Assembly: GCA_020725925.1 (NCBI GenBank)
Contig: DYTN01000003.1
Coordinates: 18,591 to 82,590 of the forward strand
DNA length: 64,000 bases
Origin: Methanobacteriota archaeon
GTDB taxonomy: Archaea; Thermoplasmatota; Thermoplasmata; UBA10834
Direction: 5' to 3'
Part shown: positions 1 through 64,000 of the stretch, in pieces
How positions within the stretch are numbered: the stretch's first letter is position 1
How the letters are laid out: each line of letters begins with the position of its first letter
Notes under the pieces: model-generated
The model's input: the letters and a program-made list of their open reading frames with translations, nothing else
What the model was told of the DNA's origin: nothing
Databases searched by the model: none
Position numbers and translations under genes: made by a program

Positions 1-483
1 CTCGAACTCCTTGGCGAGGGCCTCCATCATGAGGTCGCCTGAGCATATCGAGAAACCCATCGCCTCGTCGGGTACGACATCGCCGAAGGACACTGGTGAG
101 AGCCCCAGTTGGGTCATGTTCCTGAAAGCGTCCGGGTTGAACGATGCGACCGCGCCTCCTCTGAAAGTCGCGGCCGCTGCAGGTGGAATCGAGACTGCCC
201 TGATGCCGCTGTCGATGAGCGCCTCCAAGACCTTCAGGTTGAGCTCGCGCACGTCCCGCTGGACCGCCGCGACGTGGCCTAGCTGCGACTTCCTCTTGAA
301 GCCCTTGTGAAGCCCGTGCTCCTTTGCCCTTATGTGCCCGAACGAGCCTGCCCCATGGACTATCGTCAGCGAATCACGTGCCCGCCACAGCTCCTTCGCG
401 AGCCTCTCGCAGGTCAGCTTCCGAAATGAACGAAGCTTCCCCTTGTCCGTAATGACGCTCCCGCCCAGCTTGACGAGGATCAT
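1..483 (-). CDS. ipk: Isopentenyl phosphate kinase (amino-acid kinase fold), 5'-complete but truncated by the window start. Translation is MILVKLGGSVITDK...HGAGSFGH...ICSGDLM.
   Basis: Manual reverse translation from about nt 483 downward gives the IPK motifs (KLGGS-ITDK, HG[AG]GSFGH, SGD). The ORF is open to position 1, so it is absent from the ORF track. Confidence 0.72.
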   Translation of the reverse strand, partial: MILVKLGGSVITDKGKLRSFRKLTCERLAKELWRARDSLTIVHGAGSFGHIRAKEHGLHKGFKRKSQLGHVAAVQRDVRELNLKVLEALIDSGIRAVSIPPAAAATFRGGAVASFNPDAFRNMTQLGLSPVSFGDVVPDEAMGFSICSGDLMMEALAKEFE

Positions 484-648
484 GCGGCACCAGCCTTCCC
501 CTGAGTCACAGCCGGACCGATAGCCGTCGCATCTGATAAATCCTCTTCGATGAAGAAACGCCACAGGACCGAGCGCAGTAGTCAGTGTAGGGCTGCCCCT
601 GGGGGCGGAACCCTGAGCCCGGATTGACCACCGATTCCCGTTTAGGAT

Positions 649-933
649 TCACTTCGAAAGATAGATTTCGATCGAAGAGACGTTCGCGTTTCCGCCGTCG
701 TGACCAGGCAAGGACTCAGTCGCAATCTTGACGTCCCTGTACGCCAGGCCCTGGACGAACCTGTTCCTCACAATCTCCGCGACGTCCACAGCCCTGCTTA
801 TGGCCCTTCCTCGCGCCTTGATGCACACGTTGTCGCTGCCAGCGTTTATCTGAGAGACGACCGCGAGGACGTAGTTCATTGTTGCCTTTTTGCCAATGTA
901 GACGGTGCTCTCTTCAGCCATCGTTTCCTCCAA
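649..933 (-). CDS. albA: Alba chromatin/RNA-binding protein
   Basis: 94 aa. The run [18 protein letters not shown]...[22 protein letters not shown]...SSIEIYLSK matches the Alba/Sso10b family end to end. Confidence 0.9.
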
Positions 934-969
934 AGCTCGGCTGAGGAATCCTTCTAACGTGCCTCGTGG

Positions 970-985
970 CTATTTATTAGTATTC
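970..985 (-). promoter_or_regulatory. TATA-like box (TATTTATTAGTA; reverse complement ACTAATAAATAG) about 35 bp upstream of the alba start
   Basis: AT-rich island in otherwise GC-rich intergenic DNA, at archaeal promoter spacing from the ATG at 933. Confidence 0.3.
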
Positions 986-1177
986 GTCGGCGCACGAACC
1001 ACTGGCGGTATTTCGACAGTGGGCGAATTGGCGGCGATGGCGAGGAAGAGCGCGAGGCAATAGGCAAGACGCGTGCGCGATGCGGGCAAACGCGGACCGG
1101 TTCCAGCAATCCATGACGGGAGGTTCACGACGGCCTACTAAACGTAGAAATAGACAGCAGTCATTGTCCAGCGACGG

Positions 1178-1990
1178 ATGAAGGCAATCGACAGGAAGGA
1201 GGCGAGGCTCAGGAGGATCATCGGGTCCATGGGCTCGGCCGCGGTGGCGTTCTCTGGAGGAGCAGACTCCTCACTGGTCACGAAGATCGCCCATGATGAG
1301 CTTGGGGACAAGGCCGTGGCAATCACGATAGACTCGCCGATGTATCCGGCATCCGAGCTGAGGCGCGCATCGAGCGTCGCTCGAATCATCGGGATTGAGC
1401 AGGTCGTGGTGAAGGTCGATCCGCTCTCCGAGAGCCAGTTCGCCAGCAATCCGCCCGACAGATGCTACCTGTGCAAGCTGGATGACCTCAGGCACATCAG
1501 GCGGATCGCAAACGAGCGTGGCCTGAAGGAGGTCCTGGACGGCTCGAACGCTGACGATAAGCTGGACTACCGCCCGGGCAGGAGAGCCAAGGAGGAGATG
1601 GCGGTGAGGAGCCCGCTGGCGGAGGCGGGCATCACGAAGCAAGATGTGAGGTCCATCTCTAGGGCACTGGGGCTGCCGACTGCCGGGAAGCGCTCGAGCC
1701 CGTGCCTGGCGTCGAGGATACCGTATGGTGAGGCCATCACGAGGGAGAAGCTCGCGATGGTCGAGGAGGCAGAGGAGTACCTGATGGCCAAGGGTTTCGA
1801 GACGGTGAGGGTGAGGGTGCACGGGAACATCGCCAGAGTCGAGGTCGACCCCAAGGACATCCCGAGACTGTCGTCTCCGGGAACGAGGATAGCTGTCTCG
1901 AGGAAGCTGAGGTCCCTGGGATTCGCCTATGTCGCTTTGGACCTCGAAGGGTACAGGATGGGCAGCCTGAACGAGGTGCTCAGGCCATGA
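1178..1990 (+). CDS. larE: LarE-family PP-loop ATP pyrophosphatase (ATP-dependent sacrificial sulfur transferase, TIGR00268-like)
   Basis: VAFSGGADSSLV PP-loop, DYRPG, VRVRVHGNIARVEV and LGFAYVALDLEGYR blocks, and a conserved Cys in SSPCLASRIP. Its stop overlaps the larB start (ATGA). Confidence 0.78.
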   Translation: MKAIDRKEARLRRIIGSMGSAAVAFSGGADSSLVTKIAHDELGDKAVAITIDSPMYPASELRRASSVARIIGIEQVVVKVDPLSESQFASNPPDRCYLCKLDDLRHIRRIANERGLKEVLDGSNADDKLDYRPGRRAKEEMAVRSPLAEAGITKQDVRSISRALGLPTAGKRSSPCLASRIPYGEAITREKLAMVEEAEEYLMAKGFETVRVRVHGNIARVEVDPKDIPRLSSPGTRIAVSRKLRSLGFAYVALDLEGYRMGSLNEVLRP

Positions 1991-2748
1991 ACCCGAGGAA
2001 GATCGAGAAGATACTGAGGCGGCTCAGCAAGGGCGATTGCACGGTCGCAGAGGCACTGGAGCTGCTGAGGACCCTGCCCTACGACGACCTCGAGTTCGCC
2101 AAGCTCGACCAGCACAGGGAGCTCAGGAAGGGCATCCCCGAGGCCGTCTACACGCCTGGAAAGACCACGAACCAGATCCTCGGCATCGCATCGCGCACAC
2201 TCGAGAGAGGCGACGAGGCGGTCTTCACGAGGATGAGCAAGGACCTGTTCGACAGGCTGAGAAACAAGTTCGGGGCCAAAGTGAGATGGTATCCCGAGGC
2301 GCGGATCGCAACCGTCGGACTTGCCAAGAGGCCGAACATCGGCAGGGTGCTGGTCGTCACCGCGGGCACATCGGACATACCGGTCGCCGAGGAGGCCGCG
2401 GTGACGGCTGAGCTCCTGGGGTGCAGGGTCGACCGCCTGTACGATGTGGGTGTTGCGGGCATCCACAGACTGACGGCGAACATCAGGCAGTTCGACGCGG
2501 CAGATGTCATCATCGTGCTCGCGGGCATGGAGGGCGCGCTCCCCAGCGTCGTCGCAGGCATGACCAGCAAGCCGGTGATAGCCGTCCCCACGAGCGTCGG
2601 ATACGGCGCGAGCTTCGACGGCATCGCCGCCCTCCTTGGCATGCTCTCGAGCTGCTCGAGCGGGATCGGGGTGGTCAACATAGACAACGGGTTCGGGGCA
2701 GGGGCGCTCGCAACCGTGATCGTGAAGAGCACTCGCCGGCGCGCCTAG
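1987..2748 (+). CDS. larB: LarB, pyridinium-3,5-biscarboxylic acid mononucleotide synthase (PurE-like)
   Basis: C-terminal PurE-like core (VLVVTAGTSDIPVAEEAA...GVAGIHRL...IIVLAGMEGALPSVVAG...VIAVPTSVGYGASFDG) with a LarB-type N-terminal extension. Translationally coupled to larE. Confidence 0.82.
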   Translation: MNPRKIEKILRRLSKGDCTVAEALELLRTLPYDDLEFAKLDQHRELRKGIPEAVYTPGKTTNQILGIASRTLERGDEAVFTRMSKDLFDRLRNKFGAKVRWYPEARIATVGLAKRPNIGRVLVVTAGTSDIPVAEEAAVTAELLGCRVDRLYDVGVAGIHRLTANIRQFDAADVIIVLAGMEGALPSVVAGMTSKPVIAVPTSVGYGASFDGIAALLGMLSSCSSGIGVVNIDNGFGAGALATVIVKSTRRRA

Positions 2749-3647
2749 TCCATCTTGTTCCCGCACTTCCTGCAGAAGACATCGCTGGGCTTTGCCTTGG
2801 TGCCACAGTTGCTGCAGACCTTCTCGAGCTGGACCTTCCCGCCGCACTTCCCGCAGAAGACATCGCCGGCCTCCAGGGGCGTTCCGCAGACTTTGCATGC
2901 GCGCTCAGGCGCGTGCATGTCGAACACCTGTGGCTCTGTCGGCTTCTCCTCCGCCAGCTCCTCCTCCGCCTTGAGGGGAATCGTCTCGCTCGCAGCCTCC
3001 GCGCTGATTGCCTTTCTCGCCTTCACCGCGAGCGAGAGGGCCTTCGAATAGGAACCTGCGACGAAAGCGCTCTCAGCGTCGGTCATGAGACCCTGCGCGG
3101 TGTCGACCGCCAAGCCTCGCTCGACAGCCTTCTTGATGTCCGCTTTGGCCGTGCTGATCTCGAACTTCGCGCTCAGGTAGTTGCTGTCCTGGTCCACGGG
3201 CAGCTTGGTGCCCTTGTAGGAGTCAGGCATCGCGACGGTCTGCTTGGCCGCAAGGAGACGCTCGGCGAACTCCTCGATGTCCTCCTTCTCCCTCTCCACT
3301 TTGGGCTTCGGCTGAGCGGCCTCTGCCTTCTGGGGCGGGCTGGTGAGCTCGTCCCTTGCCTGCTCGCACAGGTCCATGCACTTGTCGAAGTCACCCCTGT
3401 CCATCGCCCTCTTGGCCGACGACACCAGGGCCTGCGCGCTGCTGACATCAGCGCCCTTGCGCTGCATCACGTTCATGACGGAGCGAGTGGTAAGCATGGC
3501 GTTGTACGCCTCGTCCCTCTTCTGTGCCGCTCGCCTGACCTCCTTTGTCTTCCCCCTCATGTACCTGAGCTCGAAGAACACCACGAAGGCCATCGCCGCC
3601 GCGAGGACCGCCACGAGAATCAGCTTGTCCGTATCCGAGAGGGCCAA
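2745..3647 (-). CDS. Membrane-anchored coiled-coil protein with two tandem C-terminal zinc ribbons (hypothetical)
   Basis: N-terminal TM helix (LILVAVLAAAMAFVVFF), a charged/alpha-helical middle region, and two repeats of CxxC-x9-12-CxxC (CKVCG...CGKCGG and CSNCG...CRKCGN). The DNA shows a direct duplication of roughly 50 bp encoding the ribbons (2760-2880). Confidence 0.55.
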   Translation of the reverse strand: MALSDTDKLILVAVLAAAMAFVVFFELRYMRGKTKEVRRAAQKRDEAYNAMLTTRSVMNVMQRKGADVSSAQALVSSAKRAMDRGDFDKCMDLCEQARDELTSPPQKAEAAQPKPKVEREKEDIEEFAERLLAAKQTVAMPDSYKGTKLPVDQDSNYLSAKFEISTAKADIKKAVERGLAVDTAQGLMTDAESAFVAGSYSKALSLAVKARKAISAEAASETIPLKAEEELAEEKPTEPQVFDMHAPERACKVCGTPLEAGDVFCGKCGGKVQLEKVCSNCGTKAKPSDVFCRKCGNKMD

Positions 3648-3834
3648 CTGTGCCAGCTCCGGGACGAAGCACCTACGTGTGCTGATATAAACCCTTCGCG
3701 GTTGGTACCAGGCACCGGCTTGGCCTGGAGTGGAGAACAGTCGAAGAGTGGCTGACAGCTTACCAAGCCCGTAACGGTTTCAAGCGATACGGTTCACCCT
3801 GTACCCGAAGGTACCTGGCTAGCGTATCTAGCCG

Positions 3835-3970
3835 CTACGGCCAAGAGGCTCCGAAGAGCCTTGGGCTTCCCGAGGGCTCGCGCACCTCAGTACCGCGAAG
3901 AACGTAGGCGGGCTTAACTTCTGGGTTCGGAATGAGACCAGGTGTGGCCCCGCCACTTTGGCCGTCAGAC
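3835..3970 (-). rRNA. 5S ribosomal RNA, stand-alone and not linked to a 16S/23S operon
   Basis: The minus-strand sequence GGCGGGGCCACACCTGGTCTCATTCCGAACCCAGAAGTTAAGCCCGCCTACG...GGTACTGAGGTGCGCGAGCCCTCGGGAA matches the universal 5S loop B/C/helix III-IV consensus (CCACCUGAxCCCAUxCCGAACUCAGAAGUxAAxC...GUACUGxxGUGCGxGAGCCUCUGGGAA). Helix I is GACGGCCAAAG / CTCTTGGCCGT. Ends are ±5 nt. Confidence 0.75.
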
Positions 3971-4000
3971 CGCTCTTCGATGCGACTAATAGCGAGGTCG

Positions 4001-4008
4001 TATTTAAG
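4001..4008 (-). promoter_or_regulatory. TATA box (minus-strand CTTAAATA) about 27 bp upstream of the predicted 5S rRNA 5' end
   Basis: Only AT-rich octamer in the flank, at canonical archaeal TATA-to-TSS spacing. Confidence 0.4.
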
Positions 4009-4126
4009 GGTTGTCGACTGGCGCCGCCGGAGCGACCCGGCTCTGCCAGCTGCACGTGCCCAACAGCTTCAGGATGTAGATTGGAGGTTTTGAATAGTAC
4101 CCCGCGCCTAGGCCGGTCCGCATACC

Positions 4127-4864
4127 ATGAGGAAGATCGCCGCTGTGATATTCGACCTCTGGGACACGCTCATCCAAGAGCGCCCGGGCGGGAACGAGAA
4201 GGTCGCGAGGCTGAGGATCGAGAGGATTGCCGACATCCTCACAAAGAGAGGCGCTGTGCACTCGCCGGAGGAAATCCGCCTCGCCTACAACAGAACCGGG
4301 GAATTCCTGGAGCTCGCATGGAGCAAGCGCAGGGACATGCCCGTCAGGGACCAGGTCCTATTCATGCTCAACTGCGTCGATGGGAAGCTCTCTCGGAGGA
4401 TCGGCAGGGAGGGCTTCGGGGAGGTGCAGAAGGTCTACGAGGAGAGCCTCCTGGACAACCCGCCGTTGCTGCTTCCGGGTGCGAAGGAGGCCCTAGGGGC
4501 GGTGAGGTCGAGGGGGTACAAGATGGGCCTGATCTCCAACACCGGCAGGACCCCAGGGAGGGTTCTGAGGGTCGTCATGGACCGCATGGACATATCGGAG
4601 TGCTTCAACGCGATGACCTTCTCCGACGAGATCCTCGTCCGCAAGCCTGCGGAGAAGGCCTTCAGGACGACCCTGGACAGGCTCAAGATTCTGCCGAAGG
4701 CGGCGGTGCACGTGGGGGACGACGCGGATAAGGACGTCCTGGGAGCGCGCAAGGCGGGCATGCGGACGATCCAGGTGCTCGCAAACGGCGAGGAGCGCTC
4801 TGAGGTCGCGGACTTCGTGGTGGGGTCCCTCGCCGAGGTGCCTGATAGGCTCGACGCGCTCTAG
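4127..4864 (+). CDS. HAD-superfamily hydrolase
   Basis: N-terminal IFDLWDTLI (HAD motif I variant), GLISNTG (motif II region), HVGDDADKDVLGARKAGM (motif IV). Confidence 0.75.
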   Translation: MRKIAAVIFDLWDTLIQERPGGNEKVARLRIERIADILTKRGAVHSPEEIRLAYNRTGEFLELAWSKRRDMPVRDQVLFMLNCVDGKLSRRIGREGFGEVQKVYEESLLDNPPLLLPGAKEALGAVRSRGYKMGLISNTGRTPGRVLRVVMDRMDISECFNAMTFSDEILVRKPAEKAFRTTLDRLKILPKAAVHVGDDADKDVLGARKAGMRTIQVLANGEERSEVADFVVGSLAEVPDRLDAL

Positions 4865-4900
4865 AAGCCTTTTTCACTCCGCTGTGCCTTTGAGCTTGCC

Positions 4901-5617
4901 ATGTCAGGCGAGGACCTGTTCGGCCAGGCGTTCATGGATTTCCATAAGGGCAGAAGGTTCAAACTCAGGCTGGAGAGGGACGACGGCTACGTCGACGAGC
5001 AGGACCTGAGCCTGTACTTCAAGGACTTCGACGAGTTCCCAGACGTCGAGAGGAAGGCACTGAGGCACGCGAGGGGGAGAGTGCTGGACATCGGCGTCGG
5101 GGCGGGCAGGGTGGCGTTGCACCTCCAGAGGCAGGGGATGAGGGTCCTGGGGATCGATATCTCCGACAAGGCGCTCGAAGTCAGCAGACGAAGAGGGGTG
5201 CGCGAACTCGCCAAGATGTCAGCGTGCGACCTCAGGCTCCGGAGGGACAGCTTCGACACTGCGCTGGCGTTCTGCAACAACTTCGGTCTGTGCGGAAACA
5301 TGGATGGCGTCAGGGAGATGATGGAAAGGCTGCACAGGATCATCAGGGATGACGGCGTGTTCCTGGCGGAGTCGATCCACCCGACAAGGACTGACAACCC
5401 GAGGCATCTCAGCTATCACAGGCTCAATATCGAACGGGGCCGGCCACCGGGCCAGGCCACGCTGAGGGAGCTCTACCGAGGGAAGCGAGGCGAATGGTGG
5501 GATCTGCTGATGGTCACGCCCCTGGAGATGCGGCGGCTATGCACGAGCACCGGCTGGAGCATCGATAGGACCTACAGAGGCACCCCGGCGTACGTGTACG
5601 TCCTCAGGAAAGACTAG
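4901..5617 (+). CDS. Class I SAM-dependent methyltransferase
   Basis: VLDIGVGAGRVALHL (motif I, GxGxG) and downstream acidic motif II/III spacing. Substrate is unknown. Confidence 0.7.
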   Translation: MSGEDLFGQAFMDFHKGRRFKLRLERDDGYVDEQDLSLYFKDFDEFPDVERKALRHARGRVLDIGVGAGRVALHLQRQGMRVLGIDISDKALEVSRRRGVRELAKMSACDLRLRRDSFDTALAFCNNFGLCGNMDGVREMMERLHRIIRDDGVFLAESIHPTRTDNPRHLSYHRLNIERGRPPGQATLRELYRGKRGEWWDLLMVTPLEMRRLCTSTGWSIDRTYRGTPAYVYVLRKD

Positions 5618-6387
5618 AGCAGCGCTATCAGGAGAGCGAGCAAGGTCGCGAGACCGATGGACAGGAAGTTGTTCCCGAGCTTGCCTATCCTGCCCGCACG
5701 CTCCCAGGTCGCGCCGATGACGCTGTCTACCTGACACCCCAGGAAGCCGCATAGCATCGGCACGAAGAGCGTGGCCGGGCCTGCAAGCAACGACTCGTCG
5801 AAGAACGCAAAGACCACGTACGCTATTGCCGACGTGTAGGCGGCCGCGATGAACGCCGCAAGCTGGCCCGTGAGCGAGACGCCTCCGTCGACACCGCGCT
5901 TCACGCGCTCGAAGGTGGTGACCATATAGACCCTCGGGTCCACTATGCCTATCTCGCTCGCTGCCGTGTCCGCGGCGGCGACGGCTATGGCCGAAACGAA
6001 CAAGTAGCTCGCGATGTCCTTCGCGAACATGCCGTCTGCCGGAGCCGTCCACTCCGCCACGAAGCTCGCGAAAGCAATCAGAGTCGGGATGGCGCCGTTG
6101 GCCGCCACATTCCTCCAAGTGCGCTCGCCCTTGGCCCCCTCCTGGAACCCCTCGGACCTCTTCCACTCGAACCTGTATTTGGTGGCGCCAAAGCTCGTCA
6201 CGAGGAACACTAGGAGCAGCACGAGCCAGAGCACATTCCCGCAGATTCCAATGACCATGCCAACGACGAAGGCGCAGGAGGCACCTGACCAGTCGAATAT
6301 CCTCCGGGAGTAGGACGCGATGGCCATGGCGAGACAGAACACGGTCACGCCTACGATGGTGAGCGGGTCGGGGAGCGGCAACACCAA
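5614..6387 (-). CDS. DUF92/TMEM19-family integral membrane protein
   Basis: Multi-TM protein with TKYRFEWKRSEG...GERTWRNVAANG, which matches the conserved DUF92 block. Confidence 0.65.
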   Translation of the reverse strand: MVLPLPDPLTIVGVTVFCLAMAIASYSRRIFDWSGASCAFVVGMVIGICGNVLWLVLLLVFLVTSFGATKYRFEWKRSEGFQEGAKGERTWRNVAANGAIPTLIAFASFVAEWTAPADGMFAKDIASYLFVSAIAVAAADTAASEIGIVDPRVYMVTTFERVKRGVDGGVSLTGQLAAFIAAAYTSAIAYVVFAFFDESLLAGPATLFVPMLCGFLGCQVDSVIGATWERAGRIGKLGNNFLSIGLATLLALLIALL

Positions 6388-6395
6388 TGGACCAC

Positions 6396-9300
6396 CTAGG
6401 TCTTGTTCCTCAACCGGCGGGGGAAGACGGGAGCCTTCGAGTAGACTCCCTTCACGATGTCGTTGACCCCACGGACCTTGTCGAGGTCGCCGTCCCAGTC
6501 CTTGAGCACTTGACCGAACTGTTTCTCAATCGCACTCACGGCCTTCTGCATCTTGAGCGCGACCTTTCTGGATGCCTGCCCATGGAGTATGACCGCCAGG
6601 AAGAGATGCTCCCCCTTCTCGACTAGGACGCTCTTCGGGCCGAACTCGATCTTCCTCAAGGTGAACGACGTGATGTCCTTGAACGAGTCCTTCACGAAGT
6701 CCTGGATTGCCACAAACATGCTGCCGAGAACCTGGTCGTCCATTCCCGGCTTCAACCTCCTAGTGCTGTGCGAGATCAACCTTCCATCGTTGTATATCAC
6801 GAACGTCTCGTCCACAGCTATCCTGCCCTCTCGCACGAAATAACCTGAGACGCCGAGGAACGCGAGTACGGCGATAGTCAGGAGATAAGGCCAGGCGACG
6901 GTCAGGAAGTGCAACTCCACCGCCGATGTGTACAGCGGAGTCTGGACGGAATTGCCAGCAAGATCCGAGACGAAGGCGTAGAAAGAGATGTTGCCCTCCC
7001 TGACCGGGAGGTCCAGTACGCGGTAGAAGGTCCCACCGTCGTATCTGCCAACGGTGAAGGCCGAGAACGCAGTCTCACCCTGGAATCTGACGTAGAGCAC
7101 GATGCCACTCGCCTCGACGTTCTGGTCATGGACTCTGACTGTGATGTTCACTCTGCTCCCGCCGAAAAGAGAGGGCTGCGAGGTGTACACGAAGGCACTG
7201 GGAGCGACATCGTCAATCGTTATGCGGGTCTCAAGCCTAGACACGGTCCCCGCTTGATCGCCTGCCACCACGAGTACTGAATGCGGCCCCTCGATCCACC
7301 CACTGGTGTTGAGCTGGTACATGTCGCCGAAATGCATGGGGCCGCCGCCGTCAATATGGTAGACGACGTCTAGCAGAGCTGCCGAGTAGGGAGTGATGAG
7401 GAACACTATGGGGGTTCCGCTGCGAATGACATAGTCCGGCCAGGGACTGAGAATCTGGATGGCGGGAGGTCTGTTCCCGATGATTGCGCTCAGGAGAAAC
7501 GAGTACCCATCATCATCGGTCACGGTGATGTTGAGATGATAGTCACTTCCGAGGGCGTAGGAATGCTTCACTGGAGCTTGCAGGTCATTGATGACTGTTA
7601 GCATCGCACCATCGCCGAAATCATAGACCACTCGCACGACATCCGGGTACCGGACAAGAAGGGGCCCCAGGCCAAAGGTCACATTGCTCGTGTTTGAGAA
7701 GTCTCTTGGGGACTCCACGAGTCCGAAGAATTCTCCCCGAAATGGCTTGTGCCTGATCTCGATAGAGACCTGTTGTGTCGTGACAGAACCGTCGGAGTCG
7801 GTAACCCTGACCTTTGCTGTGTAGTTACCCACTTGAGTGTACGAACAAGTGGACGTGTTGGCGGTCGTTATTGCGTCGGCCTCGAACTCCGCTCCTGGGG
7901 CAACGAAATCCCATTCGTACATCACGGCGGGATCCAAACCCGTTACATCAGCGACGAAGACAACGTCATAGAATTCCTCGTAGTATCCATCCCAACTCTC
8001 CACCGGGACCGTGCTGAGGTCTACGAATGGAGGTATCTCCGTCACATGAAAGCCCAATGTGTAGGAACTCGTGTTGCCATCGAACTCCCTCACGATGAGG
8101 GTCACGCTGTAGTCTCCGTCCTGAAGGTTGGCGAAGCTCATCGCGGCCATCTCAGTGTCGGTAACGTAGAAAGACGAAGAATGGCCATCTGGATATGTCA
8201 GCGTCCAGTTCCAATCCACTATGCCGTCGAACGAATCTGTCGTGCTGATGAACCTGAAAGGCACCCCCTCTTGAGGGTCCGTTGCGTTGAGGACAAGCCC
8301 TGCTATCGGACCAACATCGAAGATGGCCAAGTCCCAAGTCGCGATCGCCGACATCCCGTCGATGTCGGTCACTCTTGAGGCAATCCTGTAGTACTCAGGA
8401 TAGGACTCCGCGCTGAAGACATGGGTAGTAGTATTGCTGTTCGGAGCATATGGATCAGGCACGAAGATCCCAGGAACATATGAATAGTCCCACTCATAGC
8501 TGACTATCGTGTCGACGGGCACACCGTGCCATTCATCGACAAATGCAACGAACGTCACGGGCGATCCCTCGAGTGCGCTTGGAGGGGCATCTATCCTAAC
8601 GTCTGGGGCCTGAGACTGCACGTAGATGAAGTATGTCTTGTTCCCGATGGATCCATCGGTGTCAGTGACCTCCAATGTCACCTCATGGGTTCCGTCCTGG
8701 AACTCGAGTGTCAGGTTGGATTCATCTCCGGTGTAGACTCCGTCGACAATCCACCTTCTGGAGGATACCGGATCGTAGGAGGAGGTCGTGTCCAAGAAGC
8801 TGACCAGCTGTCCTTCGCTCGGATTCTCTGGAGTCCATGAGAAACTGACAAGCGGAACGCTGTCAAGTACAGTGACGTTTGCCTGGTCGAAAGCGGGTTC
8901 GCCTCCCGGGTCAACCGCAATCACGGATATTGTGTAGTTGCGCACGTCCGCGTACGTGTGTGTCGGGGTCACATCCTTGATCCAGCCGCTCACATTGCCA
9001 TCGCCGAAATCCCAGAAGTACTCCATATAGGGAATCTCGGAAGTGCCGGTCTTCACAGTCCCGTTAATCTGGAGCTCGGAACCCTGCCTGGTGACGTAGG
9101 GGCCGCCTGCATCGACCTCGGGTGGCCTATTGATCTGCTCCCATGCCGACACGGACCGCGACCCAGCCTCCAGCACAAGCAGGTCGCCCCTGTTGTCGTG
9201 AGTAGCATCGCCTATTCTAGCGTACACTGGCTCTGCGCCTGTGACAAACGCTGCGGACGGCGTCGCGGGCAGGCCCACCCCAGCTTGGCGATAGAGGAAC

Positions 9301-11426
9301 AGAAGGTCCGCTGAGCCGAATATCGCTATGACATCCGCGTGGCCATCATCGGTCACGTCCTGGACTGAGACGTACTTTGGCACCTCTGGAAGGTCAAGTG
9401 TGCCGAAAGGATGAGGAGCCACAACGAAGTCGTCCTGGTCGAACAGGTACATCGAGCCGTCATACGGCCTCATGGCCACTATGTCCGCCTTGTCATCGCC
9501 CGTGATGTCGCCGCACCAGAGGCTGGTGAAGTCAGAACCCACCGTGTGCGACAGAGTGTAGCCCGGTGAGGAGGCGTCGAATGGCACCCCAGGCTGCTGC
9601 AGAAGCACGACTACCTTTCTAATCGAGCGAGTGTAGGCGATGTCGTTGAGGCCGTCAGAGTTGAAGTCCCCGACCGTGACGGCCCAAATCCCGGCGCCTG
9701 GGGTGAGCGCCACCTCGTAGGAATCGCCAAAGGCGTCAGGGCCCCCGTTGTTGAAGAAGATGTCTAGCTGGCCGTCGCCAGTGGCCGCCAGGATGTCGAG
9801 GAGCTCGTCATCGTTCAGGTCGTCGATTGCGATTGATGTGATCATGTTCCCGCACGTCAGGTTGATTTCGGAGTCAGGGAATGAGATGCCCCCGAAGAGG
9901 ATTCGGATCAATGAGCCGTCCTGCATCGTCACGAGGACATCGCGGTATTCGTCACCGTTGAGGTCAGACACGAGCATTCGGGAGGGGGTGAAGTCGAGAT
10001 CGACCGTCCGCGGGATTCCGCCGAATGAGATGAAGTAATCTACTGTGCGCGCAGCCCTGTTCAGGACCACGAGATCCTGAACGTCGTCTCCATCGATATC
10101 GCCTGCGGCGATCTCCGACGGAACGGCAGACCGGTTGATCCACGAAGTCGCGTTGCTGTTTGAGAAGTAGGGGCTGCGATTTGGATAGAGTCCAATGCTG
10201 GAACCCGCCCAGGCCATGCCGGCGCTCGCGACGACGATGTCTGGCAGAAGGTCTCCGTCAGCGTCGCCAATGGCTGCTGCGCTTGGCAGAGTGCCTGTGG
10301 GGAATCTGAAGTCGGGAACCATGGGCCAGAGCGGGATCGAACTCCCTTGGATCAGGCCCGCAGTGAGGTTGCCGTACTTCGACAGCAAGAGGAGATCATC
10401 CTCCGCACTGCCACTCATGTTTGCAGCGAGTACGAATGAGGGCTCGAAATCGAGCGTCCTATTGTAGTCCTCGACGGACGGAAGCGCTCCGAGGGACTGG
10501 AAGAAGAACCTGACTGCGGGGTCGGTCTGCGTTATCACGGCAAGGTCGTCAAGGGCGTCCCCGTCAAGCCTTCCTGAGGCAAGTCCGGACGGATTACCTG
10601 AAACGGTGAGAACCTGCGATGGCGCGCCACCCAACTCATATGGGCGGTCGAAGATCATGACCGTCGATGAGTAGTAATTGGCGACTGCTAGCTCTTCAGA
10701 GCCATCATCATTGAAGTCGCCCGACACGACAGCTTCTGTTCCCAGACCGCAAGAGGAAGCGTTGTTTGTGGCGAAGCTGGGACCAAAGAAAACCTCCAAT
10801 CTGCCAGGGCTCGACGTAGGATTCGCCCCAGCAGACGCAACTGCGATGTCCGGGTATTTGTCTCCAGAGAGATTGCCGACAATGAACGAGCGGGCATTCG
10901 CATTCGTTGAGTGATCAGGCCATATTTCATAGCTGCTCTCCGACGTGAGGTTGTACACCGTGAACCGTGGAGTCGAGAACACTGGCTCACGCTCCAGCGA
11001 CACGATCTGATGCCCTCCGGACGCGAACACGTCTATGGGAGCGATGCTCATCGGATTGTTCTGGGTCGTGATGTTGAACGATGGATAGGTCGGGAGCTTC
11101 CCGTCCAGGCCTCTGTAGAATATGGAGATGGTCTTGAGGGCATACGAGGAGACCATGAGGTCCGACTGGCCGTCTCCGTTCAGATCTGATATCTCCACAT
11201 CACTGGAGCCACCGCCTACCATGAGGGCCCTGGACACCAGTGGGTACTCGGTCACGTTGACGGAAGTGTCCATGGGGTCGGGGAACAGGATCGCATCCAC
11301 CGACGGCGGAATCTCACTTGCCTCAGCAAGCCGTTGATCGTCGGATGGAGGCACGAGAACGGGGACTGCTAGTGCGAACAGGACGAATGCGCACAGTATC
11401 TTTGCGGTCAACATATGACGAACCAA
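6396..11426 (-). CDS. Giant (1676 aa) type-I surface receptor: signal peptide, FG-GAP/VCBS beta-propeller repeats, PKD-type Ig domains, one TM helix and a cytoplasmic Roadblock/LC7-like domain
   Basis: N-terminal signal h-region ILCAFVLFALAVPVLV. At least 9 repeats with DxDGDG/DxNxDGxxD calcium-loop-like motifs. Several PKD modules (WDFGDG, YEWDFV...). TM helix WPYLLTIAVLAFLGVSGYFV followed by REGR. About 170-aa C-terminal tail with a Roadblock-like hydrophobic pattern. Dozens of NxS/T sequons lie only in the ectodomain. Confidence 0.85.
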   Translation of the reverse strand: MVRHMLTAKILCAFVLFALAVPVLVPPSDDQRLAEASEIPPSVDAILFPDPMDTSVNVTEYPLVSRALMVGGGSSDVEISDLNGDGQSDLMVSSYALKTISIFYRGLDGKLPTYPSFNITTQNNPMSIAPIDVFASGGHQIVSLEREPVFSTPRFTVYNLTSESSYEIWPDHSTNANARSFIVGNLSGDKYPDIAVASAGANPTSSPGRLEVFFGPSFATNNASSCGLGTEAVVSGDFNDDGSEELAVANYYSSTVMIFDRPYELGGAPSQVLTVSGNPSGLASGRLDGDALDDLAVITQTDPAVRFFFQSLGALPSVEDYNRTLDFEPSFVLAANMSGSAEDDLLLLSKYGNLTAGLIQGSSIPLWPMVPDFRFPTGTLPSAAAIGDADGDLLPDIVVASAGMAWAGSSIGLYPNRSPYFSNSNATSWINRSAVPSEIAAGDIDGDDVQDLVVLNRAARTVDYFISFGGIPRTVDLDFTPSRMLVSDLNGDEYRDVLVTMQDGSLIRILFGGISFPDSEINLTCGNMITSIAIDDLNDDELLDILAATGDGQLDIFFNNGGPDAFGDSYEVALTPGAGIWAVTVGDFNSDGLNDIAYTRSIRKVVVLLQQPGVPFDASSPGYTLSHTVGSDFTSLWCGDITGDDKADIVAMRPYDGSMYLFDQDDFVVAPHPFGTLDLPEVPKYVSVQDVTDDGHADVIAIFGSADLLFLYRQAGVGLPATPSAAFVTGAEPVYARIGDATHDNRGDLLVLEAGSRSVSAWEQINRPPEVDAGGPYVTRQGSELQINGTVKTGTSEIPYMEYFWDFGDGNVSGWIKDVTPTHTYADVRNYTISVIAVDPGGEPAFDQANVTVLDSVPLVSFSWTPENPSEGQLVSFLDTTSSYDPVSSRRWIVDGVYTGDESNLTLEFQDGTHEVTLEVTDTDGSIGNKTYFIYVQSQAPDVRIDAPPSALEGSPVTFVAFVDEWHGVPVDTIVSYEWDYSYVPGIFVPDPYAPNSNTTTHVFSAESYPEYYRIASRVTDIDGMSAIATWDLAIFDVGPIAGLVLNATDPQEGVPFRFISTTDSFDGIVDWNWTLTYPDGHSSSFYVTDTEMAAMSFANLQDGDYSVTLIVREFDGNTSSYTLGFHVTEIPPFVDLSTVPVESWDGYYEEFYDVVFVADVTGLDPAVMYEWDFVAPGAEFEADAITTANTSTCSYTQVGNYTAKVRVTDSDGSVTTQQVSIEIRHKPFRGEFFGLVESPRDFSNTSNVTFGLGPLLVRYPDVVRVVYDFGDGAMLTVINDLQAPVKHSYALGSDYHLNITVTDDDGYSFLLSAIIGNRPPAIQILSPWPDYVIRSGTPIVFLITPYSAALLDVVYHIDGGGPMHFGDMYQLNTSGWIEGPHSVLVVAGDQAGTVSRLETRITIDDVAPSAFVYTSQPSLFGGSRVNITVRVHDQNVEASGIVLYVRFQGETAFSAFTVGRYDGGTFYRVLDLPVREGNISFYAFVSDLAGNSVQTPLYTSAVELHFLTVAWPYLLTIAVLAFLGVSGYFVREGRIAVDETFVIYNDGRLISHSTRRLKPGMDDQVLGSMFVAIQDFVKDSFKDITSFTLRKIEFGPKSVLVEKGEHLFLAVILHGQASRKVALKMQKAVSAIEKQFGQVLKDWDGDLDKVRGVNDIVKGVYSKAPVFPRRLRNKT

Positions 11427-11462
11427 GACCGTCCCATCCAGTGGACTGACAGTAGTCTTACT

Positions 11463-11470
11463 TTTATATG
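11463..11470 (-). promoter_or_regulatory. TATA-like box (TTTTATAT / CATATAAAAG on minus) about 40 bp upstream of the giant receptor gene start at 11426
   Basis: AT-rich island in the 123-bp divergent intergenic region. Confidence 0.3.
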
Positions 11471-11520
11471 ATGCTTTCGGAAAAAATCCGATGCCAGATG
11501 CCAGGGCCGTTCGTCCAAGT

Positions 11521-11530
11521 GTTTATTATC
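11521..11530 (+). promoter_or_regulatory. TATA-like box (GTTTATTATC) about 22-28 bp upstream of the S2P protease start at 11550, implying a short or leaderless 5' UTR
   Basis: Position and AT content. Confidence 0.35.
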
Positions 11531-11549
11531 GGTACTGACGTAACAAGGT

Positions 11550-11864
11550 GTGATGAGTGCCTCGATGAAGGTCGGGAGGATACTGGGCATACCGATCCAG
11601 CTCCACATCACCTTCCTTCTGATACTTCCCCTGTTCGCATATTTCTTCTCTGCTCCTCCAGAATCGGGCGAGGTGTTCGGGATCCAGCTCAGCTTCAAGG
11701 AGCTGGACGCCGAGCTTTGGGTCAAGTACGCCTTCGGGACCGTCGCGGCGGTGCTCTTCTTCGTAACGGTGCTGATACACGAGCTCGCGCACTCGTACCT
11801 GGCTCTCAGGTACGGCGTGAGGATCAAGGGGATCACCCTGATGGTCTTCGGGGGCGTCTCCTAG
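11550..11864 (+). CDS. Site-2 protease (peptidase M50) N-terminal part with the HExxH motif, ending at an in-frame TAG
   Basis: TM helices plus HELAHS (the zinc-binding HExxH of S2P/M50). It ends ...LMVFGGVS then TAG. The next ATG follows immediately in the same frame. Confidence 0.8.
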   Translation: MMSASMKVGRILGIPIQLHITFLLILPLFAYFFSAPPESGEVFGIQLSFKELDAELWVKYAFGTVAAVLFFVTVLIHELAHSYLALRYGVRIKGITLMVFGGVS

Positions 11865-12731
11865 ATGGAGGAGATACCCCGGCAGCCAGGCCAGGAGTGG
11901 CGCATGGCGTTCGCAGGCCCTCTGTCCAGCCTGCTGGTGGGAGCTGCATCCTACCTTCTGATGGTGGTGCTGAAGCTGGTGGAGAGCGGCTCCGTCATAA
12001 TCGAGGGCATGGTGATCCTGCTCGGCCTGATGGCCCTGTACAACATGCTCCTCGCGGCGTTCAACCTCATACCGGCCTTCCCGATGGACGGCGGCCGGGT
12101 GCTGAGGGCCTTCTTCGCCACCAGGATGCCCTACCTCGAGGCGACCAAGAAGGCCGCCAGGATAGGCAGATACTTCGCGATCGGCATGGCGGTCTTCGGC
12201 ATCTTCTACAACTTCTGGTTCATCCTGATCGCGCTGTTCGTCTACATAGGTGCATCCGAGGAGGAGCAGGCGACCACGATCTCGGAGAGCCTGCAGGGCG
12301 TGACCGTCAGGCAGCTGATGTCTAGCTCGGTCCAGGTGGTACACCCTGACATGACAGTGCAGCAGCTCCACGACCTCATGCTATCGACGAGGCACATGGG
12401 CTTCCCGGTGGTCGACAACGGCCTCGTTGGCATAGTGACGCTCTCCGACACTCACAAGGTGTCCCGGGAGCAGCTCCCGCACGCGCGCGTCAGAGACATT
12501 ATGACGCGCGATGTCGTGACCGTCCCACCGGACATGGACGCATCGAAGGCGCTCTACCTGACGTCGGAGAGGAGGATAGGGAGGCTCGTCGTGATGGAGG
12601 GCGGCCGGCTTGCGGGCATCGTGACCAAGAAGGACTTCCTGAGGGCCGTCGACGTGATGGCTGCTCGGAAGCAGGCGACCAGATGGGGCCAGCAGTTCCC
12701 GCCGACGGAGCCACCGATCGCGCCTGTCTGA
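11865..12731 (+). CDS. Site-2 protease (M50) C-terminal part (NxxPxxxxDG motif) fused to a CBS-domain pair. Same frame as 11550-11864 and separated only by a TAG.
   Basis: FNLIPAFPMDGGRVLRA (M50 LDG motif), then two CBS domains (VTVRQLM...GIVTLSD, VRDIMTRDVVTV...GIVTKKDF). It aligns to S2P homologues continuously across the TAG (FGGVA-M-x-x-IP). Confidence 0.8.
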   Translation: MEEIPRQPGQEWRMAFAGPLSSLLVGAASYLLMVVLKLVESGSVIIEGMVILLGLMALYNMLLAAFNLIPAFPMDGGRVLRAFFATRMPYLEATKKAARIGRYFAIGMAVFGIFYNFWFILIALFVYIGASEEEQATTISESLQGVTVRQLMSSSVQVVHPDMTVQQLHDLMLSTRHMGFPVVDNGLVGIVTLSDTHKVSREQLPHARVRDIMTRDVVTVPPDMDASKALYLTSERRIGRLVVMEGGRLAGIVTKKDFLRAVDVMAARKQATRWGQQFPPTEPPIAPV

Positions 12732-12733
12732 TG

Positions 12734-13846
12734 TCAGCCCGCGAGCTGCTTCCTCTTGAACAGTACGAGACTCAGGGCGAGGGCTGCGACCAGATACGCG
12801 AGCATGACCAGGGCAGCGAGGCCGGGCTCGGGGTAGTACTGGTAGAACGTCATGCCGAAGTCCGTGTTCACGGTGTCCTCGGGATAGGGGTCGTACATCG
12901 TGTAGAGCATCGCGCCCGACGCGAAGGTGACCGACGCGTTGATCTTGACCCCTGCGAACATAGACACGCTGTCCACGATGGGCAGGATCATGATGAACAT
13001 GAAGAAGGTCAGGACAAGGGCACCGGTCGAGCCCCTGAGGACTGAGCTTATCAGATACGCTATCGCGATGACGGCCACGAGGTATTCGAAGGCGAAGGCG
13101 AATGACATCCCGAAGTCGTCGTCGACAGCGCCGAGAGTGAGAAATGACAGCAATGCGGTGCCGATGTAGAACAACCCTACAATTATCACTCCAGCCGTCA
13201 CACTGGCAGCGAACTTCCCGAAGAACAGGGATGACCTCTTCATCGGGTTAGGGAACATGAGGTAGCCAGTACGGTTCTGGAACTCGCCCACGATCGAGTC
13301 CGCCCCAAAGAAGGTTGCGCAGATCACGACCAGTATGCTCGCGAAGTTGATGAAGACCACATCGAACTCCTGGACTGGCATGTGCCAATCGTATGAGGCG
13401 GTGATATCCGAGCCTGAAACGTTCTGCATGAACAGCAGGGAGTTGGCTGAGATCTGCACGCCTCCGAAGGACGCTTCGTCGACGAAGATCCAGTTCGCTC
13501 CGCTGTTGGAGGGGAACGCCGCCCCGTCCCTGAGCACCTCGAGGGTGTCGAGCTCGATTTCGCCGCTCTTCAAGGAGCCGAAACCCCAAACGGTGATCCC
13601 CTGGAAAGAGATGTTCAGCTCCGTCAGACCGACGGATCCGTTGACGACGGTGCCCTTGTATGGCGTCCCCACGGCCGGCGGGATGGCATAGATGAGCCCC
13701 AGGATGGCAACGACTATGATGATTGACCCGACGAGCCGCTTCGACCTGAGGTACCTGAGCAGCTCGTACCACCATACGACCTGGACCTGAGCGAGGTCGT
13801 TCGGCGGGCCAGGATCCGAATGCGCATGGTCCGTCATCTCGATCAC
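12734..13846 (-). CDS. ABC-2 family transporter permease
   Basis: 6-TM protein with a large extracytoplasmic loop after TM1. Its stop overlaps the ATPase gene by 4 bp. Confidence 0.72.
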   Translation of the reverse strand: MIEMTDHAHSDPGPPNDLAQVQVVWWYELLRYLRSKRLVGSIIIVVAILGLIYAIPPAVGTPYKGTVVNGSVGLTELNISFQGITVWGFGSLKSGEIELDTLEVLRDGAAFPSNSGANWIFVDEASFGGVQISANSLLFMQNVSGSDITASYDWHMPVQEFDVVFINFASILVVICATFFGADSIVGEFQNRTGYLMFPNPMKRSSLFFGKFAASVTAGVIIVGLFYIGTALLSFLTLGAVDDDFGMSFAFAFEYLVAVIAIAYLISSVLRGSTGALVLTFFMFIMILPIVDSVSMFAGVKINASVTFASGAMLYTMYDPYPEDTVNTDFGMTFYQYYPEPGLAALVMLAYLVAALALSLVLFKRKQLAG

Positions 13847-14769
13847 CTCGACTCCTTGATCAGGTCCATGTACATCAGCTCGAGAGGCAGTCCGACCGGA
13901 CTGAACCCGGTGATTGGAGTCCCCATGGCCATGATATCCCTGAGCAGGGCGGCCTTGTCCTCCTGTGACCCCTCGAATGTCACCAGGAAGGTGGAGCCGT
14001 TCACGCGCTCGAGGGCTCTCACGTTGCTCAGCGCTCGGACCTTGGACAGCAGCGACTCGTCGGCATCACGCAGCATCGTGATCTCGATCTTTGTCACCTT
14101 GGTGAGGTTCTTGAGGTTGTCTATGGAGTCGTACACGAGCAGCTTGCCCTTGTCAATCAGGGCCGCCCTGTCGCAGGTCTCCTGGACCTCGAGCAGAAGG
14201 TGGGAGCTCATGAAGATCGTGTAGTGCTGCTTCTTCAGAGCGCGTATGATCTCGCGCACCTCGACCATGCCCCTGGGGTCGAGGCCGCTCGTCGGCTCGT
14301 CAAGGATGAGTATGTCGGGCTCGTGAAGTAGGGCCTGGGCTATGGCGAGGCGCTGCTTCATTCCCTTCGAGAACTTGCCTATCCTGGTGCTCCTCCATTC
14401 GTTCAGCTTGACCTCAGTGAGCACCTCGTTCGACCTGGCCTTGATTTCTGAGGAATGCATGCCCCTGACTCTGCCGAGATACGCAAGCGTCTCTTCAGGC
14501 GTGAGGTAAGGATAGAACTCAGGCGTCTCGACGACTGCCCCGACCTTGCTAAGGGCCATCTTCGGGTCCCTGAGCACGTCTACTCCGTGCAGATACGCGC
14601 GCCCGCTCGTGGCAGTGATCAAGTTCGTCAGGATCTTGATTGTCGTGGTCTTGCCAGCACCGTTCGGCCCAAGGAACCCCACCATCGTCCCTTCCGGGAC
14701 CTTCAACGTGAGGTTGTCCACCGCCCTGATGGGGCCAAAGGTCTTCGTCAGGTTCTGTATCTCAATCAT
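13843..14769 (-). CDS. ABC transporter ATP-binding protein (ABC-2 subfamily) with a C-terminal accessory domain
   Basis: Walker A GPNGAGKTT, signature LSKGMKQRL, Walker B ILILDEPTSGLDP, H-loop. Confidence 0.9.
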   Translation of the reverse strand: MIEIQNLTKTFGPIRAVDNLTLKVPEGTMVGFLGPNGAGKTTTIKILTNLITATSGRAYLHGVDVLRDPKMALSKVGAVVETPEFYPYLTPEETLAYLGRVRGMHSSEIKARSNEVLTEVKLNEWRSTRIGKFSKGMKQRLAIAQALLHEPDILILDEPTSGLDPRGMVEVREIIRALKKQHYTIFMSSHLLLEVQETCDRAALIDKGKLLVYDSIDNLKNLTKVTKIEITMLRDADESLLSKVRALSNVRALERVNGSTFLVTFEGSQEDKAALLRDIMAMGTPITGFSPVGLPLELMYMDLIKESR

Positions 14770-14861
14770 GCTATGTGCGTCCCTCAGCTGTCTTACCGAG
14801 CGAGCGACGAAACCCTATATAATGGAACCTGCGGAAGGCCACGAGACACCAATGCGACCGT

Positions 14862-15137
14862 TCATCTCCCGAGCGCGCCGTAAAGCTCCTTGGCGAGTTT
14901 CTCAGCCTCCGCGCGCTCCTTCACCGGGTGCATCAGGAGGCGCCCGTGGGGGTAGACGGTGATCTCCACACCCTTCTTGACGACCAGCATCACCTTCGGG
15001 TTGGCCAGTACCTCGTACCCCTTGGACGACAGCTTGCGCTCGCACTCGTCCAGGTTCAGGGAGACCTTGCCCTTGGGCACGGCCTCATAGGCGTCATACT
15101 TGCACGGCTTGACGGCCAGGAACTCCAAGCAGATCAC
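14862..15137 (-). CDS. Small hypothetical protein (about 91 aa), GTG start overlapping the upstream stop (GTGA)
   Basis: The ORF at 14862-15251 in the track overlaps the P-loop kinase gene. The first in-frame start after that stop is GTG at about 15137. No recognisable family (possibly a beta-grasp-like fold). Confidence 0.35.
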   Translation of the reverse strand: MICLEFLAVKPCKYDAYEAVPKGKVSLNLDECERKLSSKGYEVLANPKVMLVVKKGVEITVYPHGRLLMHPVKERAEAEKLAKELYGALGR

Positions 15138-15676
15138 TTCCGAGCGAGTATGCTGTCCAGGAGGAGATTGACGCCCCTCTTGAGCTCCTTCAGGTCGGAC
15201 TCGTTTATCAGCAGATAGTCCGCCAGGGAGATCGCCCCGCCCAGCCCCCAATCCAGCTCTCGCTTGTCGCGGGCGTCGAACTCAGCCCTGCTCACCGGGG
15301 AATCGGGCCTGCGCCTAGCCACGAGGCGCTCATATCTCGTCTTGGGCGAGGCATGGATCGCCACGACCTTGACATCGTCCCCGAACGCCTGCTTGAACGC
15401 GCGGATTTCGTCCGGGCCCCTTGTGCCGTCGATGAGCACGAGCTCCCCGCCGACATAGGGGATGGTCCGTTTGGCCCAGATGTCTATGCCGTACCGCTTT
15501 CGCTCTTCGTTCGCCAAGGTCCCGATGCTCGAGTCCGAAAGGTCGAGTCCGAACTCCTTCGCCTTGTCACGCACGATGTCCCCCATCCGGATGATCTTGG
15601 CGCCCCTGGCCTGACAGACCTTCAGGAACTCCTCCTTCCCTGCACCTGGCATTCCGGTCGTGACTATGATCATCAT
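15134..15676 (-). CDS. P-loop nucleotide/nucleoside kinase, UPF0200-like (dephospho-CoA-kinase-like/adenylate-kinase-like)
   Basis: MIIVTTGMPGAGKEEF Walker A at the N-terminus, DGTRGPDE lid-like region, 180 aa. Confidence 0.65.
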   Translation of the reverse strand: MMIIVTTGMPGAGKEEFLKVCQARGAKIIRMGDIVRDKAKEFGLDLSDSSIGTLANEERKRYGIDIWAKRTIPYVGGELVLIDGTRGPDEIRAFKQAFGDDVKVVAIHASPKTRYERLVARRRPDSPVSRAEFDARDKRELDWGLGGAISLADYLLINESDLKELKRGVNLLLDSILARK

Positions 15677-15744
15677 GACATGCTCGACACTCTACACGCT
15701 AGCACTTACAAAAACCTTTGGAGCCAGCGCCGTGGACGCGCAGC

Positions 15745-16935
15745 TCACTTCAGCGGCCGGCCAAGCGCGGACTTCGCGTATTCAGAAACCGCCTCGAAGT
15801 CGAACCCAGCCTTTGCCCAGTATCGCGGGCAGAGGCCGAGCCCGAGGCATGCGTCGTACGTGGCTTGGTCGGGGAAGGAGTCCTCGAAATTCCTAGCTCC
15901 CGAGGGTGCGATGTCGGAAGGTTTCGAGAGGACGGCGGACACGAGCTCAAGGTCGATGCGCTTGCCAAGAGAAGCACAATGCGAAAGCACCGTAACCGGC
16001 TCCGCACCTGCCTTGGCGCAAGCGGAAAGAATCTTACATGCAGTCCTCGCATCTATGCCCATGTCGAATGCCTTCGAGAGTGCAGCTGCATCGTAGTGGA
16101 GATAGCCGGGCTCCTTCGCGACGAGTCTGAGCTCTCTGGGTTCCTCCTCGGTCTTCAGGTAAGTACGGCACGGGTAGGGGCAGCCGTAGCAGCCGACCAA
16201 CCTATGCACGAGTCCCGAGAAGTCATCCCTGGCCAGGTTCGGGTAGAAGGACGCCAATCCGGAACTCATCCCGAGCGTCGTCAGGTGCTCCCTCATCAGC
16301 AGTATGGAGTCTTCGAAGTGCTTGTCCGGCTCGGACAGCTCCAGCTCGCCCATGCCTCTGAACGCGACCGCGAGCACGTTCTTCGCCCCGAGAGCTGACG
16401 CCGTGCCGACCTTGTCCTCGCCACCCCAGTAGTTCACGACGAGCTGCGATGCTTTCAAGCAGGCGTCTCCCCAAGGACCGCATGACGCGACCTGGATCTT
16501 TGCATCGCCTTGTTCCGATCGGACCTTGTCAGTCCGACCCCACGAGCTGAGGGCCCTCATATCAGGCGCTGCAACGAACTCCAATTGACCATCCCTGGCC
16601 CAGACATACCCTTGGCCCGGAGCCTTTCCCTTGAGCACGATGAAATCGAATCCTGTGAGCTTGAGTTCGAACCCCGCGAAGCCCATCAGCGGCATGATCT
16701 TCGACCCTCCTGAGCCGCCCGCGCGCACGATTCCAGCGCATGCTGCTGGCACAAAACTGCCTGTCAGCACGCCCGTGCCGAACACGATGGAATCCTGACC
16801 GTGCTCGGTCGCGAGCGCCTCCGCCACCGCAATGGACGAGGAATCGTCCAGGCCTCTGTCCTCCGAGTACCCCTGCTCCGAGGCCTTCCCTGAGGAGAGG
16901 TCGAGCACGCCGATCCTCCCGTTCCTGAGATACAC
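15745..16935 (-). CDS. Aldehyde:ferredoxin oxidoreductase (AOR) family protein, short form (396 aa)
   Basis: AOR-like N-terminus (MYLRNGRIGVLDLSSGK...) and the CxxCxxxC [4Fe-4S] motif (CYGCPYPC). It is about 200 aa shorter than canonical AOR. Confidence 0.55.
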   Translation of the reverse strand: MYLRNGRIGVLDLSSGKASEQGYSEDRGLDDSSSIAVAEALATEHGQDSIVFGTGVLTGSFVPAACAGIVRAGGSGGSKIMPLMGFAGFELKLTGFDFIVLKGKAPGQGYVWARDGQLEFVAAPDMRALSSWGRTDKVRSEQGDAKIQVASCGPWGDACLKASQLVVNYWGGEDKVGTASALGAKNVLAVAFRGMGELELSEPDKHFEDSILLMREHLTTLGMSSGLASFYPNLARDDFSGLVHRLVGCYGCPYPCRTYLKTEEEPRELRLVAKEPGYLHYDAAALSKAFDMGIDARTACKILSACAKAGAEPVTVLSHCASLGKRIDLELVSAVLSKPSDIAPSGARNFEDSFPDQATYDACLGLGLCPRYWAKAGFDFEAVSEYAKSALGRPLK

Positions 16936-16936
16936 C

Positions 16937-17340
16937 CTAGTCCACCACCATGATGCATCCCGTGGGACACACCTTCGCGCACTTGGCCTTGCCCCCGCAC
17001 AGGTCGCACGGCTCCCTCAGGAGTATGGGCTTCGCCCCTGGACCTCCCGACCCAGGCGCCTGTTGACCCTCGGATACCCCCTCTGGCCGGGCTAGCACGA
17101 GCCCTCCCGACTTCGTCTTCAGCACCAGGCCGAAGTAGTCGGCCTTGTCGTCAATGTGCAGGATGATGCTTGAGGACATTGGCGTGAGCACAGAATCCCT
17201 GTTCAGGCTGCACGCGGTCTCGCAGAGCCCGCAGCAGATGCACCTCAGGGGCTCGATCTTGAGTCTCAGGCTCCCACCGGGCCTTCCATCTACCGGATGT
17301 GCTCCGCCACATCGGTTGTGATGCGGTCGCAGTACACGCA
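16937..17340 (-). CDS. 2x[4Fe-4S] ferredoxin, start uncertain
   Basis: CICCGLCETAC and CDLCGGKAKCAKVCPTGC cluster motifs. There is no canonical start between the pyrI stop and the first cluster motif, so the start probably overlaps pyrI. Confidence 0.45.
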
Positions 17341-17745
17341 CCTGAGCGTAATCGGCTTCTTCGACTCGACCACGAACTCCGCCTCGACCGGCTCGTCCTT
17401 GTTCGTTATGCAGCCCGGATTGGAGCACTCCATAATCCCCTTGATCACGTTCGGGACTTCGACCACGAACTTCTCGGCCACGTTGTAGTCCCTGATGATG
17501 TTGATGGTGGCGTTGGGGGAGATGAGGGCTATCCTGTCGAGCTCCTTGGGGTCCAGCTCCCGGTCCTCTATCTTGACTATGTCCTTCCACCCGGCCTTCT
17601 TGCTCGGCACGTGCATGAGCACGCTCACTGTCGAGCTGACCTCGTCCTTCACACCGATGATCTTCAGGACCTTCAGCGCCATGCCGACGGAGATGTGGTC
17701 TATGACGGTGCCGTTGCGGATCGGTGTGACCTTGAACTCCTTCAT
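17290..17745 (-). CDS. pyrI: Aspartate carbamoyltransferase regulatory subunit
   Basis: MKEFKVTPIRNGTVIDHI... N-domain and a C-terminal Cys4 zinc domain (CSNPGC...CVYCDR). Confidence 0.95.
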   Translation of the reverse strand: MKEFKVTPIRNGTVIDHISVGMALKVLKIIGVKDEVSSTVSVLMHVPSKKAGWKDIVKIEDRELDPKELDRIALISPNATINIIRDYNVAEKFVVEVPNVIKGIMECSNPGCITNKDEPVEAEFVVESKKPITLRCVYCDRITTDVAEHIR

Positions 17746-18677
17746 TTCAGTCCCCCCAGTATCAGGCCGAGGAGCGCCATACGCACAGGCACGCCGTTGA
17801 ACGCCTGGTCGAAGTACTTCGCGTGCTCCGTCGCGTCGACCTCGGACGATATCTCGCCCACCCTCGGAAGCGGGTGCATGATCATCAGGTCGCGCTTGAC
17901 GTCCTTCAGCATCGGCAGGTCGATCCTGTACATCCCCGCGACCTTCTGGTACTCCGCGGGGTCCGGGAAGCGCTCCTTCTGGATGCGCGTCACATAGAGC
18001 ACGTCCGCGTCCTTGATGACCTCCTCCAGCGAGCCTGATATCCTGGGCTTGCGGCCCAGGGACTCTATCTGCTTCAGGTGCTCCTTGGGGATCTGCAGCG
18101 AGGGCGGGGCGACGAAGGTGAGGTCCGCGCCGAACATCGCGAGCGCCTCGGACAGCGAGTGCACGGTCCTTCCGTACTTGAGGTCCCCGACGATGACCAC
18201 GTTGTTCCCCTCGACCTTCTTCTTCTCCTTCCTGATGGTGAACAGGTCGAGCATCGTCTGGGTCGGGTGCTGGCCCGCTCCGTCACCGGCGTTGATTATG
18301 GGCCGAGAGGCGAAGTGCGCCGCCAGCCTGGCCGCGCCCTCCTGGGGATGCCTCAGCACGATGACATCGCTGTACGAGTCGACCATCCGTATCGTGTCGG
18401 CCAGAGTCTCGCCCTTCGCGACGGACGCCCCTGCGGGCTGGTCGAACCCGAGCACTCTCCCGCCCAGGCGAGTCATGGCGGCGTCGAAGGAGAGCCTCGT
18501 CCTCGTCGAGGGCTCGTAGAACAAGGAGCCAAGCACGTGTCCCTCGAGGAGCACGCTCCGCTCCTCCCCCTTTGCAATCGGGACCATCTTCTCCGCGAGC
18601 TTGAGGACATGTTCGATCTGTTCTCTCGAAAAATCACGGATGGAGACGACGTCCATCCCCTTGAACCCTGCTGACAT
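17742..18677 (-). CDS. pyrB: Aspartate carbamoyltransferase catalytic subunit
   Basis: STRTR, HPxQ, HPLP motifs. The start was chosen as MSAGFKGMDVVSIRDFS by alignment to archaeal PyrB N-termini; the track ORF extends to 18761. Coupled to pyrI (ATGA). Confidence 0.93.
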   Translation of the reverse strand: MSAGFKGMDVVSIRDFSREQIEHVLKLAEKMVPIAKGEERSVLLEGHVLGSLFYEPSTRTRLSFDAAMTRLGGRVLGFDQPAGASVAKGETLADTIRMVDSYSDVIVLRHPQEGAARLAAHFASRPIINAGDGAGQHPTQTMLDLFTIRKEKKKVEGNNVVIVGDLKYGRTVHSLSEALAMFGADLTFVAPPSLQIPKEHLKQIESLGRKPRISGSLEEVIKDADVLYVTRIQKERFPDPAEYQKVAGMYRIDLPMLKDVKRDLMIMHPLPRVGEISSEVDATEHAKYFDQAFNGVPVRMALLGLILGGLK

Positions 18678-18761
18678 CAAGCTCCTAATCTTCTGAAAGA
18701 ATATAAGCCTTACATCAACGCAAACCGGAGGGAACGGGCGACGGGACGCCACGTCTGGCAA

Positions 18762-19163
18762 TCAGACCAGGTCGAAATCATCGATCGCGGCGTTCATGTT
18801 GTCGAACCAATCGTCCGCGCACTTGTGCAGCTTCTGCTTCAGCGCTTCGGGGGACACTGCCGCATACACATGATAGTATCCGCCCCGGTCAATGGTCTTC
18901 GTGTCCCTGAAGGCCAGGCCCGACGAGACGAGCTTCTGCAGGGCGCGGTAGACAGTGCTCCTGTCCTTCTTGAGGACGGGCGCGAGGTCGTCGGCCTTCT
19001 GAGGACCTTGCTTGACGAGCTTCCTGTAGATCGCGAGTTCGAAATCGGACAGCCTGTACAGGCACTTCACGATGTCCCTGCAGGAGGCATCGCCGGCCAG
19101 AATCCTCTGAGGCTCGACCATGTTGCACGGTATTGCCATTTTTATACTTAACCGTTTTGACAT
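18762..19163 (-). CDS. Winged-helix (TrmB/MarR-like) transcriptional regulator
   Basis: LSDFELAIYRKLVKQGPQKADDLAPVLKKDRSTVYRALQKLVSSGL is an HTH plus wing. Start assigned to MSKRLSIKMAIP. Confidence 0.55.
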   Translation of the reverse strand: MSKRLSIKMAIPCNMVEPQRILAGDASCRDIVKCLYRLSDFELAIYRKLVKQGPQKADDLAPVLKKDRSTVYRALQKLVSSGLAFRDTKTIDRGGYYHVYAAVSPEALKQKLHKCADDWFDNMNAAIDDFDLV

Positions 19164-19231
19164 ACACGCACGGCCAGCAACCGATTTCTGCTCAACGTGA
19201 AAACCTTTATCTATCACCGTGAGAATCGTCG

Positions 19232-19495
19232 TTGCGCGGTATTGTCAATACCGTGGGAGCGATTCTCTTGCAGAAAGACGCGACGCTTGACGCGAGGGGG
19301 CTCATGTGCCCCATGCCCATAGTGCAGCTCGCGAAGAAGGTTAAGGAGCTGAAGTCCGGCCAGGTGCTTGAACTCTTGGCCGATGACCTGGGATCGAAGG
19401 AGGACGTGCCTGCCTGGTGCTCGAGGACCGGCAATGCGCTGGTCGGCACCGAGGGGGAGGGCAAGGTCCTCAAGTTCTACATCAGGATGAAGTGA
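19232..19495 (+). CDS. tusA: TusA-like sulfur carrier protein
   Basis: LDARGLMCPMPIV has the CPxP active-site motif. Length and C-terminal beta-strands are TusA-like. Confidence 0.8.
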   Translation: MRGIVNTVGAILLQKDATLDARGLMCPMPIVQLAKKVKELKSGQVLELLADDLGSKEDVPAWCSRTGNALVGTEGEGKVLKFYIRMK

Positions 19496-19514
19496 GGCAG
19501 AAAGAGGTATTGAG

Positions 19515-19919
19515 ATGACCGAAAAGCTATCGATGGTAGTGAGCGAGGGGACCTTCGACAAGGCGATGATGCCCCTCATAATGGGGACCACGGCCGCTGC
19601 GATGGGGACCGAGGTGCACGTGTTCTACACGTTCTTCGGGACCAAGCTGATCACCAAGGGCGTGAAGCCCAAGCTGCCCGGGTTCTGGCGACTGTTCACA
19701 GGGATGTTCGTCAAGAGGATGAAGAAGGTCGGCATCGCGGAGTACCACCAGCTCGTGAAGGACGCTCAGGAGATGGGCGTGAACTTCTACGCGTGCAGCA
19801 CCACCATGGGCCTCTTGGGGGTCAAGGAGAGCGACCTGCTGCCGGGCGTGAAGGTGCTTGGCGCTGCTGCGTTCTTGAAGCTCGCCTCTGAGTCGAAGGT
19901 CAGCCTGTTCATCGGGTGA
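19515..19919 (+). CDS. DsrE/DsrF-like family protein (COG2210, YrkE/DsrE2-type)
   Basis: MVVSEGTFDKAMMPLIMGTTAAAMGTEVHVFYTFFG matches the COG2210 DsrE-like consensus. Confidence 0.7.
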   Translation: MTEKLSMVVSEGTFDKAMMPLIMGTTAAAMGTEVHVFYTFFGTKLITKGVKPKLPGFWRLFTGMFVKRMKKVGIAEYHQLVKDAQEMGVNFYACSTTMGLLGVKESDLLPGVKVLGAAAFLKLASESKVSLFIG

Positions 19920-19928
19920 GATGATAGC

Positions 19929-20231
19929 ATGCCGAGAACGGCATTCGTCATCCTGAAGTCGCCTCAGGAGCAGGACCCGACGCATTCGATGAGGAGGGTC
20001 GCTGAGCCTGCGGAGTCCAGTGCGATCCTCCTGGAGGACGGCGTATACCAGGCGTTGCTTGCCGGCGCGGCTGAAAAGCTGGGCAAGGCGGCGGCCGACG
20101 TGCTCGTTTCCAGGGATGACCTCGAGGCGAGGGGCTTCGGACCGGCTGACCTCAGAATAGGCAGGGCCGCAGAGTATGGGGACATCGTGGACTGCATAAT
20201 GGAGCGGACAGAGCGGTCCGTCACCGTGTGA
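19929..20231 (+). CDS. DsrH/TusB-like sulfur relay protein
   Basis: 100 aa. FVILKSP...AILLEDGVY aligns with TusB/DsrH (LHxLxxSP...LLLxxDGV). Confidence 0.65.
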   Translation: MPRTAFVILKSPQEQDPTHSMRRVAEPAESSAILLEDGVYQALLAGAAEKLGKAAADVLVSRDDLEARGFGPADLRIGRAAEYGDIVDCIMERTERSVTV

Positions 20232-20240
20232 GGGATTGCG

Positions 20241-20600
20241 ATGGCCAAGACTCTCACGATACTGTGGAGGACCGGCTCGATGATGGCCATGGACGCCAAC
20301 GTAGCTGCTAAGCTGGCGAAGGCCGCCCTCGAGAAGGGCTACAAGGTCAACATGTTCGGGTACGGGGAAGGCGTCACGGCGGCCAAGAAGGGCCAGAAAC
20401 CCAAGCGGTTCCCCAACGTCGGCGAGGAGCTGGAGGCGGCGTGCAAGGAGGGCGTGAGCATAGCCGTGTGCGAGACATGCTACGCCGCCAGGGGCTTCGA
20501 GCGCGGGGAGGAGATATCCGGGGCCAAGGTCGGCAGCCTGACGAACGACCTGTTCAGGTTCCTGTCCGAGTCCGACAGGCTCGTGACAATCGCGAGGTGA
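20241..20600 (+). CDS. DsrE/TusD-like sulfur relay protein
   Basis: 119 aa. IAVCETCYAARG holds the conserved active-site Cys, in the position of TusD Cys78. Confidence 0.7.
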   Translation: MAKTLTILWRTGSMMAMDANVAAKLAKAALEKGYKVNMFGYGEGVTAAKKGQKPKRFPNVGEELEAACKEGVSIAVCETCYAARGFERGEEISGAKVGSLTNDLFRFLSESDRLVTIAR

Positions 20601-20962
20601 TGACCATGGCCGGATCGATTCTTGTTCTCATCACAAAGGCTCCATACGGGCTTGAGGAGGCGTTCGCGGGTCTGAGGCTCGCCCTTGCCACGGGGGTGAA
20701 CGGAATGAAGACCTCCGTCCTGATGGTCGAGGATGGCGTCTTCAACGCGGTCGGATCACAGAGGTCGGAGGCCGTGAGGATGCCGTCCAACATCGAGGCG
20801 ACCAAGGAACTGTACGACTTCGACGTCCCGGTCTATGTCGTCAAGGAGGACATGGAGGCCAGAGGAGTCGCCGAATCGAAGCTCTTCGACGGGCTGAAGG
20901 TTGTTCCTGCGTCACTCGTCAGGAAGCTCGTCGCGGAGCACGATTTGGTCACGACTTTCTGA
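20600..20962 (+). CDS. DsrF/TusC-like sulfur relay protein
   Basis: ILVLITKAPYG...SVLMVEDGVF. The ATG overlaps the preceding stop (TGATGA). Confidence 0.65.
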   Translation: MTMAGSILVLITKAPYGLEEAFAGLRLALATGVNGMKTSVLMVEDGVFNAVGSQRSEAVRMPSNIEATKELYDFDVPVYVVKEDMEARGVAESKLFDGLKVVPASLVRKLVAEHDLVTTF

Positions 20963-21027
20963 CGGCCCGCAGAGATGAGCGGCACGCAAACCATTCTCCT
21001 TTATTACTCGATAGTCATTGCACACTC

Positions 21028-22734
21028 GTGCGATTCGAGCCCCTTGAAAGAGACGGATTGGGCAGGATCGGCGTGCTCGAGCTCGACGGCAAGAAGCACA
21101 CCACGCCCACCACCGCTTTCGTTGACACTGAGAAGTATCCAGCCCCACCGGGCTCCCTGACCCTCAGCATCGAGCGGGGCGGTGAGGCCGGTCTGGTCAT
21201 CGCGCGGTCCCGGTTCGCGACAGGCCCGGAGGCGGGCGAGGCACAGGCCGATCTGAGGCCGGGGACGAGAGGGTCGCCCTATGCTCCTCCGCAACCAGCG
21301 GGCGGCTTTGCGACCGTCGCCGACATCGCGGGGGGATTGCTCGATTCCACGGAGTTCGTGGCAGCGATTGGGAAGATCAAGGGTTCAGAGGACCTCCTCA
21401 GGCCGCTCTACTGTTCTGTGATGGGGCTCCCCCACAGGCTCGCGCTCCTGACTTACTGCGGGTTCGATGTGTTCGATTCAGTGCCCCTGATCATGGCGGC
21501 CGAGAACGGCACATACCTCACGACCACAGGTCCACTCGAGCACAGCGCTCTGAGGGAACTCCCTTGTTCATGCCCCGCCTGCTCCGAAGGGGTCACAGAC
21601 AAGAAGCACCTCCTCGCCCACAACTGCCACGAAGCGATTTCCGAGCTGAAGCTGGTCAGGCATGCCATCTCCCAGGGCAGGCTTCGTGAGCTGGTCGAAT
21701 CGAGGGTGCGGTCGGATCCGTGGCTCGTGCAGGACCTGCGGCTCCTGGACCTCGAACACTATGAGCTGCTGGAGATGCACACCCCGGTCCGGGGCTCGCC
21801 GTTCCACGCGGGGTCGAAGGAGTCACTGATGCGGCCGGATATCGTGCGCTGGCGGAGGCGCCTCGAGGCGAGGTATGCCAAGCCCGAGGGGACGCGTATC
21901 CTGCTCCTATTCCCCTGTTCCGCCAGGAAGCCCTACTCCTTGTCCCAATCACACAAGCGCTTCCGGGAGGCCGTTGCGTCCAGTGGCGCGGGCGGGATCG
22001 TGCACGAGGTCGTCGTCACCTCGCCCCTCGGACTAGTCCCTCGGGAGCTGGAGCTGTTCTACCCAGCCAAGGACTACGACATTCCAGTGACTGGCCACTG
22101 GGACAACGACGAGAAGAAGATGGCCCAGGAGATGGTCACATGGCTCGTGACGACACAGAGGTACGACCTGGTGATTTCGCATCTTGGCGACGAGCGCGAG
22201 CCCGTCAACGCGGTCCTGAAGGACTTCGAGGACACTTCGCTCGGCCACCCGGGATCGAGGGAGAGCCTCGACAACCTCGAGGCAGTGCTGAGGGAGCACG
22301 CCGGAGACACGGGGATGGGAGACCGTACGCTGGCAGACATGCGAGCCCTCTGCGTATTCCAGTTCGGGCCTGCAGGCGGGAATCTGTGTGAAGGCGCGGT
22401 GATAGCCGGGAGGTGGCCGAACCTGAAGATCATGAGGGGGCGTACGCAACTCGGCATGCTCACGGGCGAGAGAGGCATGGTGTCTTTGACCATGGACGGC
22501 GCGAGGGTTCTCGCATCCGCCGATGCATACTGCGTCGAGATCGACGACTTCGCTCCCAAGGGCAATCTGTTCGCGATAGGAGTGGAGAAGGCCGACGGGC
22601 AGATCCGCATCGGAGACGATGTCGCAGTCACACACAAGGGCGAGGTCAGGGCTGCGGGTGTGGCGAAGATGACGCCGGTCGAGATGGAGCTGGCCGAGAG
22701 GGGAGAGGCCGTGCACATAAGGCACTCGCTCTGA
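21028..22734 (+). CDS. arcS: Archaeosine synthase ArcS-like protein (truncated TGT-like domain, DUF5591 and PUA), GTG start
   Basis: TGT-like N-terminus (LGRIGVLELDGKKHTTP), Zn site CSCPAC...H, DUF5591 block LLFPCSARKPYS, and a C-terminal PUA (IGDDVAVTHKGEVRAAGVAKM). A low-complexity insert lies at aa 60-100. Confidence 0.7.
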   Translation: MRFEPLERDGLGRIGVLELDGKKHTTPTTAFVDTEKYPAPPGSLTLSIERGGEAGLVIARSRFATGPEAGEAQADLRPGTRGSPYAPPQPAGGFATVADIAGGLLDSTEFVAAIGKIKGSEDLLRPLYCSVMGLPHRLALLTYCGFDVFDSVPLIMAAENGTYLTTTGPLEHSALRELPCSCPACSEGVTDKKHLLAHNCHEAISELKLVRHAISQGRLRELVESRVRSDPWLVQDLRLLDLEHYELLEMHTPVRGSPFHAGSKESLMRPDIVRWRRRLEARYAKPEGTRILLLFPCSARKPYSLSQSHKRFREAVASSGAGGIVHEVVVTSPLGLVPRELELFYPAKDYDIPVTGHWDNDEKKMAQEMVTWLVTTQRYDLVISHLGDEREPVNAVLKDFEDTSLGHPGSRESLDNLEAVLREHAGDTGMGDRTLADMRALCVFQFGPAGGNLCEGAVIAGRWPNLKIMRGRTQLGMLTGERGMVSLTMDGARVLASADAYCVEIDDFAPKGNLFAIGVEKADGQIRIGDDVAVTHKGEVRAAGVAKMTPVEMELAERGEAVHIRHSL

Positions 22735-23133
22735 GGATTCTCGTGCAGCCAGACTACTTTCGGCCACCTCTTGCTGTTAGGTTATTGACCTCCGTTTCCA
22801 CTAGAGTGCTTCAGAAAGGTGAGATGAGTGGTGGACGCGGATCATTACAGCTGGGAGGAGGTCTACGACCTCCTCGGGTGCGAGCCGGAGATCGAACCGG
22901 CTACTGATTATTAACGACCATCCCGGATAGGTAGGATGTTTGCTTCCCTACCTATCACACCTCCCCACAGCTTCTTCAGATCGAGTGGCTACGGATTCCA
23001 GATGCTCAGCAAGGCATTTGCCACCCATGCAGGATGAGGGCTCTGCGTCGGAGATTGAGCGCTGAATCTAGAAACAATTATTACCGATATAGCCGATGCC
23101 CGTCTGTCAGAAGGCAGGGGATGCGATGCGCCG

Positions 23134-23661
23134 TTGGTCCCAGTGAGCGCGCTCCAGAGCCAGCGCCAGAGCACTGCTTCTGGCACAGGCAAGGCGATGA
23201 GCTTCTTCGGACCTGGGACGCGGGCGATGGCGGCCGTATCAGCCGGTTACGCAGTTCAAGGACCCCCCGGAGCTGGCCAGGCCCGTGCGAGGGTGTTCGT
23301 CGTGGACGACGAGGACTTCATCCGAGAACTGTACAGGGACGTGTTCGAGGCGAGGGGCTACACGGTCTTCTCCGCGGGCAACGGAGACGAGGCCCTCAGG
23401 CTGTTCCGCACGATGAACGCGCGGCCGGACGCGATCATAATGGACCACAGGATGCCGGGCAAGGACGGCATCGAGACCACGAGGGAGCTGCTGAAGCTCG
23501 CGCCCGGCATTCCGATCATCTTCTCGAGCGCCGACGAGTCGGTGCGCGAGCAGGCATTAGAGGCGGGCGCGGTGTCGTTCTGGGCCAAGCCGTTCCCCGT
23601 GAGCCTGCTTGTCAACGCGATGGTCGACATGATTGAGGCGAGGAAGCGCCATCCGCAGTGA
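23134..23661 (+). CDS. Single-domain response regulator (CheY-like receiver). The start is possibly downstream, at MSFFGPG about 23197.
   Basis: VFVVDDEDF...D...MPGKDG...K has the receiver Asp and Lys landmarks. Confidence 0.78.
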   Translation: MVPVSALQSQRQSTASGTGKAMSFFGPGTRAMAAVSAGYAVQGPPGAGQARARVFVVDDEDFIRELYRDVFEARGYTVFSAGNGDEALRLFRTMNARPDAIIMDHRMPGKDGIETTRELLKLAPGIPIIFSSADESVREQALEAGAVSFWAKPFPVSLLVNAMVDMIEARKRHPQ

Positions 23662-23665
23662 CGGC

Positions 23666-24703
23666 CTAACCGACCTTGTACCTCAGGATGGCCGCGATGC
23701 CCCCCAGCGATTCCAGCCTTCTGCCGGCTTCGTGCAAGGAGCTGACTATCATGAACTCGCCCTTGGTGTTCTCGACGTTCCTCAGGAGCTCATCGGCCGC
23801 GGATGACCTGACCTTGGTGTCCAGGACCAGTAAGGTTTCGACGGCGCCTGCCCGGACAGCAGAGGCCACCTGCGCGTCTCCGTAGACGAACAGGCCGCCC
23901 TTGGAGATCTCGGAGAAGAGCCGCTCCATGAGCCTGGTCTCCTTGGCGACCCTGAGGTCCTCGAGCAGCTTGCCACCGATCCCCTGCTTCATCAGCTCGT
24001 GTATGCCAGCCATGCCCGCCTGGCCGGTGTGCTGCACCGATATTGAGCCGGCGATTCCCGGCTGCTTCTCGCGCAGCCTCCTTGCCAGGGCTTCCTTGAC
24101 GAAGCCCGGGCCGAGGATGATCAGCGGTTCACCATGGAGAGTGATTCTGAGCTTCTCCACGACCTCGTCCAAATAATCCTCTTCGTTCGACTTCGACTCG
24201 TACATCTTCCCGCCGGGGTTCCGCGTGATCGTCGCGTGTTCCTTGATGCCGTATTCGCGCGCGGCTGCGATGACGGCGTCTGTGTCCTCGATCGCGACGA
24301 AGTACACGGAAGGCCTCTCGGAGGATGCCACCGCCCTCTTGACCCTGTCGAAGTGCTGTTGCTTCCACTCGGGCTTGATGATGCTCAGGGCCTCCCCGAG
24401 GGAGACCATGAGCGTGTGGTGCTCCCCTAAGTCCTGCGGGCCGGCCTCGATGACGCCGAGCACGCGCAGCACATCGTCGGATTGCTGGAACTCGACCTTC
24501 TTCACCCTGATGCCCAGGCGCATGCGGACCTTGTCCAACCTGTCCGGCCGGAGCTTGTCGCTCTTCTCCTCTCCCCTCCGGTAGGCCGTCGCGAAGACCA
24601 GGTCGCCCTCGTCTATCAGGTTGCACAGGTGCCACAAGTCATCGAGCGTTTCCGGCATGAGCTTCAGCTCGCCCGCCTTGGCATCCTGGTGGAGTATCTT
24701 CAT
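23666..24703 (-). CDS. pelA: Pelota/Dom34 mRNA-surveillance, ribosome-rescue factor
   Basis: MKILHQDAKAGELKLMPETLDDLWHLCNLIDEGD N-domain, plus central and eRF1-like C-domains. The track ORF is extended upstream by about 42 codons. Confidence 0.85.
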   Translation of the reverse strand: MKILHQDAKAGELKLMPETLDDLWHLCNLIDEGDLVFATAYRRGEEKSDKLRPDRLDKVRMRLGIRVKKVEFQQSDDVLRVLGVIEAGPQDLGEHHTLMVSLGEALSIIKPEWKQQHFDRVKRAVASSERPSVYFVAIEDTDAVIAAAREYGIKEHATITRNPGGKMYESKSNEEDYLDEVVEKLRITLHGEPLIILGPGFVKEALARRLREKQPGIAGSISVQHTGQAGMAGIHELMKQGIGGKLLEDLRVAKETRLMERLFSEISKGGLFVYGDAQVASAVRAGAVETLLVLDTKVRSSAADELLRNVENTKGEFMIVSSLHEAGRRLESLGGIAAILRYKVG

Positions 24704-24827
24704 GTGTGCATTGCACGCATCATTCTGACTGGATATCAAGCCATCGGGCTGCGACCGTCCGCCGAGAAAGTTTATATGCTCTTCCGGTAATGCTGACCCA
24801 ACTTGCCAGAGGGGGAGCTGGACTATC

Positions 24828-25187
24828 ATGGTCGAGTACTTGGCTCTTGAGGAGATTCTTGACGAGATTCGCTCGATCCCTTCAGTCTACGAGGCCACCG
24901 TGGTGTCTAGGAGCGGGATGCACATCGCGGGTGACTCGCCCAAGGGGGTGCACCTCGAGACCTTCGTCGCGATGTCGGCGATCCTCCTCGGGGCCGCGGA
25001 GACCGCCACGGCAGAGCTGAAGGACAAGCTGCAGTTCGTTTCTGTGGAGCTCGCGCGGGGAAGGATGGTCCTGGTGAGCGCGGGGAGCAGGGCTCTGCTG
25101 GTGCTCACGGCGTCGAAGGACCTGTCCATCACCGACCTGGCGGACAAGGCGAAGGAGTTCGCGGCCAAGATAGAAGGCAAGATCTAG
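24828..25187 (+). CDS. Roadblock/LC7 (MglB-like) domain protein
   Basis: 119 aa. IPSVYEATVVSRSGMHIAGD...AMSAILLGAAE...GRMVLVSAGSRALLVLTASKD is the classic Roadblock pattern. Confidence 0.75.
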   Translation: MVEYLALEEILDEIRSIPSVYEATVVSRSGMHIAGDSPKGVHLETFVAMSAILLGAAETATAELKDKLQFVSVELARGRMVLVSAGSRALLVLTASKDLSITDLADKAKEFAAKIEGKI

Positions 25188-25846
25188 AGCCGCTTGAAGC
25201 CCGCCCTCATCCATTCTGCCAGAAGCTCGATCGGGTAGCGCGCGCCCTCCGCGTATGTCCTGCTTCCGCCGCCAGCCCGAGCCTTCCCCTTGGAGATCAC
25301 CTGGAGGAGATCGTCCTCCGAGGCCACGCCGTCAACGACTGTGAAAGCCCTCCCGATGTGGTCTAGGTCGTGGGCGTCGCTCCCTCCCGTGACGGCGGAG
25401 CCTTTCAGCTCCGCAACCTTCCTTGCCAGACGGTTGCTTCTGCCAGAGGACGCGCCGTTGATGACCTCGATCGCGTCGAAGCCGCCGTCCCGAGCGAGCT
25501 CTAGCTCCATGCCCGATGGGAACCTGCCAGGATGCGCGGCAATCGCGATGCCGCCGAGCGCATGTATCCGCTCGATCGTCTCCGCAGCCGGGAGGCCCCT
25601 TGGCACCAGCTCGCGCACGCCCAGGGCAAGGACGTGGCCCTCCTGAGAGGACACCTCGACGCCGCGTACCACGATGACTTGTTCGGATCTCGCGAGGTCA
25701 TGCGCCCGCAAAGAGCCGTCGATCGAGTTGTGGTCCGTGACCGCGAGCCCGTCCAGGTCCGTGATGCGGCACCGCTTCACGATCTCCTCTGGACTAGCAG
25801 ACGCGTCCCGGGAGTGCTTCGAATGAACGTGGAGGTCGAACCTCAT
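25184..25846 (-). CDS. PHP-domain (polymerase/histidinol-phosphatase-like) metal-dependent phosphoesterase
   Basis: HVHSKHSRD N-terminal His motif, with HPG and GGSDAH downstream. Confidence 0.8.
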   Translation of the reverse strand: MRFDLHVHSKHSRDASASPEEIVKRCRITDLDGLAVTDHNSIDGSLRAHDLARSEQVIVVRGVEVSSQEGHVLALGVRELVPRGLPAAETIERIHALGGIAIAAHPGRFPSGMELELARDGGFDAIEVINGASSGRSNRLARKVAELKGSAVTGGSDAHDLDHIGRAFTVVDGVASEDDLLQVISKGKARAGGGSRTYAEGARYPIELLAEWMRAGFKRL

Positions 25847-28050
25847 CTGACCTTCGCCCCGACAGGGATGTCCGAGTCGAAAACTATCTTGACCTTGTCA
25901 GGGCCGAACATCACCAATGCCTTCTCCCCGGCCACGAAAGCAGCGTACTTCCTGCCCTTCTCGGGAGCGTCGACCGCGCACTGCACCTTGCGCGAGCCGA
26001 GATCCAGGACGGCTGGGTCGACTGCGGAGATGGCTCCGACGCGTATGTCCAGCTTCTGGAACTCCTTGAAGGTCACCTGCTTCTGCCCTGGTTCCATGCC
26101 GCTTGAGATCTGCGTGCCCGCCTCCAAGTCCTTCTCTGGCGTGAGGAGGGCCAGCCTGTTGCCCTCTTCTGCTGCGAGGAGCATGCCCTCCGATTTGACG
26201 CCTCTGATCGTCGCCGGTTCCAGGTTCGTGACGATGATCAGCGTCTTGGCCTTCAGCTGCTCCGCAGAGTAGAAATCCTTGAGCCCGCTGACCATCGCAA
26301 TCGTCCTGCCTATGTCAACCTTCATGAGATAGAGCTTGTCGGCGTTCGGATGCGGCTGCACGTCGAGCACCTTGCCGACCTTGAGGTTCAACGCAGCGTA
26401 GCGCTGGAACTCGCCCGCTCCCTCGGCCTCGATCTTGGCGAACTGCGGCGCGGGCTTATCCATCTTCTCGCCCTCTTTCAACGGGAGGTCCAGGCCCTTC
26501 CAGCCGACCTCCCTAAGCGTGCCCTCCATCTTGAGCTGCTTCCATATGCTCTCCGAGCTGAAGGGCATGAAGGGATACGCGAGGACCGCCAAGGCCTTGC
26601 ATATCGTCAGGCTGACATGGAGCACGGTCCCGCACCGTGCCTTGTCCGTGCCGACGAGGGACCATGGTGCCACCGAATCGAAGTACTGGTTGCCGAACTG
26701 CGCCAGGTCCATGACGCCCTTGAGCGCTCTCCTGAACTCGCACACGGACAGCGCATCGCGGACTTCTTTCTCCGCCTCGGCAATACGAGCGATCCCGGCC
26801 TTGTCCCGGTCGTCAAGCTCACCCTTCACAGGGATCGCGCCGAAGTTCTTGAAAGTGAAAGACAGGGCCCTGTGGATGAAGTTGCCGTAGGTCGCGACGA
26901 GCTCGTTGTTCACCCTGGCGGCCATGTCCTCCCACGAGAACTCGCTGTCCTTCATCTCGGGCATGTTCGCCGCTAGGTAGAACCGGATGACATCGGGCCT
27001 GAACTTGGTGAGCATGTCGGGTATCGCTATGCTGACGCCCATGCTCTTGGAGAACTTCTGGCCCTCCAGGGTCATGAACTGGTTGGCCGGGACGTCGTAT
27101 GGCAGGTTGAGACCCTCGTAGCCAAGGAGCATCGCGGGCCAGATGATCGTGTGGAACACGATGTTGTCCTTGCCGAGGAAGTAGTAGCCCTTGCACGTGC
27201 TGTCCGTCCAGTAGTCCTTCCACTCCTCTGGCCTGCCCTCCAGCTTCGCCCACTCCTTGGAGGCCGACAGGTATCCTATGACGGCATCGAACCAGACGTA
27301 GATGCGCTTGCTCTCAAACCCCTTCACGGGGACGGGCACCCCCCACGTGATATCCCGGGTGATGGGCCTGCTAGTCAGGCCTTCCCTGAGCACGTTCAGC
27401 GTGAACGCGCGCACGTGCGGACGCCAGTGAGAGCCCGCCTCCCCGTACTTGACAAGAGCGTCCGTGAAGTCCGAGAGCTTCAGGAAGAAATGTTCGGTCT
27501 CGCGCAACTCCGGCGACCCGCCACAGATCTGGCACCGGGCGTCCAGCAGCTGGTCCGCGTTCAGGTCCTTCCCACAGGAGTCACACTGGTCCCCGCGAGC
27601 GTGCTCGTAGGAGCAGTGCGGGCATCTGCCCTCGACGTACCTGTCCGGCAGGAAGCGCTTGCAGTTCTCGCAGTAGAACTGGGGTGTCGACTTGCGTTCC
27701 AGGTGGCCCTTCTCCAAGAGCCGGAGGAACATGTCCTGTGTGACCTCCTCGTGATTCCTGGTGTGCGTGCTCGTGTAGAGGTCATACTCGAACCCCATGT
27801 CCTCGATCGCCTTCGCGTTGATCGCATGGTACCTATTCGCGATGGTCTCGGGGGACACCTTCTCCTTGTCCGCGGCGACCGTGATCGGCGCCCCGTGCAT
27901 GTCCGACCCCGAGACCATGATGACATCGTTCCCGATCATGCGGTTGAACCGGGCGAAGATGTCCGCGGGAAGAATCGAGCCGCTCACGTGGCCCACATGG
28001 ATCGCCCCGTTGGCATATGGCCACGCAACGCACACGAGAACCCTCGGCAT
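25843..28050 (-). CDS. metG: Methionyl-tRNA synthetase with C-terminal tRNA-binding (EMAP/Trbp111-like) domain
   Basis: HIGH-class motif (YANGAIHVGH), KFSKS, the Zn knuckle CPHC...CDSCG, and a C-terminal OB-fold. Start set at MPRVLV. Confidence 0.95.
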   Translation of the reverse strand: MPRVLVCVAWPYANGAIHVGHVSGSILPADIFARFNRMIGNDVIMVSGSDMHGAPITVAADKEKVSPETIANRYHAINAKAIEDMGFEYDLYTSTHTRNHEEVTQDMFLRLLEKGHLERKSTPQFYCENCKRFLPDRYVEGRCPHCSYEHARGDQCDSCGKDLNADQLLDARCQICGGSPELRETEHFFLKLSDFTDALVKYGEAGSHWRPHVRAFTLNVLREGLTSRPITRDITWGVPVPVKGFESKRIYVWFDAVIGYLSASKEWAKLEGRPEEWKDYWTDSTCKGYYFLGKDNIVFHTIIWPAMLLGYEGLNLPYDVPANQFMTLEGQKFSKSMGVSIAIPDMLTKFRPDVIRFYLAANMPEMKDSEFSWEDMAARVNNELVATYGNFIHRALSFTFKNFGAIPVKGELDDRDKAGIARIAEAEKEVRDALSVCEFRRALKGVMDLAQFGNQYFDSVAPWSLVGTDKARCGTVLHVSLTICKALAVLAYPFMPFSSESIWKQLKMEGTLREVGWKGLDLPLKEGEKMDKPAPQFAKIEAEGAGEFQRYAALNLKVGKVLDVQPHPNADKLYLMKVDIGRTIAMVSGLKDFYSAEQLKAKTLIIVTNLEPATIRGVKSEGMLLAAEEGNRLALLTPEKDLEAGTQISSGMEPGQKQVTFKEFQKLDIRVGAISAVDPAVLDLGSRKVQCAVDAPEKGRKYAAFVAGEKALVMFGPDKVKIVFDSDIPVGAKVR

Positions 28051-28164
28051 GGTGAACAGCCGCCCATCATGGAGCGTGGCCCACATAAAGCTAGCGCGAG
28101 GGACGAGGCCGCCAACGCGAGCCAGAGGCAAACGAATATCAACGATGACGGCAATCTACATCGC

Positions 28165-29667
28165 ATGGCCTCCCTGGACATCGCCAGGCTGAGGGGCGAT
28201 ATCGAGCCTTTCCAGAGCGAGCTCATGGAGGAGTTCTACAGGAACTACGCCGGGCTCAAGGACGAGATGGCGACGGTCGAGATCTACGACCGATATGCAC
28301 ACCTGTTCTCCGAGGCCGCGGTCTCTGCCGTCAAGGAGGCCATGGAGCAGTCCGAGCAGCAGGAGGACTCCCGGTGCATGAGGTACCTGAGGGCATTCAC
28401 CACCACCGGATACCTCGACAGCTCCGTGAAGGTGCTCACTGACAAGGCCAACACGTTCGAGGCCCAGTCCATCGTGGACTTGGACGGGGAGAAGATCCCG
28501 TACAGGGCGGTTCCCGTCAAGCTCAGGAACGAGCCTGACGCCGAGAAGCGGCGAAGGCTGTTCGAGGCGAAGCTGGTGGAGACCGACAAGCTCAACCTCA
28601 CGCTGATGGAGCGGATGGCCACGGTCCACAATCTCTCCGCGACGCTCGGGTTCAAGAGCTACGGGGAGCTGTGCGCCACGGTGAAGAGGATCGACTACAA
28701 GGCCCTCGAGGGACAGATGGAGGAGCTGCTGAAGAGGACCGAGAAACTGTACGTCGAGGCCATGGGCTCGGTGCTCCAGGCGCGCGCGGGCATGTCTTTG
28801 GGCGAGGCGTGGAGCTACGACATACCCTTCGCCTTCCGAGGGGACGACTTCGACAGGCATTTCCCGAAGGAGAGGCTCGTCGAGGCATTCCACACGACCC
28901 TGAAGGGGATGGGGATCGAGCCCTCGAAGTACGAGAACATCGCGGTCGACATCGAGGAGAGGCCGAAGAAGACATCCCGGGCATTCTGCGCGCCCGTGAA
29001 GGTGCCGGACGATGTCAGGCTCGTGATCATGCCGACGGGCGGCTGGAAGGACTACGAGGCTTTCTTCCACGAGGGAGGGCACGCATTCCACTTCGGGACC
29101 GCGAAGAAGTCGCTGCCGGCCGAGTACAGATACCTGGGGGACAACTCCGTCACTGAAGCATTCGCATTTCTGATGAACAGGCTCCTGAACAACTCGCTCT
29201 GGCTGAAGAAGGTCCTCGGGATGGAACAGCCGGAGGACTTCGTGAGGTTCACGCTGACCAACGAGCTGATGTTCCTGAGGAGGTACGCCGCGAAGCTCGT
29301 GTACGAGCTCAAGCTGCACCATGCGATGGTCTCCTCGGAGTACATGGAGGTCTACAGGAGCTGCCTGCAGAAGGCGCTCAGGTTCAAGCACACGGAGAAG
29401 CACTTCCTCGAGGATGTCGACGACGCGCTCTACTGCGCGGACTACCTCAGGGCATGGATCCTCGAGGCGCAGATCAGGGCGGCCCTCGTGGACGAGTTTG
29501 GGGACGAATGGTTCCTGAACGAGAAGTCGGGCGAACTTCTGAGGCAGCTGTGGTCGTACGGGCAGAAGTACACGGCCGACGAGATGGTCAAGACCCTCGG
29601 GTACGTGGATCTGGACATGGACCCGCTCGTCATGGAGATAGAGAGGGGGCTGGGCGGGTCCGGCTGA
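28165..29667 (+). CDS. M3-family oligoendopeptidase (PepF-like)
   Basis: HEGGHAFH is the HExxH zinc motif in an M3B-type context. The long ORF in the track (from 27151) is antisense to metG, so the real start is MASLDIARL. Confidence 0.75.
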   Translation: MASLDIARLRGDIEPFQSELMEEFYRNYAGLKDEMATVEIYDRYAHLFSEAAVSAVKEAMEQSEQQEDSRCMRYLRAFTTTGYLDSSVKVLTDKANTFEAQSIVDLDGEKIPYRAVPVKLRNEPDAEKRRRLFEAKLVETDKLNLTLMERMATVHNLSATLGFKSYGELCATVKRIDYKALEGQMEELLKRTEKLYVEAMGSVLQARAGMSLGEAWSYDIPFAFRGDDFDRHFPKERLVEAFHTTLKGMGIEPSKYENIAVDIEERPKKTSRAFCAPVKVPDDVRLVIMPTGGWKDYEAFFHEGGHAFHFGTAKKSLPAEYRYLGDNSVTEAFAFLMNRLLNNSLWLKKVLGMEQPEDFVRFTLTNELMFLRRYAAKLVYELKLHHAMVSSEYMEVYRSCLQKALRFKHTEKHFLEDVDDALYCADYLRAWILEAQIRAALVDEFGDEWFLNEKSGELLRQLWSYGQKYTADEMVKTLGYVDLDMDPLVMEIERGLGGSG

Positions 29668-29702
29668 TAGCTTTTTATGCGGTCCCCACCTTCCCCTGAC
29701 CG

Positions 29703-31469
29703 ATGCGCATAGCTGTCCTGTTGAAGGACCGTTGCCAGCCCAAGAAGTGCAACCTGGAATGCATCCACTACTGCCCTCCCGTGAGGACCGGTGTGGAGAC
29801 GATCGCGGTCGGCGAGAAGGGCAGGCCCGTGATCGCCGAGAGCCTGTGCGTGGGCTGCGGCATCTGCGTCCACAAGTGCCCGTTCGAGGCGATCAAGATC
29901 ATAGGCTTGCCGCAGGAGCTCGAGGGCGAGCTCGTGCACCAGTACGGCAAGAACTCGTTCAGGCTCTACAGGCTGCCCGTCCCGAAGAAGGGCCAGGTCG
30001 TGGGCCTCCTTGGACCGAACGGCATCGGCAAGACCACGGCAGTGTCCATCCTTTCCGGCGAGATAGTGCCCAACCTCGGCGATTACGACAGCCCCGGCGA
30101 TTGGCGGAAGGTCCTGGAGAGATACGCGGGCACGGAGATCCGCGACTACTTCGCCGCTGTCGCGGCCGGTAGGCTGAGGACTGCGACGAAGCCCCAGTAC
30201 GTGGACAAGCTCCCGGCCGTCCACAAGGGCCAGGTCAGGCTCCTCCTGAAAAAGGTCGACGACGGCGGGAGACTCGACGAGGTCTCCGACAAGCTCGCGA
30301 TCTCCGGGGTGCTGACGCACGACATAGCGAAGCTCTCGGGCGGGGAGCTGCAACGGGTCGCCATCGCCGCGACGCTCCTCAAGGACGCGGACGTCTACTT
30401 CTTCGACGAGCCGTCATCGTACCTCGACATCTACCAGCGGCTCGAGATTGCGAAGGTCATCCAGGAGCTCAGCGAGAGAAAGCAGGTCATGGTGATAGAG
30501 CACGACCTCGCGGTCATGGACTTCCTGGCGGACCTCGTGCACATCATGTATGGCGAGGAAGGCGCGTACGGCGTGATGGCACAACCCAGGGCCGTGAGGA
30601 CGGCCATCAACGTCTACTTGGACGGCTACCTGCGCGAGGAGAACATACGCTTCAGGGACACCCACATCACCTTTGAGAAGCGCCCTCCGAGGAGCGACTG
30701 GCAATCCGAGGTGCTCGTCAAGTTCCCCGCGCTGACCAAGCGCCTCAAGACCTTCAAGCTCAAGGTCGAGCAGGGGGCGATCAGGAAAGGCGAGGTCGTG
30801 GGAGCCGTCGGCCCCAACGCCACTGGGAAGACGACCTTCGTGAAGCTCCTGGCCGGGGAGATCGAGCCAACTGCAGGCGAGTTCAAGGGCGAGGCGTCCG
30901 TCAGCTACAAGCCCCAGTACATCAAGCCCGACTTCGAGGGCACCGTCAGGGAGATGCTGATGGCGACCGTCGGGAAGGACTTCGAGTCGGGGTTCTTCCA
31001 GTCCGAGGTGGCACACCCGCTCAACCTGAAGTATCTGATGGAAAAGGATGTGCAGACGCTCTCGGGGGGCGAGCTGCAACGGGTCGCGATAGCCGAGTGC
31101 CTGGGCAGGACCGCGGACATCTACCTCATGGACGAGCCCTCGGCCTATCTGGACTCGAACCAGCGGATGATAGCCTCGAGAACGATCAGGAGGGCCATCG
31201 AGAAGATCGGCAGGTCCGCCCTGATAGTGGACCATGACGTGTACATGATAGACCTCATATCCGACTCGCTGATGGTGTTCTCGGGGGAGCCTTCGGTCCA
31301 TGGTCTTGCGGAGGGCCCGATGGACATGCGCCAGGGCATGAACAGGTTCCTGAGGGACGTCGAGATCACCTTCAGGAGGGACCAGGACTCCGGCAGGCCA
31401 AGGATAAACAAGAAGGACTCGAGGCTGGATAGGGAGCAGAAATCGAGGGGCGAGTACTACTACGGCTGA
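29703..31469 (+). CDS. abcE1: ABCE1/Rli1 ribosome-recycling ATPase
   Basis: N-terminal FeS domain (CQPKKCNLECIHYCP; CVGCGICVHKCP) and twin ABC cassettes. Confidence 0.95.
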   Translation: MRIAVLLKDRCQPKKCNLECIHYCPPVRTGVETIAVGEKGRPVIAESLCVGCGICVHKCPFEAIKIIGLPQELEGELVHQYGKNSFRLYRLPVPKKGQVVGLLGPNGIGKTTAVSILSGEIVPNLGDYDSPGDWRKVLERYAGTEIRDYFAAVAAGRLRTATKPQYVDKLPAVHKGQVRLLLKKVDDGGRLDEVSDKLAISGVLTHDIAKLSGGELQRVAIAATLLKDADVYFFDEPSSYLDIYQRLEIAKVIQELSERKQVMVIEHDLAVMDFLADLVHIMYGEEGAYGVMAQPRAVRTAINVYLDGYLREENIRFRDTHITFEKRPPRSDWQSEVLVKFPALTKRLKTFKLKVEQGAIRKGEVVGAVGPNATGKTTFVKLLAGEIEPTAGEFKGEASVSYKPQYIKPDFEGTVREMLMATVGKDFESGFFQSEVAHPLNLKYLMEKDVQTLSGGELQRVAIAECLGRTADIYLMDEPSAYLDSNQRMIASRTIRRAIEKIGRSALIVDHDVYMIDLISDSLMVFSGEPSVHGLAEGPMDMRQGMNRFLRDVEITFRRDQDSGRPRINKKDSRLDREQKSRGEYYYG

Positions 31470-32086
31470 GCCTGCTTCGAGTTCTCCTGCCTGATCTTGT
31501 AGATGTACCATGCCACCAAGGCTATGACAGCAGCAATGACGACGATGTCCAGCCCGCGGAACACATCCACGATGGATTCCCACTCCGGCCCCAGCCAGTA
31601 ACCGACGTAGGCGAGCATGAGGGTCCAGGGTACCGACCCGACGAAGCTGTAGAAGACGAACTTTTTGAACTTCATCTTGGCGATGCCCGCAGGAAGCGAT
31701 ATCACCGTTCTTATGACAGGCAGGAGGCGAGCGATGAACGTGGCCTTGTCGCCCCACTTCTCGAACCATCTTTCTGCCATCACAAGGTGCTTCTCTCGAA
31801 TGAGGATGTACTTGCCGTACCTGAGTATCAGCGGCCGACCCGCATAGAAGCCTACGGCATACGCCGCGATTGATCCGAGCGTGCATCCGATAGAGCCAGC
31901 GACGGTGATTCCGAGTAGGCTCATCTCGCCGTCCCTGTAGACGAGGTACCCTGCGAAGGGCATCACGATCTCGCTCGGCACGGGCATGCAGGCGCTCTCG
32001 AGGGCCATCAGGAAGACGATGCCGCCGTAGCCGAACTCGGAGATCCAATCGAGTATGAGGTTCGTGCCCCACTCGATTATGTTCAT
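31460..32086 (-). CDS. DedA/SNARE-associated family membrane protein
   Basis: DedA consensus (G..GIVFLMALESACMPVPSE...RLLPVIRTVISLPAG). Confidence 0.82.
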   Translation of the reverse strand: MNIIEWGTNLILDWISEFGYGGIVFLMALESACMPVPSEIVMPFAGYLVYRDGEMSLLGITVAGSIGCTLGSIAAYAVGFYAGRPLILRYGKYILIREKHLVMAERWFEKWGDKATFIARLLPVIRTVISLPAGIAKMKFKKFVFYSFVGSVPWTLMLAYVGYWLGPEWESIVDVFRGLDIVVIAAVIALVAWYIYKIRQENSKQAQP

Positions 32087-32207
32087 TGGGGGTCGGTAAC
32101 CGTGGGTATCGTAAAAAGCCTTGCGTGCTCAGCCGGCGGACGAAGCCAGGCAGAGGCGAAACACCGCTTGGAAGCATATTTGTAGTCTGCTCCTTCATCA
32201 CAGCCCG

Positions 32208-33098
32208 ATGAGGCCAGCGCAGGTGCTGCAGAGCTACTCAGCGATGATGGCCCTCGGGCTCGTGCTGGGCCTGCTCACGGGCGGGCTGCCGGCATACACC
32301 AAGGAGGTCTCGATGGCCTCGCTCGCCCTTCTGATGACCTTGTCCCTTTCGACAGTCAAGCTGGGCGAGGCGCATTCCCGGGAGCACATCGAGCATTCCG
32401 CGAAGGCGCTCCTCCTCAACTACGGTATGCTCTCCGCGCTGATACTCGCCATCGGAGTGTTCTTCGAGCGGGAGTATTGGTGGGGTTGGGCGCTGATGGC
32501 TGCAGCGCCGTCCGCGGTCTCCGTCGTACCCTTCACGAGCATCCTTGGCGGGGAGACCTCGAAGGCCCTCTTCTCGACGGCAGCCAACTACGTCGTTGCG
32601 CTAGCGGCAATGCCTCTGATCACCCTCGCCGTCATCGGCTCCGCAGTGTCCGTCAACAGCCTCGTGTACTCGCTCCTGCTGCTGATCGTCCTGCCGATGG
32701 CCGCCTCTCGCCTCGTGATGAGGTTGGAGGTCAACAAGGCCGCGAGCACGGCGTTCATGAACATGTCGTTCGCGGTGCTCATCTTCGCTGTGACAGGGGC
32801 GAACCGAGACGCCTTCGTGGCAGATCCGAGCGTTGTTCTGCTCATATCCGTAGGCTGCTTGATCAGGACCTTCGGGATAGGCATGGCGACCGAATTCGGG
32901 CTCAGGAGGGTCTCGGTCGCAAAGCCCGCCAGAATATCCTATATCCTGTTCGCGAGCTACAAGAACCTCGGACTCACGGCGACCCTAGCCATCGCGCTCT
33001 TCGAGCCTGCCGTCGCCGTCCCCGCGACGATATGCATCGTCTTCGAGGTCGTGTGGATCATGTTCCTGCTCAGGTACTACCCAACCGTGCGCGGATAG
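32208..33098 (+). CDS. Multi-TM transporter (BASS/AEC-like fold, family uncertain)
   Basis: About 10 TM helices. The start is uncertain; the track ORF begins at 32121. Confidence 0.4.
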   Translation: MRPAQVLQSYSAMMALGLVLGLLTGGLPAYTKEVSMASLALLMTLSLSTVKLGEAHSREHIEHSAKALLLNYGMLSALILAIGVFFEREYWWGWALMAAAPSAVSVVPFTSILGGETSKALFSTAANYVVALAAMPLITLAVIGSAVSVNSLVYSLLLLIVLPMAASRLVMRLEVNKAASTAFMNMSFAVLIFAVTGANRDAFVADPSVVLLISVGCLIRTFGIGMATEFGLRRVSVAKPARISYILFASYKNLGLTATLAIALFEPAVAVPATICIVFEVVWIMFLLRYYPTVRG

Positions 33099-33594
33099 CT
33101 CGGCCTGTTCCTGAGGCGAACGACCCCACGCGCGAACGGCAGACGCTCATGAACCCCTTGAAATCGCCTTCCGGCTGCAGCGACAGCCAATTTCGGTATG
33201 CGACGAAGACAATCCCGACGGACAATCCTGCAAGGAGCACCGACTCGACCACCGCTGATTGCTCGATCGTCCAGTTCTGTAGGTAGTCCCCTGCCACGTG
33301 GACAGACCAGAACAGAAGCGGGATCATGAACCTCCACCCGATGGCCAACGGGGCGACGACAAACCCCCCGACGGGGTAGTGGAACAGCGATTTCCAGGGC
33401 AGCCCGGACTCGTCGTCCCAGCTTGGACGCAGGATTGCGTCCCAGCCGTTGTCCGCTATGTACCTCGGCGCTGCGAACGCGTGGTCGAGGTCCACCGCCA
33501 CCCCGAAGGTGAGGGCGACGAACCATTCGTCCCTGTTCATGTTGAGCAGCATGCCCAATAGGACGGCCGCCGCGAGATGGGTTATGGTGAGCAA
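33070..33594 (-). CDS. YdjM-like membrane-bound metal-dependent hydrolase family protein
   Basis: N-terminal TM helices plus a DLDH motif. Confidence 0.5.
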   Translation of the reverse strand: MLTITHLAAAVLLGMLLNMNRDEWFVALTFGVAVDLDHAFAAPRYIADNGWDAILRPSWDDESGLPWKSLFHYPVGGFVVAPLAIGWRFMIPLLFWSVHVAGDYLQNWTIEQSAVVESVLLAGLSVGIVFVAYRNWLSLQPEGDFKGFMSVCRSRVGSFASGTGRAIRARLGST

Positions 33595-33775
33595 TCTATC
33601 GCCCTGGGAGTCCTCCCGAGGGACTCCTGAGGACAGCTACGTCCTAGCGCATATCTCTCGGTTTCGCTCAGGACGTCGCAGGGGCGTTAATAACACACGA
33701 TTTGCCAGGACCGGCCGTTATTAAGGTTGGCGATGAACTTATTAACGACGCAGCGGCTGGTCTAGACGATCTCGA

Positions 33776-34474
33776 ATGGCCCACATACACCTGGAGGACG
33801 GGGCGTTCACCATCTTTTGGGTCTTGGTCTGGACCTTGATCGCAGCTGGCCTGCTTTCGATTCCCCTGTACAGGCTTGGGGGCGTGAGGATACCCACCCG
33901 GAAGCTGGCAATCGCGGCGATGTGCGTCGCTGTCGGCTTCGCGATATTCCAGGTCGAGGTGCCCGTCCTCGGGGGCGTGCACATCAACCTCACCCCCCTC
34001 ATGGGGATCCTGATCGGACCGTCCCTCGGGAGCCTGGCCGTCCTTGTCATCAACATGTTCAGCGCGGCGGTCGGGCACGGGGGATGGGGCATGATCGGTG
34101 CGAACACGATCGTGAACCTGATCGAGGTCCTCATAGGGTACTACGCCTACAGATTCATGAGGACCAGCCTCAAGGCAGGCAGGTTCTCCTCGGGGTTCTG
34201 GACGACATCGCTCGCCCTGACCATCAGCGCTGTGGCGGTCGTCGGGATCGTCACGGCCTCCGAAATCCAGGACTCAGAACAGACCAGGGCGCAGACCTTC
34301 TCGAACATGCTCGTGATAGCCGCGGCGAACATCGTCACTGGGGTTGTAGAGGGCTTCGTGACGGGGTACATCGTTGGGTTCATTGGCAAGGTCCGACCTG
34401 ACCTTCTCGAGGACGCTGAGGGCGTCGGAAGGGAGGCGGAATCGACGACGACGGGGGCTGCTACGGATGTCTAG
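33776..34474 (+). CDS. cbiM: ECF transporter substrate-specific component CbiM/NikM
   Basis: MAHIHLEDGAF N-terminus (CbiM MHIMEG-type) and 6 TM helices. Confidence 0.82.
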   Translation: MAHIHLEDGAFTIFWVLVWTLIAAGLLSIPLYRLGGVRIPTRKLAIAAMCVAVGFAIFQVEVPVLGGVHINLTPLMGILIGPSLGSLAVLVINMFSAAVGHGGWGMIGANTIVNLIEVLIGYYAYRFMRTSLKAGRFSSGFWTTSLALTISAVAVVGIVTASEIQDSEQTRAQTFSNMLVIAAANIVTGVVEGFVTGYIVGFIGKVRPDLLEDAEGVGREAESTTTGAATDV

Positions 34475-35294
34475 GCGGTCCTATTCGAGGCACATCCCGG
34501 ACTTCAGGCTCGTCACCTACTACGGGGAGTCCGCGAGGAGCGCAGTCCACGGCGTCAACCCGTGGACGAAGGCCGCCCTTCTGGTCATCGTCGTCCTGTT
34601 CGTGATAATCCTGATGGACTTGGAACTCCTCCTCGCCCTGTTCGCCCTGACGCTGGCGTTCTACTTCGCGGGAAGACTGCCTATGGCCCTTCTCATCGGA
34701 TGGTACTCCCTCCCGGTGCTGTTCGTGCTCACCCTGACGATCATGTTCATGTTCACGGAGCCCGGGAACCCCCTCGTGAGCTTCACGGTCCTGGACACCA
34801 GGATCGCCCTCACGGACAACGGAGTCATGCTCTTCATCAAGCTGCTTCTCAGGGCGCTGATCGTCGTGACCTTCTCCCTTGGGGTCCTCATGACCACCAA
34901 GTACTCGCACATCGCGAGCATGGCGAGCGGGGTGCTGCCAAGGCCTCTCGCGAACATATTCCTCCTGTCATACAGGTTCACATTCGAGACCTCGGACGAG
35001 ATCTCAGACGTGCTCGACGCGATGCATGCGAGGAACGGGGACCTTGTCAAGGGCGTCTCAAAACAGACCCGCCTGTTCGCGGGCATATTCGGCCTCGCGT
35101 TCGTCCACGCATTCGAGCGGGCGGAGAGGATAGCGAAGGCGATGGAGGCCAGGGGCTTCACGGGCCAGTTCCCCACGGCGGAGCGGCTCCCGGGGCCGAC
35201 ATACGCCGGATACGGCGCGATCACCCTCGCCGCGGCGGTCCTCGCCGTTGCGACATATTCAAGGTACTTCAGCGGAACGATAGGATGGTGGTGA
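34467..35294 (+). CDS. cbiQ: ECF transporter transmembrane (T) component CbiQ
   Basis: CbiQ-like TM profile with the ARG/ERAERIAKAMEARG C-terminal coupling motif. The ATG overlaps the cbiM stop. Confidence 0.72.
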   Translation: MSRRSYSRHIPDFRLVTYYGESARSAVHGVNPWTKAALLVIVVLFVIILMDLELLLALFALTLAFYFAGRLPMALLIGWYSLPVLFVLTLTIMFMFTEPGNPLVSFTVLDTRIALTDNGVMLFIKLLLRALIVVTFSLGVLMTTKYSHIASMASGVLPRPLANIFLLSYRFTFETSDEISDVLDAMHARNGDLVKGVSKQTRLFAGIFGLAFVHAFERAERIAKAMEARGFTGQFPTAERLPGPTYAGYGAITLAAAVLAVATYSRYFSGTIGWW

Positions 35295-35295
35295 G

Positions 35296-36168
35296 ATGGC
35301 ATCAGATGATGCGTATGTGAAGTGTCCCCCAGGGGGAGAGGATTCGATCGTGCACGTAGACTGCGTGTCCCACAGGTACCCGGACGGCACCGAGGGAATA
35401 CACAACATGTGCTTCAGGGTGTTCGCCAAGGAAATAGTCGCCCTCTGCGGCCCCAACGGCTCTGGCAAATCGACCCTGATCGAGCACATCAACGGGCTCA
35501 TGCTCCCGGACGTCGGGAGGGTCAGGGTGTTCGGCCTGGACATCGACAGGAGGAACCTGTCCGAGATACGCAAGATGGTCGGGCTGGTCTTCCAGGACGC
35601 GGACTCGCAGCTCTTCTCGCCGACAGTCCTCGAGGACGTGATGTTCGGGCCTCTGAACCTCGGCATGTCCGTCGACGAGGCCAGGAGGCGGGCAGAGTGG
35701 GCGCTCGGGGTCGTTGGCATCAAGGAGGTCAACAAGATCCCGCACTACCTGAGCGGGGGGCAGCAGAGGTTGGTGGCGATCGCAGGCGTGCTCGCGATGG
35801 AACCCAGGATACTCGTCGTCGACGAGCCGACGGGCGATCTTGACCCTTCGAACGCGCTCAGGATCGAGGCGCTGCTGCGGTCGCTCAGGGACGAGCACGG
35901 GATCAGCGTGGTCGTGGCGCTCCACGACATGGACATGGCAGCGAGACTCGCCGACAGGATATGCATCGTCCAGGGAGGGACGGTTGTCGCGGAGGGCAAG
36001 CCCGAGGACATACTATATGACGAGGAGCTGCTCAGGTCGGCTGGGCTGGAGCTCCCGGCTGTCGCAAGACTCTATTTCGACCTCGGGCTGGACAAACGCG
36101 GCGCGAGGAGGCCTCTGTCCCTGAGAGACCTCGTCTCGCTGATGAGGGAGCACGGGCTCGTCAGGTGA
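35296..36168 (+). CDS. cbiO: ECF transporter ATPase CbiO/EcfA
   Basis: Walker A GPNGSGKST, LSGGQQRLVAIAG, Walker B ILVVDEPTGDLD. Confidence 0.9.
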   Translation: MASDDAYVKCPPGGEDSIVHVDCVSHRYPDGTEGIHNMCFRVFAKEIVALCGPNGSGKSTLIEHINGLMLPDVGRVRVFGLDIDRRNLSEIRKMVGLVFQDADSQLFSPTVLEDVMFGPLNLGMSVDEARRRAEWALGVVGIKEVNKIPHYLSGGQQRLVAIAGVLAMEPRILVVDEPTGDLDPSNALRIEALLRSLRDEHGISVVVALHDMDMAARLADRICIVQGGTVVAEGKPEDILYDEELLRSAGLELPAVARLYFDLGLDKRGARRPLSLRDLVSLMREHGLVR

Positions 36169-36219
36169 AGGGAGAAAGAACAGCTGAAGGGGTTTCCTCG
36201 GGTTTCCGTCACTGGCTGA

Positions 36220-39200
36220 CTACCTGCGCCTGGTCCTCATCCTGACGAGCAGCACGAGCACCACTGCCCCGACTATCGGGATCAGGACGGTCGGGAACTC
36301 CGGAATGATGCCCGAGATGGTTATCTGCACCTCGTCCGTGTTCCAGTTGCCAGCCGCATCCGTCACGTTGAGGGTGATGTTGTACACACCCTCGGTCCAG
36401 AAGACGAAGCTGACCTCCTCGCCCCAGAGGGTATATGGCGTGCCCTCGTAGTCGAAGGTCCAGGTCCAGTTCACGATGCCGACATCGTCCCAAGAGCCGG
36501 AGGCGTTGAGCACGACGAGCTCCCCGCCCATCCTGACCTGATCGTCGCCCGCATTGGCCGTCGGAGGCGTCACATCGATCACGGTGACGACCATAGTGTC
36601 GGGCGCGGACAGCTGCCCGGCAGTGTCCTCAACCACTAGCTCGACGTTGTACACGCCCGGCACCGTGAAGGTGAACTGGGGCGAGACGTCGTACAACTCC
36701 TGGCTCAGCTCGAGGATGGTCCAGGTGTAGTTCACTATCCCGACATCATCGGTGGAGCCGGAGCCGTCGAACGTCACCAAGGTCTCGTCGTCGACATCCT
36801 GGTCCGGACCAGCGTCCGCGACAGGGAGCTGGTCAGCCGCGACATCCACCCAAGTGCTGTCCGAATTCATCAGGTTAGCTCCATCCCAGACAGTCAGCGT
36901 GATCGTATGGTTGCCTGTGGTCGTGAAGGCGTAGTCCACCGACTCGCCAAAGAGCAACACAAGTCCGCCGTCATCGAAGGTCCACTGGTAGGTCACTATG
37001 CCCACGTTGTCGCTGGACATGCTGCCGTCGAGCGTGACTGTCACGCCCTCGATCGCGTCCTGCCCGGGACCGGCGTCTGCGACAGGCGGGTCGTTGTCGA
37101 CCGTGAAGAGCTCGAACTGTATCGCTCCCCTGCCTCCCCAGTCGCCGATGAAGTACAGGGTGGCATAGCCGCCGCTCGGGGCGGACGGCGCGGAGACGAA
37201 CTCCGTGTCCACCACGCTCCATGCGCCGATCGGGTAGATCCCCAGCCAGTTCCAGTTCGCGGTGCCGCTCTCAACCCTCAACAGCGCCACATATGGGATC
37301 ACGACCCCCGTCGGGTCGGACGGGTAGGCCGTCTCCAGGCTGCCGTTGTCGAAGGTGAAGAACGCGAACGCGTGCGTGGCCCCGTCGAACCATGCAGTGC
37401 CCTCCTCGGGACCCGCCATGGTGGAGTTCACATACTCCCCCCGGAAGGCCCAGTACAGGTCAGGCCCCCACCAGATCTCGTAGAGCTGCAGGTATACCTG
37501 ATCGGTCGTGTTGGACAGCCAGCCGGCCCGAGGCTGGGCGGACCACCAATAGCTCACGACGTAGCTGTCCCCGATGATTGAATATGGCAGGTCGTTCTGC
37601 GACTGCTCCAGCGGATGCATGCCGACGGAGCGCGTCTCGACGCCGTAGTAGTAGTCCCATATGCCCGCGGAGCCGTTCATCATGAACTGCCAAAGGGAGA
37701 TCTGCTGGGCGTCGAACTCCTGGGCGGAGGCGTAGATCCAGGTCGGGTTGGCCATGGACACGTTCTCCGTCGCGGACTGAGTGTATGTCAGGTTCGGGCC
37801 CCAGAGATCAGTCACAAGCACGAAGTCGAGCCTCACGTCCGTCATGCCTGACGCGTTGATGCTCGACTGACCATGCGTGTTGTCGACGGCGTGCGCGACG
37901 ACGATGAGCTCGATCGGCGGGATCCACATCTCGTAGCTCCCGTCAGCCAATGTTCTGGTGGAGTTCCTCTCCATATAGTCCGGCGAGCCCGTGCCTACCT
38001 CCACCGTCGCGTTGAATATGCCGCTGCCGGACCCGGTGTTGTTCACATAGCCCCAGAGCCTCACTGTGTCAGGGATGTCCCACGGCGTCAGGCCGAAGTC
38101 CCGCAAGTTGGCCCCCGAGGACACGGTCACGGTCGTGTGCATGTCCCTGTAGCCGGGCACACCATAGATGTCCACCGAGTACTCGCCTGAGACGAGGGAG
38201 ACGTTGTAGTCCCCGGTGGCGTTTGACTCGGTCCATTCATCATAGTCCGGGGAGTGGAAGCTCATGCTGGCGTTTGCCACAGGCGCGCTCGAGAACGCGT
38301 CGAGCACCTTCCCAGTGAGCCAAGCATCGATCGGCCGGAGCCCGAAGTCCCACCAGAGCAGGTCACCAGGATTGATGGTGACGTTCCACGTCACGTTCCT
38401 GGAATAGCCATCGGCCTCTGCGCCGAGGATCAGGTCGGTGCCGTCGAACGCGTCCAGAATGTACGCGCCCGAGGAGTTGCTGATGGCCATGTTCATCGTA
38501 CCGTTCATGTCGAACAGGAAGACCCATGCGTTCGGGAGCGGGTCGCCTGTGCTGAGGTCCGTCACATTTCCCCTGACGGTGGCGGTCGTCGGCGCGAGGG
38601 ACGCATCGAGGACTTCGTCCTCACCTGGGAGCACCTCGAGCCCCTCCATCACGAACATTGAGTACCCAACGAGAGACATCACGACTCTGGCATAGCTCCC
38701 GTTCGTGACGTTCATGAAGTAGTACCCTGTGGCATCTGTCCACGTGCGGTTGCTGTAGCCCTGCTCTGTGGTCTCATTCCATGTCTCGTACATGACGAGG
38801 ACGTTCTCGATGGGCAGGCCTGTGCCCCGCTCCGTGACAGTGCCGGAGAGCGTGGCATCGTCCGCGTAGATCTGCGGCTCCAGCGTGATGTTGAACCAGT
38901 AGGTCATGCCAGAGACGAGCGGGTCATTGGTTCCGTTGTCGATGAACGGGTATCCGGGGAAGTCCAGTGCGGCGATGCCCCCACCTGCGATGGACGGGAT
39001 CACATTGACGGAGTAGTATCCCGCGCCGTCCGGCTTCGTCATGTTGACGTAGAGCGGGGCGCCCTCGCCCATCGTGGCGGGGTCGTTGGAAAATCCTCCG
39101 ATGTTCCCGTTGGACACGGGAGCGCCGAACTCGTCGGTCACATAGCCCTTGAGAGTGACATCAGCTACTGTCGGCGCGATGTTGTCCAAGGTGAAGTTGA

Positions 39201-39546
39201 GCCACACGGTCTGACCGGAGAGCACTCGGACCATGCCGCTCCCGGCGTAGCAGCTGTTGTTGAACGCCATGAGCATGTAGTCGAGCCCGCCCGTGACGTT
39301 CAGGGTGTAGTTGCCCTCGGCGTCGGTGGAGGTGGTGGATTCCATGCCTCCACCGCCCATCCACGCCATCGCGAGGATGTAGGAGTTCGGGAGGGGGTTC
39401 GTCCCGTCACTTACCCACCCCTTGATCGTTCCCTCCGGCGGGGCCGCTGAGGCGTCTCCGGGGACGAGCACAGCCAAGCCGGTTATCATCGACAAGCACA
39501 CGAGCCACGCGGCAAGCACCTTCATGAGATGCCATGTCTTGGTCAA
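36220..39546 (-). CDS. Large (1108 aa) secreted surface glycoprotein: signal peptide, 6x carboxypeptidase-regulatory-like (transthyretin-fold) repeats, an unknown central domain, 3x PKD domains and a PEF-CTERM-type archaeosortase sorting signal
   Basis: Signal peptide (LAAWLVCLSMITGLAVLVPGDASA). Repeats of hGxVxDxxtGxPhxNAxV. PKD modules (DAGPGQD...YQWTFDDGG; x3). C-terminal IPEFPTVLIPIVGAVVLVLLVRMRTRRR (PEF then TM then basic tail). Many NxS/T sequons. Confidence 0.8.
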   Translation of the reverse strand: MTKTWHLMKVLAAWLVCLSMITGLAVLVPGDASAAPPEGTIKGWVSDGTNPLPNSYILAMAWMGGGGMESTTSTDAEGNYTLNVTGGLDYMLMAFNNSCYAGSGMVRVLSGQTVWLNFTLDNIAPTVADVTLKGYVTDEFGAPVSNGNIGGFSNDPATMGEGAPLYVNMTKPDGAGYYSVNVIPSIAGGGIAALDFPGYPFIDNGTNDPLVSGMTYWFNITLEPQIYADDATLSGTVTERGTGLPIENVLVMYETWNETTEQGYSNRTWTDATGYYFMNVTNGSYARVVMSLVGYSMFVMEGLEVLPGEDEVLDASLAPTTATVRGNVTDLSTGDPLPNAWVFLFDMNGTMNMAISNSSGAYILDAFDGTDLILGAEADGYSRNVTWNVTINPGDLLWWDFGLRPIDAWLTGKVLDAFSSAPVANASMSFHSPDYDEWTESNATGDYNVSLVSGEYSVDIYGVPGYRDMHTTVTVSSGANLRDFGLTPWDIPDTVRLWGYVNNTGSGSGIFNATVEVGTGSPDYMERNSTRTLADGSYEMWIPPIELIVVAHAVDNTHGQSSINASGMTDVRLDFVLVTDLWGPNLTYTQSATENVSMANPTWIYASAQEFDAQQISLWQFMMNGSAGIWDYYYGVETRSVGMHPLEQSQNDLPYSIIGDSYVVSYWWSAQPRAGWLSNTTDQVYLQLYEIWWGPDLYWAFRGEYVNSTMAGPEEGTAWFDGATHAFAFFTFDNGSLETAYPSDPTGVVIPYVALLRVESGTANWNWLGIYPIGAWSVVDTEFVSAPSAPSGGYATLYFIGDWGGRGAIQFELFTVDNDPPVADAGPGQDAIEGVTVTLDGSMSSDNVGIVTYQWTFDDGGLVLLFGESVDYAFTTTGNHTITLTVWDGANLMNSDSTWVDVAADQLPVADAGPDQDVDDETLVTFDGSGSTDDVGIVNYTWTILELSQELYDVSPQFTFTVPGVYNVELVVEDTAGQLSAPDTMVVTVIDVTPPTANAGDDQVRMGGELVVLNASGSWDDVGIVNWTWTFDYEGTPYTLWGEEVSFVFWTEGVYNITLNVTDAAGNWNTDEVQITISGIIPEFPTVLIPIVGAVVLVLLVRMRTRRR

Positions 39547-39743
39547 GACAAAATCCTCCTGTACACATTCGTTCCCAGGCCCAGCCTGCGAGCTTCGGGG
39601 GGACAGGCACGTCTGGGAGTCTCATAGTGGAAGAGCCTGAGTTGATATATATGACTGTCGAACTGGGGCGTCTCTCCGACATGCACAAATGAATCCTTTG
39701 ATGCTCAACATGTTCGCCGGCGGCCAGGGCATCCCCATGCCGC

Positions 39744-41576
39744 TTGGAGGAACTGGGCGGCGATTCGGGCCATCACTGTTCGGGGACATGTAGATTCCCG
39801 CAGAGGCTTGTGTGGTGCAGGCGCGGGGCATGCGCAGGTGTTCAGGTGAGCCAGAGCGACGAGAAGAGCCCCATCGATTGGAGGGAATGGTCCAGGGAGG
39901 CCTTCGATGAGGCCAGGAGACGGGACAAGCTCGTGCTCCTGGACCTGAGCGCCGAGTGGTGCCATTGGTGCCACGTTATGGACACCACGACATACGCGGA
40001 CCCCGAGGTCGCGAAGGCCATCAAAGCGGAGTTCGTCCCAGTCAGAGTGGACATAGACAGGCGGCCCGACATATCTGAACGGTACAACAGGGGAGGGTTT
40101 CCGACCACGGCCTTTCTGTCCGACCAGGGTGAATCAGTCTGGGGAGCGACCTACATCCCGCCCGCGGACATGAAGCGGATCATGAGGACCATCCTGGAGG
40201 CGAAGGCATCCGGCGAGGTCAGGGAGGCGCTCGAGCGGAGCCGGATGCGGTACCTCGACCTCTCCAAGGCGGTCGAGAAGGCTGTCCTGCCTGGTCGCGA
40301 GGAGGTCGAGAGCCTGTTCGAGGACATCTTCGCAACGTACGACGTCGAGCACGGTGGGTTCGGCATCGCACCGAAGTTCCCGCACCACGACGCCTTGGAT
40401 CTTCTGCTCGTCAGGTACGCCCAGACGAAGGACGAGGGGCTCGCGGAGGCGGCCGTGCACACGCTCGACCGGATGACCGATGGGCTCTACGACCCGATCG
40501 AAGGTGGCGCGTTCAGGTACTCGGTGACGAGGGACTGGCGCGAGCCGCACTACGAGAAGATGCTCGAGACCAATGTGGGCTTCCTCGGCAACCTCGTCCA
40601 CGCGCACGTCAGGCTCGGCCACGACCGGTTCGCTGAGACGGCGCGTGGGATTGGCAGGTACCTCCTGGGAACGCTGAGAGACCCTTCGACAGGCGGCTTC
40701 TCAGGCAGCCAGGACGCCGACGAGAGGTATTACAAGCTCTCGAGGGAGCGGCGCCTGACCGCTCGTCCCCCATCGGTAGTCAAGAGAGTGTATGCTGGGT
40801 GGAACGCGGAGGCGGCATCCGCGCTCATATCGGCCGGTGCAATCCTCGGCGAGAGTGATTGGGTGGAGGCCGGAAGGGGTGCGTGGCGCTACTCCCTCGA
40901 CCGATTGTGGAACGACGAACGCGGCCTCATCAGACATTCCGAGGACGACGACACATACCTCTTCGAGGACCAGGTCTCGTTCCTTGGCTCAATCATGTCG
41001 ATGCTGGAGCTCTCGCCAGACCAAGAGCTGCTCGGCATCGCCAGGAGGATGCTCGAAGGCGTGGAGAGGACCTATCCTCACCCGGAGGGCGGATTCGGCG
41101 ACATACAGAGGCTTGAGGATGCCATCGGTGAGCTGGGGGACGTCAGGAGGTCTCTCGTCTCCAACGCCAGGTGGGCCAGGCTGCTGGTGCTCCTGGGGGC
41201 CGCCGAGCACGACCGGCAGCTCGAGGCAAGGGCGCGCGAAATCCTCGGCTCATTCTCGACCAAGGAGGTGGAGTCGTACGGCCTGTTCGCAGCGGAATTC
41301 GTCAACTCGTTCTGGGCACTCTCCCGAGGGGTTGCGGTCGTTGAGATCCACACCCCTGCTACGAAGGACATCACGACGGACGAGCTGTGGCTCGCCGCTA
41401 AGAGGGCGATGAACCCCTCCCTGCTTGTCCTGAGGGCCCGGGAGCAAGGGCCGGGTGTCGGAGATGCCCGGAGGAGCATCGCAGTAGTCTGCACTAGCGC
41501 GGGCTGCTCAAAGGCCATCGACGACCCGCTGGCGCTGTCCAGGCTTGTGGCGCCTGCACAGTCCAGTCAAGTCTAA
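39744..41576 (+). CDS. YyaL/DUF255 thioredoxin-domain protein with (alpha/alpha)6-barrel (SSP411-like). The start is likely downstream, at about 39843 GTG.
   Basis: IDWREWSREAFDEARRRDKLVLLDLSAEWCHWCHVM is the thioredoxin-like domain of the DUF255 family, followed by a glycosyl-hydrolase-like barrel. Confidence 0.78.
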   Translation: MEELGGDSGHHCSGTCRFPQRLVWCRRGACAGVQVSQSDEKSPIDWREWSREAFDEARRRDKLVLLDLSAEWCHWCHVMDTTTYADPEVAKAIKAEFVPVRVDIDRRPDISERYNRGGFPTTAFLSDQGESVWGATYIPPADMKRIMRTILEAKASGEVREALERSRMRYLDLSKAVEKAVLPGREEVESLFEDIFATYDVEHGGFGIAPKFPHHDALDLLLVRYAQTKDEGLAEAAVHTLDRMTDGLYDPIEGGAFRYSVTRDWREPHYEKMLETNVGFLGNLVHAHVRLGHDRFAETARGIGRYLLGTLRDPSTGGFSGSQDADERYYKLSRERRLTARPPSVVKRVYAGWNAEAASALISAGAILGESDWVEAGRGAWRYSLDRLWNDERGLIRHSEDDDTYLFEDQVSFLGSIMSMLELSPDQELLGIARRMLEGVERTYPHPEGGFGDIQRLEDAIGELGDVRRSLVSNARWARLLVLLGAAEHDRQLEARAREILGSFSTKEVESYGLFAAEFVNSFWALSRGVAVVEIHTPATKDITTDELWLAAKRAMNPSLLVLRAREQGPGVGDARRSIAVVCTSAGCSKAIDDPLALSRLVAPAQSSQV

Positions 41577-41608
41577 ATATCCCCCACAGGCATAACACGC
41601 ATCCGGGC

Positions 41609-42181
41609 TTGCCCATGGCGAAGAAAGCGAGGCTCATTCCCCGGAAGATGCTCTCAAGCGACGAGCGAGTCATTTTCGAGACGAGACCGAGCGCGTGGCT
41701 CTACATGAAGGCTGCAGCGTTCTCCCTCATCATCGCGATCATCGCGCTGGTCGGATACTCGTGGGAGTGGATCCCTGGCGCTCCTGAGATCCCGTACTTC
41801 AGCGAGGCCCTGGAAGGCGACTACGGGGACTACATACAGTGGGCGCTCCTCGGCGTGTTCGTGCTGGCCGTCCTGTTCTTCGTCGTCAGGTGGCTCAAGT
41901 GGGGCAGCACCGTTTACGCCGCGACCGACGAGAGGATAATCACGCAGAGGGGCATCATAAACAAGACTTTCGAGGACATCCCGGTCACGATGGTCACCAA
42001 CATCGACCTCGCGCAGTCGATTGGCAAGCGGGCCCTGGGGTACGGCACCATCGTGTTCTCCACCGGTGGTGTTGCACGGGGGAGGAGTCGGGACATCGTC
42101 TGGGAGGCGGTCCCCGACCCCTTCATGGTGCGCAGGAAGCTCCAAGAGGTCATGGACGTCAGGGCGAAACCGAAGGAATGA
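41609..42181 (+). CDS. Membrane protein with bacterial-type PH domain (YdbT/DUF304-like)
   Basis: Two TM helices followed by YAATDERIITQRG...IPVTMVTNIDL, a bPH_2-like block. Confidence 0.55.
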   Translation: MPMAKKARLIPRKMLSSDERVIFETRPSAWLYMKAAAFSLIIAIIALVGYSWEWIPGAPEIPYFSEALEGDYGDYIQWALLGVFVLAVLFFVVRWLKWGSTVYAATDERIITQRGIINKTFEDIPVTMVTNIDLAQSIGKRALGYGTIVFSTGGVARGRSRDIVWEAVPDPFMVRRKLQEVMDVRAKPKE

Positions 42182-42300
42182 GCCGCCGCCGAGCCTGAGT
42201 GGTTCGGGGATACGCCAATCCCAGGGCTCGCCATCGCAAACGCGATTGTCTCGCTGGGCATTGCTGTCCCAACGGGGAGAGGAGACCGGAGGATGATTGA

Positions 42301-44184
42301 ATGGGTGTTGCTGATGTCGTCAAGGAGGGGCCTGGCAGGGCTTTCGTGCTCTGCAATGAGGCCATCGTGAGAGGTGCGCTCGAGGCAGATGTGAAGGTCG
42401 TGTCCGCGTACCCGGGGTCGCCGACCACGGAGATCCTGGACACCTTCTCTGAGGTGTCCCCGAAGTTCGACCTCAGGATGGAGATCGCCTCGAACGAGAA
42501 GGTCGCTCTTGAGACCTGCGCGGGAGCCGCCATGGTGGGACACAGGTCGATCACGAGCATGAAGAGCGTCGGGATGAACGTGGCCTCGGACTCGTTCTTC
42601 TCGCTCTCGTACACCGGCGTGAAGGGGGGGATGGTCGTCGTCGTCGCGGACGACCCCCAGGCGCACTCCTCGCAGACCGAACAGGATGGACGACCGTTCG
42701 CGCCGAATGCGTACGTACCGATGCTCGAACCGTCGGACCCGGCCGAGGCCAAGCTGATGGTCAAGCGGGCGTTCGAGCTCTCGGAGAAGTTCGGCGTGCC
42801 TGTGATGATCCGGACGACGACCCGGGTGAGCCATCAGAGCGGCATGGTGGAGCTCGACAAGCTCGAGAGGAGGCCGTTCGAGAAGCTGGCCTGGGAGCAT
42901 CCGCCAGGGAGGTTCGTCACCGTGGCGGAGTCAGCAAGGACCTTCAAGCATGCGCTTCTGGAACGCACCAGGAGGATCCAGGCCGAGTTCGAGGCCTCGG
43001 ACCTCAACAGGGTGGCCACGACAGGCTCCGATGTCGGAGTGATCACGAGCGGGGCCGGGTACAACTATGCCGTGGACGCGGCGAAGATCCTGGGCATCAC
43101 CCCCTCGATCCTGAAGCTCGGGACCACCTACCCCCTGCCCAGGGACCTCATCGCCGGCTTCATCAAGGGGCTCAAGACCGTCATCGTGGTCGAGGAGCTG
43201 CAGCCCTACCTCGAGCTGCACGTGCATGCGATTGCTAAGGACGCGAACCCCGGCCTCAGGATATTCGGCAAGTGGACTGGCCACTTCAGCGAGGCGCTCG
43301 AGTACAGCCCGGACATCGTTGTTGAGGGGATGTCAGGAGCGCTCGGGCTGAAGGCGCCGGTCGACTACAAGGCCATCATGAACCGGGCCGAGGAGCTCAA
43401 GAAGGGCCTTTCCGACCGGCCGCCGACCTTCTGTCCCGGGTGCCCGCACAGGGCGACCCTCTACGCCCTCAAGCAGGCGACCAAGGGCATGAAGCACATC
43501 CTGTCCACGGACATAGGCTGCTACTCGATGAGCTTCCTGCCTCCGTTGCAGTACGGAGACTCCCTCCTGAGCATGGGAGCTTGCCTCGGCATGGCCGCGG
43601 GTATGCAGTACGCCGCGAAGGAGAAGGTGGTCGCGATGATAGGCGACTCGACCTTCTACCACGCGAGCCTGCCGGGACTCGTGAACGCTGTGCACCACGA
43701 CGACGACCTCACGCTCATCATACTGGACAACGAGGTGACGGCGATGACCGGCCAGCAACCTCACCCGGGCTCGGACTATGGTGCCGGGAATAGGCCCACA
43801 AGGAGGCTGGTGCTCGAGGACGTCCTCAAGGGCTTCGGGATCACGGACATCACGATCGTGGACCCGTACCAGGTGAAGGACGCCGTCGGGCCCATGAAGG
43901 AGGCGCTGTCCCGGAAAGGGCCCAATGTGATTATTTCGAGAAGGGCCTGCGCCCTGTACGCGGACAGGAACAAGCGGAAGAGGGGCGAGACGATCCAGAG
44001 CAACGAAGTGGACAAGGACGTGTGCAGGCGGCCATACACCTGCGTCAGGACCTTCCACTGCCCGGCGATTTCCATCGACGATGACGACCGGAAGTCGGTG
44101 ATCTCGAAGGAGCTGTGCGACAGGTGCGATGTCTGCGCGAAGCTCTGCCCGTTCGGCTCGATCCGCCTCAGGGAGGGGGAGTGA
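42301..44184 (+). CDS. iorA: Indolepyruvate:ferredoxin oxidoreductase alpha subunit
   Basis: TPP-binding PFOR-like domains plus a C-terminal 2x[4Fe-4S] (CRRPYTCVRTFHCP; CDRCDVCAKLCP). The length is typical for IorA. Confidence 0.9.
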   Translation: MGVADVVKEGPGRAFVLCNEAIVRGALEADVKVVSAYPGSPTTEILDTFSEVSPKFDLRMEIASNEKVALETCAGAAMVGHRSITSMKSVGMNVASDSFFSLSYTGVKGGMVVVVADDPQAHSSQTEQDGRPFAPNAYVPMLEPSDPAEAKLMVKRAFELSEKFGVPVMIRTTTRVSHQSGMVELDKLERRPFEKLAWEHPPGRFVTVAESARTFKHALLERTRRIQAEFEASDLNRVATTGSDVGVITSGAGYNYAVDAAKILGITPSILKLGTTYPLPRDLIAGFIKGLKTVIVVEELQPYLELHVHAIAKDANPGLRIFGKWTGHFSEALEYSPDIVVEGMSGALGLKAPVDYKAIMNRAEELKKGLSDRPPTFCPGCPHRATLYALKQATKGMKHILSTDIGCYSMSFLPPLQYGDSLLSMGACLGMAAGMQYAAKEKVVAMIGDSTFYHASLPGLVNAVHHDDDLTLIILDNEVTAMTGQQPHPGSDYGAGNRPTRRLVLEDVLKGFGITDITIVDPYQVKDAVGPMKEALSRKGPNVIISRRACALYADRNKRKRGETIQSNEVDKDVCRRPYTCVRTFHCPAISIDDDDRKSVISKELCDRCDVCAKLCPFGSIRLREGE

Positions 44185-44186
44185 GC

Positions 44187-44831
44187 ATGCCCGCTAGGGA
44201 GCACAGCATCTATATGTCCGGCGTTGGCGGGCAGGGCCTGGTCCTGCTGTCGAACGTCATCGGGTCCGCATGCGCCGCGGCCGGCATCAGGGCGCTCACG
44301 GGAGAGCAGCACGGGCTGTCGCAGAGGAGCGGGTCCATCAACGTGCACATGCGCATCGGCGAGGAGATCAGGTCCCCCCTGATCCCCGTCGGGGGCGCGG
44401 ACGTGATCCTCTCGCTAGAGGCCCTGGAGGCGCTGAGGTACGTCGAGTATCTCAAGCCTGGAGGAATCGTGCTCATGAACTCCAGGGTGCAGCACCCCAT
44501 CATCGAGACAGCCGAGCACATGAAGGACAAGACAGCCAGGTACATGTCCGCAGAGGATGTGCGCGGGCGGCTGTCGAAGGTCACGGAGAAGATCGCGGTC
44601 ATAGACGCTCTTTCCATCGCCAAGCAGGCAGGGAACCCTCTCACGGAGAACATAGTCATGCTCGGGACGCTGAGCACGCTTGAGGAGCTTCCCGTGCCGG
44701 AGGACGCCCTCAGGCAGTCGGTCGCAGACAACGTCCCGAAGAAGGCCCTCGATGTGAACCTGAAGGCGTTCGAGCTCGGCAAGCAGGCGGCTTTCGAGAG
44801 GCTCTGCAACATGGTTAAGTGCAGGAAGTGA
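44187..44831 (+). CDS. iorB: Indolepyruvate:ferredoxin oxidoreductase beta subunit
   Basis: MSGVGGQGLVL (the gamma-domain GGQG motif). The ATG lies 2 nt after the iorA stop. Confidence 0.85.
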   Translation: MPAREHSIYMSGVGGQGLVLLSNVIGSACAAAGIRALTGEQHGLSQRSGSINVHMRIGEEIRSPLIPVGGADVILSLEALEALRYVEYLKPGGIVLMNSRVQHPIIETAEHMKDKTARYMSAEDVRGRLSKVTEKIAVIDALSIAKQAGNPLTENIVMLGTLSTLEELPVPEDALRQSVADNVPKKALDVNLKAFELGKQAAFERLCNMVKCRK

Positions 44832-44849
44832 GTTCCCTGGCCGATCACC

Positions 44850-45773
44850 ATGAAGCAGGCTAGGTTCGTCAGGGTCGATGTCTTCGCCACGAAGCCCTTC
44901 GGGGGCAATCCTCTGGCGGTCTTTCCAGACGCCAGGAACCTCACGAGCAGGGAGATGCAGCTGCTGGCCATGGAGATGAACCTGTCCGAGACGACCTTCG
45001 TTGTGCCTCCTACCAAGGGCTCAGGGGCGGACTTCAGGGTGAGGATATTCGTGCCCGACATGGAGATTCCTTACGCGGGCCATCCCACGCTGGGCACGTT
45101 CTATGTTCTAGCCAAGGAGAAGCGGATTAAGCTCAGGGAACCCGTGACAACGGTGAAGATGGAGGTCAAGGCCGGCGTCATGCCCGTCGAGATACACTCC
45201 AAGAAGGGGAGGATCACCAAGGTCGTCACGGTCCAGAACAGGCCGGAGTTCGGAGACGAGGTCAAGGATGTCGGCCTGTTGGCGCAGGCGCTCTCGCTGG
45301 ACGAGGGCGACCTGGACCTCGAGAGGGCCCCGCCCCAATGGGTGTCCACCGGCCTGCCTTGGATAATCGTCCCCGTCAGGGACAGGGACGCGGTCGAGAG
45401 GGCCTCTGGCAACGCGGCTGCGTTCGCCAGCCTGAAGAAGGTCCTCCCGGGGAACATCGCCGACCTCTATGTGACCTGCCTTGACCCCATCGAGAAGGGC
45501 TCGACGACGCACTCCCGCGGGCTCTCGCTCGTCTCGAAGAACGTGGTCGAAGACCCAGCGACGGGCAGCGCGAGCGGGTGCCTAGGAGCATACTTGGTCA
45601 GAAGGAGGCTCGTGCCGATATCCGAATGCATCAGAATCACCAACGAGCAGGGGTACGAGATAGGCAGGCCGAGCAGGATAGCAGTCGAGGTCAGGACCGC
45701 CGGGGACGAGATCGAGGCGGTCCGGGTGGGCGGCACCGTCGTCCACGTCATGGACGGACACGCATACCTGTGA
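44850..45773 (+). CDS. PhzF-family isomerase (phenazine biosynthesis-like / DAP-epimerase fold)
   Basis: VDVFATKPFGGNPLAVF and the two-domain PhzF layout. Confidence 0.82.
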   Translation: MKQARFVRVDVFATKPFGGNPLAVFPDARNLTSREMQLLAMEMNLSETTFVVPPTKGSGADFRVRIFVPDMEIPYAGHPTLGTFYVLAKEKRIKLREPVTTVKMEVKAGVMPVEIHSKKGRITKVVTVQNRPEFGDEVKDVGLLAQALSLDEGDLDLERAPPQWVSTGLPWIIVPVRDRDAVERASGNAAAFASLKKVLPGNIADLYVTCLDPIEKGSTTHSRGLSLVSKNVVEDPATGSASGCLGAYLVRRRLVPISECIRITNEQGYEIGRPSRIAVEVRTAGDEIEAVRVGGTVVHVMDGHAYL

Positions 45774-45788
45774 GCGGCCCGACGGGCT

Positions 45789-48257
45789 TCACTCGGCAGA
45801 GGGCAACCGGACCTTGAAGACCGAGCCCTGGGCATGGTTGCCCCTGATCCTGTCCTCGACCCAGACGCTGCCCCCGTATCTTCTGGCCAGGGTCTTCACA
45901 ATGTGCAGGCCCATGCCTGAGCCCTTCTTCTGAGGGGCCTTCGAGAACCTGTCGAAGATAACTGCCTTGATGTCGTCGGGGATGCCCCTGCCCCTGTCCG
46001 AGACTGACACAATGTGATATCTCGTGTCGTCCTCGAACACCTGCTCGACGCCGACGTCTATCAGCACCTTCTCGGAGCTGTCGTACTTCACCGCATTCGT
46101 GAGTATGTTGATGAACAGCTCCTTGATCAGTTCGTCCGCCTCTGTGAACCACGCTCCCTGCTTCAGCTCGTGGCTGACAGTGATCTTCCTTCCTGGGTAG
46201 TACTGGGACACGCACTTCACGCACTCGAGGAGCACGGCGCCCAGGTCCGTCTTTGTGAGCTCGACATCCCCGAAGGTCACCCTGGACATCGTCCGGACAT
46301 TGCTGGCCAGCCAGCTGGTGTTCATCACCTGCTCCCCCACCTTGTCGATGAGGGCGATGTTCTCGGGCTTGTCCAGCCTCATCCTGAGCAGGTCCAGGTA
46401 GCCCAGGATGGCCTGGTTGAAGTTCTTGATGTCGTGGGAGAGCACATCGGTGTACAGCTCGGCGTCCGCCCGGCTGTCTATGTGGTCCTGGAACATGCGG
46501 GCGTTCTCGATCGCGATGCCAGCCAGGCTCGCGAAGATCTCTATCACCTCCACCGTTTCGGGGTCGGGGACCCTGTCGTCCCTCGGTTTGAGTATCTCGA
46601 GATATGCGATGGGCACCCCCCGGTTGTCGAGTATTATGGTGTCCATCCAGTCGAGCTCGTGCCAGTGCCCCTTGCCAGTCCTGGGCTTCCTGAGCAGCTC
46701 GGGTTCAGGATAGTACGCGAGTTCTTCCGGCAGGAGGCTGTCCTGGCTCTCCGCAGGCATGTAGTATGTCATCCGGCCCATCTTGGTCCACCAGCGGACC
46801 TTCGTTCCCGGGGGCCGCCCTCCACCTGACTCGATTATGCCATCCACCTGGGGTATCGGGTAGGTGACCTGCTTGATCGCCTCCGTGGCCTTCGGGGTGT
46901 ACCCGAAGACCGCCTCCACCTTGTACGCGCCCTCGTCCTCGTGCTTGATGCCTATGACCATCCTCTTGATGCCCAGCAGCCTCGCCAGGGTCCTCAGCAG
47001 ATGGTCGAGCATCTGGTCCAGGTCCCTCACGTACATGATGCCCGTTGCAAGGTCGAGGATCCTCGAGAGCTGCTCGGTCCTCTGACTGCTTATCCTATGG
47101 GCCTGCTCCCTCTCGTGAGCGAGCCTAACGTTCTCGATGGCAACCTCCGCGAGCGAAGTGAATATCTCGACCGTCTCCAGAGTCTTCTTGTCCGGTATAT
47201 TGCCGTCCTTGGGCTCAGACGCGTAGATGACCCCGCCGACCCTCCCTGCCGCATCGTGGAGGGCGAACGCCAGGAAGTCCCCCCGGCGCATCTCGCCCTT
47301 TCGACGGGGTGGGAAGGAGGCGCGTTCCCGGGCTGTGGGCGGGGAGACAAAGTACTCCCAGCTCTTCGGGCTGACCTCCTCTGCAATGCTCAGGTAGGCC
47401 GTCTTGCCCAGCCGCCTGCTCTCCCTCAAGTCCTCCAGAACGACGTCAGTCGGTATCGCCCTCAGCTTCGCCCCTCTCGAAAGCTCCGCCGCGTATCCGA
47501 ACAGCGCCACCCACTTGAACACCCCCTCGGCCTCGTCGTGGACCACGAGGGTGACCTTCCCGAACCCGAACAGGGACGCCAGCGAGCTGAGTATCATTTC
47601 GGAGAGCTTGTTGAAGTCCCTCTCGGAGACTATCGAAGACGATATCGTCAGGACGTCCTCGAGGAGCTCCGTCCGCTCCAGGGCCGCCCTGGCCTCCGGC
47701 TGCGCCGGGGCCTGCCTGTCCCTCTCCCTGGCCAGGGCCATGGCCACCATCTGGACGAAGTCGTCTATGCCCTCGAGCGCCTCCTTGGACAGCAGCCTGC
47801 CGTCTTCCGAGTACTCGAGCTCGAGCCAGCCCAGGCGTTCCCCCGCGCAAGTCGTCAACGAGTACCTGTACGCGTCCGCCTCGTGCCATTCTTCAGGGCT
47901 CGTCCGGGGCTTCCGGGAATCCTCGGGCCGCCTATAGTACGACGGGTGTTCGATGAACGGGTCCTCTTGGATGATGCTGTACCACTCTTCCGCAGGGAGG
48001 TAGTAGCCGCAGCGCGAGACCTTCGTCCCCCTGGCGAAGATCCTCTCCGCGAGGTCCTTTGGGTGGTAGTCCGCGCTCAGGTTCTCGACGGCGCCCTTCG
48101 CGCGCTCACCGGGGAGGCCGTACACCGCCCAGCGGGGGGCCACCTGGAGGTCTTCCGCCGTGACCTCGAAAAGCATCTCGGCAATCCCGTAGATCTCGGC
48201 GATGTCCGTGAGCGCCTTCTCAAACACCTCCGCCAGAGGACGTTCCCTCAGCACCAT
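45789..48257 (-). CDS. Soluble multi-GAF-domain sensor histidine kinase. The start is uncertain; the track ORF extends to 48527.
   Basis: C-terminal HisKA (SHDIKNFNQAILGYLDLL) and HATPase_c (N-box NAVKY, DRGRGIP, GSGMGL) preceded by about 3 GAF-like modules. There are no TM segments. Confidence 0.8.
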   Translation of the reverse strand: MVLRERPLAEVFEKALTDIAEIYGIAEMLFEVTAEDLQVAPRWAVYGLPGERAKGAVENLSADYHPKDLAERIFARGTKVSRCGYYLPAEEWYSIIQEDPFIEHPSYYRRPEDSRKPRTSPEEWHEADAYRYSLTTCAGERLGWLELEYSEDGRLLSKEALEGIDDFVQMVAMALARERDRQAPAQPEARAALERTELLEDVLTISSSIVSERDFNKLSEMILSSLASLFGFGKVTLVVHDEAEGVFKWVALFGYAAELSRGAKLRAIPTDVVLEDLRESRRLGKTAYLSIAEEVSPKSWEYFVSPPTARERASFPPRRKGEMRRGDFLAFALHDAAGRVGGVIYASEPKDGNIPDKKTLETVEIFTSLAEVAIENVRLAHEREQAHRISSQRTEQLSRILDLATGIMYVRDLDQMLDHLLRTLARLLGIKRMVIGIKHEDEGAYKVEAVFGYTPKATEAIKQVTYPIPQVDGIIESGGGRPPGTKVRWWTKMGRMTYYMPAESQDSLLPEELAYYPEPELLRKPRTGKGHWHELDWMDTIILDNRGVPIAYLEILKPRDDRVPDPETVEVIEIFASLAGIAIENARMFQDHIDSRADAELYTDVLSHDIKNFNQAILGYLDLLRMRLDKPENIALIDKVGEQVMNTSWLASNVRTMSRVTFGDVELTKTDLGAVLLECVKCVSQYYPGRKITVSHELKQGAWFTEADELIKELFINILTNAVKYDSSEKVLIDVGVEQVFEDDTRYHIVSVSDRGRGIPDDIKAVIFDRFSKAPQKKGSGMGLHIVKTLARRYGGSVWVEDRIRGNHAQGSVFKVRLPSAE

Positions 48258-48571
48258 CGCCGCGAGCGCCCCGAGCCTCTCGCTGACCACGCGAGCTCGT
48301 TTCTCCGGATCGTCCGGAAGGGGTGCCCTCGCACCGATTGGGGGAATGACCAGGGCTCCACCCGAGGCTTCCTTGACTGTCGCACGATCACCTGGTACGG
48401 GATTTCGGCCGCTGCTTTTGAGATTGGCTTTTCGGATATTTAATATGCGAGAGGCGGTGCTCAGCCAGCATCGCGAGGGGTTGGTTTCTGGACCCTGCCC
48501 ACCCAATCTGCGCCCAGTTCTGCGCAATTCTTAATAAGGGTGCGGCCCTTCATTCGCTGAAGAGAGCAGGG

Positions 48572-49066
48572 GTGCTGGATTTGAAGGACATCAAGGAGAT
48601 CCTGGCGACGGCAATAGAGTTCGAGCGGTTCGGGAGCGAGTACTACACGCGCTTCATGGAGCTTGTCAAGGACCCGAAGGCCAAGCCGTTGATGAAGGGC
48701 CTCGCGCACGACGAGAAGGAGCACGCACACCTCCTGGAGATAGAGCTCAGGAACCTGGGGGGGAAGGTCAAGAGGCCCTCGAAGAAGGATCTCGACAAGG
48801 GCATTGCCGAGCTGTTCCCGGAGAGGATGCACAAGAACTCGCTCGCGACCAAGGACGCTATCGCTGCCATCAAGCTCGGGATACGCACCGAGGACAGGTC
48901 CATAGAGTACTACTCCCGGTACTCGGAGCACGCGAGCCCGCACATCAAGAAGGTGTTCACGAAGCTCGCGAAGATGGAGCGCGGGCACAAGGAGATGCTC
49001 GAGGAGAACCTGCACTACCTGCAGGACGACGGCGCATGGTACGGGTACCTGCCCATACTCGACTGA
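48572..49066 (+). CDS. Ferritin-like/rubrerythrin-family diiron protein
   Basis: Two ExxH-containing helix pairs (EFERFGSEYY...DEKEHAHLL; EDRSIEYY...MERGHKEML). Confidence 0.6.
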   Translation: MLDLKDIKEILATAIEFERFGSEYYTRFMELVKDPKAKPLMKGLAHDEKEHAHLLEIELRNLGGKVKRPSKKDLDKGIAELFPERMHKNSLATKDAIAAIKLGIRTEDRSIEYYSRYSEHASPHIKKVFTKLAKMERGHKEMLEENLHYLQDDGAWYGYLPILD

Positions 49067-49143
49067 TCGCGCCCGACCCGCGACCCCGATGCCAACCTTT
49101 TTTAGATGGCCGTGGCATCCAGCCAACCCGGGAGCAGGTTCTT

Positions 49144-50409
49144 TTGGCCAAGGTCGTCCCGTTCGAGGGCTTGCACTACAACACGGAGCGGTTCGGCAGG
49201 GACCTCACGAGGTTCGTGGCCCCCCCGTACGACGTCATCGACCCGCCCATGGAGAAGAAGCTCAAGGCGGACATGCTGAACATCACGCACATCACCCTGG
49301 GGAACGAGTCCGATGCCTACACGGTCGCATCCAGGCGGCTCCAGAGATGGCTCGACGACTGCGTTCTGGTCAGGGACCAAGGCCAGAGCTACTACATCTA
49401 CGAGCAGACCTTCAGCGGCCCCGACGGCAACCCAAGGGTGCGCTCCGGGGTCATAGGCTTGGTCAAGCTGGAGGACTTCTCCAAGGGCATCGTCCTGCCC
49501 CATGAGAAGACCATCCCCAGGCACATGGCGGACAGGCTGGAGCTGATAGGCGCCGTCGAGGGGAACGTGGAGCAGATATTCCTGCTGTACGACGACCCGT
49601 CCGAGCAGATAGAATCGATCATCCTCGAGACGAGGAAGCGGGAGGAGATACTCAGGTTCGTGGACCCCGAGGGGGTCCACCACAGGATACTGCGCATCTC
49701 GGACCCGGAGACGGTCGAGCGCATATCCGGCGTATTCGGCCAGGTCAAGCTTCTGATAGCTGACGGCCACCACAGGTACGAGACCTCCCTGGAATTCAGG
49801 GACCGTATGAGGGCGAAGGACGGCTCCGAGGAGGGCTCCATGCCGTACGACTACATCCTCGCCACGCTCATCACCTTCAGGAACCCCGGGTTGGTGGTGT
49901 ATCCGACCCACAGGCTGGTGCAGAGAGTGGACGAGGGGAAGCTCGAGAAGCTTCCCAAGGCTCTGGAGCACGACTTCGACCTGAAGCAGCTGAAAGGGCC
50001 CGAAGAGCTAGCCAAGGCGGTCGACGCATCTGACAAGAAGGCGTTCGGGATGTGGATACCATCGTCCGGGACCTTGATCCTGGCCACGCCGAAGGGCCAG
50101 GGACCCCCCAGGAACCCGGTGGAGGACCTGCCTGTCTGGATAGTCCAGGAGCGCGTCCTGAAGAAGCTCCTGGGGTACACCGCCGAGATGGTCGATACGA
50201 AGGTCGACATCGAGTACGTGAAGGGCACCGAGACCACGAAGGTGGCGATGGCCACCGGGGAGTACCAGGCCTGCTTCTTCGTCAAGCCCCCGACCGTGCA
50301 GCAGGTGATGACGGTCGCGGAGACCGGCCAGAAGATGCCCCACAAGTCGACCTATTTCTTCCCCAAGATCTGGTCGGGCACGCTCCTGTACCTGTTCAGG
50401 ACTGCGTAG
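49144..50409 (+). CDS. DUF1015 family protein
   Basis: Conserved IADGHHRY block and DUF1015-like length. TTG start assumed; the track ORF (49036) overlaps the upstream gene. Confidence 0.65.
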   Translation: MAKVVPFEGLHYNTERFGRDLTRFVAPPYDVIDPPMEKKLKADMLNITHITLGNESDAYTVASRRLQRWLDDCVLVRDQGQSYYIYEQTFSGPDGNPRVRSGVIGLVKLEDFSKGIVLPHEKTIPRHMADRLELIGAVEGNVEQIFLLYDDPSEQIESIILETRKREEILRFVDPEGVHHRILRISDPETVERISGVFGQVKLLIADGHHRYETSLEFRDRMRAKDGSEEGSMPYDYILATLITFRNPGLVVYPTHRLVQRVDEGKLEKLPKALEHDFDLKQLKGPEELAKAVDASDKKAFGMWIPSSGTLILATPKGQGPPRNPVEDLPVWIVQERVLKKLLGYTAEMVDTKVDIEYVKGTETTKVAMATGEYQACFFVKPPTVQQVMTVAETGQKMPHKSTYFFPKIWSGTLLYLFRTA

Positions 50410-50422
50410 TCGGGCAGAGCCA

Positions 50423-52117
50423 GTGAAGCGGTATATACGGGGATTCCCATACGCCGCCCGAGGGGACCACTTGACATTCGACATCGGCGTTCTCGGCGGC
50501 CGCGTGGTAGACGGCGCAGGAAACCCTTGGTACTTGGGCGACATCGGCGTCAAGGGAAAGAGGATAGCGGAGATCGGGAGCATACGCAGGGGCGAGTGCA
50601 GGCGCGCCATAGACGCGCGGGGGACATACGTGTGCCCCGGGTTCGTAGACATACATACGCACTCAGACATAACCGCGATAGTGTATCCCGGGTGCGACAG
50701 CACGCTCAGGCAGGGCGTCACCACCCATCTGATCGGCAACTGCGGCTCGTCCGCGGCCCCCATAAGGGAGCCGTACGTGGAGACCTGGAAGAACTACTGG
50801 GGAGAGTGGGCGGGGCACGCGGATGTCTGGAACTGGAGGACATTCGACCAGTACCTGACTGTCCTGGAGAGGCGGGGCGTCGGGCACAACATAGCCGCCC
50901 TCGTCGGCCACGGTGCGGTCCGGACAGCTGTCCTGGGAGCCGCGAGGAGGGCGCCGAAACCCCAAGAGCTCGGGGAGATGAAGGACCTGGTCGAGGAGGC
51001 CATGGTCGCCGGGGCGTTCGGCCTGTCCACCGGTCTGGTATATCCCCCCGGGAGCTTCGCGAAGACCCGGGAGATAGTCGAACTGTGCAAGGTCGTCGCG
51101 AGGTACGGCGGGATGTACACGTCACATATACGTGGGGAGCGGGAGACCATCCTCGATGCAATCAGGGAGGCGATCCTGATCGGCGAGAAGACCGGGATGC
51201 GGGTGCAGATCTCGCACAACTGCCCCAAGATCGGCGCCTGGGGCCGGACGCAGGAGACCCTCGGACTAGTTGAGGAGGCCAGGAGGAGAGGGCTCGACGT
51301 GACGGTCGACAACGACGTCCACACCGACCTGGCGCCCGCGCTCAGGAGCGCCCTCCCGCAGTATCTGCACGAGCTGACGAAGGAGGAGCTGCTCGAGCAC
51401 CTCAGGTCCGAGGAGAACAGGCGGCGCATACGACAGGAGATAGTCGAGGACAAGCTCCCGGCGTTCGGGCCGGCGGGCCTACTGAGACACGGCCTGTTCG
51501 ACAGGATAGTCCTGATGCACTGCCCGGGGCGGAGAGACCTCGAGGGCAAGACGATCGCCCAGGTGGCGAAGGCGCGGGGAGAGGACCCGTTCGAGACGTA
51601 CTTCGACCTGATCGTGGACGAGGGTGACGATGTCATAGCCATATTCGACTACATCAGCGAGGAGGACATCAGGAGGCTCCTTGTGCACCCGCTCGTGATG
51701 GTGTCCTCGGACTGCTCGACCTGGTCAGAGAAGGGCCCGCTCGCGACCCCGCCGCCGTACTTCCCCTGCGCGTTCGGGGAGTACCCGGGCATATTCGAGC
51801 GGTACGTCAGGGACGAGCCGGTACTGACCATCGAGGAGGCGGTGCGGAAGATGACTAGCTTCCCCGCGCAGAAGATAGGTCTCTTCGACCGCGGGCTGCT
51901 GAGGCCGGGGCTGGCCGCAGACATCACCGTGATCGACCTGGCCAGGATCAAGGACAGAGCGACCAATGGATGGCCTCACTCGCATCCGTTCAAGAACTAC
52001 CCCCACAGGTACCCTGAGGGGGTGCCGTACGTGATCGTGAACGGTAAGGTGGCTGTGGACAAGGGCAGGCAGGCCAAGGTCCTCGCAGGGGAAGTGCTGA
52101 GGCACAGGCAGAAGTGA
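50423..52117 (+). CDS. N-acyl-D-amino-acid deacylase (D-aminoacylase) family amidohydrolase
   Basis: N-terminal beta-sandwich (GGRVVDGAGNPWYLGDIGVKGKRIAEIG), the metal motif VCPGFVDIHTHSD, and a 560-aa length. Confidence 0.8.
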   Translation: MKRYIRGFPYAARGDHLTFDIGVLGGRVVDGAGNPWYLGDIGVKGKRIAEIGSIRRGECRRAIDARGTYVCPGFVDIHTHSDITAIVYPGCDSTLRQGVTTHLIGNCGSSAAPIREPYVETWKNYWGEWAGHADVWNWRTFDQYLTVLERRGVGHNIAALVGHGAVRTAVLGAARRAPKPQELGEMKDLVEEAMVAGAFGLSTGLVYPPGSFAKTREIVELCKVVARYGGMYTSHIRGERETILDAIREAILIGEKTGMRVQISHNCPKIGAWGRTQETLGLVEEARRRGLDVTVDNDVHTDLAPALRSALPQYLHELTKEELLEHLRSEENRRRIRQEIVEDKLPAFGPAGLLRHGLFDRIVLMHCPGRRDLEGKTIAQVAKARGEDPFETYFDLIVDEGDDVIAIFDYISEEDIRRLLVHPLVMVSSDCSTWSEKGPLATPPPYFPCAFGEYPGIFERYVRDEPVLTIEEAVRKMTSFPAQKIGLFDRGLLRPGLAADITVIDLARIKDRATNGWPHSHPFKNYPHRYPEGVPYVIVNGKVAVDKGRQAKVLAGEVLRHRQK

Positions 52118-52121
52118 GAGC

Positions 52122-53195
52122 TCAGAGCTCGTACTTCCTAAGTTCTCCCTGGCAGGGGTTGCCGTAGCACACCCAGGCCGCCCTGTTGGTCAGGTCGAAC
52201 ACGACTGAGAAGATCGACTGCGTCTGCTCCTCCTCATCGAGGGCTGGGTCGGCATGCCGGCATATGGATTCGGGGTACCCGACATGGTCCGAGAGGATCC
52301 GCTTGAAGGTCGAGACCTCGACCTTCCCGAGCTCCTTCTTGAAGAGCTTGGTCGCCCTGTTGTACCTTACGATGGATGAGAACCGAGTGTGCAAGTTCTC
52401 CTCGAACCTCCACATCTTCGGGGACAGGTAGTGGTTCGTGTGCACGAGCCACCCGTTCTCGGCATACAGGGCTTCGAAGGCCGTCGCCGACCCTTCCATG
52501 CTGTATATCTCCCCGTTCGAGTCAGTCACGATGTTGTTGAAGCTGTGGCCCCTTCCCTCTGGCATGGATGCCTTGAGGGCCTGATAGATGCCCGACTCCG
52601 CCAGGACCTTCCTGCAGGGGACTATCTTGGGTATCCCGACCCTGGTGTCGTTCGGGACGAGGGCGTTCCCTGTTAGGCAGATGCCCGCGGCGTTCATGCC
52701 CGCGGTAGGCCAGATGCCGCCGTAGTTCATGCCCAGGTAGCCGGGCTCGTCCTTTGGCCGGATCCGAGCGATTGCGATGTCGAAGATGTTGTACGGGCTC
52801 ACATCCTCGTTGTGTGCCGCGAGCACGCAGTCGTCCTTGGTCCACTCAGCGTTCACCACGATGTCCGTGCACCCCCTCCCCCGGCCACGGTCAGAGAGGT
52901 CGCACGACATCGCATAGACCATGTCGAGCTTGATCCCCGTCCCCGCGGCATAGCCTTCGAGCTCCTCCATGTAGCCCGGGTAGAACTGCCTGGTCGCGGG
53001 CATGCTCCTCCTGGCATATGCGACCGCCTTCTCGAGGCCGAACTCCGGCGACCTGAACCACGACCGGAAGCGCTTCTCGGACCTGAGGGCCATGTCCCTG
53101 CACTGCTTGCCAATCGACCGGCCAATCTCGAAATGGCTCCCGGACGCCGAGACTTCCCTGAAAGCGCCTGGGGCGCCCTTCCTAGGCATCTGCAT
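52122..53195 (-). CDS. Peptidase C45 / acyl-CoA:6-APA acyltransferase-family Ntn-hydrolase
   Basis: RGRG-CT autoproteolytic site (Gly-Cys nucleophile) and a family-typical beta-sandwich. The start is uncertain; the track ORF extends to 53357. Confidence 0.65.
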   Translation of the reverse strand: MQMPRKGAPGAFREVSASGSHFEIGRSIGKQCRDMALRSEKRFRSWFRSPEFGLEKAVAYARRSMPATRQFYPGYMEELEGYAAGTGIKLDMVYAMSCDLSDRGRGRGCTDIVVNAEWTKDDCVLAAHNEDVSPYNIFDIAIARIRPKDEPGYLGMNYGGIWPTAGMNAAGICLTGNALVPNDTRVGIPKIVPCRKVLAESGIYQALKASMPEGRGHSFNNIVTDSNGEIYSMEGSATAFEALYAENGWLVHTNHYLSPKMWRFEENLHTRFSSIVRYNRATKLFKKELGKVEVSTFKRILSDHVGYPESICRHADPALDEEEQTQSIFSVVFDLTNRAAWVCYGNPCQGELRKYEL

Positions 53196-53310
53196 CCACC
53201 TGCTCGAGGCTTCGGGCAACCTGATAACGGTACGACGAGAAAAGACTAGCGATTGCCGTCCCCACAGGGGCGAGCAAGATTTATGACCGGCCTCGCCTGT
53301 CCACCGGACC

Positions 53311-53505
53311 ATGCCCAAGGTGGAGCTCGAGTACAGGTGCAGGAAGTGCAAGAACATCTATCCCGCGACAGCAACCTTCACGGGCAGGATCGAGGATCTA
53401 GACATGGACGAGAACCAGTCCCGGTGTCCCTTCTGCGGCGAGTGGAACTGCGCGGACCCGAAGTCGGTCGAGCAGATCATCAAGGACGCAAAGAGGAAGG
53501 GCTGA
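53311..53505 (+). CDS. Small zinc-ribbon protein (64 aa)
   Basis: CRKC...CPFCGEWNC, i.e. two CxxC pairs. It has its own ATG and good coding GC3. Confidence 0.45.
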   Translation: MPKVELEYRCRKCKNIYPATATFTGRIEDLDMDENQSRCPFCGEWNCADPKSVEQIIKDAKRKG

Positions 53506-53727
53506 CGACAGGATCTGAGGGCACTTCGGAGTCGACCGGTCGGACATGCCCCGCCGTGACAAGGTCTTGCACGCGCAAATCGGGCCAGCCAGATGCCTCG
53601 GAATGGCCAGTGTTGGTCGCAAACACGTCTTCGGAAAAGCTATATATCATATAGGCCTCTCTAGAGGCCCGTAGGGGGTCTGCAGAGGGGAGAGTTTAGC
53701 AGACCATATACTTAAAGGAGGATTCGA

Positions 53728-56319
53728 ATGGAAGCAGGTAAGGAACCTGAGAAAGAGCCAGCTCCAGAGACGCTCCCTACGGAGGTCAAGGAGGAGCGGC
53801 CGAAGAAGACCATGCTTCTGGCTGTGATCGTGGCGGTCGTCGTAGTGGTCGCCGCAATAGCTGCTGCGTGGGGTCTCGGCCTGTTTGGCGGGGAAGAGGA
53901 GAACTTGCCGCCAACCGCTGGAGCCAGGGCATTGACACCAACGTCCATCGACATAGGTGGATACGTGGTGATTGAGTCTACGGCGACCGACCCTGACGGG
54001 ACCATCGAGTTATACGAGTGGTTCTTCGGGGACGGTACGAATGCCAGCGGGGCCACACTGAGCACTGTCAACCACACGTTCGAGTACGGAGGGTCGTACC
54101 TGGTCCTGCTCAAGGTGACTGACGACGTGGGAGATTCCGCCACGAACGCGGCCAACATGGTCCGCGTCACCGTCAAGTACTACGAGCCACCGGAAGACCC
54201 CGCGGATTGGGACAACGACACCGCACCGCTCGCGCTGCTTGCGTCAGATGCTGACGTTGTCGAGCCTGGGACGGTCGTCAACTTCAACATGACCGGCTCG
54301 TTCGGCATCAAGTGGCAGTGGATCAACGAGAGCAACCACTCGGAGGGTTCGGAGTTCGTGGGCAGCTGGGAGTACATCTCCTCGATGAAGCTCACGCCAG
54401 GCGAAGGGTCAGCTGACAAGACCGTCACGCCTGCTGAGTACATGACATCGTCCCACAACTACACGACTTCTGGTCACTATGCGTCCAAGCTCAATGTCAC
54501 GGGCGACAACGGCGCATACACGATCGTCATGAGGACCATCCACGTGCTGGAGCCCGAGGTCACGCCCCCAGGGGCGATAAAGAACCCCGACGCGTTCATA
54601 GAGGTCACGATCGGTGAGCCTGACTACCTCGACCCGGCAGTCGACTACGAGACTGCGGGCGGCGAGGTCATCATGAACACCTACGAGAACCTCGTATGGT
54701 ACCAGAGGGACAGCGTCGAGGTCCTTGTCCCGTGGCTGGCGACGGCCGTGCCAACGGTGGCGAACGGCGGCATCTCGACCGACGGCATGAACTACACGTT
54801 CAACCTCAGGTCGGGTGTCAAGTTCCACGACAACACGACCATGGACGCGGACGACGTCGAGTTCTCCATCGAGAGGGTTCTGAGGATACACGACCCGGAC
54901 GGGCCGTCATGGATGCTGGAGCAGATCATGAACGACTACCTACAGTACTATGTCGGCGGGCCGCTTTGGGACTTCAAGAACGACTCCTACGGAGTGCAGT
55001 GGGTCTTTGACGCGATCGGCGGGACGGACAACTTCTACGAGATAACCGAGCTGGATGTCCAGAACGTCAGCGAGGCCGCGGTGGTGAAGGTGGACAGCGA
55101 CACAGTCACCTTCAAGCTGACGCACCCGTACCCAGGGTTCTTGCAGATCGCTGCGTACACGGTGATGTGCATCCTCAGCAAGGACTTCGTGACGGCCCAC
55201 GGTGGCGTCGTCAACGCTGAGCACAACGCGTACATGGACGAGCACACCATGGGCACAGGTCCGTACAAGCTCGTGACGTGGGAGAAGGGCTCGAGGATAC
55301 ACCTGACGAGATGGGACGGATACTGGGGCACCAAGCCCGCGCTGAAGGACGTCTACATCGTGAAGGCCAACGATGTGAACACGAGGATCCTGATGCTGCA
55401 GGCTGGCGACGCAGACTCCGGCTACATCCCGATCGAGTACGAGTCCCTGTTCACGGGTGACGAGTTCGACATCACGAAGGGTCTGGCGACGTTCAACATC
55501 GACTTCGTCGGGTTCAACTTTAACATCAACACGACGGCTGCAGCGGCTTGGGGCAGCAACGTGCCTGCGGACTTCTTCACCGATGTCAACGTCAGGATGG
55601 CGTTCGTGCACATGATGGACTCCGAGGGGTTCATAGACACCTACCTCAAGGGCAACGCGATAGTGCCCAACGGGCCGATTCCGAAGGGCATGTTCGGGTA
55701 CAACGCCTCAGCGCCGACGTACGACTACGACCTGGTGAAGGCGAGATCGTACCTTGAGAACGCTACCAACGTAGGTACGGGCACCTCGTGGTGGGAGAGC
55801 GGGTTCGAGATTGCATTCCTCTTCAACGCGGGCAACCTCGCGAGGGAGACGGCGTGCAAGTACCTCAAGGACGCCCTGGAGTCGCTGAACTCCGTTACGG
55901 GAGGGCTGGCGCACGGCACCTTTGCCGCGACGGTCAACGCGCTCGACTGGCCTTCGTACCTGGCCGCAGTCAGGAGCTCACCAGGCCCGCTGCCGGTGTT
56001 CTTCCTCGGCTGGGCGCCCGACTACGCCGACCCGGACGACTACGCGAACCCGTTCATGTACTCGCACGGCTCGTTCCCGCTCAGGACCGGATATGCGAAC
56101 GACACGATGGACGACCTGGTGCTGGCGGCGGCCGAGGAGCTCGACACGGACACGAGGGAGGATCTCTACCATCAGATCATCACCTTGTGCTACGAGCAGG
56201 CACCGTACATCTGGTTGGCGCAGGCCAACAACTTCCACATCGAGAGGACGTGGGTGAACGGGTACTACTTCAACCCGATGTACGCTGGGTTCTACTTCGC
56301 GTCGTTCAGCAAGGGATGA
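53728..56319 (+). CDS. ABC transporter substrate-binding protein (family 5, oligopeptide/dipeptide/nickel) with N-terminal TM anchor and PKD domain
   Basis: TM anchor (MLLAVIVAVVVVVAAIAAAWGL), PKD module (YEWFFGDGTNASG), then an SBP_bac_5 core (GEPDYLDPAVDYETAGGEVIMNTYENLVWY...). Many NxS/T sequons. Confidence 0.85.
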   Translation: MEAGKEPEKEPAPETLPTEVKEERPKKTMLLAVIVAVVVVVAAIAAAWGLGLFGGEEENLPPTAGARALTPTSIDIGGYVVIESTATDPDGTIELYEWFFGDGTNASGATLSTVNHTFEYGGSYLVLLKVTDDVGDSATNAANMVRVTVKYYEPPEDPADWDNDTAPLALLASDADVVEPGTVVNFNMTGSFGIKWQWINESNHSEGSEFVGSWEYISSMKLTPGEGSADKTVTPAEYMTSSHNYTTSGHYASKLNVTGDNGAYTIVMRTIHVLEPEVTPPGAIKNPDAFIEVTIGEPDYLDPAVDYETAGGEVIMNTYENLVWYQRDSVEVLVPWLATAVPTVANGGISTDGMNYTFNLRSGVKFHDNTTMDADDVEFSIERVLRIHDPDGPSWMLEQIMNDYLQYYVGGPLWDFKNDSYGVQWVFDAIGGTDNFYEITELDVQNVSEAAVVKVDSDTVTFKLTHPYPGFLQIAAYTVMCILSKDFVTAHGGVVNAEHNAYMDEHTMGTGPYKLVTWEKGSRIHLTRWDGYWGTKPALKDVYIVKANDVNTRILMLQAGDADSGYIPIEYESLFTGDEFDITKGLATFNIDFVGFNFNINTTAAAAWGSNVPADFFTDVNVRMAFVHMMDSEGFIDTYLKGNAIVPNGPIPKGMFGYNASAPTYDYDLVKARSYLENATNVGTGTSWWESGFEIAFLFNAGNLARETACKYLKDALESLNSVTGGLAHGTFAATVNALDWPSYLAAVRSSPGPLPVFFLGWAPDYADPDDYANPFMYSHGSFPLRTGYANDTMDDLVLAAAEELDTDTREDLYHQIITLCYEQAPYIWLAQANNFHIERTWVNGYYFNPMYAGFYFASFSKG

Positions 56320-56564
56320 GCTGGGACAGGTAGCGGAACCGCGAAAACCCCTTCACGAAACCTCTTCCATTTCCATGATTTTCGATGACTGGGCGGCGCA
56401 TCGCTCGCCCGCGCCTTGCTCGACGCAATCTGGCTCAGCTACCAAACAGAGGTCTGGGGGAAAAGGTAGAAATACACCGAACCCGTGTATCGAAACCACC
56501 AGAAGACCTACCCAACAGGTGATGCCAGCTGCAGCTCCTTACGTACATAATCAGGCGTCTGCTT

Positions 56565-57545
56565 TTGCTCATTCCAGTGCTCATTGGCGTCTCGGTCCTT
56601 ACATTCATGATCATGAGGGCTGCGGGGGACCCCGTGACCGCGTACCTGCAGAACCCCGAGAAGGCGACCGAGCAGCAGATTCAGGCCATCATCAAGAAGT
56701 ATCACCTCGACGAGCCGAACTACATACAGTACTGGTACTGGCTGGACGGCATCGTCCACGGGGACTGGGGCATCAGCCAGCAATCCAAGGAACCTGTGAC
56801 TGAGACCCTCGCCAAGAAATTCCCGGCGACATTCGAGCTAGCCCTCGTCGCAACGGCGCTTGCCGTCTCGATCGGCATATCCGTCGGGACAAGGGCGGCG
56901 GTCAGGGTCAACTCTGCCTTCGACCAGGGCACGAGGGTCGTCTCGCTGATAGGTGTCTCGATACCTGTCTTCTGGCTCGGCGTGCTCCTGCTCGCGCTGT
57001 TCTACTATCAGCTCAATTGGGCGCCAGAACCCGGACGGATCGACAAGGAGTTCGACATCGTTCCCAAGTACACGAACTTCATGCTGATTGACAGCGCCCT
57101 GAACCTCAACTTCGACATGTTCGTCAACGCCATCGCCCACCTGGTCCTCCCCGCGATAACCCTGTGCTTCGCCTCGACGGCGATCATCATCAGGATCATG
57201 CGCTCGAGCATGCTCGAGGTGCTCGGTGCTGAGTACGTGAGGACTGCGCGCTCGAAGGGGCTCCCCGAGAATGTCGTCACCCGGAAGCACGCCCGGAGGA
57301 ACGCCCTCATACCGACGACAACCGTGGTCGGCCTGAGCTTCGGCGGACTCCTGGGAGGAGCTATCCTGACTGAGACCATCTTCCTCTGGCCAGGCCTTGG
57401 CCAGTGGAGCGCCGGGGCGGCGCTGAACCTGGACACTGCCGGAATCATGGGCTTCACCATGCTGACGGCGTTCATCTATGTGCTAGCGAACCTGACCGTC
57501 GATCTCATCTACGCCCGCTTGGACCCGAGAGTGAGGTTGGGATAG
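56565..57545 (+). CDS. ABC transporter permease (OppB/DppB-like)
   Basis: TTG start in the track. The true N-terminus probably extends upstream (...YIIRRLLLLIPVLIGVSVLTF is in frame after a TGA), so the start is unresolved. EAA-loop region is present. Confidence 0.82.
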   Translation: MLIPVLIGVSVLTFMIMRAAGDPVTAYLQNPEKATEQQIQAIIKKYHLDEPNYIQYWYWLDGIVHGDWGISQQSKEPVTETLAKKFPATFELALVATALAVSIGISVGTRAAVRVNSAFDQGTRVVSLIGVSIPVFWLGVLLLALFYYQLNWAPEPGRIDKEFDIVPKYTNFMLIDSALNLNFDMFVNAIAHLVLPAITLCFASTAIIIRIMRSSMLEVLGAEYVRTARSKGLPENVVTRKHARRNALIPTTTVVGLSFGGLLGGAILTETIFLWPGLGQWSAGAALNLDTAGIMGFTMLTAFIYVLANLTVDLIYARLDPRVRLG

Positions 57546-57567
57546 GGCCGTCAAGGAGGACAGGGCG

Positions 57568-58557
57568 ATGAATCCATTGAAGGAAGAGAAGTCGGCTCCA
57601 AAGAAGGCGCCAGCTACCCCTGGAAAGGGGAGGGAGGCTCCCACTACCTCCGGTCGATTGCTCGGAGAGGTGAGGCGAGCCCTAGCACCAAGGATCAGGG
57701 AGCTCAAGTTCGACTTCCACCTGATGTCCAGGAGCCTCACCTCGTTGGCGGGCCTGTTCCTCTTGGCGGTCCTCATCGCGGTCGCCGCCTTCCCATGGTT
57801 GCTGACCGAGCCTGCGCCTGGGCGCGACCCCTACCTGCTGCCCTTCGACAGGAACACGCCGGACCCCTTGCCCCCGAGCGCGGACCACCTGTTCGGGACC
57901 GGGAAGTACGGCGCGGACATCTTCTACGGGGTCGTATGGGGCTCGAGGATCTCAATGAGCTTCGCGATCCAGGTCGTCGGCCTGTCCGTCATATTCGGGA
58001 CCATTCTGGGTCTCATCTCTGGGTACAAGGGAGGACTCATCGACGAGGTCATGATGAGGGTGACCGATGTCTTCCTCTCCATACCCTCGCTGGTCCTCGT
58101 TATGGCGATCGCCGCCGCGCTCGGCAAGAACCTCGAGTCCACCAAGCTGGCGCTCATGGCTGTCTGGTGGTCTGGATACACCAGGATCATCAGGGGACAG
58201 GTCCTTTCCGTGCGCGAGAACACGTACATCGATGCCGCAAGGGCCTCTGGCTCCGGCGAGCTCAAGATAATGTTCAGGCACGCGCTGCCCAACTCCTGGC
58301 CACCCGTGCTCGTGGCGGCCACCATGGACATGGGGAGCGTCGTGCTCACGATGGCGGCCCTGAGCTTCCTCGGGCTGGGCGCACAGTCCGGGTACTCCGA
58401 GTGGGGCAAGATGGTCTACGACGGGCAGCAGTACTTCTACCGGGGGGACTGGTGGATGGTCGTCTTCCCAGGCATGGCCATCCTGGTCTTCGTCATGGCG
58501 TTCAACCTCTTGGGCGACGGGCTCAGGGACGTCCTCGACCCGAAGATGAGGAGGTGA
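57568..58557 (+). CDS. ABC transporter permease (OppC/DppC-like)
   Basis: Basic N-terminal extension then the OppC-type TM core (GTGKYGADIFYGVVWGSRISM...). Confidence 0.85.
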   Translation: MNPLKEEKSAPKKAPATPGKGREAPTTSGRLLGEVRRALAPRIRELKFDFHLMSRSLTSLAGLFLLAVLIAVAAFPWLLTEPAPGRDPYLLPFDRNTPDPLPPSADHLFGTGKYGADIFYGVVWGSRISMSFAIQVVGLSVIFGTILGLISGYKGGLIDEVMMRVTDVFLSIPSLVLVMAIAAALGKNLESTKLALMAVWWSGYTRIIRGQVLSVRENTYIDAARASGSGELKIMFRHALPNSWPPVLVAATMDMGSVVLTMAALSFLGLGAQSGYSEWGKMVYDGQQYFYRGDWWMVVFPGMAILVFVMAFNLLGDGLRDVLDPKMRR

Positions 58558-58564
58558 GCTTCCG

Positions 58565-60178
58565 ATGGTTGCCGAAGAGAACCTGCTGGTGGAGTTGGAC
58601 GACCTGTACGTCAACTTCTACACGTACCAGGGCATCGTCAAGGCCATCGATGGCGTCAACCTCGAGATACGCAGGGGCGAGACCCTCGGCCTGGTAGGAG
58701 AGACCGGCTGCGGGAAGAGCGTCACCGCGAGCACGATCATGAAGCTCGTGCTGAGCCCGCCGGGCAAGATCGAGATGGGTAGCATCTATTTCATGGAGCC
58801 GCCCGAGGTCAGGGCGAAGAGGAGCGAGTACGAGGCGAAGGGCCAGGACTGGTACGCCAGGCTCCCGCACGACCACAAGGTGCGGCTCGCGGCATCGCAT
58901 GGGCTGAGGTTCTCGGGCTTCAAGAGGCGGCCCAAGCCGCTCACGAAGAAGGAGCTCGCGGAATTCAAGCCTCCCGAGAAGGCCTCCAACAAACTCCTGG
59001 CATCGTACATGTCCGAGATGGCCAAGAAGGTCCCCAAGGAGGACAAGACCACCCTGGACGCCCTGAAGAAGGCCTTCGACCTGATACCGAAGAGCAACGC
59101 GTACATGCAGAAGATAAGGGGCAAGTGGATCTCCATGATCTTCCAGGAGCCCACGAGCGCCCTGAACCCCGTGTTCACCGCGGGTGACCAGATCTCGGAG
59201 GTCATACTGCTCCACAGGCGCGCCGAGATGGCCAAGGAGGCGCTCGTGCGGATAGAGGCGGAGACGAAGACCGCCGAAACCAAAGGAAGGCCTCACAAGC
59301 TCGCGAAGAAGTCCAAGTCCAAGGAGGGCAACCCCGGAGAGAAGGAGATCCATGCGTGCTCGCACTGCGACGGGCAGGTCGAGCCCGAGGACCCTTGGTG
59401 CAGCAGCTGCGGCGTCCAGTTCTACGGCCCCATCAGGTGGACCCTCCGGAAGCCCTTTGTCAAGACGAGCAGGCGGATGCTCCAGAGGATCGCGAAGAAC
59501 CCGGACGCACCCGAGTTCTTCGTCGGCCGGATCCCGCTGTTCAACCTCTTCAAGAAGGACATGTACAACGAGGCCCTCAGGGAGTCCGTCAGGATGCTCC
59601 GGATCGTGCGCATACCGGACCCTGTGGGGGTGGCCTTCAGGTACCCGTACGAGCTGAGCGGCGGGATGCAGCAGAGGGTCATGATAGCCATCGCCCTGGC
59701 GTGCAACCCGAAGCTCCTCATCGCGGACGAGCCCACCACGGCGCTCGATGTTACGATCCAGGGACAGATCCTGAAGCTCATGAGGGACCTCAAGTCGGAG
59801 TACGGAAGCTCGATCCTGCTCATCACTCACAACCTCGGCGTCGTCGCGGAGATGTGCGACCGAGTGGGGGTCATGTACGCGGGCGCGATGGCCGAGGTCG
59901 CCGCCGCGAGGACGATATTCAAGCTCCCGCTGCACCCGTACACGATGGGCCTGATGAAGGCCGTCCCGTCGGCGCAGATGGACGCCAAGGAGCTCTACAC
60001 GATCAGGGGCACAGTGCCCAACCTCATATTCCCGCCGAGCGGGTGCAGGTTCCACCCGAGGTGCGACTACGCGAAGAAGTACTGCTCGGTGCACAGGCCT
60101 GAGCTCAGGGAGATCGAGCCCGACCACTTCGTCGCATGCCACATGGTGACCAAGGAGGAGGGGTACGTCCATGGCTGA
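58565..60178 (+). CDS. ABC transporter ATPase (OppD/DppD-like) with two roughly 100-aa insertions, the second containing a Cys4 zinc ribbon
   Basis: Walker A GETGCGKS, Q-loop MIFQEP, signature LSGGMQQRV, Walker B LIADEPTTALD, and C-terminal oligopeptide/dipeptide domain. It is 537 aa against the usual 330 or so. The insert carries CSHCDGQ...CSSCG. Confidence 0.85.
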   Translation: MVAEENLLVELDDLYVNFYTYQGIVKAIDGVNLEIRRGETLGLVGETGCGKSVTASTIMKLVLSPPGKIEMGSIYFMEPPEVRAKRSEYEAKGQDWYARLPHDHKVRLAASHGLRFSGFKRRPKPLTKKELAEFKPPEKASNKLLASYMSEMAKKVPKEDKTTLDALKKAFDLIPKSNAYMQKIRGKWISMIFQEPTSALNPVFTAGDQISEVILLHRRAEMAKEALVRIEAETKTAETKGRPHKLAKKSKSKEGNPGEKEIHACSHCDGQVEPEDPWCSSCGVQFYGPIRWTLRKPFVKTSRRMLQRIAKNPDAPEFFVGRIPLFNLFKKDMYNEALRESVRMLRIVRIPDPVGVAFRYPYELSGGMQQRVMIAIALACNPKLLIADEPTTALDVTIQGQILKLMRDLKSEYGSSILLITHNLGVVAEMCDRVGVMYAGAMAEVAAARTIFKLPLHPYTMGLMKAVPSAQMDAKELYTIRGTVPNLIFPPSGCRFHPRCDYAKKYCSVHRPELREIEPDHFVACHMVTKEEGYVHG

Positions 60179-61544
60179 GCTCCCGAAGGCGGACGGCACG
60201 AACCTGTTCGACGTCGTCGGCCTGAAGAAGTACTTCCCCATCAGGGCCGGCCTGCTGAAGAGGCAGGTCGGGGCGGTGAAGGCCGTCGATGATGTCAACT
60301 TCTTCGTCCGCAAGGGCGAGACCCTGGGCCTGGTGGGCGAGAGCGGATGCGGCAAGACGACCGTCGGCCGCGCCATGATGATGCTGACGCCTCCGACCGA
60401 GGGGTACGTGTTCTATTCCACGCCCAGACAGATAGTCAGGGACTTCGCGGAGCTGCTGAGGGTCGTCAGAGGTGTGAACAAGGGCAAGATGTCGCGGGCC
60501 GAGGCCCTCGAGCTCGCCCGGCTCATCGAGAAGATCCTGGGCTCAGGCTCCTGCACGGTCGATGAGGACAAGAAGAGGCAGATCTGCAGGGGCGCCGTTG
60601 CCATCAGAGCGGAGGTCCAGGCGCTCGGACCCGACGAAAAGGTCGGGGGCCGCGAGAGGGCTGTCCAGGACCTGGTCGACGACGCTATGACGGAGATCGT
60701 GGAGCGGTACTGCGTCAACTACAAGCGCAAGGGGGAGGTCAAGAGGCTCAGGGGGAAGATACAGTTCGTGTTCCAGGACCCGTTCTCCTCCCTGGACCCC
60801 AAGATGCTCATCAAGGACATAGTCGCCGAGCCGATAAAGGCGCAGTACAGGTACATCGACAGGCATCGCTGGGCCGCCAAGCCGAACCCGGCAGCCAAGG
60901 ACCGCATGGACAGGCCGTACAAGGTGCGCAAGCCCGAGGTCATCCGCACGCGGGTGATTCAGCTCCTGGAGAAGGTCGGCCTGAACGTGGAGCACATGTA
61001 CAGGTTCCCGCACGAGTTCTCGGGCGGGCAGAGGCAGAGGATAGGCATCGCGAGGGCGCTGTCCGTGGACCCCGAGTTCATCGTCCTGGACGAGCCCACA
61101 TCGGCCCTCGACGTCTCCGTCCAGGCGCAGATCCTGAACATGCTCAACCAGCTCCAGAACGAGTTCGGGCTCACGTTCCTGTTCATCTCCCACGACCTTA
61201 GCACCATCAGGCACATGTGCGACAGGGTGGCGGTCATGTACCTCGGCAAGATAGCGGAGTACGCGGACAAGAACGAGCTCTTCGCCCGCCCGACGCACCC
61301 GTACACCGAGGCCCTCCTCTCAGTCATACCTGTCCCTGACCCGGACCTGAAGAGGGACAGGATCATCCTGCCGGGCGATGTCCCCAGCCCAGCCAACCCG
61401 CCGCCGGGCTGCAGGTTCCACACCAGATGCCCGCTCGCAGTGGGCATATGCAAGGTCGTTGAGCCGCCCCTGATCGACACTGGCGGGGAACACTTCGTGG
61501 CATGCCATGTGCGCGCGCCAGCCCCCGGAATCAAGGCCCAGTGA
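60171..61544 (+). CDS. ABC transporter ATPase (OppF/DppF-like) with a roughly 100-aa insertion
   Basis: Walker A GESGCGKTT, FQDP Q-loop, FSGGQRQRIGIARAL, ILDEPTSALD. It is 457 aa against the usual 330 or so. Confidence 0.85.
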   Translation: MAELPKADGTNLFDVVGLKKYFPIRAGLLKRQVGAVKAVDDVNFFVRKGETLGLVGESGCGKTTVGRAMMMLTPPTEGYVFYSTPRQIVRDFAELLRVVRGVNKGKMSRAEALELARLIEKILGSGSCTVDEDKKRQICRGAVAIRAEVQALGPDEKVGGRERAVQDLVDDAMTEIVERYCVNYKRKGEVKRLRGKIQFVFQDPFSSLDPKMLIKDIVAEPIKAQYRYIDRHRWAAKPNPAAKDRMDRPYKVRKPEVIRTRVIQLLEKVGLNVEHMYRFPHEFSGGQRQRIGIARALSVDPEFIVLDEPTSALDVSVQAQILNMLNQLQNEFGLTFLFISHDLSTIRHMCDRVAVMYLGKIAEYADKNELFARPTHPYTEALLSVIPVPDPDLKRDRIILPGDVPSPANPPPGCRFHTRCPLAVGICKVVEPPLIDTGGEHFVACHVRAPAPGIKAQ

Positions 61545-61617
61545 CGAGGAGAGGCGCCGGGCCGTCCTCGATGCGATAGACAACCCGGCACTGGACGACT
61601 CCCAGGTCCTCCGGATC

Positions 61618-61866
61618 ATGAGGGCGCACCTGCCCTGGAAGGACTGGTTCTATTCGGAATTCCTCAGGTACTGGTTCTGGCTCGGGTTCCTGGCGCTGAA
61701 TACCTTCGCCCTGATGGAACTCGCGAGGGCCTACGGCATCAACGATGCTGTGGGGATCTTCGGGCTCATCCTTCTGTTCGTGCTCCTGGTGGCCCTGGAG
61801 TACAGACTATACAGGCGCCTCTGGCCGGAAGGCGCCCTGACAGGCCTCAAGGAGAGGCGCTGGTGA
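61618..61866 (+). CDS. Small 2-TM hypothetical membrane protein
   Basis: The track ORF (61507) overlaps oppF. There is an internal ATG at MRAHLPWKDWFY, with two hydrophobic helices. Confidence 0.3.
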   Translation: MRAHLPWKDWFYSEFLRYWFWLGFLALNTFALMELARAYGINDAVGIFGLILLFVLLVALEYRLYRRLWPEGALTGLKERRW

Positions 61867-61943
61867 GCCCCCGGACATCTGAGAAACGTTTTTGACCGGG
61901 ACACGCTCCTACTAGCCTAAGGGAGGAGGCCAGGGAAGTACAC

Positions 61944-63590
61944 ATGGAGCCCTATGTCGTAGTCGCGATTGCATGCGCGGCATACACCATCGCAGTCCTT
62001 GCAGGCCTATGGCGGGGATCCTGGAAGAGGCACGAGATATCCCTCTACGGCCCTGTCATGATCGTCCGCACCCACATTGGCCTGAAGCTGATGGGGCGCA
62101 TGGCGGGCGCGCGCAGGTTCTGGGCCGCCTATGGCAGGGTGTCCATCTGGGCTGTGATCGTCACGATGGCCATCACCACCCTGTACCTGGCAGGTCAGGC
62201 CGCCGAGGCCTACTGGGGCACAGGGACGCCTGAGCTGCAGGAGGAGCGGGAGGTGAAGCTCCCTGAGGGACCGTGGGCGGTCGTCCTGGCATACGTCGTA
62301 GTCGGGTTTCTGGTGGCAATCGTTGTCCACGAGTTCGCCCACGGGATCCAGGCGCTCGCCGCGAGGATCAGGCTGAAATCGACCGGCATACTGCTTCTGG
62401 TGATACCGATAGGCGCGTTCGTGGAAACCGACGACAGCGACCTGGACGCAGCTCCCAAGTACAGGCGACTCAGGCTGTACGCCTCCGGACCGGCCACGAA
62501 CCTCTTCACGGCCGCCCTGTGCCTGCTGCTCATCGGAGGGGTCTTGGGGCCCTCGCTGGAGCCCGTCTCGCCAGGCGCGGTCGTCGTCGACGTGGCTGCC
62601 GACTCACCCGCAGCGCTCTTCGGGCTGCCGCCCTGGAGCCAGGTCTTCTCGGTAGAGGGGCAGCCCGTCCTGGACGACCGGGACATGGAGGTCGTCTCTT
62701 TCGCAGAGCCTGGCGAGAGCGTGCGAGTGAGCATATTGTACAAGTCAAAGGAGCTCTCCGTCGCCCTTCCCGGGGGCGTGGTGCTGCACCATGTCTACGA
62801 CGGCCCCGGGTACGACGCAGGGCTCAGGGCGGGCATGATAGTCAGGAACCTAGACGACAGGACGATCAACACCCTCTCCGAGTTCAGGTCCGTCACCGAG
62901 AACGCCAGCCGGGTACAGCCAGTGAACATCACAGTGCTGAGGTATGGAATCGACGACGAAGGGGACATGGATTGGTTCGTGGAGGAGACCAGGATAAAGT
63001 CGGTGAACCTCACATCGAAGTGGCTCTACTACCGGACGCACTTCCCGAACGCGAACAGGGAGGAGTACAGGAACATCAGCTACATGGCCGTGACAGCGAC
63101 CGCCCTCGGAGTCATGGTCCGGGATGCGGACTACGTGGCCGACAGGGTGGCCAGGCCCCTGGAGGGCGTCCGGAGCGGAGGCGGCCTCGTCGACAGCGCC
63201 CGCAGGTTCGTCGCCTTGCCCCTGATAGGGTACTCGCCCGTGGTCTCCCCGGCCTCGGACCTCTATGAGCCCGCGGGCATCCTCGGGTTCGTGCCAGGGG
63301 GATTGTACTGGCCTATCCTGAACGTGCTCTACTGGGTCTTCTGGGCGAGCCTGATGCTCGCGCTTGCGAACGCGCTTCCGGCACTGCCGTTCGACGGAGG
63401 GTATATCCTGAGAGACCTGCTGAGGGAGCTCTCGCACAGATGGGGCCAGAGGTTCACCGGGCTGGACAGGGCAATCGGGAGGAAGCCCTTGACTGATGCC
63501 AGGATCGACGAGGTAGTGTGGTTCGTGTCCGGTGCGGTGATAATGGCTGCGACGATCATCATCATCCTCGAGCTGCTGGCCCCGGCATGA
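61944..63590 (+). CDS. Site-2 protease (peptidase M50) with PDZ domain(s), RseP-like
   Basis: HEFAHG (HExxH), PDZ-like GAVVVDVAADSPAALFGLPPWSQVFSVEG, and the late NALPALPFDGGYIL (LDG motif). Confidence 0.8.
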   Translation: MEPYVVVAIACAAYTIAVLAGLWRGSWKRHEISLYGPVMIVRTHIGLKLMGRMAGARRFWAAYGRVSIWAVIVTMAITTLYLAGQAAEAYWGTGTPELQEEREVKLPEGPWAVVLAYVVVGFLVAIVVHEFAHGIQALAARIRLKSTGILLLVIPIGAFVETDDSDLDAAPKYRRLRLYASGPATNLFTAALCLLLIGGVLGPSLEPVSPGAVVVDVAADSPAALFGLPPWSQVFSVEGQPVLDDRDMEVVSFAEPGESVRVSILYKSKELSVALPGGVVLHHVYDGPGYDAGLRAGMIVRNLDDRTINTLSEFRSVTENASRVQPVNITVLRYGIDDEGDMDWFVEETRIKSVNLTSKWLYYRTHFPNANREEYRNISYMAVTATALGVMVRDADYVADRVARPLEGVRSGGGLVDSARRFVALPLIGYSPVVSPASDLYEPAGILGFVPGGLYWPILNVLYWVFWASLMLALANALPALPFDGGYILRDLLRELSHRWGQRFTGLDRAIGRKPLTDARIDEVVWFVSGAVIMAATIIIILELLAPA

Positions 63591-63686
63591 CCTGGACCCG
63601 ATCCTGCCTCAGAGCAGGCCTACGAAGTTAGGCAATGGGATAATCGAGCACCGATGCCATTGAGATGCCATCAGAAGGCGGTTCAG

Positions 63687-64000
63687 ATGCCGAAGCGGAA
63701 GATCATAGAGATCGACGAGGACAAGTGTAATGGCTGCGGGGCGTGCGTCACGGGTTGCGCAGAGGGCGCGCTCGCAATCGTCGACGGCAAGGCGAAGGTC
63801 GTGAACGACGTGTTCTGTGACGGGCTGGGGGCCTGCATTGGGGAGTGCCCCGAGGGGGCGCTCAGGATCGTCGAGCGCGAGGCTCCTGAGTTCGACGAGG
63901 AGGCGGTGGAGAAGCACCTCGCGAAGGCCCAGGCGAAGAAGCCCGCGGAACCAGTAGGTCTGGAGCCCTGCGGCTGTCCCTCGCACAACCCGATGATACT
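63687..64000 (+). CDS. 4Fe-4S dicluster domain protein, 3'-truncated by the window end
   Basis: [29 protein letters not shown]...[16 protein letters not shown], plus a CGCPSH motif. There is no stop before nt 64000. Confidence 0.55.

Follow-up and report, generated by a model that had tools for sequence, protein, structure and literature searches.

A giant surface glycoprotein of an uncultured Thermoplasmata archaeon with an intracellular longin-type domain, and a possible link between surface receptors and small GTPases beyond eukaryotes and Asgard archaea

Many longin domains of eukaryotes and Asgard archaea act as platforms or regulators for small GTPases, and SRX and SRβ form a membrane-tethered longin–GTPase pair. 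We know of no eukaryotic surface receptor that ends on its inner side in a longin domain. Longins are still counted among the eukaryotic signature proteins, for which Asgard archaea gave the first examples from outside eukaryotes (PMC4917890; PMC13037920), and they are usually traced back to Roadblock domains of prokaryotes (PMC3521125). In bacteria, the neighbourhoods of Group 1 Rup small GTPases encode a membrane component in which a conserved domain whose function is not known is combined with a transmembrane (TM) helix and an OmpA domain (PMC4316618); we found no experimental characterisation of this system in the searchable literature. Here we describe a giant surface glycoprotein, encoded in a 64-kb stretch of DNA (the window) from an uncultured Thermoplasmata archaeon, whose intracellular end is an unnamed longin-type domain. 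In bacteria and other Thermoplasmata, relatives of this domain are encoded beside Ras-like GTPases, which suggests that surface receptors may be coupled to GTPases in organisms other than eukaryotes and Asgard archaea. The initial annotation held this architecture to be uncharacterised in archaea, which appears right, although a 2015 study had already remarked on the bacterial counterpart of the domain, as a domain without known identity (Wuichet & Sogaard-Andersen, PMC4316618).

A giant single-pass surface protein

The giant protein is read from a TTG start codon (codon 5 is an ATG in the same frame), and its closest relatives come from metagenome-assembled genomes (MAGs) of uncultured Thermoplasmata. 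The open reading frame, Pfam matches and hydropathy bear out the giant receptor-like, single-pass architecture first proposed for it, including the PKD Ig-like modules after the repeats and the single TM helix followed by REGR (Table 1). Just two segments of the protein are convincingly hydrophobic, one at each end of the predicted ectodomain. The N-terminus of an orthologue (L002) likewise carries a basic and hydrophobic leader, and nearly all orthologues have a hydrophobic segment immediately upstream of the C-terminal module. The cytoplasmic part, put at roughly 170 residues in the initial annotation, comprises 145 (1532–1676).

Table 1. Features of the giant gene and its neighbours (coordinates in the window)
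Feature	Residues	Coordinates	Strand	Basis
Giant gene (stop codon at 6396-6398), encoding a type I surface protein of 1676 aa with a single membrane pass		6396..11426	(-)	Open reading frame
Putative signal peptide region (MVRHMLTAK and hydrophobic core ILCAFVLFALAVPVLV)	1-30	11337..11426	(-)	Hydropathy window 1.74
14 FG-GAP repeats with DxDxDG-type loops	~60-775	9102..11249	(-)	Pfam FG-GAP_3 (E=7e-37, 8 stretches), FG-GAP (E=1.6e-16); motif spacing
PKD/Ig-like stalk	~776-1505	6912..9101	(-)	Pfam PKD_4 (E=1.9e-23, 4 stretches), PKD (E=4e-18), K319L-like_PKD, Big_13
Single TM helix (FLTVAWPYLLTIAVLAFLGVSGYFV, then REGR)	1507-1531	6834..6908	(-)	Hydropathy
Cytoplasmic longin-like module (signatures HxTRRLKPGMDD, α1 helix SMFVAIQDFVKDSF, WDGDL)	1535-1665	6432..6824	(-)	
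DUF92/TIGR00297 integral membrane protein; 8 nt past the giant gene's stop		5614..6387	(-)	Pfam DUF92 (E=2e-53)
Membrane-anchored coiled-coil protein with C-terminal double zinc ribbon		2745..3647	(-)	Pfam DZR/Zn_ribbon

By motif and by a spacing of about 50 residues, the FG-GAP repeats split into a first seven (at residues ~89, 132, 193, 245, 294, 344 and 396) and a second seven (at ~451, 496, 544, 595, 648, 698 and 748), a pattern that suggests two seven-bladed β-propellers. At least nine calcium-loop-like repeats had been proposed; all of the quoted strings are present, but the count is 14. The final ~250 residues of the stalk match no family, and can be aligned to homologues such as P0001 and P0002. 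The ectodomain holds 30 N-X-S/T sequons, as against 9.1 ± 2.6 in shuffled sequences, and the tail holds one. The isoelectric point is 4.05 for the outside part and 9.8 for the inside part. The protein is probably heavily N-glycosylated.

Like integrin α chains and other FG-GAP/VCBS surface proteins, the giant protein combines FG-GAP repeats that bear calcium-loop-like DxDxDG motifs with an Ig-like stalk, one TM helix and a tail in the cytoplasm. However, integrin α has seven repeats rather than 14 in what are probably two propellers, thigh and calf domains rather than a PKD stalk, and a short-peptide tail rather than a folded domain of 130 residues. No integrin-specific Pfam family matched the giant protein, and a motif search found neither GFFKR nor GFFxR. 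The original description as integrin-like holds as a resemblance in design, but not for the domain complement or the repeat count.

The cytoplasmic module and its fold

An AlphaFold2 model of the tail, of moderate confidence (pLDDT 78, from a 42-sequence alignment), has the order E-E-H-E-E-E-H-h-h, that is, the ββαβββα(α) connectivity of longins, with its two opening strands starting five residues past the TM helix. The same order recurs in each of the two modules modelled for a tandem relative; the high r.m.s.d. of the Foldseek comparison for this tandem model makes it uninformative about module-to-module orientation. True longins share this order and were the best structural matches of the tail model: Sec22b, Ykt6, VAMP7, TRAPPC1/2/4, the sigma and zeta subunits of AP and COPI complexes, the Mon1/Ccz1/Fuzzy tri-longin GEFs and the SRX domain of SRα. 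The resemblance is one of modelled fold: the tail has no significant sequence similarity to eukaryotic or Asgard longins, and among curated longin Pfam models only Fuz_longin_1 gave a match, which was seen in 4 of 25 family members and fell below threshold (16.4–16.8 bits, where the cut-off is 26.1). A profile of the tail family found nothing significant among PDB sequences. Unlike those longins, the module family, judging by the matches whose names were examined, is found in Thermoplasmatota and Bacteria, and not in Asgard archaea. Its likeness to longins may reflect shared descent or a convergent permutation of a Roadblock ancestor.

The tail had been described as Roadblock/LC7-like, a label that we replace. 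At E≤1, Robl_LC7 (PF03259) matched neither the complete protein nor the tail by itself nor any of 25 family members, whereas the free Roadblock protein encoded in the same window scores 1.5e-11. An hhalign comparison of the tail family with that Roadblock protein returned a probability of 0.1%; a single-sequence target makes this a weak test, and we therefore relied on structure. The tail model does resemble solved Roadblock/MglB structures in fold, but it is without the N-terminal helix of the Roadblock αββαβββ connectivity, and its alignments to longins are longer (115–127 residues, with higher Z, against 84–101 for Roadblock structures). Roadblock/LC7/MglB domains, which are GAP/GEF platforms for MglA-type GTPases, are also free proteins, whereas the module here is membrane-tethered and part of a receptor. 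Because longin and Roadblock are sister folds, both of which serve as small-GTPase platforms, the idea of a GTPase regulator survives the change of label.

The α1 helix is the most strongly conserved part of the module, and in longin and Roadblock dimers this helix lies on the face offered to GTPases. A search with the module returned 5,705 matches. The family comprises thousands of clusters, and neither Pfam nor NCBIfam has a model for it. Other carriers include soluble giant proteins with two or three copies and 4-TM proteins with tandem modules. Further fusions join the module to TIR, AAA_16, DUF835 and soluble propeller proteins, so that its role may be that of an adaptor of general use and not one specific to GTPases.

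Small GTPases in relatives and at the giant locus

The archaeal module and the bacterial Rup1-operon domain are homologous over their full length (hhalign probability 99.7%, E 5e-26, 124 aligned columns), and the archaeal profile retrieves bacterial 'OmpA family' proteins at E values from 1.8e-20 to 1e-7. In bacteria, the homologous domain lies in an operon with a Ras-like GTPase at 46 of 47 loci, in a layout that combines a module–TM–OmpA protein with the GTPase and a kinase/GGDEF output. Both the Rup component and the giant protein place a cytoplasmic domain beside a single TM helix, with an outer part that engages the envelope or exterior. However, the order is reversed: the Rup component runs from an inside N-terminal module through the TM helix to an outside OmpA domain, and the giant protein from ectodomain through TM helix to module. 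The Rup outer part is a peptidoglycan-binding OmpA domain, whereas that of the giant protein is a 1500-aa FG-GAP/PKD glycoprotein with no OmpA match. Group 1 Rup loci also carry adjacent rup GTPase, coiled-coil and kinase/GGDEF genes, whereas genes for a rup GTPase, a coiled-coil protein or a kinase are absent directly beside the giant gene.

In some Thermoplasmata, the gene for a Rab-like GTPase is preceded by one for a smaller paralogue. This archaeal pairing is not obligate, because at a variable ProRS–ELP3 locus one lineage (L170) has module genes without a GTPase and another (L180–184) shows the reverse, the GTPase but no module gene.

Orthologues with the architecture of the giant protein were found at 80 species loci, with one match each. 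The genome scan used a narrow alignment and the exact patterns RLKPGMDD and FV[KR]DSFKD, and therefore sampled Thermoplasmata and Methanomassiliicoccales only. The DUF92 gene lies immediately downstream on the same strand at 77 of the 80 loci, and the coiled-coil/zinc-ribbon gene downstream on the same strand at 56; protein look-ups found each of them at three orthologous loci as well. This synteny suggests that the coiled-coil/zinc-ribbon gene is linked to the giant gene. For DUF92/COG1836, the literature search yielded nothing beyond papers on unrelated DUF92x families.

Scans for P-loop and NKxD motifs, together with phmmer and jackhmmer searches using H-Ras, Arf1, MglA and a Thermoplasmata GTPase as queries, found no small GTPase in the window and none within ~6 kb of the giant orthologue in the 80 species (~1 Mb searched). 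The free Roadblock gene reported at 24828–25187 is real (Robl_LC7 E=1.5e-11). Its candidacy as a partner is unsupported: it is ~13 kb distant, has Pelota and PHP genes as neighbours and shows no conserved link, and a Roadblock gene occurs near the giant gene only at seven of the Methanomassiliicoccales-labelled loci. Separately, TAG closes 31 of the 73 long open frames in the window, so pyrrolysine read-through of the TAG in a neighbouring M50 gene is unlikely.

Proposed role, alternatives and meaning

The explanation that we favour overall, and to which we give an even chance, is a surface receptor whose longin-type tail serves as a small-GTPase platform. Two FG-GAP propellers on a PKD/Ig stalk would stand outside the cell, joined by one membrane crossing to the longin-type α/β domain five residues past the membrane. 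This domain is the part under constraint and the functional end, whereas the ectodomain evolves fast. By homology with the Group 1 Rup system and the Thermoplasmata paralogues, the tail would most likely form a membrane-apposed, probably dimeric platform that recruits or regulates, perhaps by direct binding, a small GTPase of Ras/Rab-like type whose gene lies at another place in the source organism's genome. Conditions at the cell surface (ligand, matrix or contact with neighbour cells) would in this way be coupled, from the outside inwards, to a cytoplasmic switch. The GTPase role put forward in the initial annotation gains support from the Ras-like GTPase genes beside homologous domains in bacteria and some Thermoplasmata, but no GTPase is linked to the giant gene itself.

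A very large, acidic and sequon-rich ectodomain would also suit a structural part of the envelope, an S-layer-like building block or anchor whose longin-like tail only oligomerises or ties the envelope to a cytoplasmic scaffold through pairing with other carriers of the module, with no GTPase involved. Such a role fits the one match each in 80 species of two lineage groups, the constant gene neighbourhood, the lack of a GTPase near the giant gene at any of the 80 loci and the bacterial relatives, which are also envelope anchors, through OmpA. The soluble multi-copy and 4-TM tandem-module proteins could pair with the tail module to module, and longin and Roadblock domains typically act as dimers (PMC10933270). 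Against it stand the almost constant co-encoding of the homologous bacterial domain with a Ras-like GTPase and signalling output, the GTPase pairing of archaeal paralogues and the peak of conservation on the GTPase-facing α1 helix, and we hold a purely structural role to be possible but doubtful. A tail acting as a PAS/GAF/profilin-like sensor of small molecules or peptides, or as a sorting or quality-control tag for very large secreted proteins, in either case with no NTPase switch, seems to us improbable. That the tail belongs to the Roadblock/LC7/MglB family and works as a GAP, as MglB does, is, for all the similarity in fold, very hard to reconcile with the profile searches, the missing N-terminal helix and the better longin alignments.

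A domain of longin connectivity emerges as a large prokaryotic family, present in transmembrane proteins and, in bacteria and Thermoplasmata, linked in the genome to genes for Ras/Rab-like GTPases. Thousands of proteins listed as 'hypothetical' or 'PKD repeat', or misnamed 'OmpA-OmpF porin', could be re-annotated. Confirmation of the receptor–platform reading would give a structural identity to the uncharacterised Group 1 Rup systems and a candidate partner to the orphan Rab-like GTPases of Thermoplasmatota. It would also provide a tractable prokaryotic model of surface receptor–small GTPase coupling through a longin platform; the matches of the genome scan include MAGs labelled Methanomassiliicoccus, a genus with cultured members. 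More tentatively, the tail family may be a very large unnamed family of longin topology, spanning Bacteria and Thermoplasmatota, whose members serve Ras/Rab-like GTPases as platforms tethered to the membrane. Signalling from receptor through longin to small GTPase, and indeed the longin fold, might then predate, or be independent of, the Asgard–eukaryote lineage, and the giant protein might be a true outside-in receptor driving a Rab-like switch in a non-Asgard archaeon.

Architecture and conservation of the giant surface protein

The giant protein contains only two convincing hydrophobic segments, an N-terminal leader and residues 1507–1531, the latter followed by REGR. The ectodomain has far more N-X-S/T sequons than shuffled sequences do (30 against 9.1 ± 2.6), whereas the inside has a single one, and an acidic ectodomain (pI 4.05) is joined to a basic tail of 145 residues (pI 9.8). 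Pfam matches in the ectodomain comprised FG-GAP_3 (E 7e-37, eight stretches), FG-GAP (1.6e-16), PKD_4 (1.9e-23, four stretches), PKD (4e-18) and weaker Ig-like families, to which NCBIfam added nothing; every motif string cited in the initial annotation was found in the protein. A repeat signature, x-G-D-x-[DN]-x-D-x3-D-[LIV]-[LIVA]-V, occurs at about 14 positions spaced by about 50 residues, and because these positions split into two groups of seven, the ectodomain would form two seven-bladed propellers, not one. Although that annotation had described an integrin-like receptor, the protein is no strict integrin homologue: it has 14 repeats and lacks both the thigh/calf domains and the GFFKR motif.

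Scanning one genome per GTDB species yielded at least 80 orthologous loci; those listed all carry the label Thermoplasmata, Thermoplasmatota or Methanomassiliicoccales, or the broader Methanobacteriota/Euryarchaeota. In nearly all loci with enough contig, the conserved domain of the tail (hereafter the module; about 130 residues, 1535–1665) ends an open frame of 1,400–2,100 residues, with a hydrophobic segment ahead of it. The tail is closer than the ectodomain to the window protein in all 44 full-length orthologues (medians 58.5% versus 26%), so selection acts mainly on the cytoplasmic end. Orthologues in Methanomassiliicoccaceae-labelled MAGs carry 60–70 extra residues past the module, with a zinc ribbon in the sequenced examples, an extension that offers further evidence for a cytoplasmic location of the module end. 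As a surface protein the giant product is of type I; its large ectodomain evolves fast and is probably glycosylated.

Of the 80 species loci listed, 77 have the DUF92/TIGR00297 gene directly behind the giant gene and in the same orientation, as do L001–L003, three orthologous loci reached separately through protein look-ups. The DUF92 family takes in the plant VTE6 phytyl-phosphate kinase, which makes a connection through polyprenyl phosphate or glycosylation conceivable. A gene for a coiled-coil protein with a double zinc ribbon lies within a few kilobases downstream in 56 of the 80 loci listed and in L001–L003; by description, its product loosely resembles the coiled-coil protein of the bacterial Rup1 operon. 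In closer relatives the block reads ABC transporter, M50/CBS protease, giant gene, DUF92 and methyltransferase. An in-frame TAG breaks the window's M50/2xCBS gene where the intact L002 orthologue (399 aa) has Ala. Because TAG is the stop codon of 31 of the window's 73 long open frames, pyrrolysine read-through is unlikely; a pseudogene, a gene split in two or an error in sequencing would fit better.

Features in the window and in homologous loci (L-numbers)
Locus	Position	Strand	Feature
Window	2745-3647	-	Membrane-anchored coiled-coil protein, C-terminal double zinc ribbon; conserved downstream of giant gene
Window	5614-6387	-	DUF92/TIGR00297 integral membrane protein; start 8 nt past giant-gene stop codon
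Window	6396-11426	-	Giant gene; ORF of 1676 residues, TTG start, ATG four codons on
Window	11550-12731	+	Divergent M50 site-2 protease/2xCBS gene
Window	11862-11864		In-frame TAG in M50/2xCBS gene
Window	23666-24829		Pelota-like gene (eRF1 domains)
Window	24828-25187	+	Free Roadblock/LC7 protein; Robl_LC7 E 1.5e-11
Window	36220-39546	-	Second large surface-type protein, 1108 aa, 3x CarboxypepD_reg + PKD, without module
Window	45789-48527	-	912-aa GAF/histidine-kinase protein
L004	1895-7837		1,980-aa N-anchored, sequon-rich giant protein
L004	8797-12903		1,368-aa FG-GAP protein
L172	6629-7459		~272-aa Ras/Rab-like GTPase gene
L174	4001-4819		~272-aa Ras/Rab-like GTPase gene
L153			Operon gene 1: 201-aa coiled-coil protein
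L153			Operon gene 2: 607-aa module-TM-OmpA protein; only OmpA domain seen by Pfam and NCBIfam
L153			Operon gene 3: 167-aa GTPase, Ras E 2e-27, G3 motif WDLYGED without catalytic Gln
L153			Operon gene 4: 667-aa hybrid histidine kinase

Fold of the tail and range of the module family

No curated family was found for the tail in Pfam or NCBIfam; its sole Pfam signal, for the Fuzzy/Mon1/HPS1 first longin domain, fell below threshold (E 0.011; 16.4 bits, where 26.1 are required) and was seen again in 4 of 25 relatives. An AlphaFold2 model from a 42-sequence alignment (pLDDT 78, pTM 0.73) starts five residues past the TM helix and runs strand-strand-helix-strand-strand-strand-helix, with two further short helices. 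Roadblock domains have an extra N-terminal helix, whereas longins have a C-terminal helix instead (PMC10933270; PMC3521125), and the connectivity predicted for the tail is that of longin. The same topology was modelled in both modules of a tandem relative, for which the best structural matches were the tri-longin Rab GEFs Mon1, Ccz1, Fuzzy/Inturned and HPS1/4. The tail profile gave no significant match among PDB sequences, and when profiles were compared, the tail showed no similarity to the free Roadblock protein of the window. The tail thus belongs, on a model of moderate confidence, to the longin type within the longin/Roadblock superfold, and not to the Roadblock/LC7 family, to which it had initially been likened.

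A first search with the tail returned 56 homologues, all unnamed and all from Thermoplasmata or Methanomassiliicoccales metagenomes, which share the module but differ widely in what stands N-terminal to it: a large ectodomain and TM helix, a multi-pass membrane domain, a cytoplasmic zinc ribbon or nothing. Scanning 1.84 billion cluster representatives by HMMER with a trimmed module profile gave 5,705 matches at E<=1e-3, 3,823 of them at E<=1e-10. The commonest design among the best 150 (62 proteins) is that of the giant gene, with a big ectodomain, a TM helix just upstream and the module at the extreme C terminus. Ectodomains in the family are of FG-GAP/PKD, CARDB, CarboxypepD_reg/Big_7/macroglobulin-like and PQQ/WD40-like propeller types, and database names range over 'hypothetical protein', 'PKD repeat protein' and 'carboxypeptidase regulatory-like domain-containing protein'. 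Other members are soluble proteins of 1,300–2,400 aa that have two or three modules with CARDB, TPR and DUF5915 and no TM helix (P0057–P0061, P0068 and others), proteins of about 570 aa with tandem modules behind a membrane domain of 3–4 hydrophobic segments (P0062-type), and fusions to TIR, DUF835 or an AAA_16 STAND-type ATPase (P0177, P0143, P0259). These tandem, soluble and fused designs suggest a wider adaptor network. At L004, from a distant relative of low GC, a soluble zinc-ribbon and module protein is encoded between two giant surface proteins, and the association is therefore kept there without fusion.

Ras-like GTPases encoded beside module genes

The archaeal profile also matches bacterial 'OmpA family protein' sequences (Mesorhizobium, E 1.8e-20; cyanobacteria, E 1e-9), and profile–profile comparison aligned the archaeal and bacterial modules over 124 columns (99.7% probability, E 5e-26). 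Across 80 bacterial loci from a metagenome scan, the protein (about 620–670 residues) comprises a helical N terminus, the module, a TM helix and an OmpA domain. A Ras-like GTPase ORF lies downstream on the same strand in 46 of the 47 loci with enough downstream sequence, a median of 18 nt separating the end of the module ORF from the first aligned GTPase residue. The four-gene operon at L153 matches exactly the Group 1 Rup neighbourhood of Wuichet and Sogaard-Andersen (PMC4316618); no later work on it was found in the literature searched. Several tail-only archaeal fragments (P0011, P0207, P0212, P0217 and others) are auto-named 'OOP family OmpA-OmpF porin' by JGI, probably an annotation artefact carried over from the bacterial module-TM-OmpA proteins.

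GTPases also accompany archaeal modules. The module protein at L172/L173 has 203 aa, with only a short stub before its TM helix and module; 17 nt further on comes the gene for a Ras/Rab-like GTPase of 276 aa, which shows the motifs GDGGVGKT, DVLGQ and NKID and a C-terminal extension of about 100 aa. At L174–L179, a 322-aa protein with a signal peptide, a sequon-rich ectodomain of about 150 aa, a TM helix and the module (E 9e-30) precedes, by 72 nt, a 272-aa GTPase of the same family. This Thermoplasmata family ('Rab family GTPase [Thermoplasmata archaeon]' at NCBI) has more than 1,600 matches at E<=1e-10; the best 120 share at least 55% identity over near full length, except one fragment. A single Rab-like GTPase was noted in Thermoplasmatales and Aciduliprofundum in 2016 (PMC4915359). 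These genes of about 272 aa usually lie between ProRS and ELP3, and only some lineages have a module gene in the position upstream of the GTPase. Because this locus has two module genes and no GTPase in one lineage (L170), and a GTPase and no module gene in another (L180–184), the archaeal pairing is not obligate.

The free Roadblock gene reported initially is genuine. It is flanked by the Pelota-like gene and a PHP-domain gene, with no adjoining GTPase gene, and was rejected as a conserved associate of the giant gene, a Roadblock gene lying about 5 kb off in only seven Methanomassiliicoccales-labelled loci. Since no Ras/Arf/MglA-like ORF was found in the 64-kb window, or in about 1 Mb around the archaeal loci other than L172–L179, a GTPase partner for the giant-gene tail is suggested by paralogues and bacterial homologues, not observed. 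The main alternative, a less likely one in which no GTPase takes part, is that the giant protein is chiefly a structural envelope component whose tail does no more than oligomerise or dock on soluble multi-module scaffolds.

A candidate platform at the inner membrane face

The cytoplasmic longin-type domain is strongly conserved and membrane-apposed, and homologous domains are co-encoded with Ras-like GTPases. We propose that the tail would act, after the manner of longin and Roadblock domains, as a homo- or heterodimeric platform on the inner membrane face that recruits or regulates a Rab-like GTPase and so may tie cell-surface events to a cytoplasmic switch; genomic context points to this function. 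No element is better conserved between the archaeal and bacterial modules than helix alpha1 (MLxAIQDFVKDSF), and this conservation would be consistent with a partner-binding face. In its working, the giant protein would most resemble a GTPase platform of longin/Roadblock type tethered to the membrane; relatives could be demonstrated only in the unnamed domain of the OmpA proteins from Rup1 operons and in many unnamed archaeal proteins. Longins still count as signature proteins of Asgard archaea and eukaryotes (PMC4917890; PMC13037920), which makes a large family of predicted longin topology in Thermoplasmatota and Bacteria noteworthy, and its coupling to Ras-like GTPases adds weight.

Follow-up and report, generated by a model that had tools for sequence, protein, structure and literature searches.

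A single in-frame TAG interrupts an otherwise conserved CBS-domain site-2 protease gene in one Thermoplasmata assembly

A TAG codon stands inside what otherwise reads as a single, well-conserved gene for a membrane protease, and the locus therefore raises the question of whether it marks a gene broken very recently, an error in the consensus sequence, a protein made in two chains, or a codon that is decoded as an amino acid.

One protease gene in two ORFs of the same frame

In the window, by which we mean the whole 64-kb stretch of DNA analysed here, the in-frame TAG at 11862–11864 divides one M50 site-2 protease (S2P) gene, as read from the sequence and the list of open reading frames (ORFs), and as seen against the codons of the orthologues; all features of the gene lie on the plus strand. 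The N-terminal piece (11553–11861, 103 codons) carries the HExxH motif, and the C-terminal piece (11865–12731) consists of 288 codons followed by TGA (12729–12731). The junction reads ...LMVFGGVS-TAG-MEEIPRQPG..., with the ATG at 11865 directly adjoining the TAG (TAGATG, a stop–start distance of 0) in the same frame as the first ORF. Both pieces give a colinear, gap-free alignment to single 392-aa orthologues, so they are not chance neighbours and, judged by this alignment, are to be read as one gene. The N piece is 77% identical to residues 1–103 of the orthologue on the most closely related contig (L001) and the C piece 85% identical to its residues 105–392. The original prediction had placed the TAG in frame between two ORFs, in exact agreement with the sequence and the ORF list, but the GTG at 11550 with which it opened the first ORF does not serve as a start in homologues: the start codon is the ATG one codon downstream, at 11553 (MSAS..., as in homologues and in the database call of the 103-aa product, P0125). 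A TATA-like box, TTTATTAT (11522–11529), was read from the sequence ~30 nt upstream of this ATG, in the 126-nt divergent intergenic region that separates the protease gene from a 1676-aa gene on the minus strand; it suggests that the protease gene may have a promoter of its own, with a leader that would be very short or absent.

A joined translation, with X at the TAG, was used for domain and structure searches. It matched Peptidase_M50 (PF02163) with 76.4 bits against a cut-off of 27.2, and CBS (PF00571) in two stretches with 98 bits. The zinc-binding and catalytic HExxH motif is HELAH (11778–11792; cac gag ctc gcg cac), at residues 77–81 within predicted helix 56–87; H77, E78 and H81 are invariant in an alignment of 21 sequences and match HELGH of Methanocaldococcus jannaschii MJ0392 (3B4R). 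The second S2P signature, NLIPAFPMDGG (12063–12095, residues 172–182), contains the zinc-ligand Asp D180 (codon 12087–12089), and its N172, P175, P178, D180, G181 and G182 are likewise invariant and match NLIPAFPMDGG of 3B4R; the third zinc-ligand motif here is PMDGG, not the LDG named in the original prediction. A tandem CBS pair, or Bateman module, occupies 12297–12653, as indicated by PF00571, by the match to 5G5R and by the strand and helix pattern of the structural model. The locus accordingly has the M50 profile, the HExxH in a transmembrane helix, the NxxPxxxxDG motif and the C-terminal CBS pair of the S2P family and its CBS-domain subgroup, while the HExxH and Asp motifs do not lie on a single uninterrupted polypeptide, since the TAG falls between them.

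An AlphaFold model was built from the 21-sequence alignment, with a mean pLDDT of 82. In this model the N piece would contribute transmembrane helices 21–34 and 56–87 and a beta-hairpin at 95–103 (strands 95–98 and 101–103), and the C piece four predicted transmembrane helices, the third zinc ligand and the CBS pair. The TAG corresponds to residue 105 of 393 and falls in loop 104–112, which is placed between the beta-hairpin that follows the HExxH helix (56–87) and transmembrane helix 113–142, and has a lower confidence than any other block of the membrane core (pLDDT 58).

Comparison with known systems places the gene among familiar proteins. The membrane core is colinear with that of MJ0392 (3B4R; E 7e-41, query 60–244 against chain 38–214), and the alignment crosses the TAG position, with GGVA-M-MDKIP in MJ0392 against GGVS-*-MEEIP in the window, so that the TAG stands at the residue matching a Met of MJ0392. 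The archaeal site-2 protease CBS module (5G5R/5G5X) shows the same M50-CBS design, 5G5R matching residues 255–373 with E 1.7e-23, and Bacillus SpoIVFB (8VJL), which has the same M50 core and CBS pair, matches over the core with E 2e-14. These CBS-domain proteases are single polypeptides, whereas the window gene is interrupted.

The codon in relatives and the age of the change

A search of 5.8 billion proteins yielded 7189 homologues, the best 120 of which were examined. The 119 others among these 120 are all uninterrupted, with lengths of about 336–419 aa and identity of up to 83%; most have 381–419 aa, and a few of 336–354 aa are fragments at contig ends. The sole split product among the best 120 is the window's own 288-aa piece (P0018, identical, on a 146,147-bp NCBI contig). 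Its 103-aa partner from the same contig, P0125, was found in a protein search centred on the junction, which gave at 100% identity only this product and returned proteins of up to 228 aa; fragments of roughly 230–260 aa may have been missed by it. Short homologues (P0121–P0127) were considered as natural split forms and rejected, being contig-end fragments or a chimera.

At the DNA level, 17 orthologous loci from Logan, GTDB representative genomes and JGI metagenomes were compared. The codon at the site is TCG in 9 of the 17, CAG in four, TCT in two, and GCG, GCC and TCA in one each; a stop occurs in none of the 17. All three of the nearest relatives with DNA have TCG, namely L001 (a Logan contig from SRR21705950, 83% amino-acid identity) and, at 78%, L002 (CAZTFD010000054.1) and L012. 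The orthologues on L001 (P0001) and L002, from Thermoplasmata metagenome-assembled genomes (MAGs), have the same length (392 aa), with TCG in place of the window's TAG. The window and L001 share their gene order over 16 genes: S2P, ABC-2 permease, ABC ATPase, a small ORF, an AAA kinase-like gene, an AFOR_N protein, a second small ORF, pyrI, pyrB, TrmB, TusA and DsrE/F/H. The ancestral codon was therefore most likely TCG (Ser), which would become TAG by one transversion, C to A at 11863.

Relatives differ in the residue at this position (S, Q, A or E, with Met in MJ0392), and in the 21-sequence alignment the FGGV and ME..P residues on either side show little or no variation. The original prediction, that a single sense codon had become TAG in a protein whose homologues read straight through, is borne out by the 119 listed homologues and by the 17 loci, all of which have a sense codon (TCG, CAG, GCN, TCT or TCA); its rendering of the homologues as FGGVA-M holds for the read-through and not for the residue, which in close homologues is mostly Ser (FGGVS-S-MEE) rather than Met. 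No relative among the 120 listed homologues and 17 loci has the same split with an independent ribosome-binding site for the second half. Among the best 120 of 7189 homologues and the 17 orthologous loci, the split is, by these comparisons, unique to this one assembly. A conserved two-gene arrangement was rejected, as the split is kept in none of the 119 listed homologues and 17 loci.

Apart from the TAG, the gene shows every sign of being maintained. The orthologous genes are all 1179 nt long and align with it without gaps, and the orthologue alignment reveals no frameshift, indel or further stop beyond the single TAG. Comparison with L001 gives a dN/dS of 0.12 in the N piece and 0.105 in the C piece. 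When L002 or L012 serves as outgroup, 23 amino-acid changes (8 + 15) are private to the window and 24 (6 + 18) to L001, and all invariant columns of the 21-sequence alignment are intact in the window protein. The absence of decay noted in the original prediction is thus upheld by dN/dS, private changes and invariant residues alike, and constraint on the gene appears unrelaxed, from which it follows that the TAG would be extremely recent, not real, or harmless. An old or decayed pseudogene was rejected, because a dN/dS of about 0.11 and private changes of 23 versus 24 fit only a very young lesion.

Fresh mutation or consensus error

The reading that we favour, at about even odds, is that the TAG is a real and very young nonsense allele, a nascent pseudogene fixed in the assembled population. 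An unprogrammed C to A change at 11863 (TCG, Ser, to TAG) would have broken an otherwise fully conserved gene whose product would be a CBS-domain S2P, one of the intramembrane zinc metalloproteases that make up family M50, homologous to M. jannaschii MJ0392. As written, the gene would give a 103-residue fragment with the HExxH motif, that is with two of the three zinc ligands and without the Asp ligand, and at most a separately reinitiated 288-residue fragment with the Asp ligand and the CBS pair. Given the established S2P active-site architecture (3B4R), neither fragment alone could form an active site. We infer a genuine base, not a consensus error, and a non-functional product; in evolutionary terms the change would be very new, since the rest of the gene shows no decay. 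Several points weigh on the other side. With dN/dS near 0.1 in a gene shared by thousands of relatives, selection should act against such an allele, and its presence in the consensus is mildly surprising; the exact abutment of TAG and ATG would equally suit a functional split; and neither reads nor a second assembly cover the site, which leaves room for a consensus error.

Such an error in consensus, sequencing or assembly is a less probable alternative. The true codon would then be TCG or another sense codon, the A at 11863 an artefact or a minority variant, and the product an intact 392-aa protease; an otherwise perfect gene, with its dN/dS of about 0.11 and its invariant residues kept, looks exactly as an intact gene should. 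Just one assembly for the species is present among the collections searched, and the JGI metagenomes and GTDB representative genomes gave no same-species sequence, only relatives of ≤78% identity. The site also lies inside a short inverted repeat and just downstream of a GGGGGC run. Inverted repeats and G runs are linked to sequence-specific Illumina errors.

Against an error speaks the apparent quality of the surrounding sequence. No other split or frameshifted gene is visible among the window genes scanned, whose domain matches are full-length. Two short Logan contigs of run SRR13164374, an independent assembly found through the pyrI and AAA-domain gene products, are 100% identical to window positions 16277–18692 and 14288–15734, a total of 3.9 kb of neighbouring sequence without one mismatch. 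Public reads of the same population therefore exist, and the consensus is accurate over this neighbouring stretch; a literature search on the run gave no hit. A polished consensus, moreover, seldom contains substitution errors, and stops arise from no more than a few percent of random substitutions. However, the SRR13164374 contigs come no closer than 1.5 kb to the protease gene, and exact-product look-ups (the 288-aa piece, the ABC-2 permease with two starts, and the ABC ATPase) gave no Logan sequence across 11863. Because no independent sequence across this base was recovered, a real mutation and a consensus error are not separable. The original prediction had left pseudogene, error and recoding undecided; recoding is now reduced to a very small probability, and mutation and error stay together.

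Possible protein from both sides of a real TAG

That the TAG is real and the protease still made, either as two chains by reinitiation or as a full-length protein by amber decoding, is unlikely. The first of these routes, for which we hold a slim expectation, would have translation terminate at the TAG and reinitiate at the ATG, the 103-aa and 288-aa fragments then forming a two-chain protease in the membrane; both the reinitiation at the abutting TAG–ATG and the two-piece enzyme are speculative. In Haloferax volcanii, termination–reinitiation operates when two genes overlap or lie a few nucleotides apart, as in a native +1 pair, and has fallen off once the gap reaches 13–22 nt (PMC10666635), so that the contiguous stop and start (TAGATG) are within working distance and reinitiation is plausible as a mechanism. 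The break would fall in the low-confidence loop 104–112, at a variable residue (S, Q, A or E), where a break in the chain should be most tolerable, and both pieces are undecayed, a state that recency explains equally well. On the other hand, the ATG appears to be no acquired start: it encodes the ancestral, conserved Met of S-M-E-E found in all relatives. It has no dedicated Shine–Dalgarno sequence, the sole candidate, GGGGG at −15 to −11, stemming from the invariant F-G-G codons. With no split relative among the 119 other listed homologues and 17 loci, there is no sign of selective upkeep, and neither the listed homologues nor the solved-structure matches include a two-chain S2P. Translationally coupled pairs (Huber et al. 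2019, 2023) likewise have adjacent stop and start on one strand, but native pairs are conserved and typically overlap by −4 or −1, whereas the present case is a one-off from a point change inside a gene.

The second route, very improbable in our judgement, is decoding of the TAG as pyrrolysine (Pyl, through pylT/pylS) or as a standard amino acid by a near-cognate or suppressor tRNA, to give the full-length protease. S, Q, A, E and M are all tolerated at this position, and any inserted residue would probably be accepted. Four-category analysis of TAG codons as described by Kivenson et al. formally makes the protease a category 1 gene (an internal TAG with homology on both sides), and in this it resembles the category 1 genes of Genetic Code 34 or ambiguous-code archaea, which likewise have an internal TAG and homology to one protein on both sides. 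The genomic signature of those genes is, however, absent here: TAG is an abundant terminator, the window contains no Pyl machinery, and the lineage is not reported to be Pyl+.

A codon-usage-based call gave 59 genes in the window, with stop usage of TGA (38), TAG (18, including the protease) and TAA (1); TAG terminates 17 of the 56 other complete genes (30%). According to Shalvarjian et al., the TAG share in Pyl+ archaea has a median of 5% and a range of 1–27%, against 22% in Pyl− archaea, so that the window exceeds the Pyl+ range and is near the Pyl− median. Both Kivenson et al. and Shalvarjian et al. warn that a high TAG share is not in itself enough to exclude Pyl, and in Pyl+ archaea the TAG can be read both as a stop and as Pyl without any cis element, Pyl being able to appear by drift. 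For that reason more weight is given to overlaps and to orthologous gene ends. At orthologous C termini aligned to the last residue, the window may have TAG where L001 has TGA, and the reverse: the ABC-2 permease ends in TGA in the window and TAG in L001, the 84-aa ORF in TAG and TGA, and the last DsrE-family gene in TGA and TAG, respectively, with pyrI ending in TAG at the same residue in both. When the 17 other TAG-ending genes were sorted into the four categories, 12 fell into category 4, in which readthrough would overrun a neighbour by more than 60 nt, out of frame or antisense; four were indeterminate (category 3) and one, with a 7-codon extension, belonged to category 2, which leaves the protease as the only category 1 case. 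Kivenson et al. regard prevalent category 1 and rare category 4 genes as the mark of TAG reassignment and category 4 as giving it no support; the pattern in the window, with one category 1 gene against 12 of category 4, is the opposite. TAG is an ordinary stop in this organism. The argument against Pyl that the original prediction drew from TAG-ending neighbours has gained in strength through the 17 of 56 genes, the TAG/TGA interchange and the 12 of 17 overruns.

The search for the machinery itself points the same way. The 64-kb window contains no tRNA gene and no Rfam family but a lone 5S rRNA, and Pfam scanning of its genes found no PylS, PylB, PylC or PylD and no methylamine-methyltransferase or methanogenesis gene. 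The eRF1-like gene at 23666–24829 is Pelota, not aRF1, and therefore gives no information on release factors. Within Thermoplasmatota, Pyl has been reported for Methanomassiliicoccales-type methanogens, whereas the relatives here are uncultured Thermoplasmata MAGs. The genes of the window resemble those of a peptide-fermenting heterotroph, with an Opp-type transporter, a 2-oxoacid:ferredoxin oxidoreductase and peptidases. On this local evidence (the 30% TAG share, the interchange of stops, the 12 category 4 genes and a window free of tRNA and pyl genes), Pyl or Code 34 reassignment was rejected. The HAD (4127–4864) and methyltransferase (4901–5617) genes, which are in frame across a TAG with a 12-codon spacer, were considered as a second in-frame TAG case and rejected, as they are separate genes with separate domains and share a frame by chance.

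Programmed readthrough was also rejected, with a stop at the site in none of the 17 loci, hence a TAG conserved in no relative, and no stimulatory RNA structure downstream, where the fold of the 120 nt from the site is no better than that of shuffled sequences (z = −0.22). A short hairpin does span the site (11856–11875), in which TCTCCT (11857–11862) pairs with AGGAGA (11869–11874), and the ancestral C at 11863 would give a 7-bp stem with loop GATG. The same codons form this small hairpin in relatives too, and we read it, from the sequences compared, as a by-product of the conserved V-S-S-M-E-E-I codons and no recoding signal.

The feature is of a kind already known, a one-base unprogrammed break of a widely conserved gene in a single MAG, and its biological significance is minor, a lone premature stop in one MAG being an everyday sign of fresh mutation or consensus error. 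Should the TAG prove real and the protease still be made, the locus would represent a nascent split membrane protease or an unexpected amber decoding: with two chains it would be an intramembrane metalloprotease split in nature and seen as the split arises, and with decoding a case of amber decoding in a lineage of Thermoplasmata for which recoding of TAG is not known. The case also shows that an in-frame TAG in Thermoplasmata can be tested locally against Pyl recoding, by combining the interchange of stops at orthologous gene ends with readthrough overlap. For curation, the locus is to be annotated as one disrupted S2P-CBS gene and not, as in the database, as two proteins of 103 aa and 288 aa. 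A second M50 protease, which carries PDZ domains, is intact in the window at 61944–63590.

M50 proteases and an apparent second in-frame TAG

The interrupted CBS-type protease is not the only site-2 protease encoded in the window. A Pfam scan revealed a paralogous M50 protease of 548 residues (window 61944-63590, plus strand), which has PDZ domains inserted in its core and is intact; it could provide partial cover if the CBS-type enzyme is lost. The HAD hydrolase gene (4127-4864, plus strand) and the SAM methyltransferase gene (4901-5617, plus strand) share a reading frame, with only a TAG and 12 codons between them. This pair was considered as another case of an in-frame TAG and was rejected, as these are two distinct genes, each with its own complete domain.

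Related sequence in public data sets

Two short Logan contigs, L028 and L029, both from the public read set SRR13164374 and independent of the assembly of the window, proved to be 100% identical to window positions 16277-18692 and 14288-15734, respectively. Because of this identity, that run is likely the source sample of the window. In another data set, the short S2P homologue P0123 is a 212-residue product encoded on an ENA contig of 6301 bp. Its residues 1 to ~150 correspond to the orthologous S2P N-terminus, while its tail matches the MoaA C-terminal domain (PF06463); that contig is probably chimeric or mis-assembled.

Surface proteins and transporters

Two very large predicted surface proteins are encoded on the minus strand: one of 1676 residues with FG-GAP and PKD repeats (6396-11426), whose gene is transcribed divergently from that of the CBS-type protease, and one of 1108 residues with CarboxypepD_reg and PKD repeats (36220-39546). 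The plus strand also encodes two ABC ATPases of the Opp/Dpp type, one with 537 residues at 58565-60178 and the other with 457 residues at 60171-61544. In both of them the ABC_tran match is split into two separate stretches, which suggests sizeable insertions inside the nucleotide-binding domain.

Translation-related, cofactor and sulfur-relay genes

The genes for Pelota (23666-24829, minus strand; TIGR00111, 300 bits), methionyl-tRNA synthetase (25843-28131, minus strand) and ABCE1/RLI (29703-31469, plus strand) lie close to one another and form a translation and ribosome-rescue gene cluster. The Pelota reading frame has room for an N-terminal extension of 42 residues. A 558-residue protein (21058-22734, plus strand), with matches to the TGT, DUF5591 and PUA domains, resembles an archaeosine-pathway tRNA-guanine transglycosylase or an ArcS-type enzyme. 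No tRNA genes were found across the whole 64 kb window, and the 5S rRNA gene (3849-3969, minus strand; 74.7 bits) is solitary, with neither 16S nor 23S nearby. The nickel-pincer cofactor biosynthesis genes for LarE (1178-1990) and LarB (1987-2748), both on the plus strand, overlap by 4 nt, and the latter ends in TAG. In a sulfur-relay cluster (19253-20962, plus strand), four genes of the DsrE/DsrF/DsrH family come directly after the gene for TusA, and the same gene order is seen in the closest relative, Logan contig L001, at positions 7858-9592.

Follow-up and report, generated by a model that had tools for sequence, protein, structure and literature searches.

The window, i.e., the whole 64,000-nt stretch of archaeal DNA analyzed here, carries on its plus strand, from 19232 or 19268 to 20962, five co-directional ORFs coding for TusA, a DsrE2B-like protein, and DsrH-, DsrE-, and DsrF-like proteins (Table 1). 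All five of the small, closely packed genes described in the initial annotation were found, with intergenic spacers (read from tusA to dsrF) of 19, 9, 9, and 5 nt, and each has a GGAG/GAGG-type ribosome-binding site 5' of it. The span given there, 19232-20962, was right as to gene content and less so as to the start of tusA. Judging from the sequence, TTG 19268 (75 aa) is a more likely start than TTG 19232 (87 aa), because it is preceded by GGGAG and because the alignment column at this position is TTG/GTG/ATG in most loci from uncultured Thermoplasmata. At the other end, the true dsrF runs from 20606 (or from 20600, which turns the 5-nt spacer after dsrE into a 1-nt overlap) to 20962, and the longest-ORF start at 20441 is not real. 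The five family-level assignments hold (Pfam PF01206, PF13686, PF04077, PF02635, and PF02635, in gene order). The genes code for cysteine-based sulfur-carrier proteins, and the operon also includes the neighboring regulator. A chance arrangement is not a concern, because the same five genes recur in the same order across the matched loci (all those, from 60 species, that were long enough to show it).

Table 1. Coordinates of the features of the operon and its control region (positions within the window)
Feature	Coordinates	Strand	Description	Family or remark
Winged-helix regulator (TrmB/Lrs14/Sta1-like)	18762..19163	-	133 aa from ATG 19163, divergent	
TATA-like box TTTATCTA	19206..19213	+	Purine-rich BRE-like stretch upstream	Putative tusA-operon promoter
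Perfect 8-1-8 palindrome CGGTATTGTCAATACCG	19237..19253	.	~28 nt downstream of the TATA box	Putative operator
tusA	19268..19495	+	75-aa sulfur carrier, Cys14 in CPMP	PF01206
dsrE2B-like	19515..19919	+	Soluble, 134 aa, DsrE family; Cys94 in "YACST" is the only conserved Cys	
dsrH/tusB-like	19929..20231	+	100 aa, without conserved cysteine	PF04077
YchN-type dsrE	20241..20600	+	119 aa, motif C77-x-x-C80-x3-RG	PF02635
dsrF/tusC-like	20606..20962	+	118 aa, without cysteine	PF02635; alternative start 20600

Carrier proteins and control region

The first gene codes for a member of the TusA family, with a score well above the Pfam gathering cut-off (E = 1.4e-24, 86.1 bits versus 28.6) and the CPxP motif in the form CPMP, although it stays below the stricter NCBIfam equivalog NF001423 (58.3 versus 78 bits). 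Its nearest PDB entries are Ta1170 (1pav) and E. coli TusA, weak NCBIfam matches to YedF were also obtained, and Cys14 is kept in 55 of 56 relatives. The second protein matches Pfam DrsE_2 (E = 9.7e-33), is nearest in the PDB to SSO1126 (2qs7; E = 5.7e-19, with the ACSTTM motif aligned), and has Cys94 conserved in 56/56 relatives. Its gene adjoins tusA in every A2HEF locus. The family match, the active-site cysteine, and the adjacency to tusA place it with the DsrE2B subgroup, but it does not reach the SulfCarrDsrE2 equivalog cut-off of NCBIfam (96.1 bits versus 210). The definition of Liu et al. (2014) also asks for a genetic link to Dsr or Hdr systems, and no dsr or hdr genes were found where Pfam annotation covers the window and the flanks of L001-L005. 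In an archaeal study by Liu et al. in 2014, DsrE2B reportedly had no transfer activity.

Divergent from tusA lies a winged-helix gene. This cysteine-containing regulator and its operator had been missed in the initial annotation. Its syntenic orthologues carry the TrmB domain (PF01978), the protein itself scores below the NCBIfam cut-offs for both Sta1 (63.6 bits) and Lrs14 (49.5 bits), and the nearest PDB entries are 3r0a and 2d1h. Since this TrmB/Lrs14-like gene divergently adjoins the operon in ~50 loci, including the differently built operons of L063-L066, its product is presumably a dedicated regulator. All 50 relatives compared have Cys28 and Cys34, and 46 of them have Cys115. In the alignment of the upstream regions, the string "ACGTGA.AA..TTTAT" is conserved, and the TATA-like box with the BRE-like stretch next to it would form the putative promoter of the operon. 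The palindrome, established by alignment and pattern search, occurs only once in the window, even when up to 3 mismatches are allowed, and 35 loci match a relaxed form of it, CGGTNNTGNCANNACCG, at the corresponding position. Its invariant bases ignore codon phase, and in one locus (L040) there are matching changes in both arms. The Methanomassiliicoccales loci have, at the same place, a different palindrome (TTGCAC-N4-GTGCAA). The regulator and the conserved palindrome at the tusA promoter are part of the operon unit.

The DsrH-, DsrE-, and DsrF-like subunits

Downstream, three adjacent genes code for paralogous DsrE-fold subunits (B/H, D/E, and C/F). They had been described as homologues of all three subunits of TusBCD/DsrEFH, which is true at the level of families but not of equivalogs. 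TusA, DsrH, and DsrE of Pfam are all matched, whereas the NCBIfam cut-offs for TusD/DsrE (TIGR03012; 22.6 versus 89.25 bits, far below), TusC/DsrF (TIGR03010; 51.3 versus 94.15), and TusB/DsrH (TIGR03011; 43.1 versus 49.2) are missed, so that TusBCD and DsrEFH give no basis for assigning a function. The DsrH-like subunit matches Pfam DsrH with E = 4.8e-7 (30.3 bits, cut-off 24.4), and its family profile aligns with E. coli TusB at an hhalign probability of 96.8%. The DsrF-like subunit matches Pfam DsrE (E = 7.3e-14), with TusC/DsrF as the top NCBIfam match, DsrF (2hy5_B, E = 5.9e-7) as the top PDB match, and a profile probability of 97.1% against TusC. Profile-profile comparison also links the members of the trio to each other (H-F, 98%; E-F, 97.5 to 98.2%, depending on the query profile). 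Invariant cysteines occur in exactly three of the operon proteins, i.e., TusA (C14), the DsrE2B-like protein (C94), and the E subunit (C77/C80). The sole cysteine of the DsrH-like subunit, Cys89, is present in only 25 of 58 relatives, and in the DsrF-like subunit no position has a cysteine in more than 30% of 63 relatives, none being conserved.

The E subunit (Pfam DsrE, E = 1.8e-14) is a YchN-type protein. It has a single DsrE-fold domain of ~117 aa with the signature C-x-x-C-x3-R-G. In the PDB, YchN (1jx7) is found with E = 1.3e-7 versus 0.055 for DsrE (2hy5_A), and the hhalign probability is 98.4% for YchN versus 64.5% for TusD. The active cysteine had been placed in "IAVCETCY", correctly, since Cys77 of this motif aligns with the active-site cysteine of DsrE ("VVCVAAAQRRG" in 2hy5_A, the Cys78 position of TusD/DsrE), while CETC as a whole aligns with CKTC of YchN. 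Both C77 and C80 are invariant in 66/66 relatives, and C77, C80, R84, and G85 in an alignment of 19 sequences. The invariant CxxC did not appear in the initial annotation. An AlphaFold2 model (pLDDT, 94.4) has 1jx7 as its top Foldseek match (TM 0.88; rmsd, 1.5 Å) and superposes on DsrE and TusD at TM 0.87. We presume that this is the catalytic, sulfur-carrying subunit. A stand-alone gene, like ychN of E. coli, would be expected for a YchN-type protein, but this one is always located between the dsrH-like and dsrF-like genes in the clade. H, E, and F co-occur in every locus examined, and the constant presence of the two paralogues without conserved cysteines at both sides of E suggests a heteromer. 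Our literature searches retrieved no functional study of YchN.

Distribution and genomic context

The same gene order was found in 60 of 60 matched GTDB species, all of them uncultured Thermoplasmata or Methanomassiliicoccales and including methanogenic members of the latter. These loci are relatives, the window itself lying outside the collection, where its exact DsrE sequence had no match. The scan covers proteins with an identity of 50% or more, and what is said below on the wider distribution is based on the gene contexts of five further cases. A complete archaeal operon of this kind had been considered unusual, but it is a standard feature of Thermoplasmata and Methanomassiliicoccales. 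Literature searches gave no paper describing it in either group.

Beyond these loci, the dsrH-E-F trio is a portable module, as sister operons show in a few lineages, with proteins only 47 to 53% identical to the window protein. In L066 and L063-65, a divergent trmB faces dsrH-E-F-tusA, followed by a Sulf_transp (YeeE-type) gene and a rhodanese gene whose product is a multi-rhodanese protein. L067/68 have a tight iscS-nifU/iscU-dsrH-E-F operon, and L069 has dsrH-E-F alone. In Bathyarchaeota, the arrangement is dsrE-dsrF-FeS-dsrH, in a sister operon that adjoins thioredoxin-like genes and one for an ArsP-type permease, preceded by an ArsR regulator. Jordarchaeales have tusA together with a gene for a CxxC DsrE. 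The partners in these operons (cysteine desulfurase and scaffold, thiosulfate-type importer, rhodanese) mobilize or assimilate sulfur, which points to biosynthetic or assimilatory trafficking.

The operon of the window sits among housekeeping genes (pyrBI, arcS, pelota, and metRS). The earlier statement that no tusE/dsrC, mnmA, or hdr genes adjoin it agrees with our searches of the window. A phmmer search with E. coli TusE, a single query of limited sensitivity, over the window and 74 archaeal loci (with ~8- to 10-kb flanks) gave a best E value of 3.5 for tusE/dsrC. The Pfam-annotated parts of the window contain neither hdr nor mnmA, and neither these parts (~1 to 6.4 and 11.5 to 52 kb) nor the Pfam-annotated flanks of L001-L005 contain dsrAB, dsrC, dsrMK, shdr, or lbpA; in the remaining 55 GTDB loci, the screen covered only TusE and a few named proteins. 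Two surface proteins of the window, of 1677 aa (6396-11426) and 1109 aa (36220-39546), lie outside the set scanned against Pfam, as does the 52- to 64-kb region, whose small ORFs were covered for DsrC-like proteins by the TusE phmmer search only. Inspection by eye of this region showed genes for a membrane protease and an oligopeptide ABC transporter as well as a ferredoxin-like ORF. Neither a donor nor an acceptor is encoded in the window-type operon.

Proposed role and comparison with known systems

With moderate confidence, we interpret the operon as a regulated cytoplasmic relay of sulfane sulfur (persulfide, possibly thiosulfonate) that serves assimilation or biosynthesis and not energy metabolism. 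TusA Cys14 would accept activated sulfur from a mobilizing enzyme encoded elsewhere, which could be a cysteine desulfurase or a rhodanese, as the sister operons suggest. It would then exchange sulfur with a homo-oligomer of the DsrE2B-like protein (through Cys94) and also with a hetero-oligomer of DsrH, DsrE, and DsrF, similar in build to TusBCD/DsrEFH, to which only the YchN-type E subunit would contribute cysteines. There, Cys77, at the N terminus of a helix in the DsrE/TusD active-site position, would hold the persulfide, and Cys80, located a single turn of the helix from it, could be the resolving cysteine, either with release of sulfide beside a client enzyme or by formation of a disulfide or trisulfide recycled by a thiol reductant. 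The likely destinations would be Fe-S-dependent thiolation or cofactor pathways, with the acceptor not encoded nearby. The TrmB/Lrs14-like protein would set the expression level, probably as a repressor bound to the palindrome where transcription starts, with its invariant residues Cys28 and Cys34 as a candidate thiol switch. The literature also speaks for such a relay, since the sulfur donor for archaeal s2U34/s2U54 appears there as "S-donor?" (PMC5372739) and a TusA/TusD-annotated pair of Methanococcus maripaludis responds strongly to chalcogen supply (PMC11097638). Against it count the missed equivalog cut-offs, the lack of a known function for YchN as the closest characterized fold, the reported inactivity of DsrE2B, and the low identity and few lineages behind the sister-operon contexts.

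Other explanations have to be weighed. A routine E. coli-style s2U34 relay (IscS to TusA to TusBCD to TusE to MnmA) would agree with the presence of TusA, with the ~97% hhalign matches of H and F to TusB and TusC, with the iscS-iscU genes adjoining one sister operon, and with the IMG label of the E subunit, "tRNA 2-thiouridine synthesizing protein D". Nevertheless, it is very improbable, given that the equivalog cut-offs of TusB, TusC, and, by a wide margin, TusD are missed, that the E subunit is of the YchN type, that TusE/DsrC was not found by phmmer in the window and the 74 archaeal loci, and that s2U34 is made in archaea by the Fe-S enzyme NcsA, not by MnmA (PMC7025502, PMC5372739). According to the same sources, TusBCD/TusE are not widely conserved. 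An accessory role in dissimilatory sulfur oxidation, in which TusA and DsrE2 would feed DsrEFH and then DsrC (rDsr), or the sHdr complex, has in its favor that tusA-dsrE2 linkage and DsrEFH are hallmarks of sulfur oxidizers (PMC4175335, PMC11094781, PMC8477390). The DsrE2-like protein is moreover closest to SSO1126, from the hdr-linked cluster of Sulfolobus, and at one Methanomassiliicoccus locus (L055) a separate cluster, dsrE-tusA-mvhD-hdrA, lies 2.5 kb from the operon, on account of which some link to redox or energy metabolism is still conceivable. We regard this role as extremely improbable, however, because dsrAB, dsrC, dsrMK, shdr, and lbpA were not found in the Pfam-annotated stretches of the window and of the L001-L005 flanks, the DsrE, DsrF, and DsrH thresholds are not reached, and the operon is universal in the matched Methanomassiliicoccales, which are H2-dependent methylotrophic methanogens. 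Such methanogens are strict anaerobes. The authors of DiSCo caution that a DsrEFH match from an organism without rDsr is a false positive due to paralogues (PMC8477390).

Sulfur supply to a neighboring pathway, i.e., to ArcS-dependent tRNA modification or to the sacrificial cysteine of LarE, had also been put forward. In fact, arcS is located 3' of dsrF on the same strand in ~50 loci (the ArcS of the window scores 457 bits, cut-off 440), and the LarE and LarB of the window are true NCBIfam equivalogs. The proposal nevertheless has next to no chance in our view. LarE is 17 kb from the operon, with ~15 unrelated genes between them, and a TATA-like, T-rich spacer parts dsrF from arcS. PyrB/PyrI, on the other side of the operon, are conserved just as deeply (46 loci, 13 of them labeled Methanomassiliicoccales), for which reason the ArcS adjacency is best seen as inherited synteny; it is absent at L001-type loci and at all the sister operons, and a functional link to ArcS was rejected. 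Archaeosine formation is not known to involve sulfur. Homeostasis or detoxification is another option, with the proteins buffering or reducing excess sulfane sulfur (polysulfide, persulfide, or thiosulfate) or a related chalcogen under a thiol-sensing regulator, without delivery to biosynthesis; we consider it possible but on the whole unlikely. In its favor, the CxxC at the helix N terminus is reminiscent of a redox-active resolving pair, invariant cysteines occur in the regulator as well, and there are sister operons with a YeeE-type transporter and a multi-rhodanese protein or beside the ArsP-type permease, thioredoxin-like genes, and ArsR regulator. In Methanococcus maripaludis, a pair annotated as TusA/TusD (TusAD) responds strongly to chalcogen supply, increasing 4.5 log2-fold upon selenium depletion (PMC11097638). 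Nonetheless, the iscS-iscU-dsrHEF operon points to biosynthesis, the core synteny among housekeeping genes in 60 species fits a constitutive cellular need, and a reductase, a dioxygenase, and an exporter are all absent from the window-type operon. As to the chalcogen, selenocysteine use is not known from Methanomassiliicoccales, and selenium trafficking, a candidate because of the TusAD response and the weak YedF matches, was set aside for these lineages on that ground.

A bolder version of the biosynthetic relay, which we hold to be decidedly unlikely as a whole, would make the operon a new DsrE-family machine, with a heteromeric H-E-F complex around a YchN-type CxxC catalytic subunit, TusA and DsrE2B, and a thiol-switch TrmB/Lrs14-like repressor. 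It would be the missing sulfur donor for Fe-S-dependent thiolation in Thermoplasmatota (NcsA/TtuA/ThiI, or SAMP thiocarboxylation), supplying sulfide locally by resolution of the CxxC persulfide. The donor for archaeal s2U34/s2U54 is still given as "S-donor?" (PMC5372739), and YchN-type proteins would gain a first function if this were true. The operon, conserved and regulated across the class, including gut and rumen methanogens, is a testable candidate for routing sulfur to tRNA thiolation, thio-cofactors, and Fe-S clusters in anaerobic archaea. It connects the YchN-type CxxC proteins, so far orphans, with TusA and with a presumed heteromeric architecture of the TusBCD kind, and its regulator is a candidate for an archaeal transcription factor that responds to sulfur and has a defined putative operator. 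Annotation is affected too. Automatic annotation names these genes "tRNA 2-thiouridine synthesizing protein D" or "sulfur reduction protein DsrE", and dsrEFH matches are commonly taken as markers of sulfur oxidation. For Thermoplasmata/Methanomassiliicoccales MAGs this would be wrong, and the present results are a concrete reason not to follow it.

Among known systems, the rhd-tusA-dsrE2 cluster of rDsr oxidizers (Allochromatium vinosum Alvin_2599-2601) shares the tusA-dsrE2 adjacency and the idea of a TusA feeding a DsrEFH-type complex (PMC4175335, PMC11094781). In contrast, the protein of the oxidizers is a DsrE2A, with two conserved cysteines and originally predicted to be membrane bound, and the window-type operon has neither a rhodanese nor a dsr context. 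Sulfolobales have a dsrE3A-dsrE2B-tusA cluster (Metallosphaera cuprina Mcup_0681-0683; S. solfataricus SSO1125-1127, structures 3mc3 and 2qs7), where tusA also lies beside a soluble DsrE2B-type gene in an archaeon, and where SSO1126 is the protein whose cysteine motif aligns with that of the window protein. However, the window operon does not have the thiosulfonate carrier DsrE3A, its DsrE2B-like protein misses the SulfCarrDsrE2 equivalog cut-off (96 versus 210), it is joined to the H-E-F trio, and it is without the flanking hdr-like or dihydrolipoamide dehydrogenase genes (PMC4175335).

The trio resembles the TusBCD (E. coli, 2d1p) and DsrEFH (A. vinosum, 2hy5) heterohexamers in its genes and subunits, with three adjacent paralogous DsrE-fold genes, H and F subunits that match TusB and TusC as well as DsrH and DsrF, one subunit with a cysteine at the Cys78 position of TusD/DsrE and a model that superposes on both, and TusA as a partner. 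The differences lie in the equivalog cut-offs, all three missed, in the second invariant cysteine (CxxC) of the catalytic subunit, in the gene order (H-E-F here versus D-C-B or E-F-H), in the TusE/DsrC, MnmA, and DsrAB context, which was not found in the areas searched, and in the hosts, here anaerobic archaea including methanogens. The E subunit as such is most like E. coli YchN, its top match by sequence, profile, and structure in spite of an identity of only ~25% (structural alignment with the model), and the two share the C-x-x-C-x3-RG motif and a length of ~117 to 119 aa. YchN reportedly crystallized as a homo-oligomer. While ychN is a solitary gene in E. coli, the E subunit is always flanked by its H and F paralogues.

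Composition of the operon and identity of its subunits

Reading the open reading frames of the window, we found five closely packed genes on the forward strand between 19.2 and 21.0 kb, separated by 19, 9, 9 and 5 nt and each preceded by a GGAG-like ribosome-binding site. With a Pfam match for every gene (see table), the compact, co-directional sulfur-relay cluster described in the initial annotation is borne out. The profile assignment proposed there held at family level: NCBIfam and Pfam agreed on the relatives of all five, but none reached its curated equivalog cut-off, and therefore the sulfur-relay assignment holds at the superfamily level. The five proteins are distant relatives of the characterised bacterial complexes, without orthology to them. 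The dsrF-like gene starts at 20606 (or 20600), the longest-ORF start at 20441 being set aside. For tusA, the TTG at 19268 (75 aa) is more probably the start than 19232; it is preceded by GGGAG, and at the corresponding position of the upstream alignment most uncultured-Thermoplasmata loci have TTG, GTG or ATG. Many loci have (A/T)TG in the column of 19232 as well, and its spacing from the TATA box suits a leaderless start, so that 19268 is only the preferred one.

Coordinates and profile matches of the features discussed (window positions unless a related archaeal locus, L, is named)
Feature	Location	Strand	Remarks
Gene 1, tusA		+	Pfam TusA PF01206, E 1.4e-24; CPMP motif; NCBIfam TusA 58.3 (cut-off 78)
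Gene 2, dsrE2		+	Pfam DrsE_2 PF13686, E 9.7e-33; NCBIfam DsrE2 96 (cut-off 210)
Gene 3, dsrH-like		+	Pfam DsrH PF04077, E 4.8e-7; NCBIfam TusB 43.1 (cut-off 49.2)
Gene 4, dsrE-like (E subunit)		+	Pfam DsrE PF02635, E 1.8e-14; NCBIfam TusD 22.6 (cut-off 89.25)
Gene 5, dsrF-like		+	Pfam DsrE PF02635, E 7.3e-14; NCBIfam TusC 51.3 (cut-off 94.15)
Divergent regulator gene	18762-19163	-	133 aa, winged helix
BRE/TATA-like element TTTATCTA	19206-19213		Conserved; upstream of palindrome
Palindrome CGGTATTGTCAATACCG	19237-19253		Perfect, 17 nt; between BRE/TATA-like element and tusA; candidate operator
pyrI-to-arcS block	17290-22734		Matching parts in L004-L062
larE-larB	1178-2748	+	LarE 311.7 bits (cut-off 150), LarB 282.3 (175); 4-nt overlap
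Surface protein genes (predicted)	6396-11426; 36220-39546	-	1677 and 1109 aa
AFOR_N gene	15745-17290	-	396 aa
Oligoendopeptidase-like gene	28168-29667	+	499 aa, M3 type; HEGGH motif; NCBIfam M3_not_pepF only 38.8 bits
Histidine kinase/rubrerythrin	45789-49066		Kinase 912 aa, GAF-containing; divergent genes
Sister operon (a)	L066 7033-12465; L063-L065		Other Thermoplasmatota; multi-rhodanese protein
Sister operon (b)	L067 5964-8762; L068		Archaeon; tight; adjoins ribosomal protein genes
Second cluster	L055 11202-15272		One Methanomassiliicoccus sp. MAG

In a search of PDB sequences, gene 2 was nearest to SSO1126 (E 5.7e-19), the DsrE2B of the Sulfolobus hdr-linked cluster, with which it shares an aligned ACSTTM cysteine motif, while genes 3 and 5 were nearest to DsrH and DsrF. 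The E subunit was nearest to E. coli YchN (E 1.3e-7; DsrE scores 0.055). Its Cys77 aligns with the DsrE active-site cysteine and its CETC with the CKTC of YchN, whereas DsrE lacks the second cysteine at that place. Family alignments from ca. 60 loci, compared with E. coli proteins by hhalign, matched the H-like family to TusB (96.8%), the F-like family to TusC (97.1%) and the E-like family to YchN (98.4%) rather than TusD (64.5%). A confident AlphaFold2 model of the E subunit (pLDDT 94.4) has YchN as top structural neighbour (TM 0.88, rmsd 1.5 Å), followed by DsrE and TusD (TM 0.87); strand 73-77 is predicted to end at Cys77, with Cys80 within the first turn of helix 78-83. Conserved cysteines were Cys14 of TusA (55/56 relatives), Cys94 of DsrE2 (56/56) and both Cys77 and Cys80 of the E subunit (66/66). 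No position exceeded 30% Cys among DsrF relatives, and the sole cysteine of DsrH, Cys89, is non-conserved (25/58). CxxCxxxRG was invariant in an alignment of 19 more distant E-subunit relatives, and, of the distant relatives listed, most keep CxxC. Therefore, the trio consists of a TusB-like, a YchN-type CxxC and a TusC-like subunit; the claimed homology to all three TusBCD/DsrEFH subunits stands for the Pfam families and for TusB and TusC, but not at equivalog level or for the type of the E subunit.

Candidate regulator and operator

Divergent from tusA is a winged-helix gene absent from the initial annotation. Pfam TrmB is found in its orthologues, its NCBIfam scores are Sta1/Lrs14-like but stay below cut-off, and the nearest PDB entries are 3r0a and 2d1h. 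The gene adjoins the operon in ca. 50 loci, among them L063-L066 with their different organisation, which speaks for a dedicated regulator of the operon. All 50 relatives have Cys28 and Cys34, and 46 of the 50 have Cys115. The palindrome occurs once in the window, even allowing 3 mismatches, and 35 loci have it at the corresponding place. In the upstream alignment the bases that never vary in it show no regard for codon phase, and L040 has matching substitutions in both arms; Methanomassiliicoccales have a different palindrome at the equivalent place. The palindrome of the window lies where transcription is expected to start, which suggests repression. Binding by the regulator, repression and thiol sensing are predictions from sequence, and the two elements are candidates for an archaeal repressor/operator pair that responds to sulfur or redox state.

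Distribution, synteny and sister operons

The closest proteins (75-94% identity) belong to uncultured Thermoplasmata. When 1.84 billion cluster representatives were searched exhaustively with HMMER, just 127 clusters passed E <= 1e-3 and 22 passed E <= 1e-10; the subfamily is narrow. Taking one genome per GTDB species, we found 60 loci, all from uncultured Thermoplasmata/Thermoplasmatota or Methanomassiliicoccales (Methanomassiliicoccus sp. among them); a second protein search added Methanomethylophilaceae and the rumen MAG RumEn M1. The order tusA-dsrE2-dsrH-dsrE-dsrF was found in every locus of sufficient length. The operon is therefore a conserved trait of the class and no peculiarity of the window, and within this lineage the description of it as unusual does not hold.

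Most loci are flanked as in the window, with pyrI-pyrB and the small regulator upstream, divergent, and arcS downstream. The whole block is intact in uncultured Thermoplasmata and Methanomassiliicoccales across E-subunit identities of ca. 62-68%, a depth of synteny that is unusual for genes with unrelated functions. L055 has a second cluster, 0.7 kb beyond arcS on its downstream side and 2.5 kb away from the operon; inspected by eye, this cluster comprises a single-Cys DsrE-like gene, tusA, and putative MvhD-like and two HdrA-like genes.

Sister operons of different build contain the proteins that share 47-53% identity with the E subunit. In (a), a trmB-like gene is divergent from dsrH-dsrE-dsrF-tusA-Sulf_transp (YeeE type, 441 aa)-rhodanese (694 aa), which resembles a system for taking up thiosulfate or sulfane sulfur and passing it on. 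In (b), iscS (Aminotran_5)-nifU/iscU-dsrH-dsrE-dsrF, with spacers of 28-33 nt, links the trio directly to cysteine desulfurase. Elsewhere (c) dsrH-E-F stands alone, and more distant versions are an ArsR-dsrE-dsrF-FeS-dsrH cluster in Bathyarchaeota and dsrE(CxxC)-tusA pairs in Jordarchaeales. The trio behaves as a module plugged into sulfur-mobilising functions, either cysteine desulfurase and scaffold or a thiosulfate-type importer and rhodanese.

Window genes were annotated by synteny with L004/L005, Pfam on concatenated ORFs and NCBIfam, covering ca. 1-6.4 kb and 11.5-52 kb. Besides LarE-LarB (1.2-2.7 kb), PyrBI and ArcS, we found Pelota, MetRS, ABCE1, an ECF-type transporter, IorAB and a histidine kinase. 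The kinase and rubrerythrin may together respond to redox state or oxygen. The oligoendopeptidase-like gene sits between metRS and the ABCE1/RLI gene and is missing there from the syntenic contig L004. Another pair, also kept in L004/L005, consists of a protein whose sole match is the aldehyde:ferredoxin oxidoreductase N-terminal domain and, after it, a small ORF carrying two ferredoxin motifs of CxxCxxC type. The shorter surface protein has repeated "DAGPDQ..." modules, and at the edge of L005 a neighbouring large gene (1681 aa) has FG-GAP and PKD repeats.

Proposed role and relation to known relays

We favour, at somewhat better than even probability, a regulated biosynthetic or assimilatory sulfane-sulfur relay, with much less confidence in any single step. 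The persulfide on TusA Cys14 would trade sulfur with two partners, Cys94 of DsrE2B and, within a hetero-oligomer of H, E and F, Cys77 of the E subunit. There Cys80 may resolve the persulfide; sulfur would pass to a client encoded outside the operon neighbourhood, under control of the Cys-pair regulator. The sulfur donor of the archaeal Fe-S thiolation enzymes NcsA, TtuA and ThiI is not known (PMC5372739, PMC7025502); these are plausible candidates for the client.

The main reason for preferring this role over a dissimilatory one is that the trio joins sulfur-mobilising functions, with desulfurase or importer and rhodanese as its partners. An rDsr/sHdr accessory is very improbable. A canonical TusBCD-TusE-MnmA relay is also unlikely. 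The initial annotation noted no adjacent tusE/dsrC, mnmA or hdr, and the annotated stretches of the window contained none of dsr, hdr, mnmA and tusE; phmmer gave no TusE match in the window or 74 archaeal loci, with a single E. coli query of limited sensitivity. Dedicated supply to ArcS or LarE, suggested earlier, seems the remotest of the alternatives. PyrBI is kept as deeply as ArcS, Methanomassiliicoccales included, and a second arrangement (thermosome gene upstream, radical-SAM gene downstream) has neither, so the ArcS adjacency is inherited synteny and a functional link was set aside. LarE and LarB, both nickel-pincer cofactor proteins, are encoded 17 kb away, positionally unrelated to the operon, with no LarC seen among their annotated neighbours. 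Sulfane-sulfur or chalcogen homeostasis and detoxification is a lesser but real possibility, hard to part by sequence alone from the favoured relay; the CxxC of the E subunit, the Cys-pair regulator and the transporter and rhodanese contexts are in its favour, as is the response of M. maripaludis TusAD to selenium supply (PMC11097638).

The result puts right what is probably a systematic mis-annotation, and the operon is a concrete candidate for archaeal sulfur trafficking, with conventional chemistry expected. We found no description of this variant in the literature. The unit is of a known kind, a TusA/DsrE-family sulfur relay, in an uncharacterised variant. It differs from known relays in having no DsrC/TusE found nearby, a YchN-type catalytic subunit with CxxC, the gene order H-E-F, a trio joined ("fused") with tusA-dsrE2B in one operon, its own regulator, and conservation across a whole archaeal class, methanogens included.
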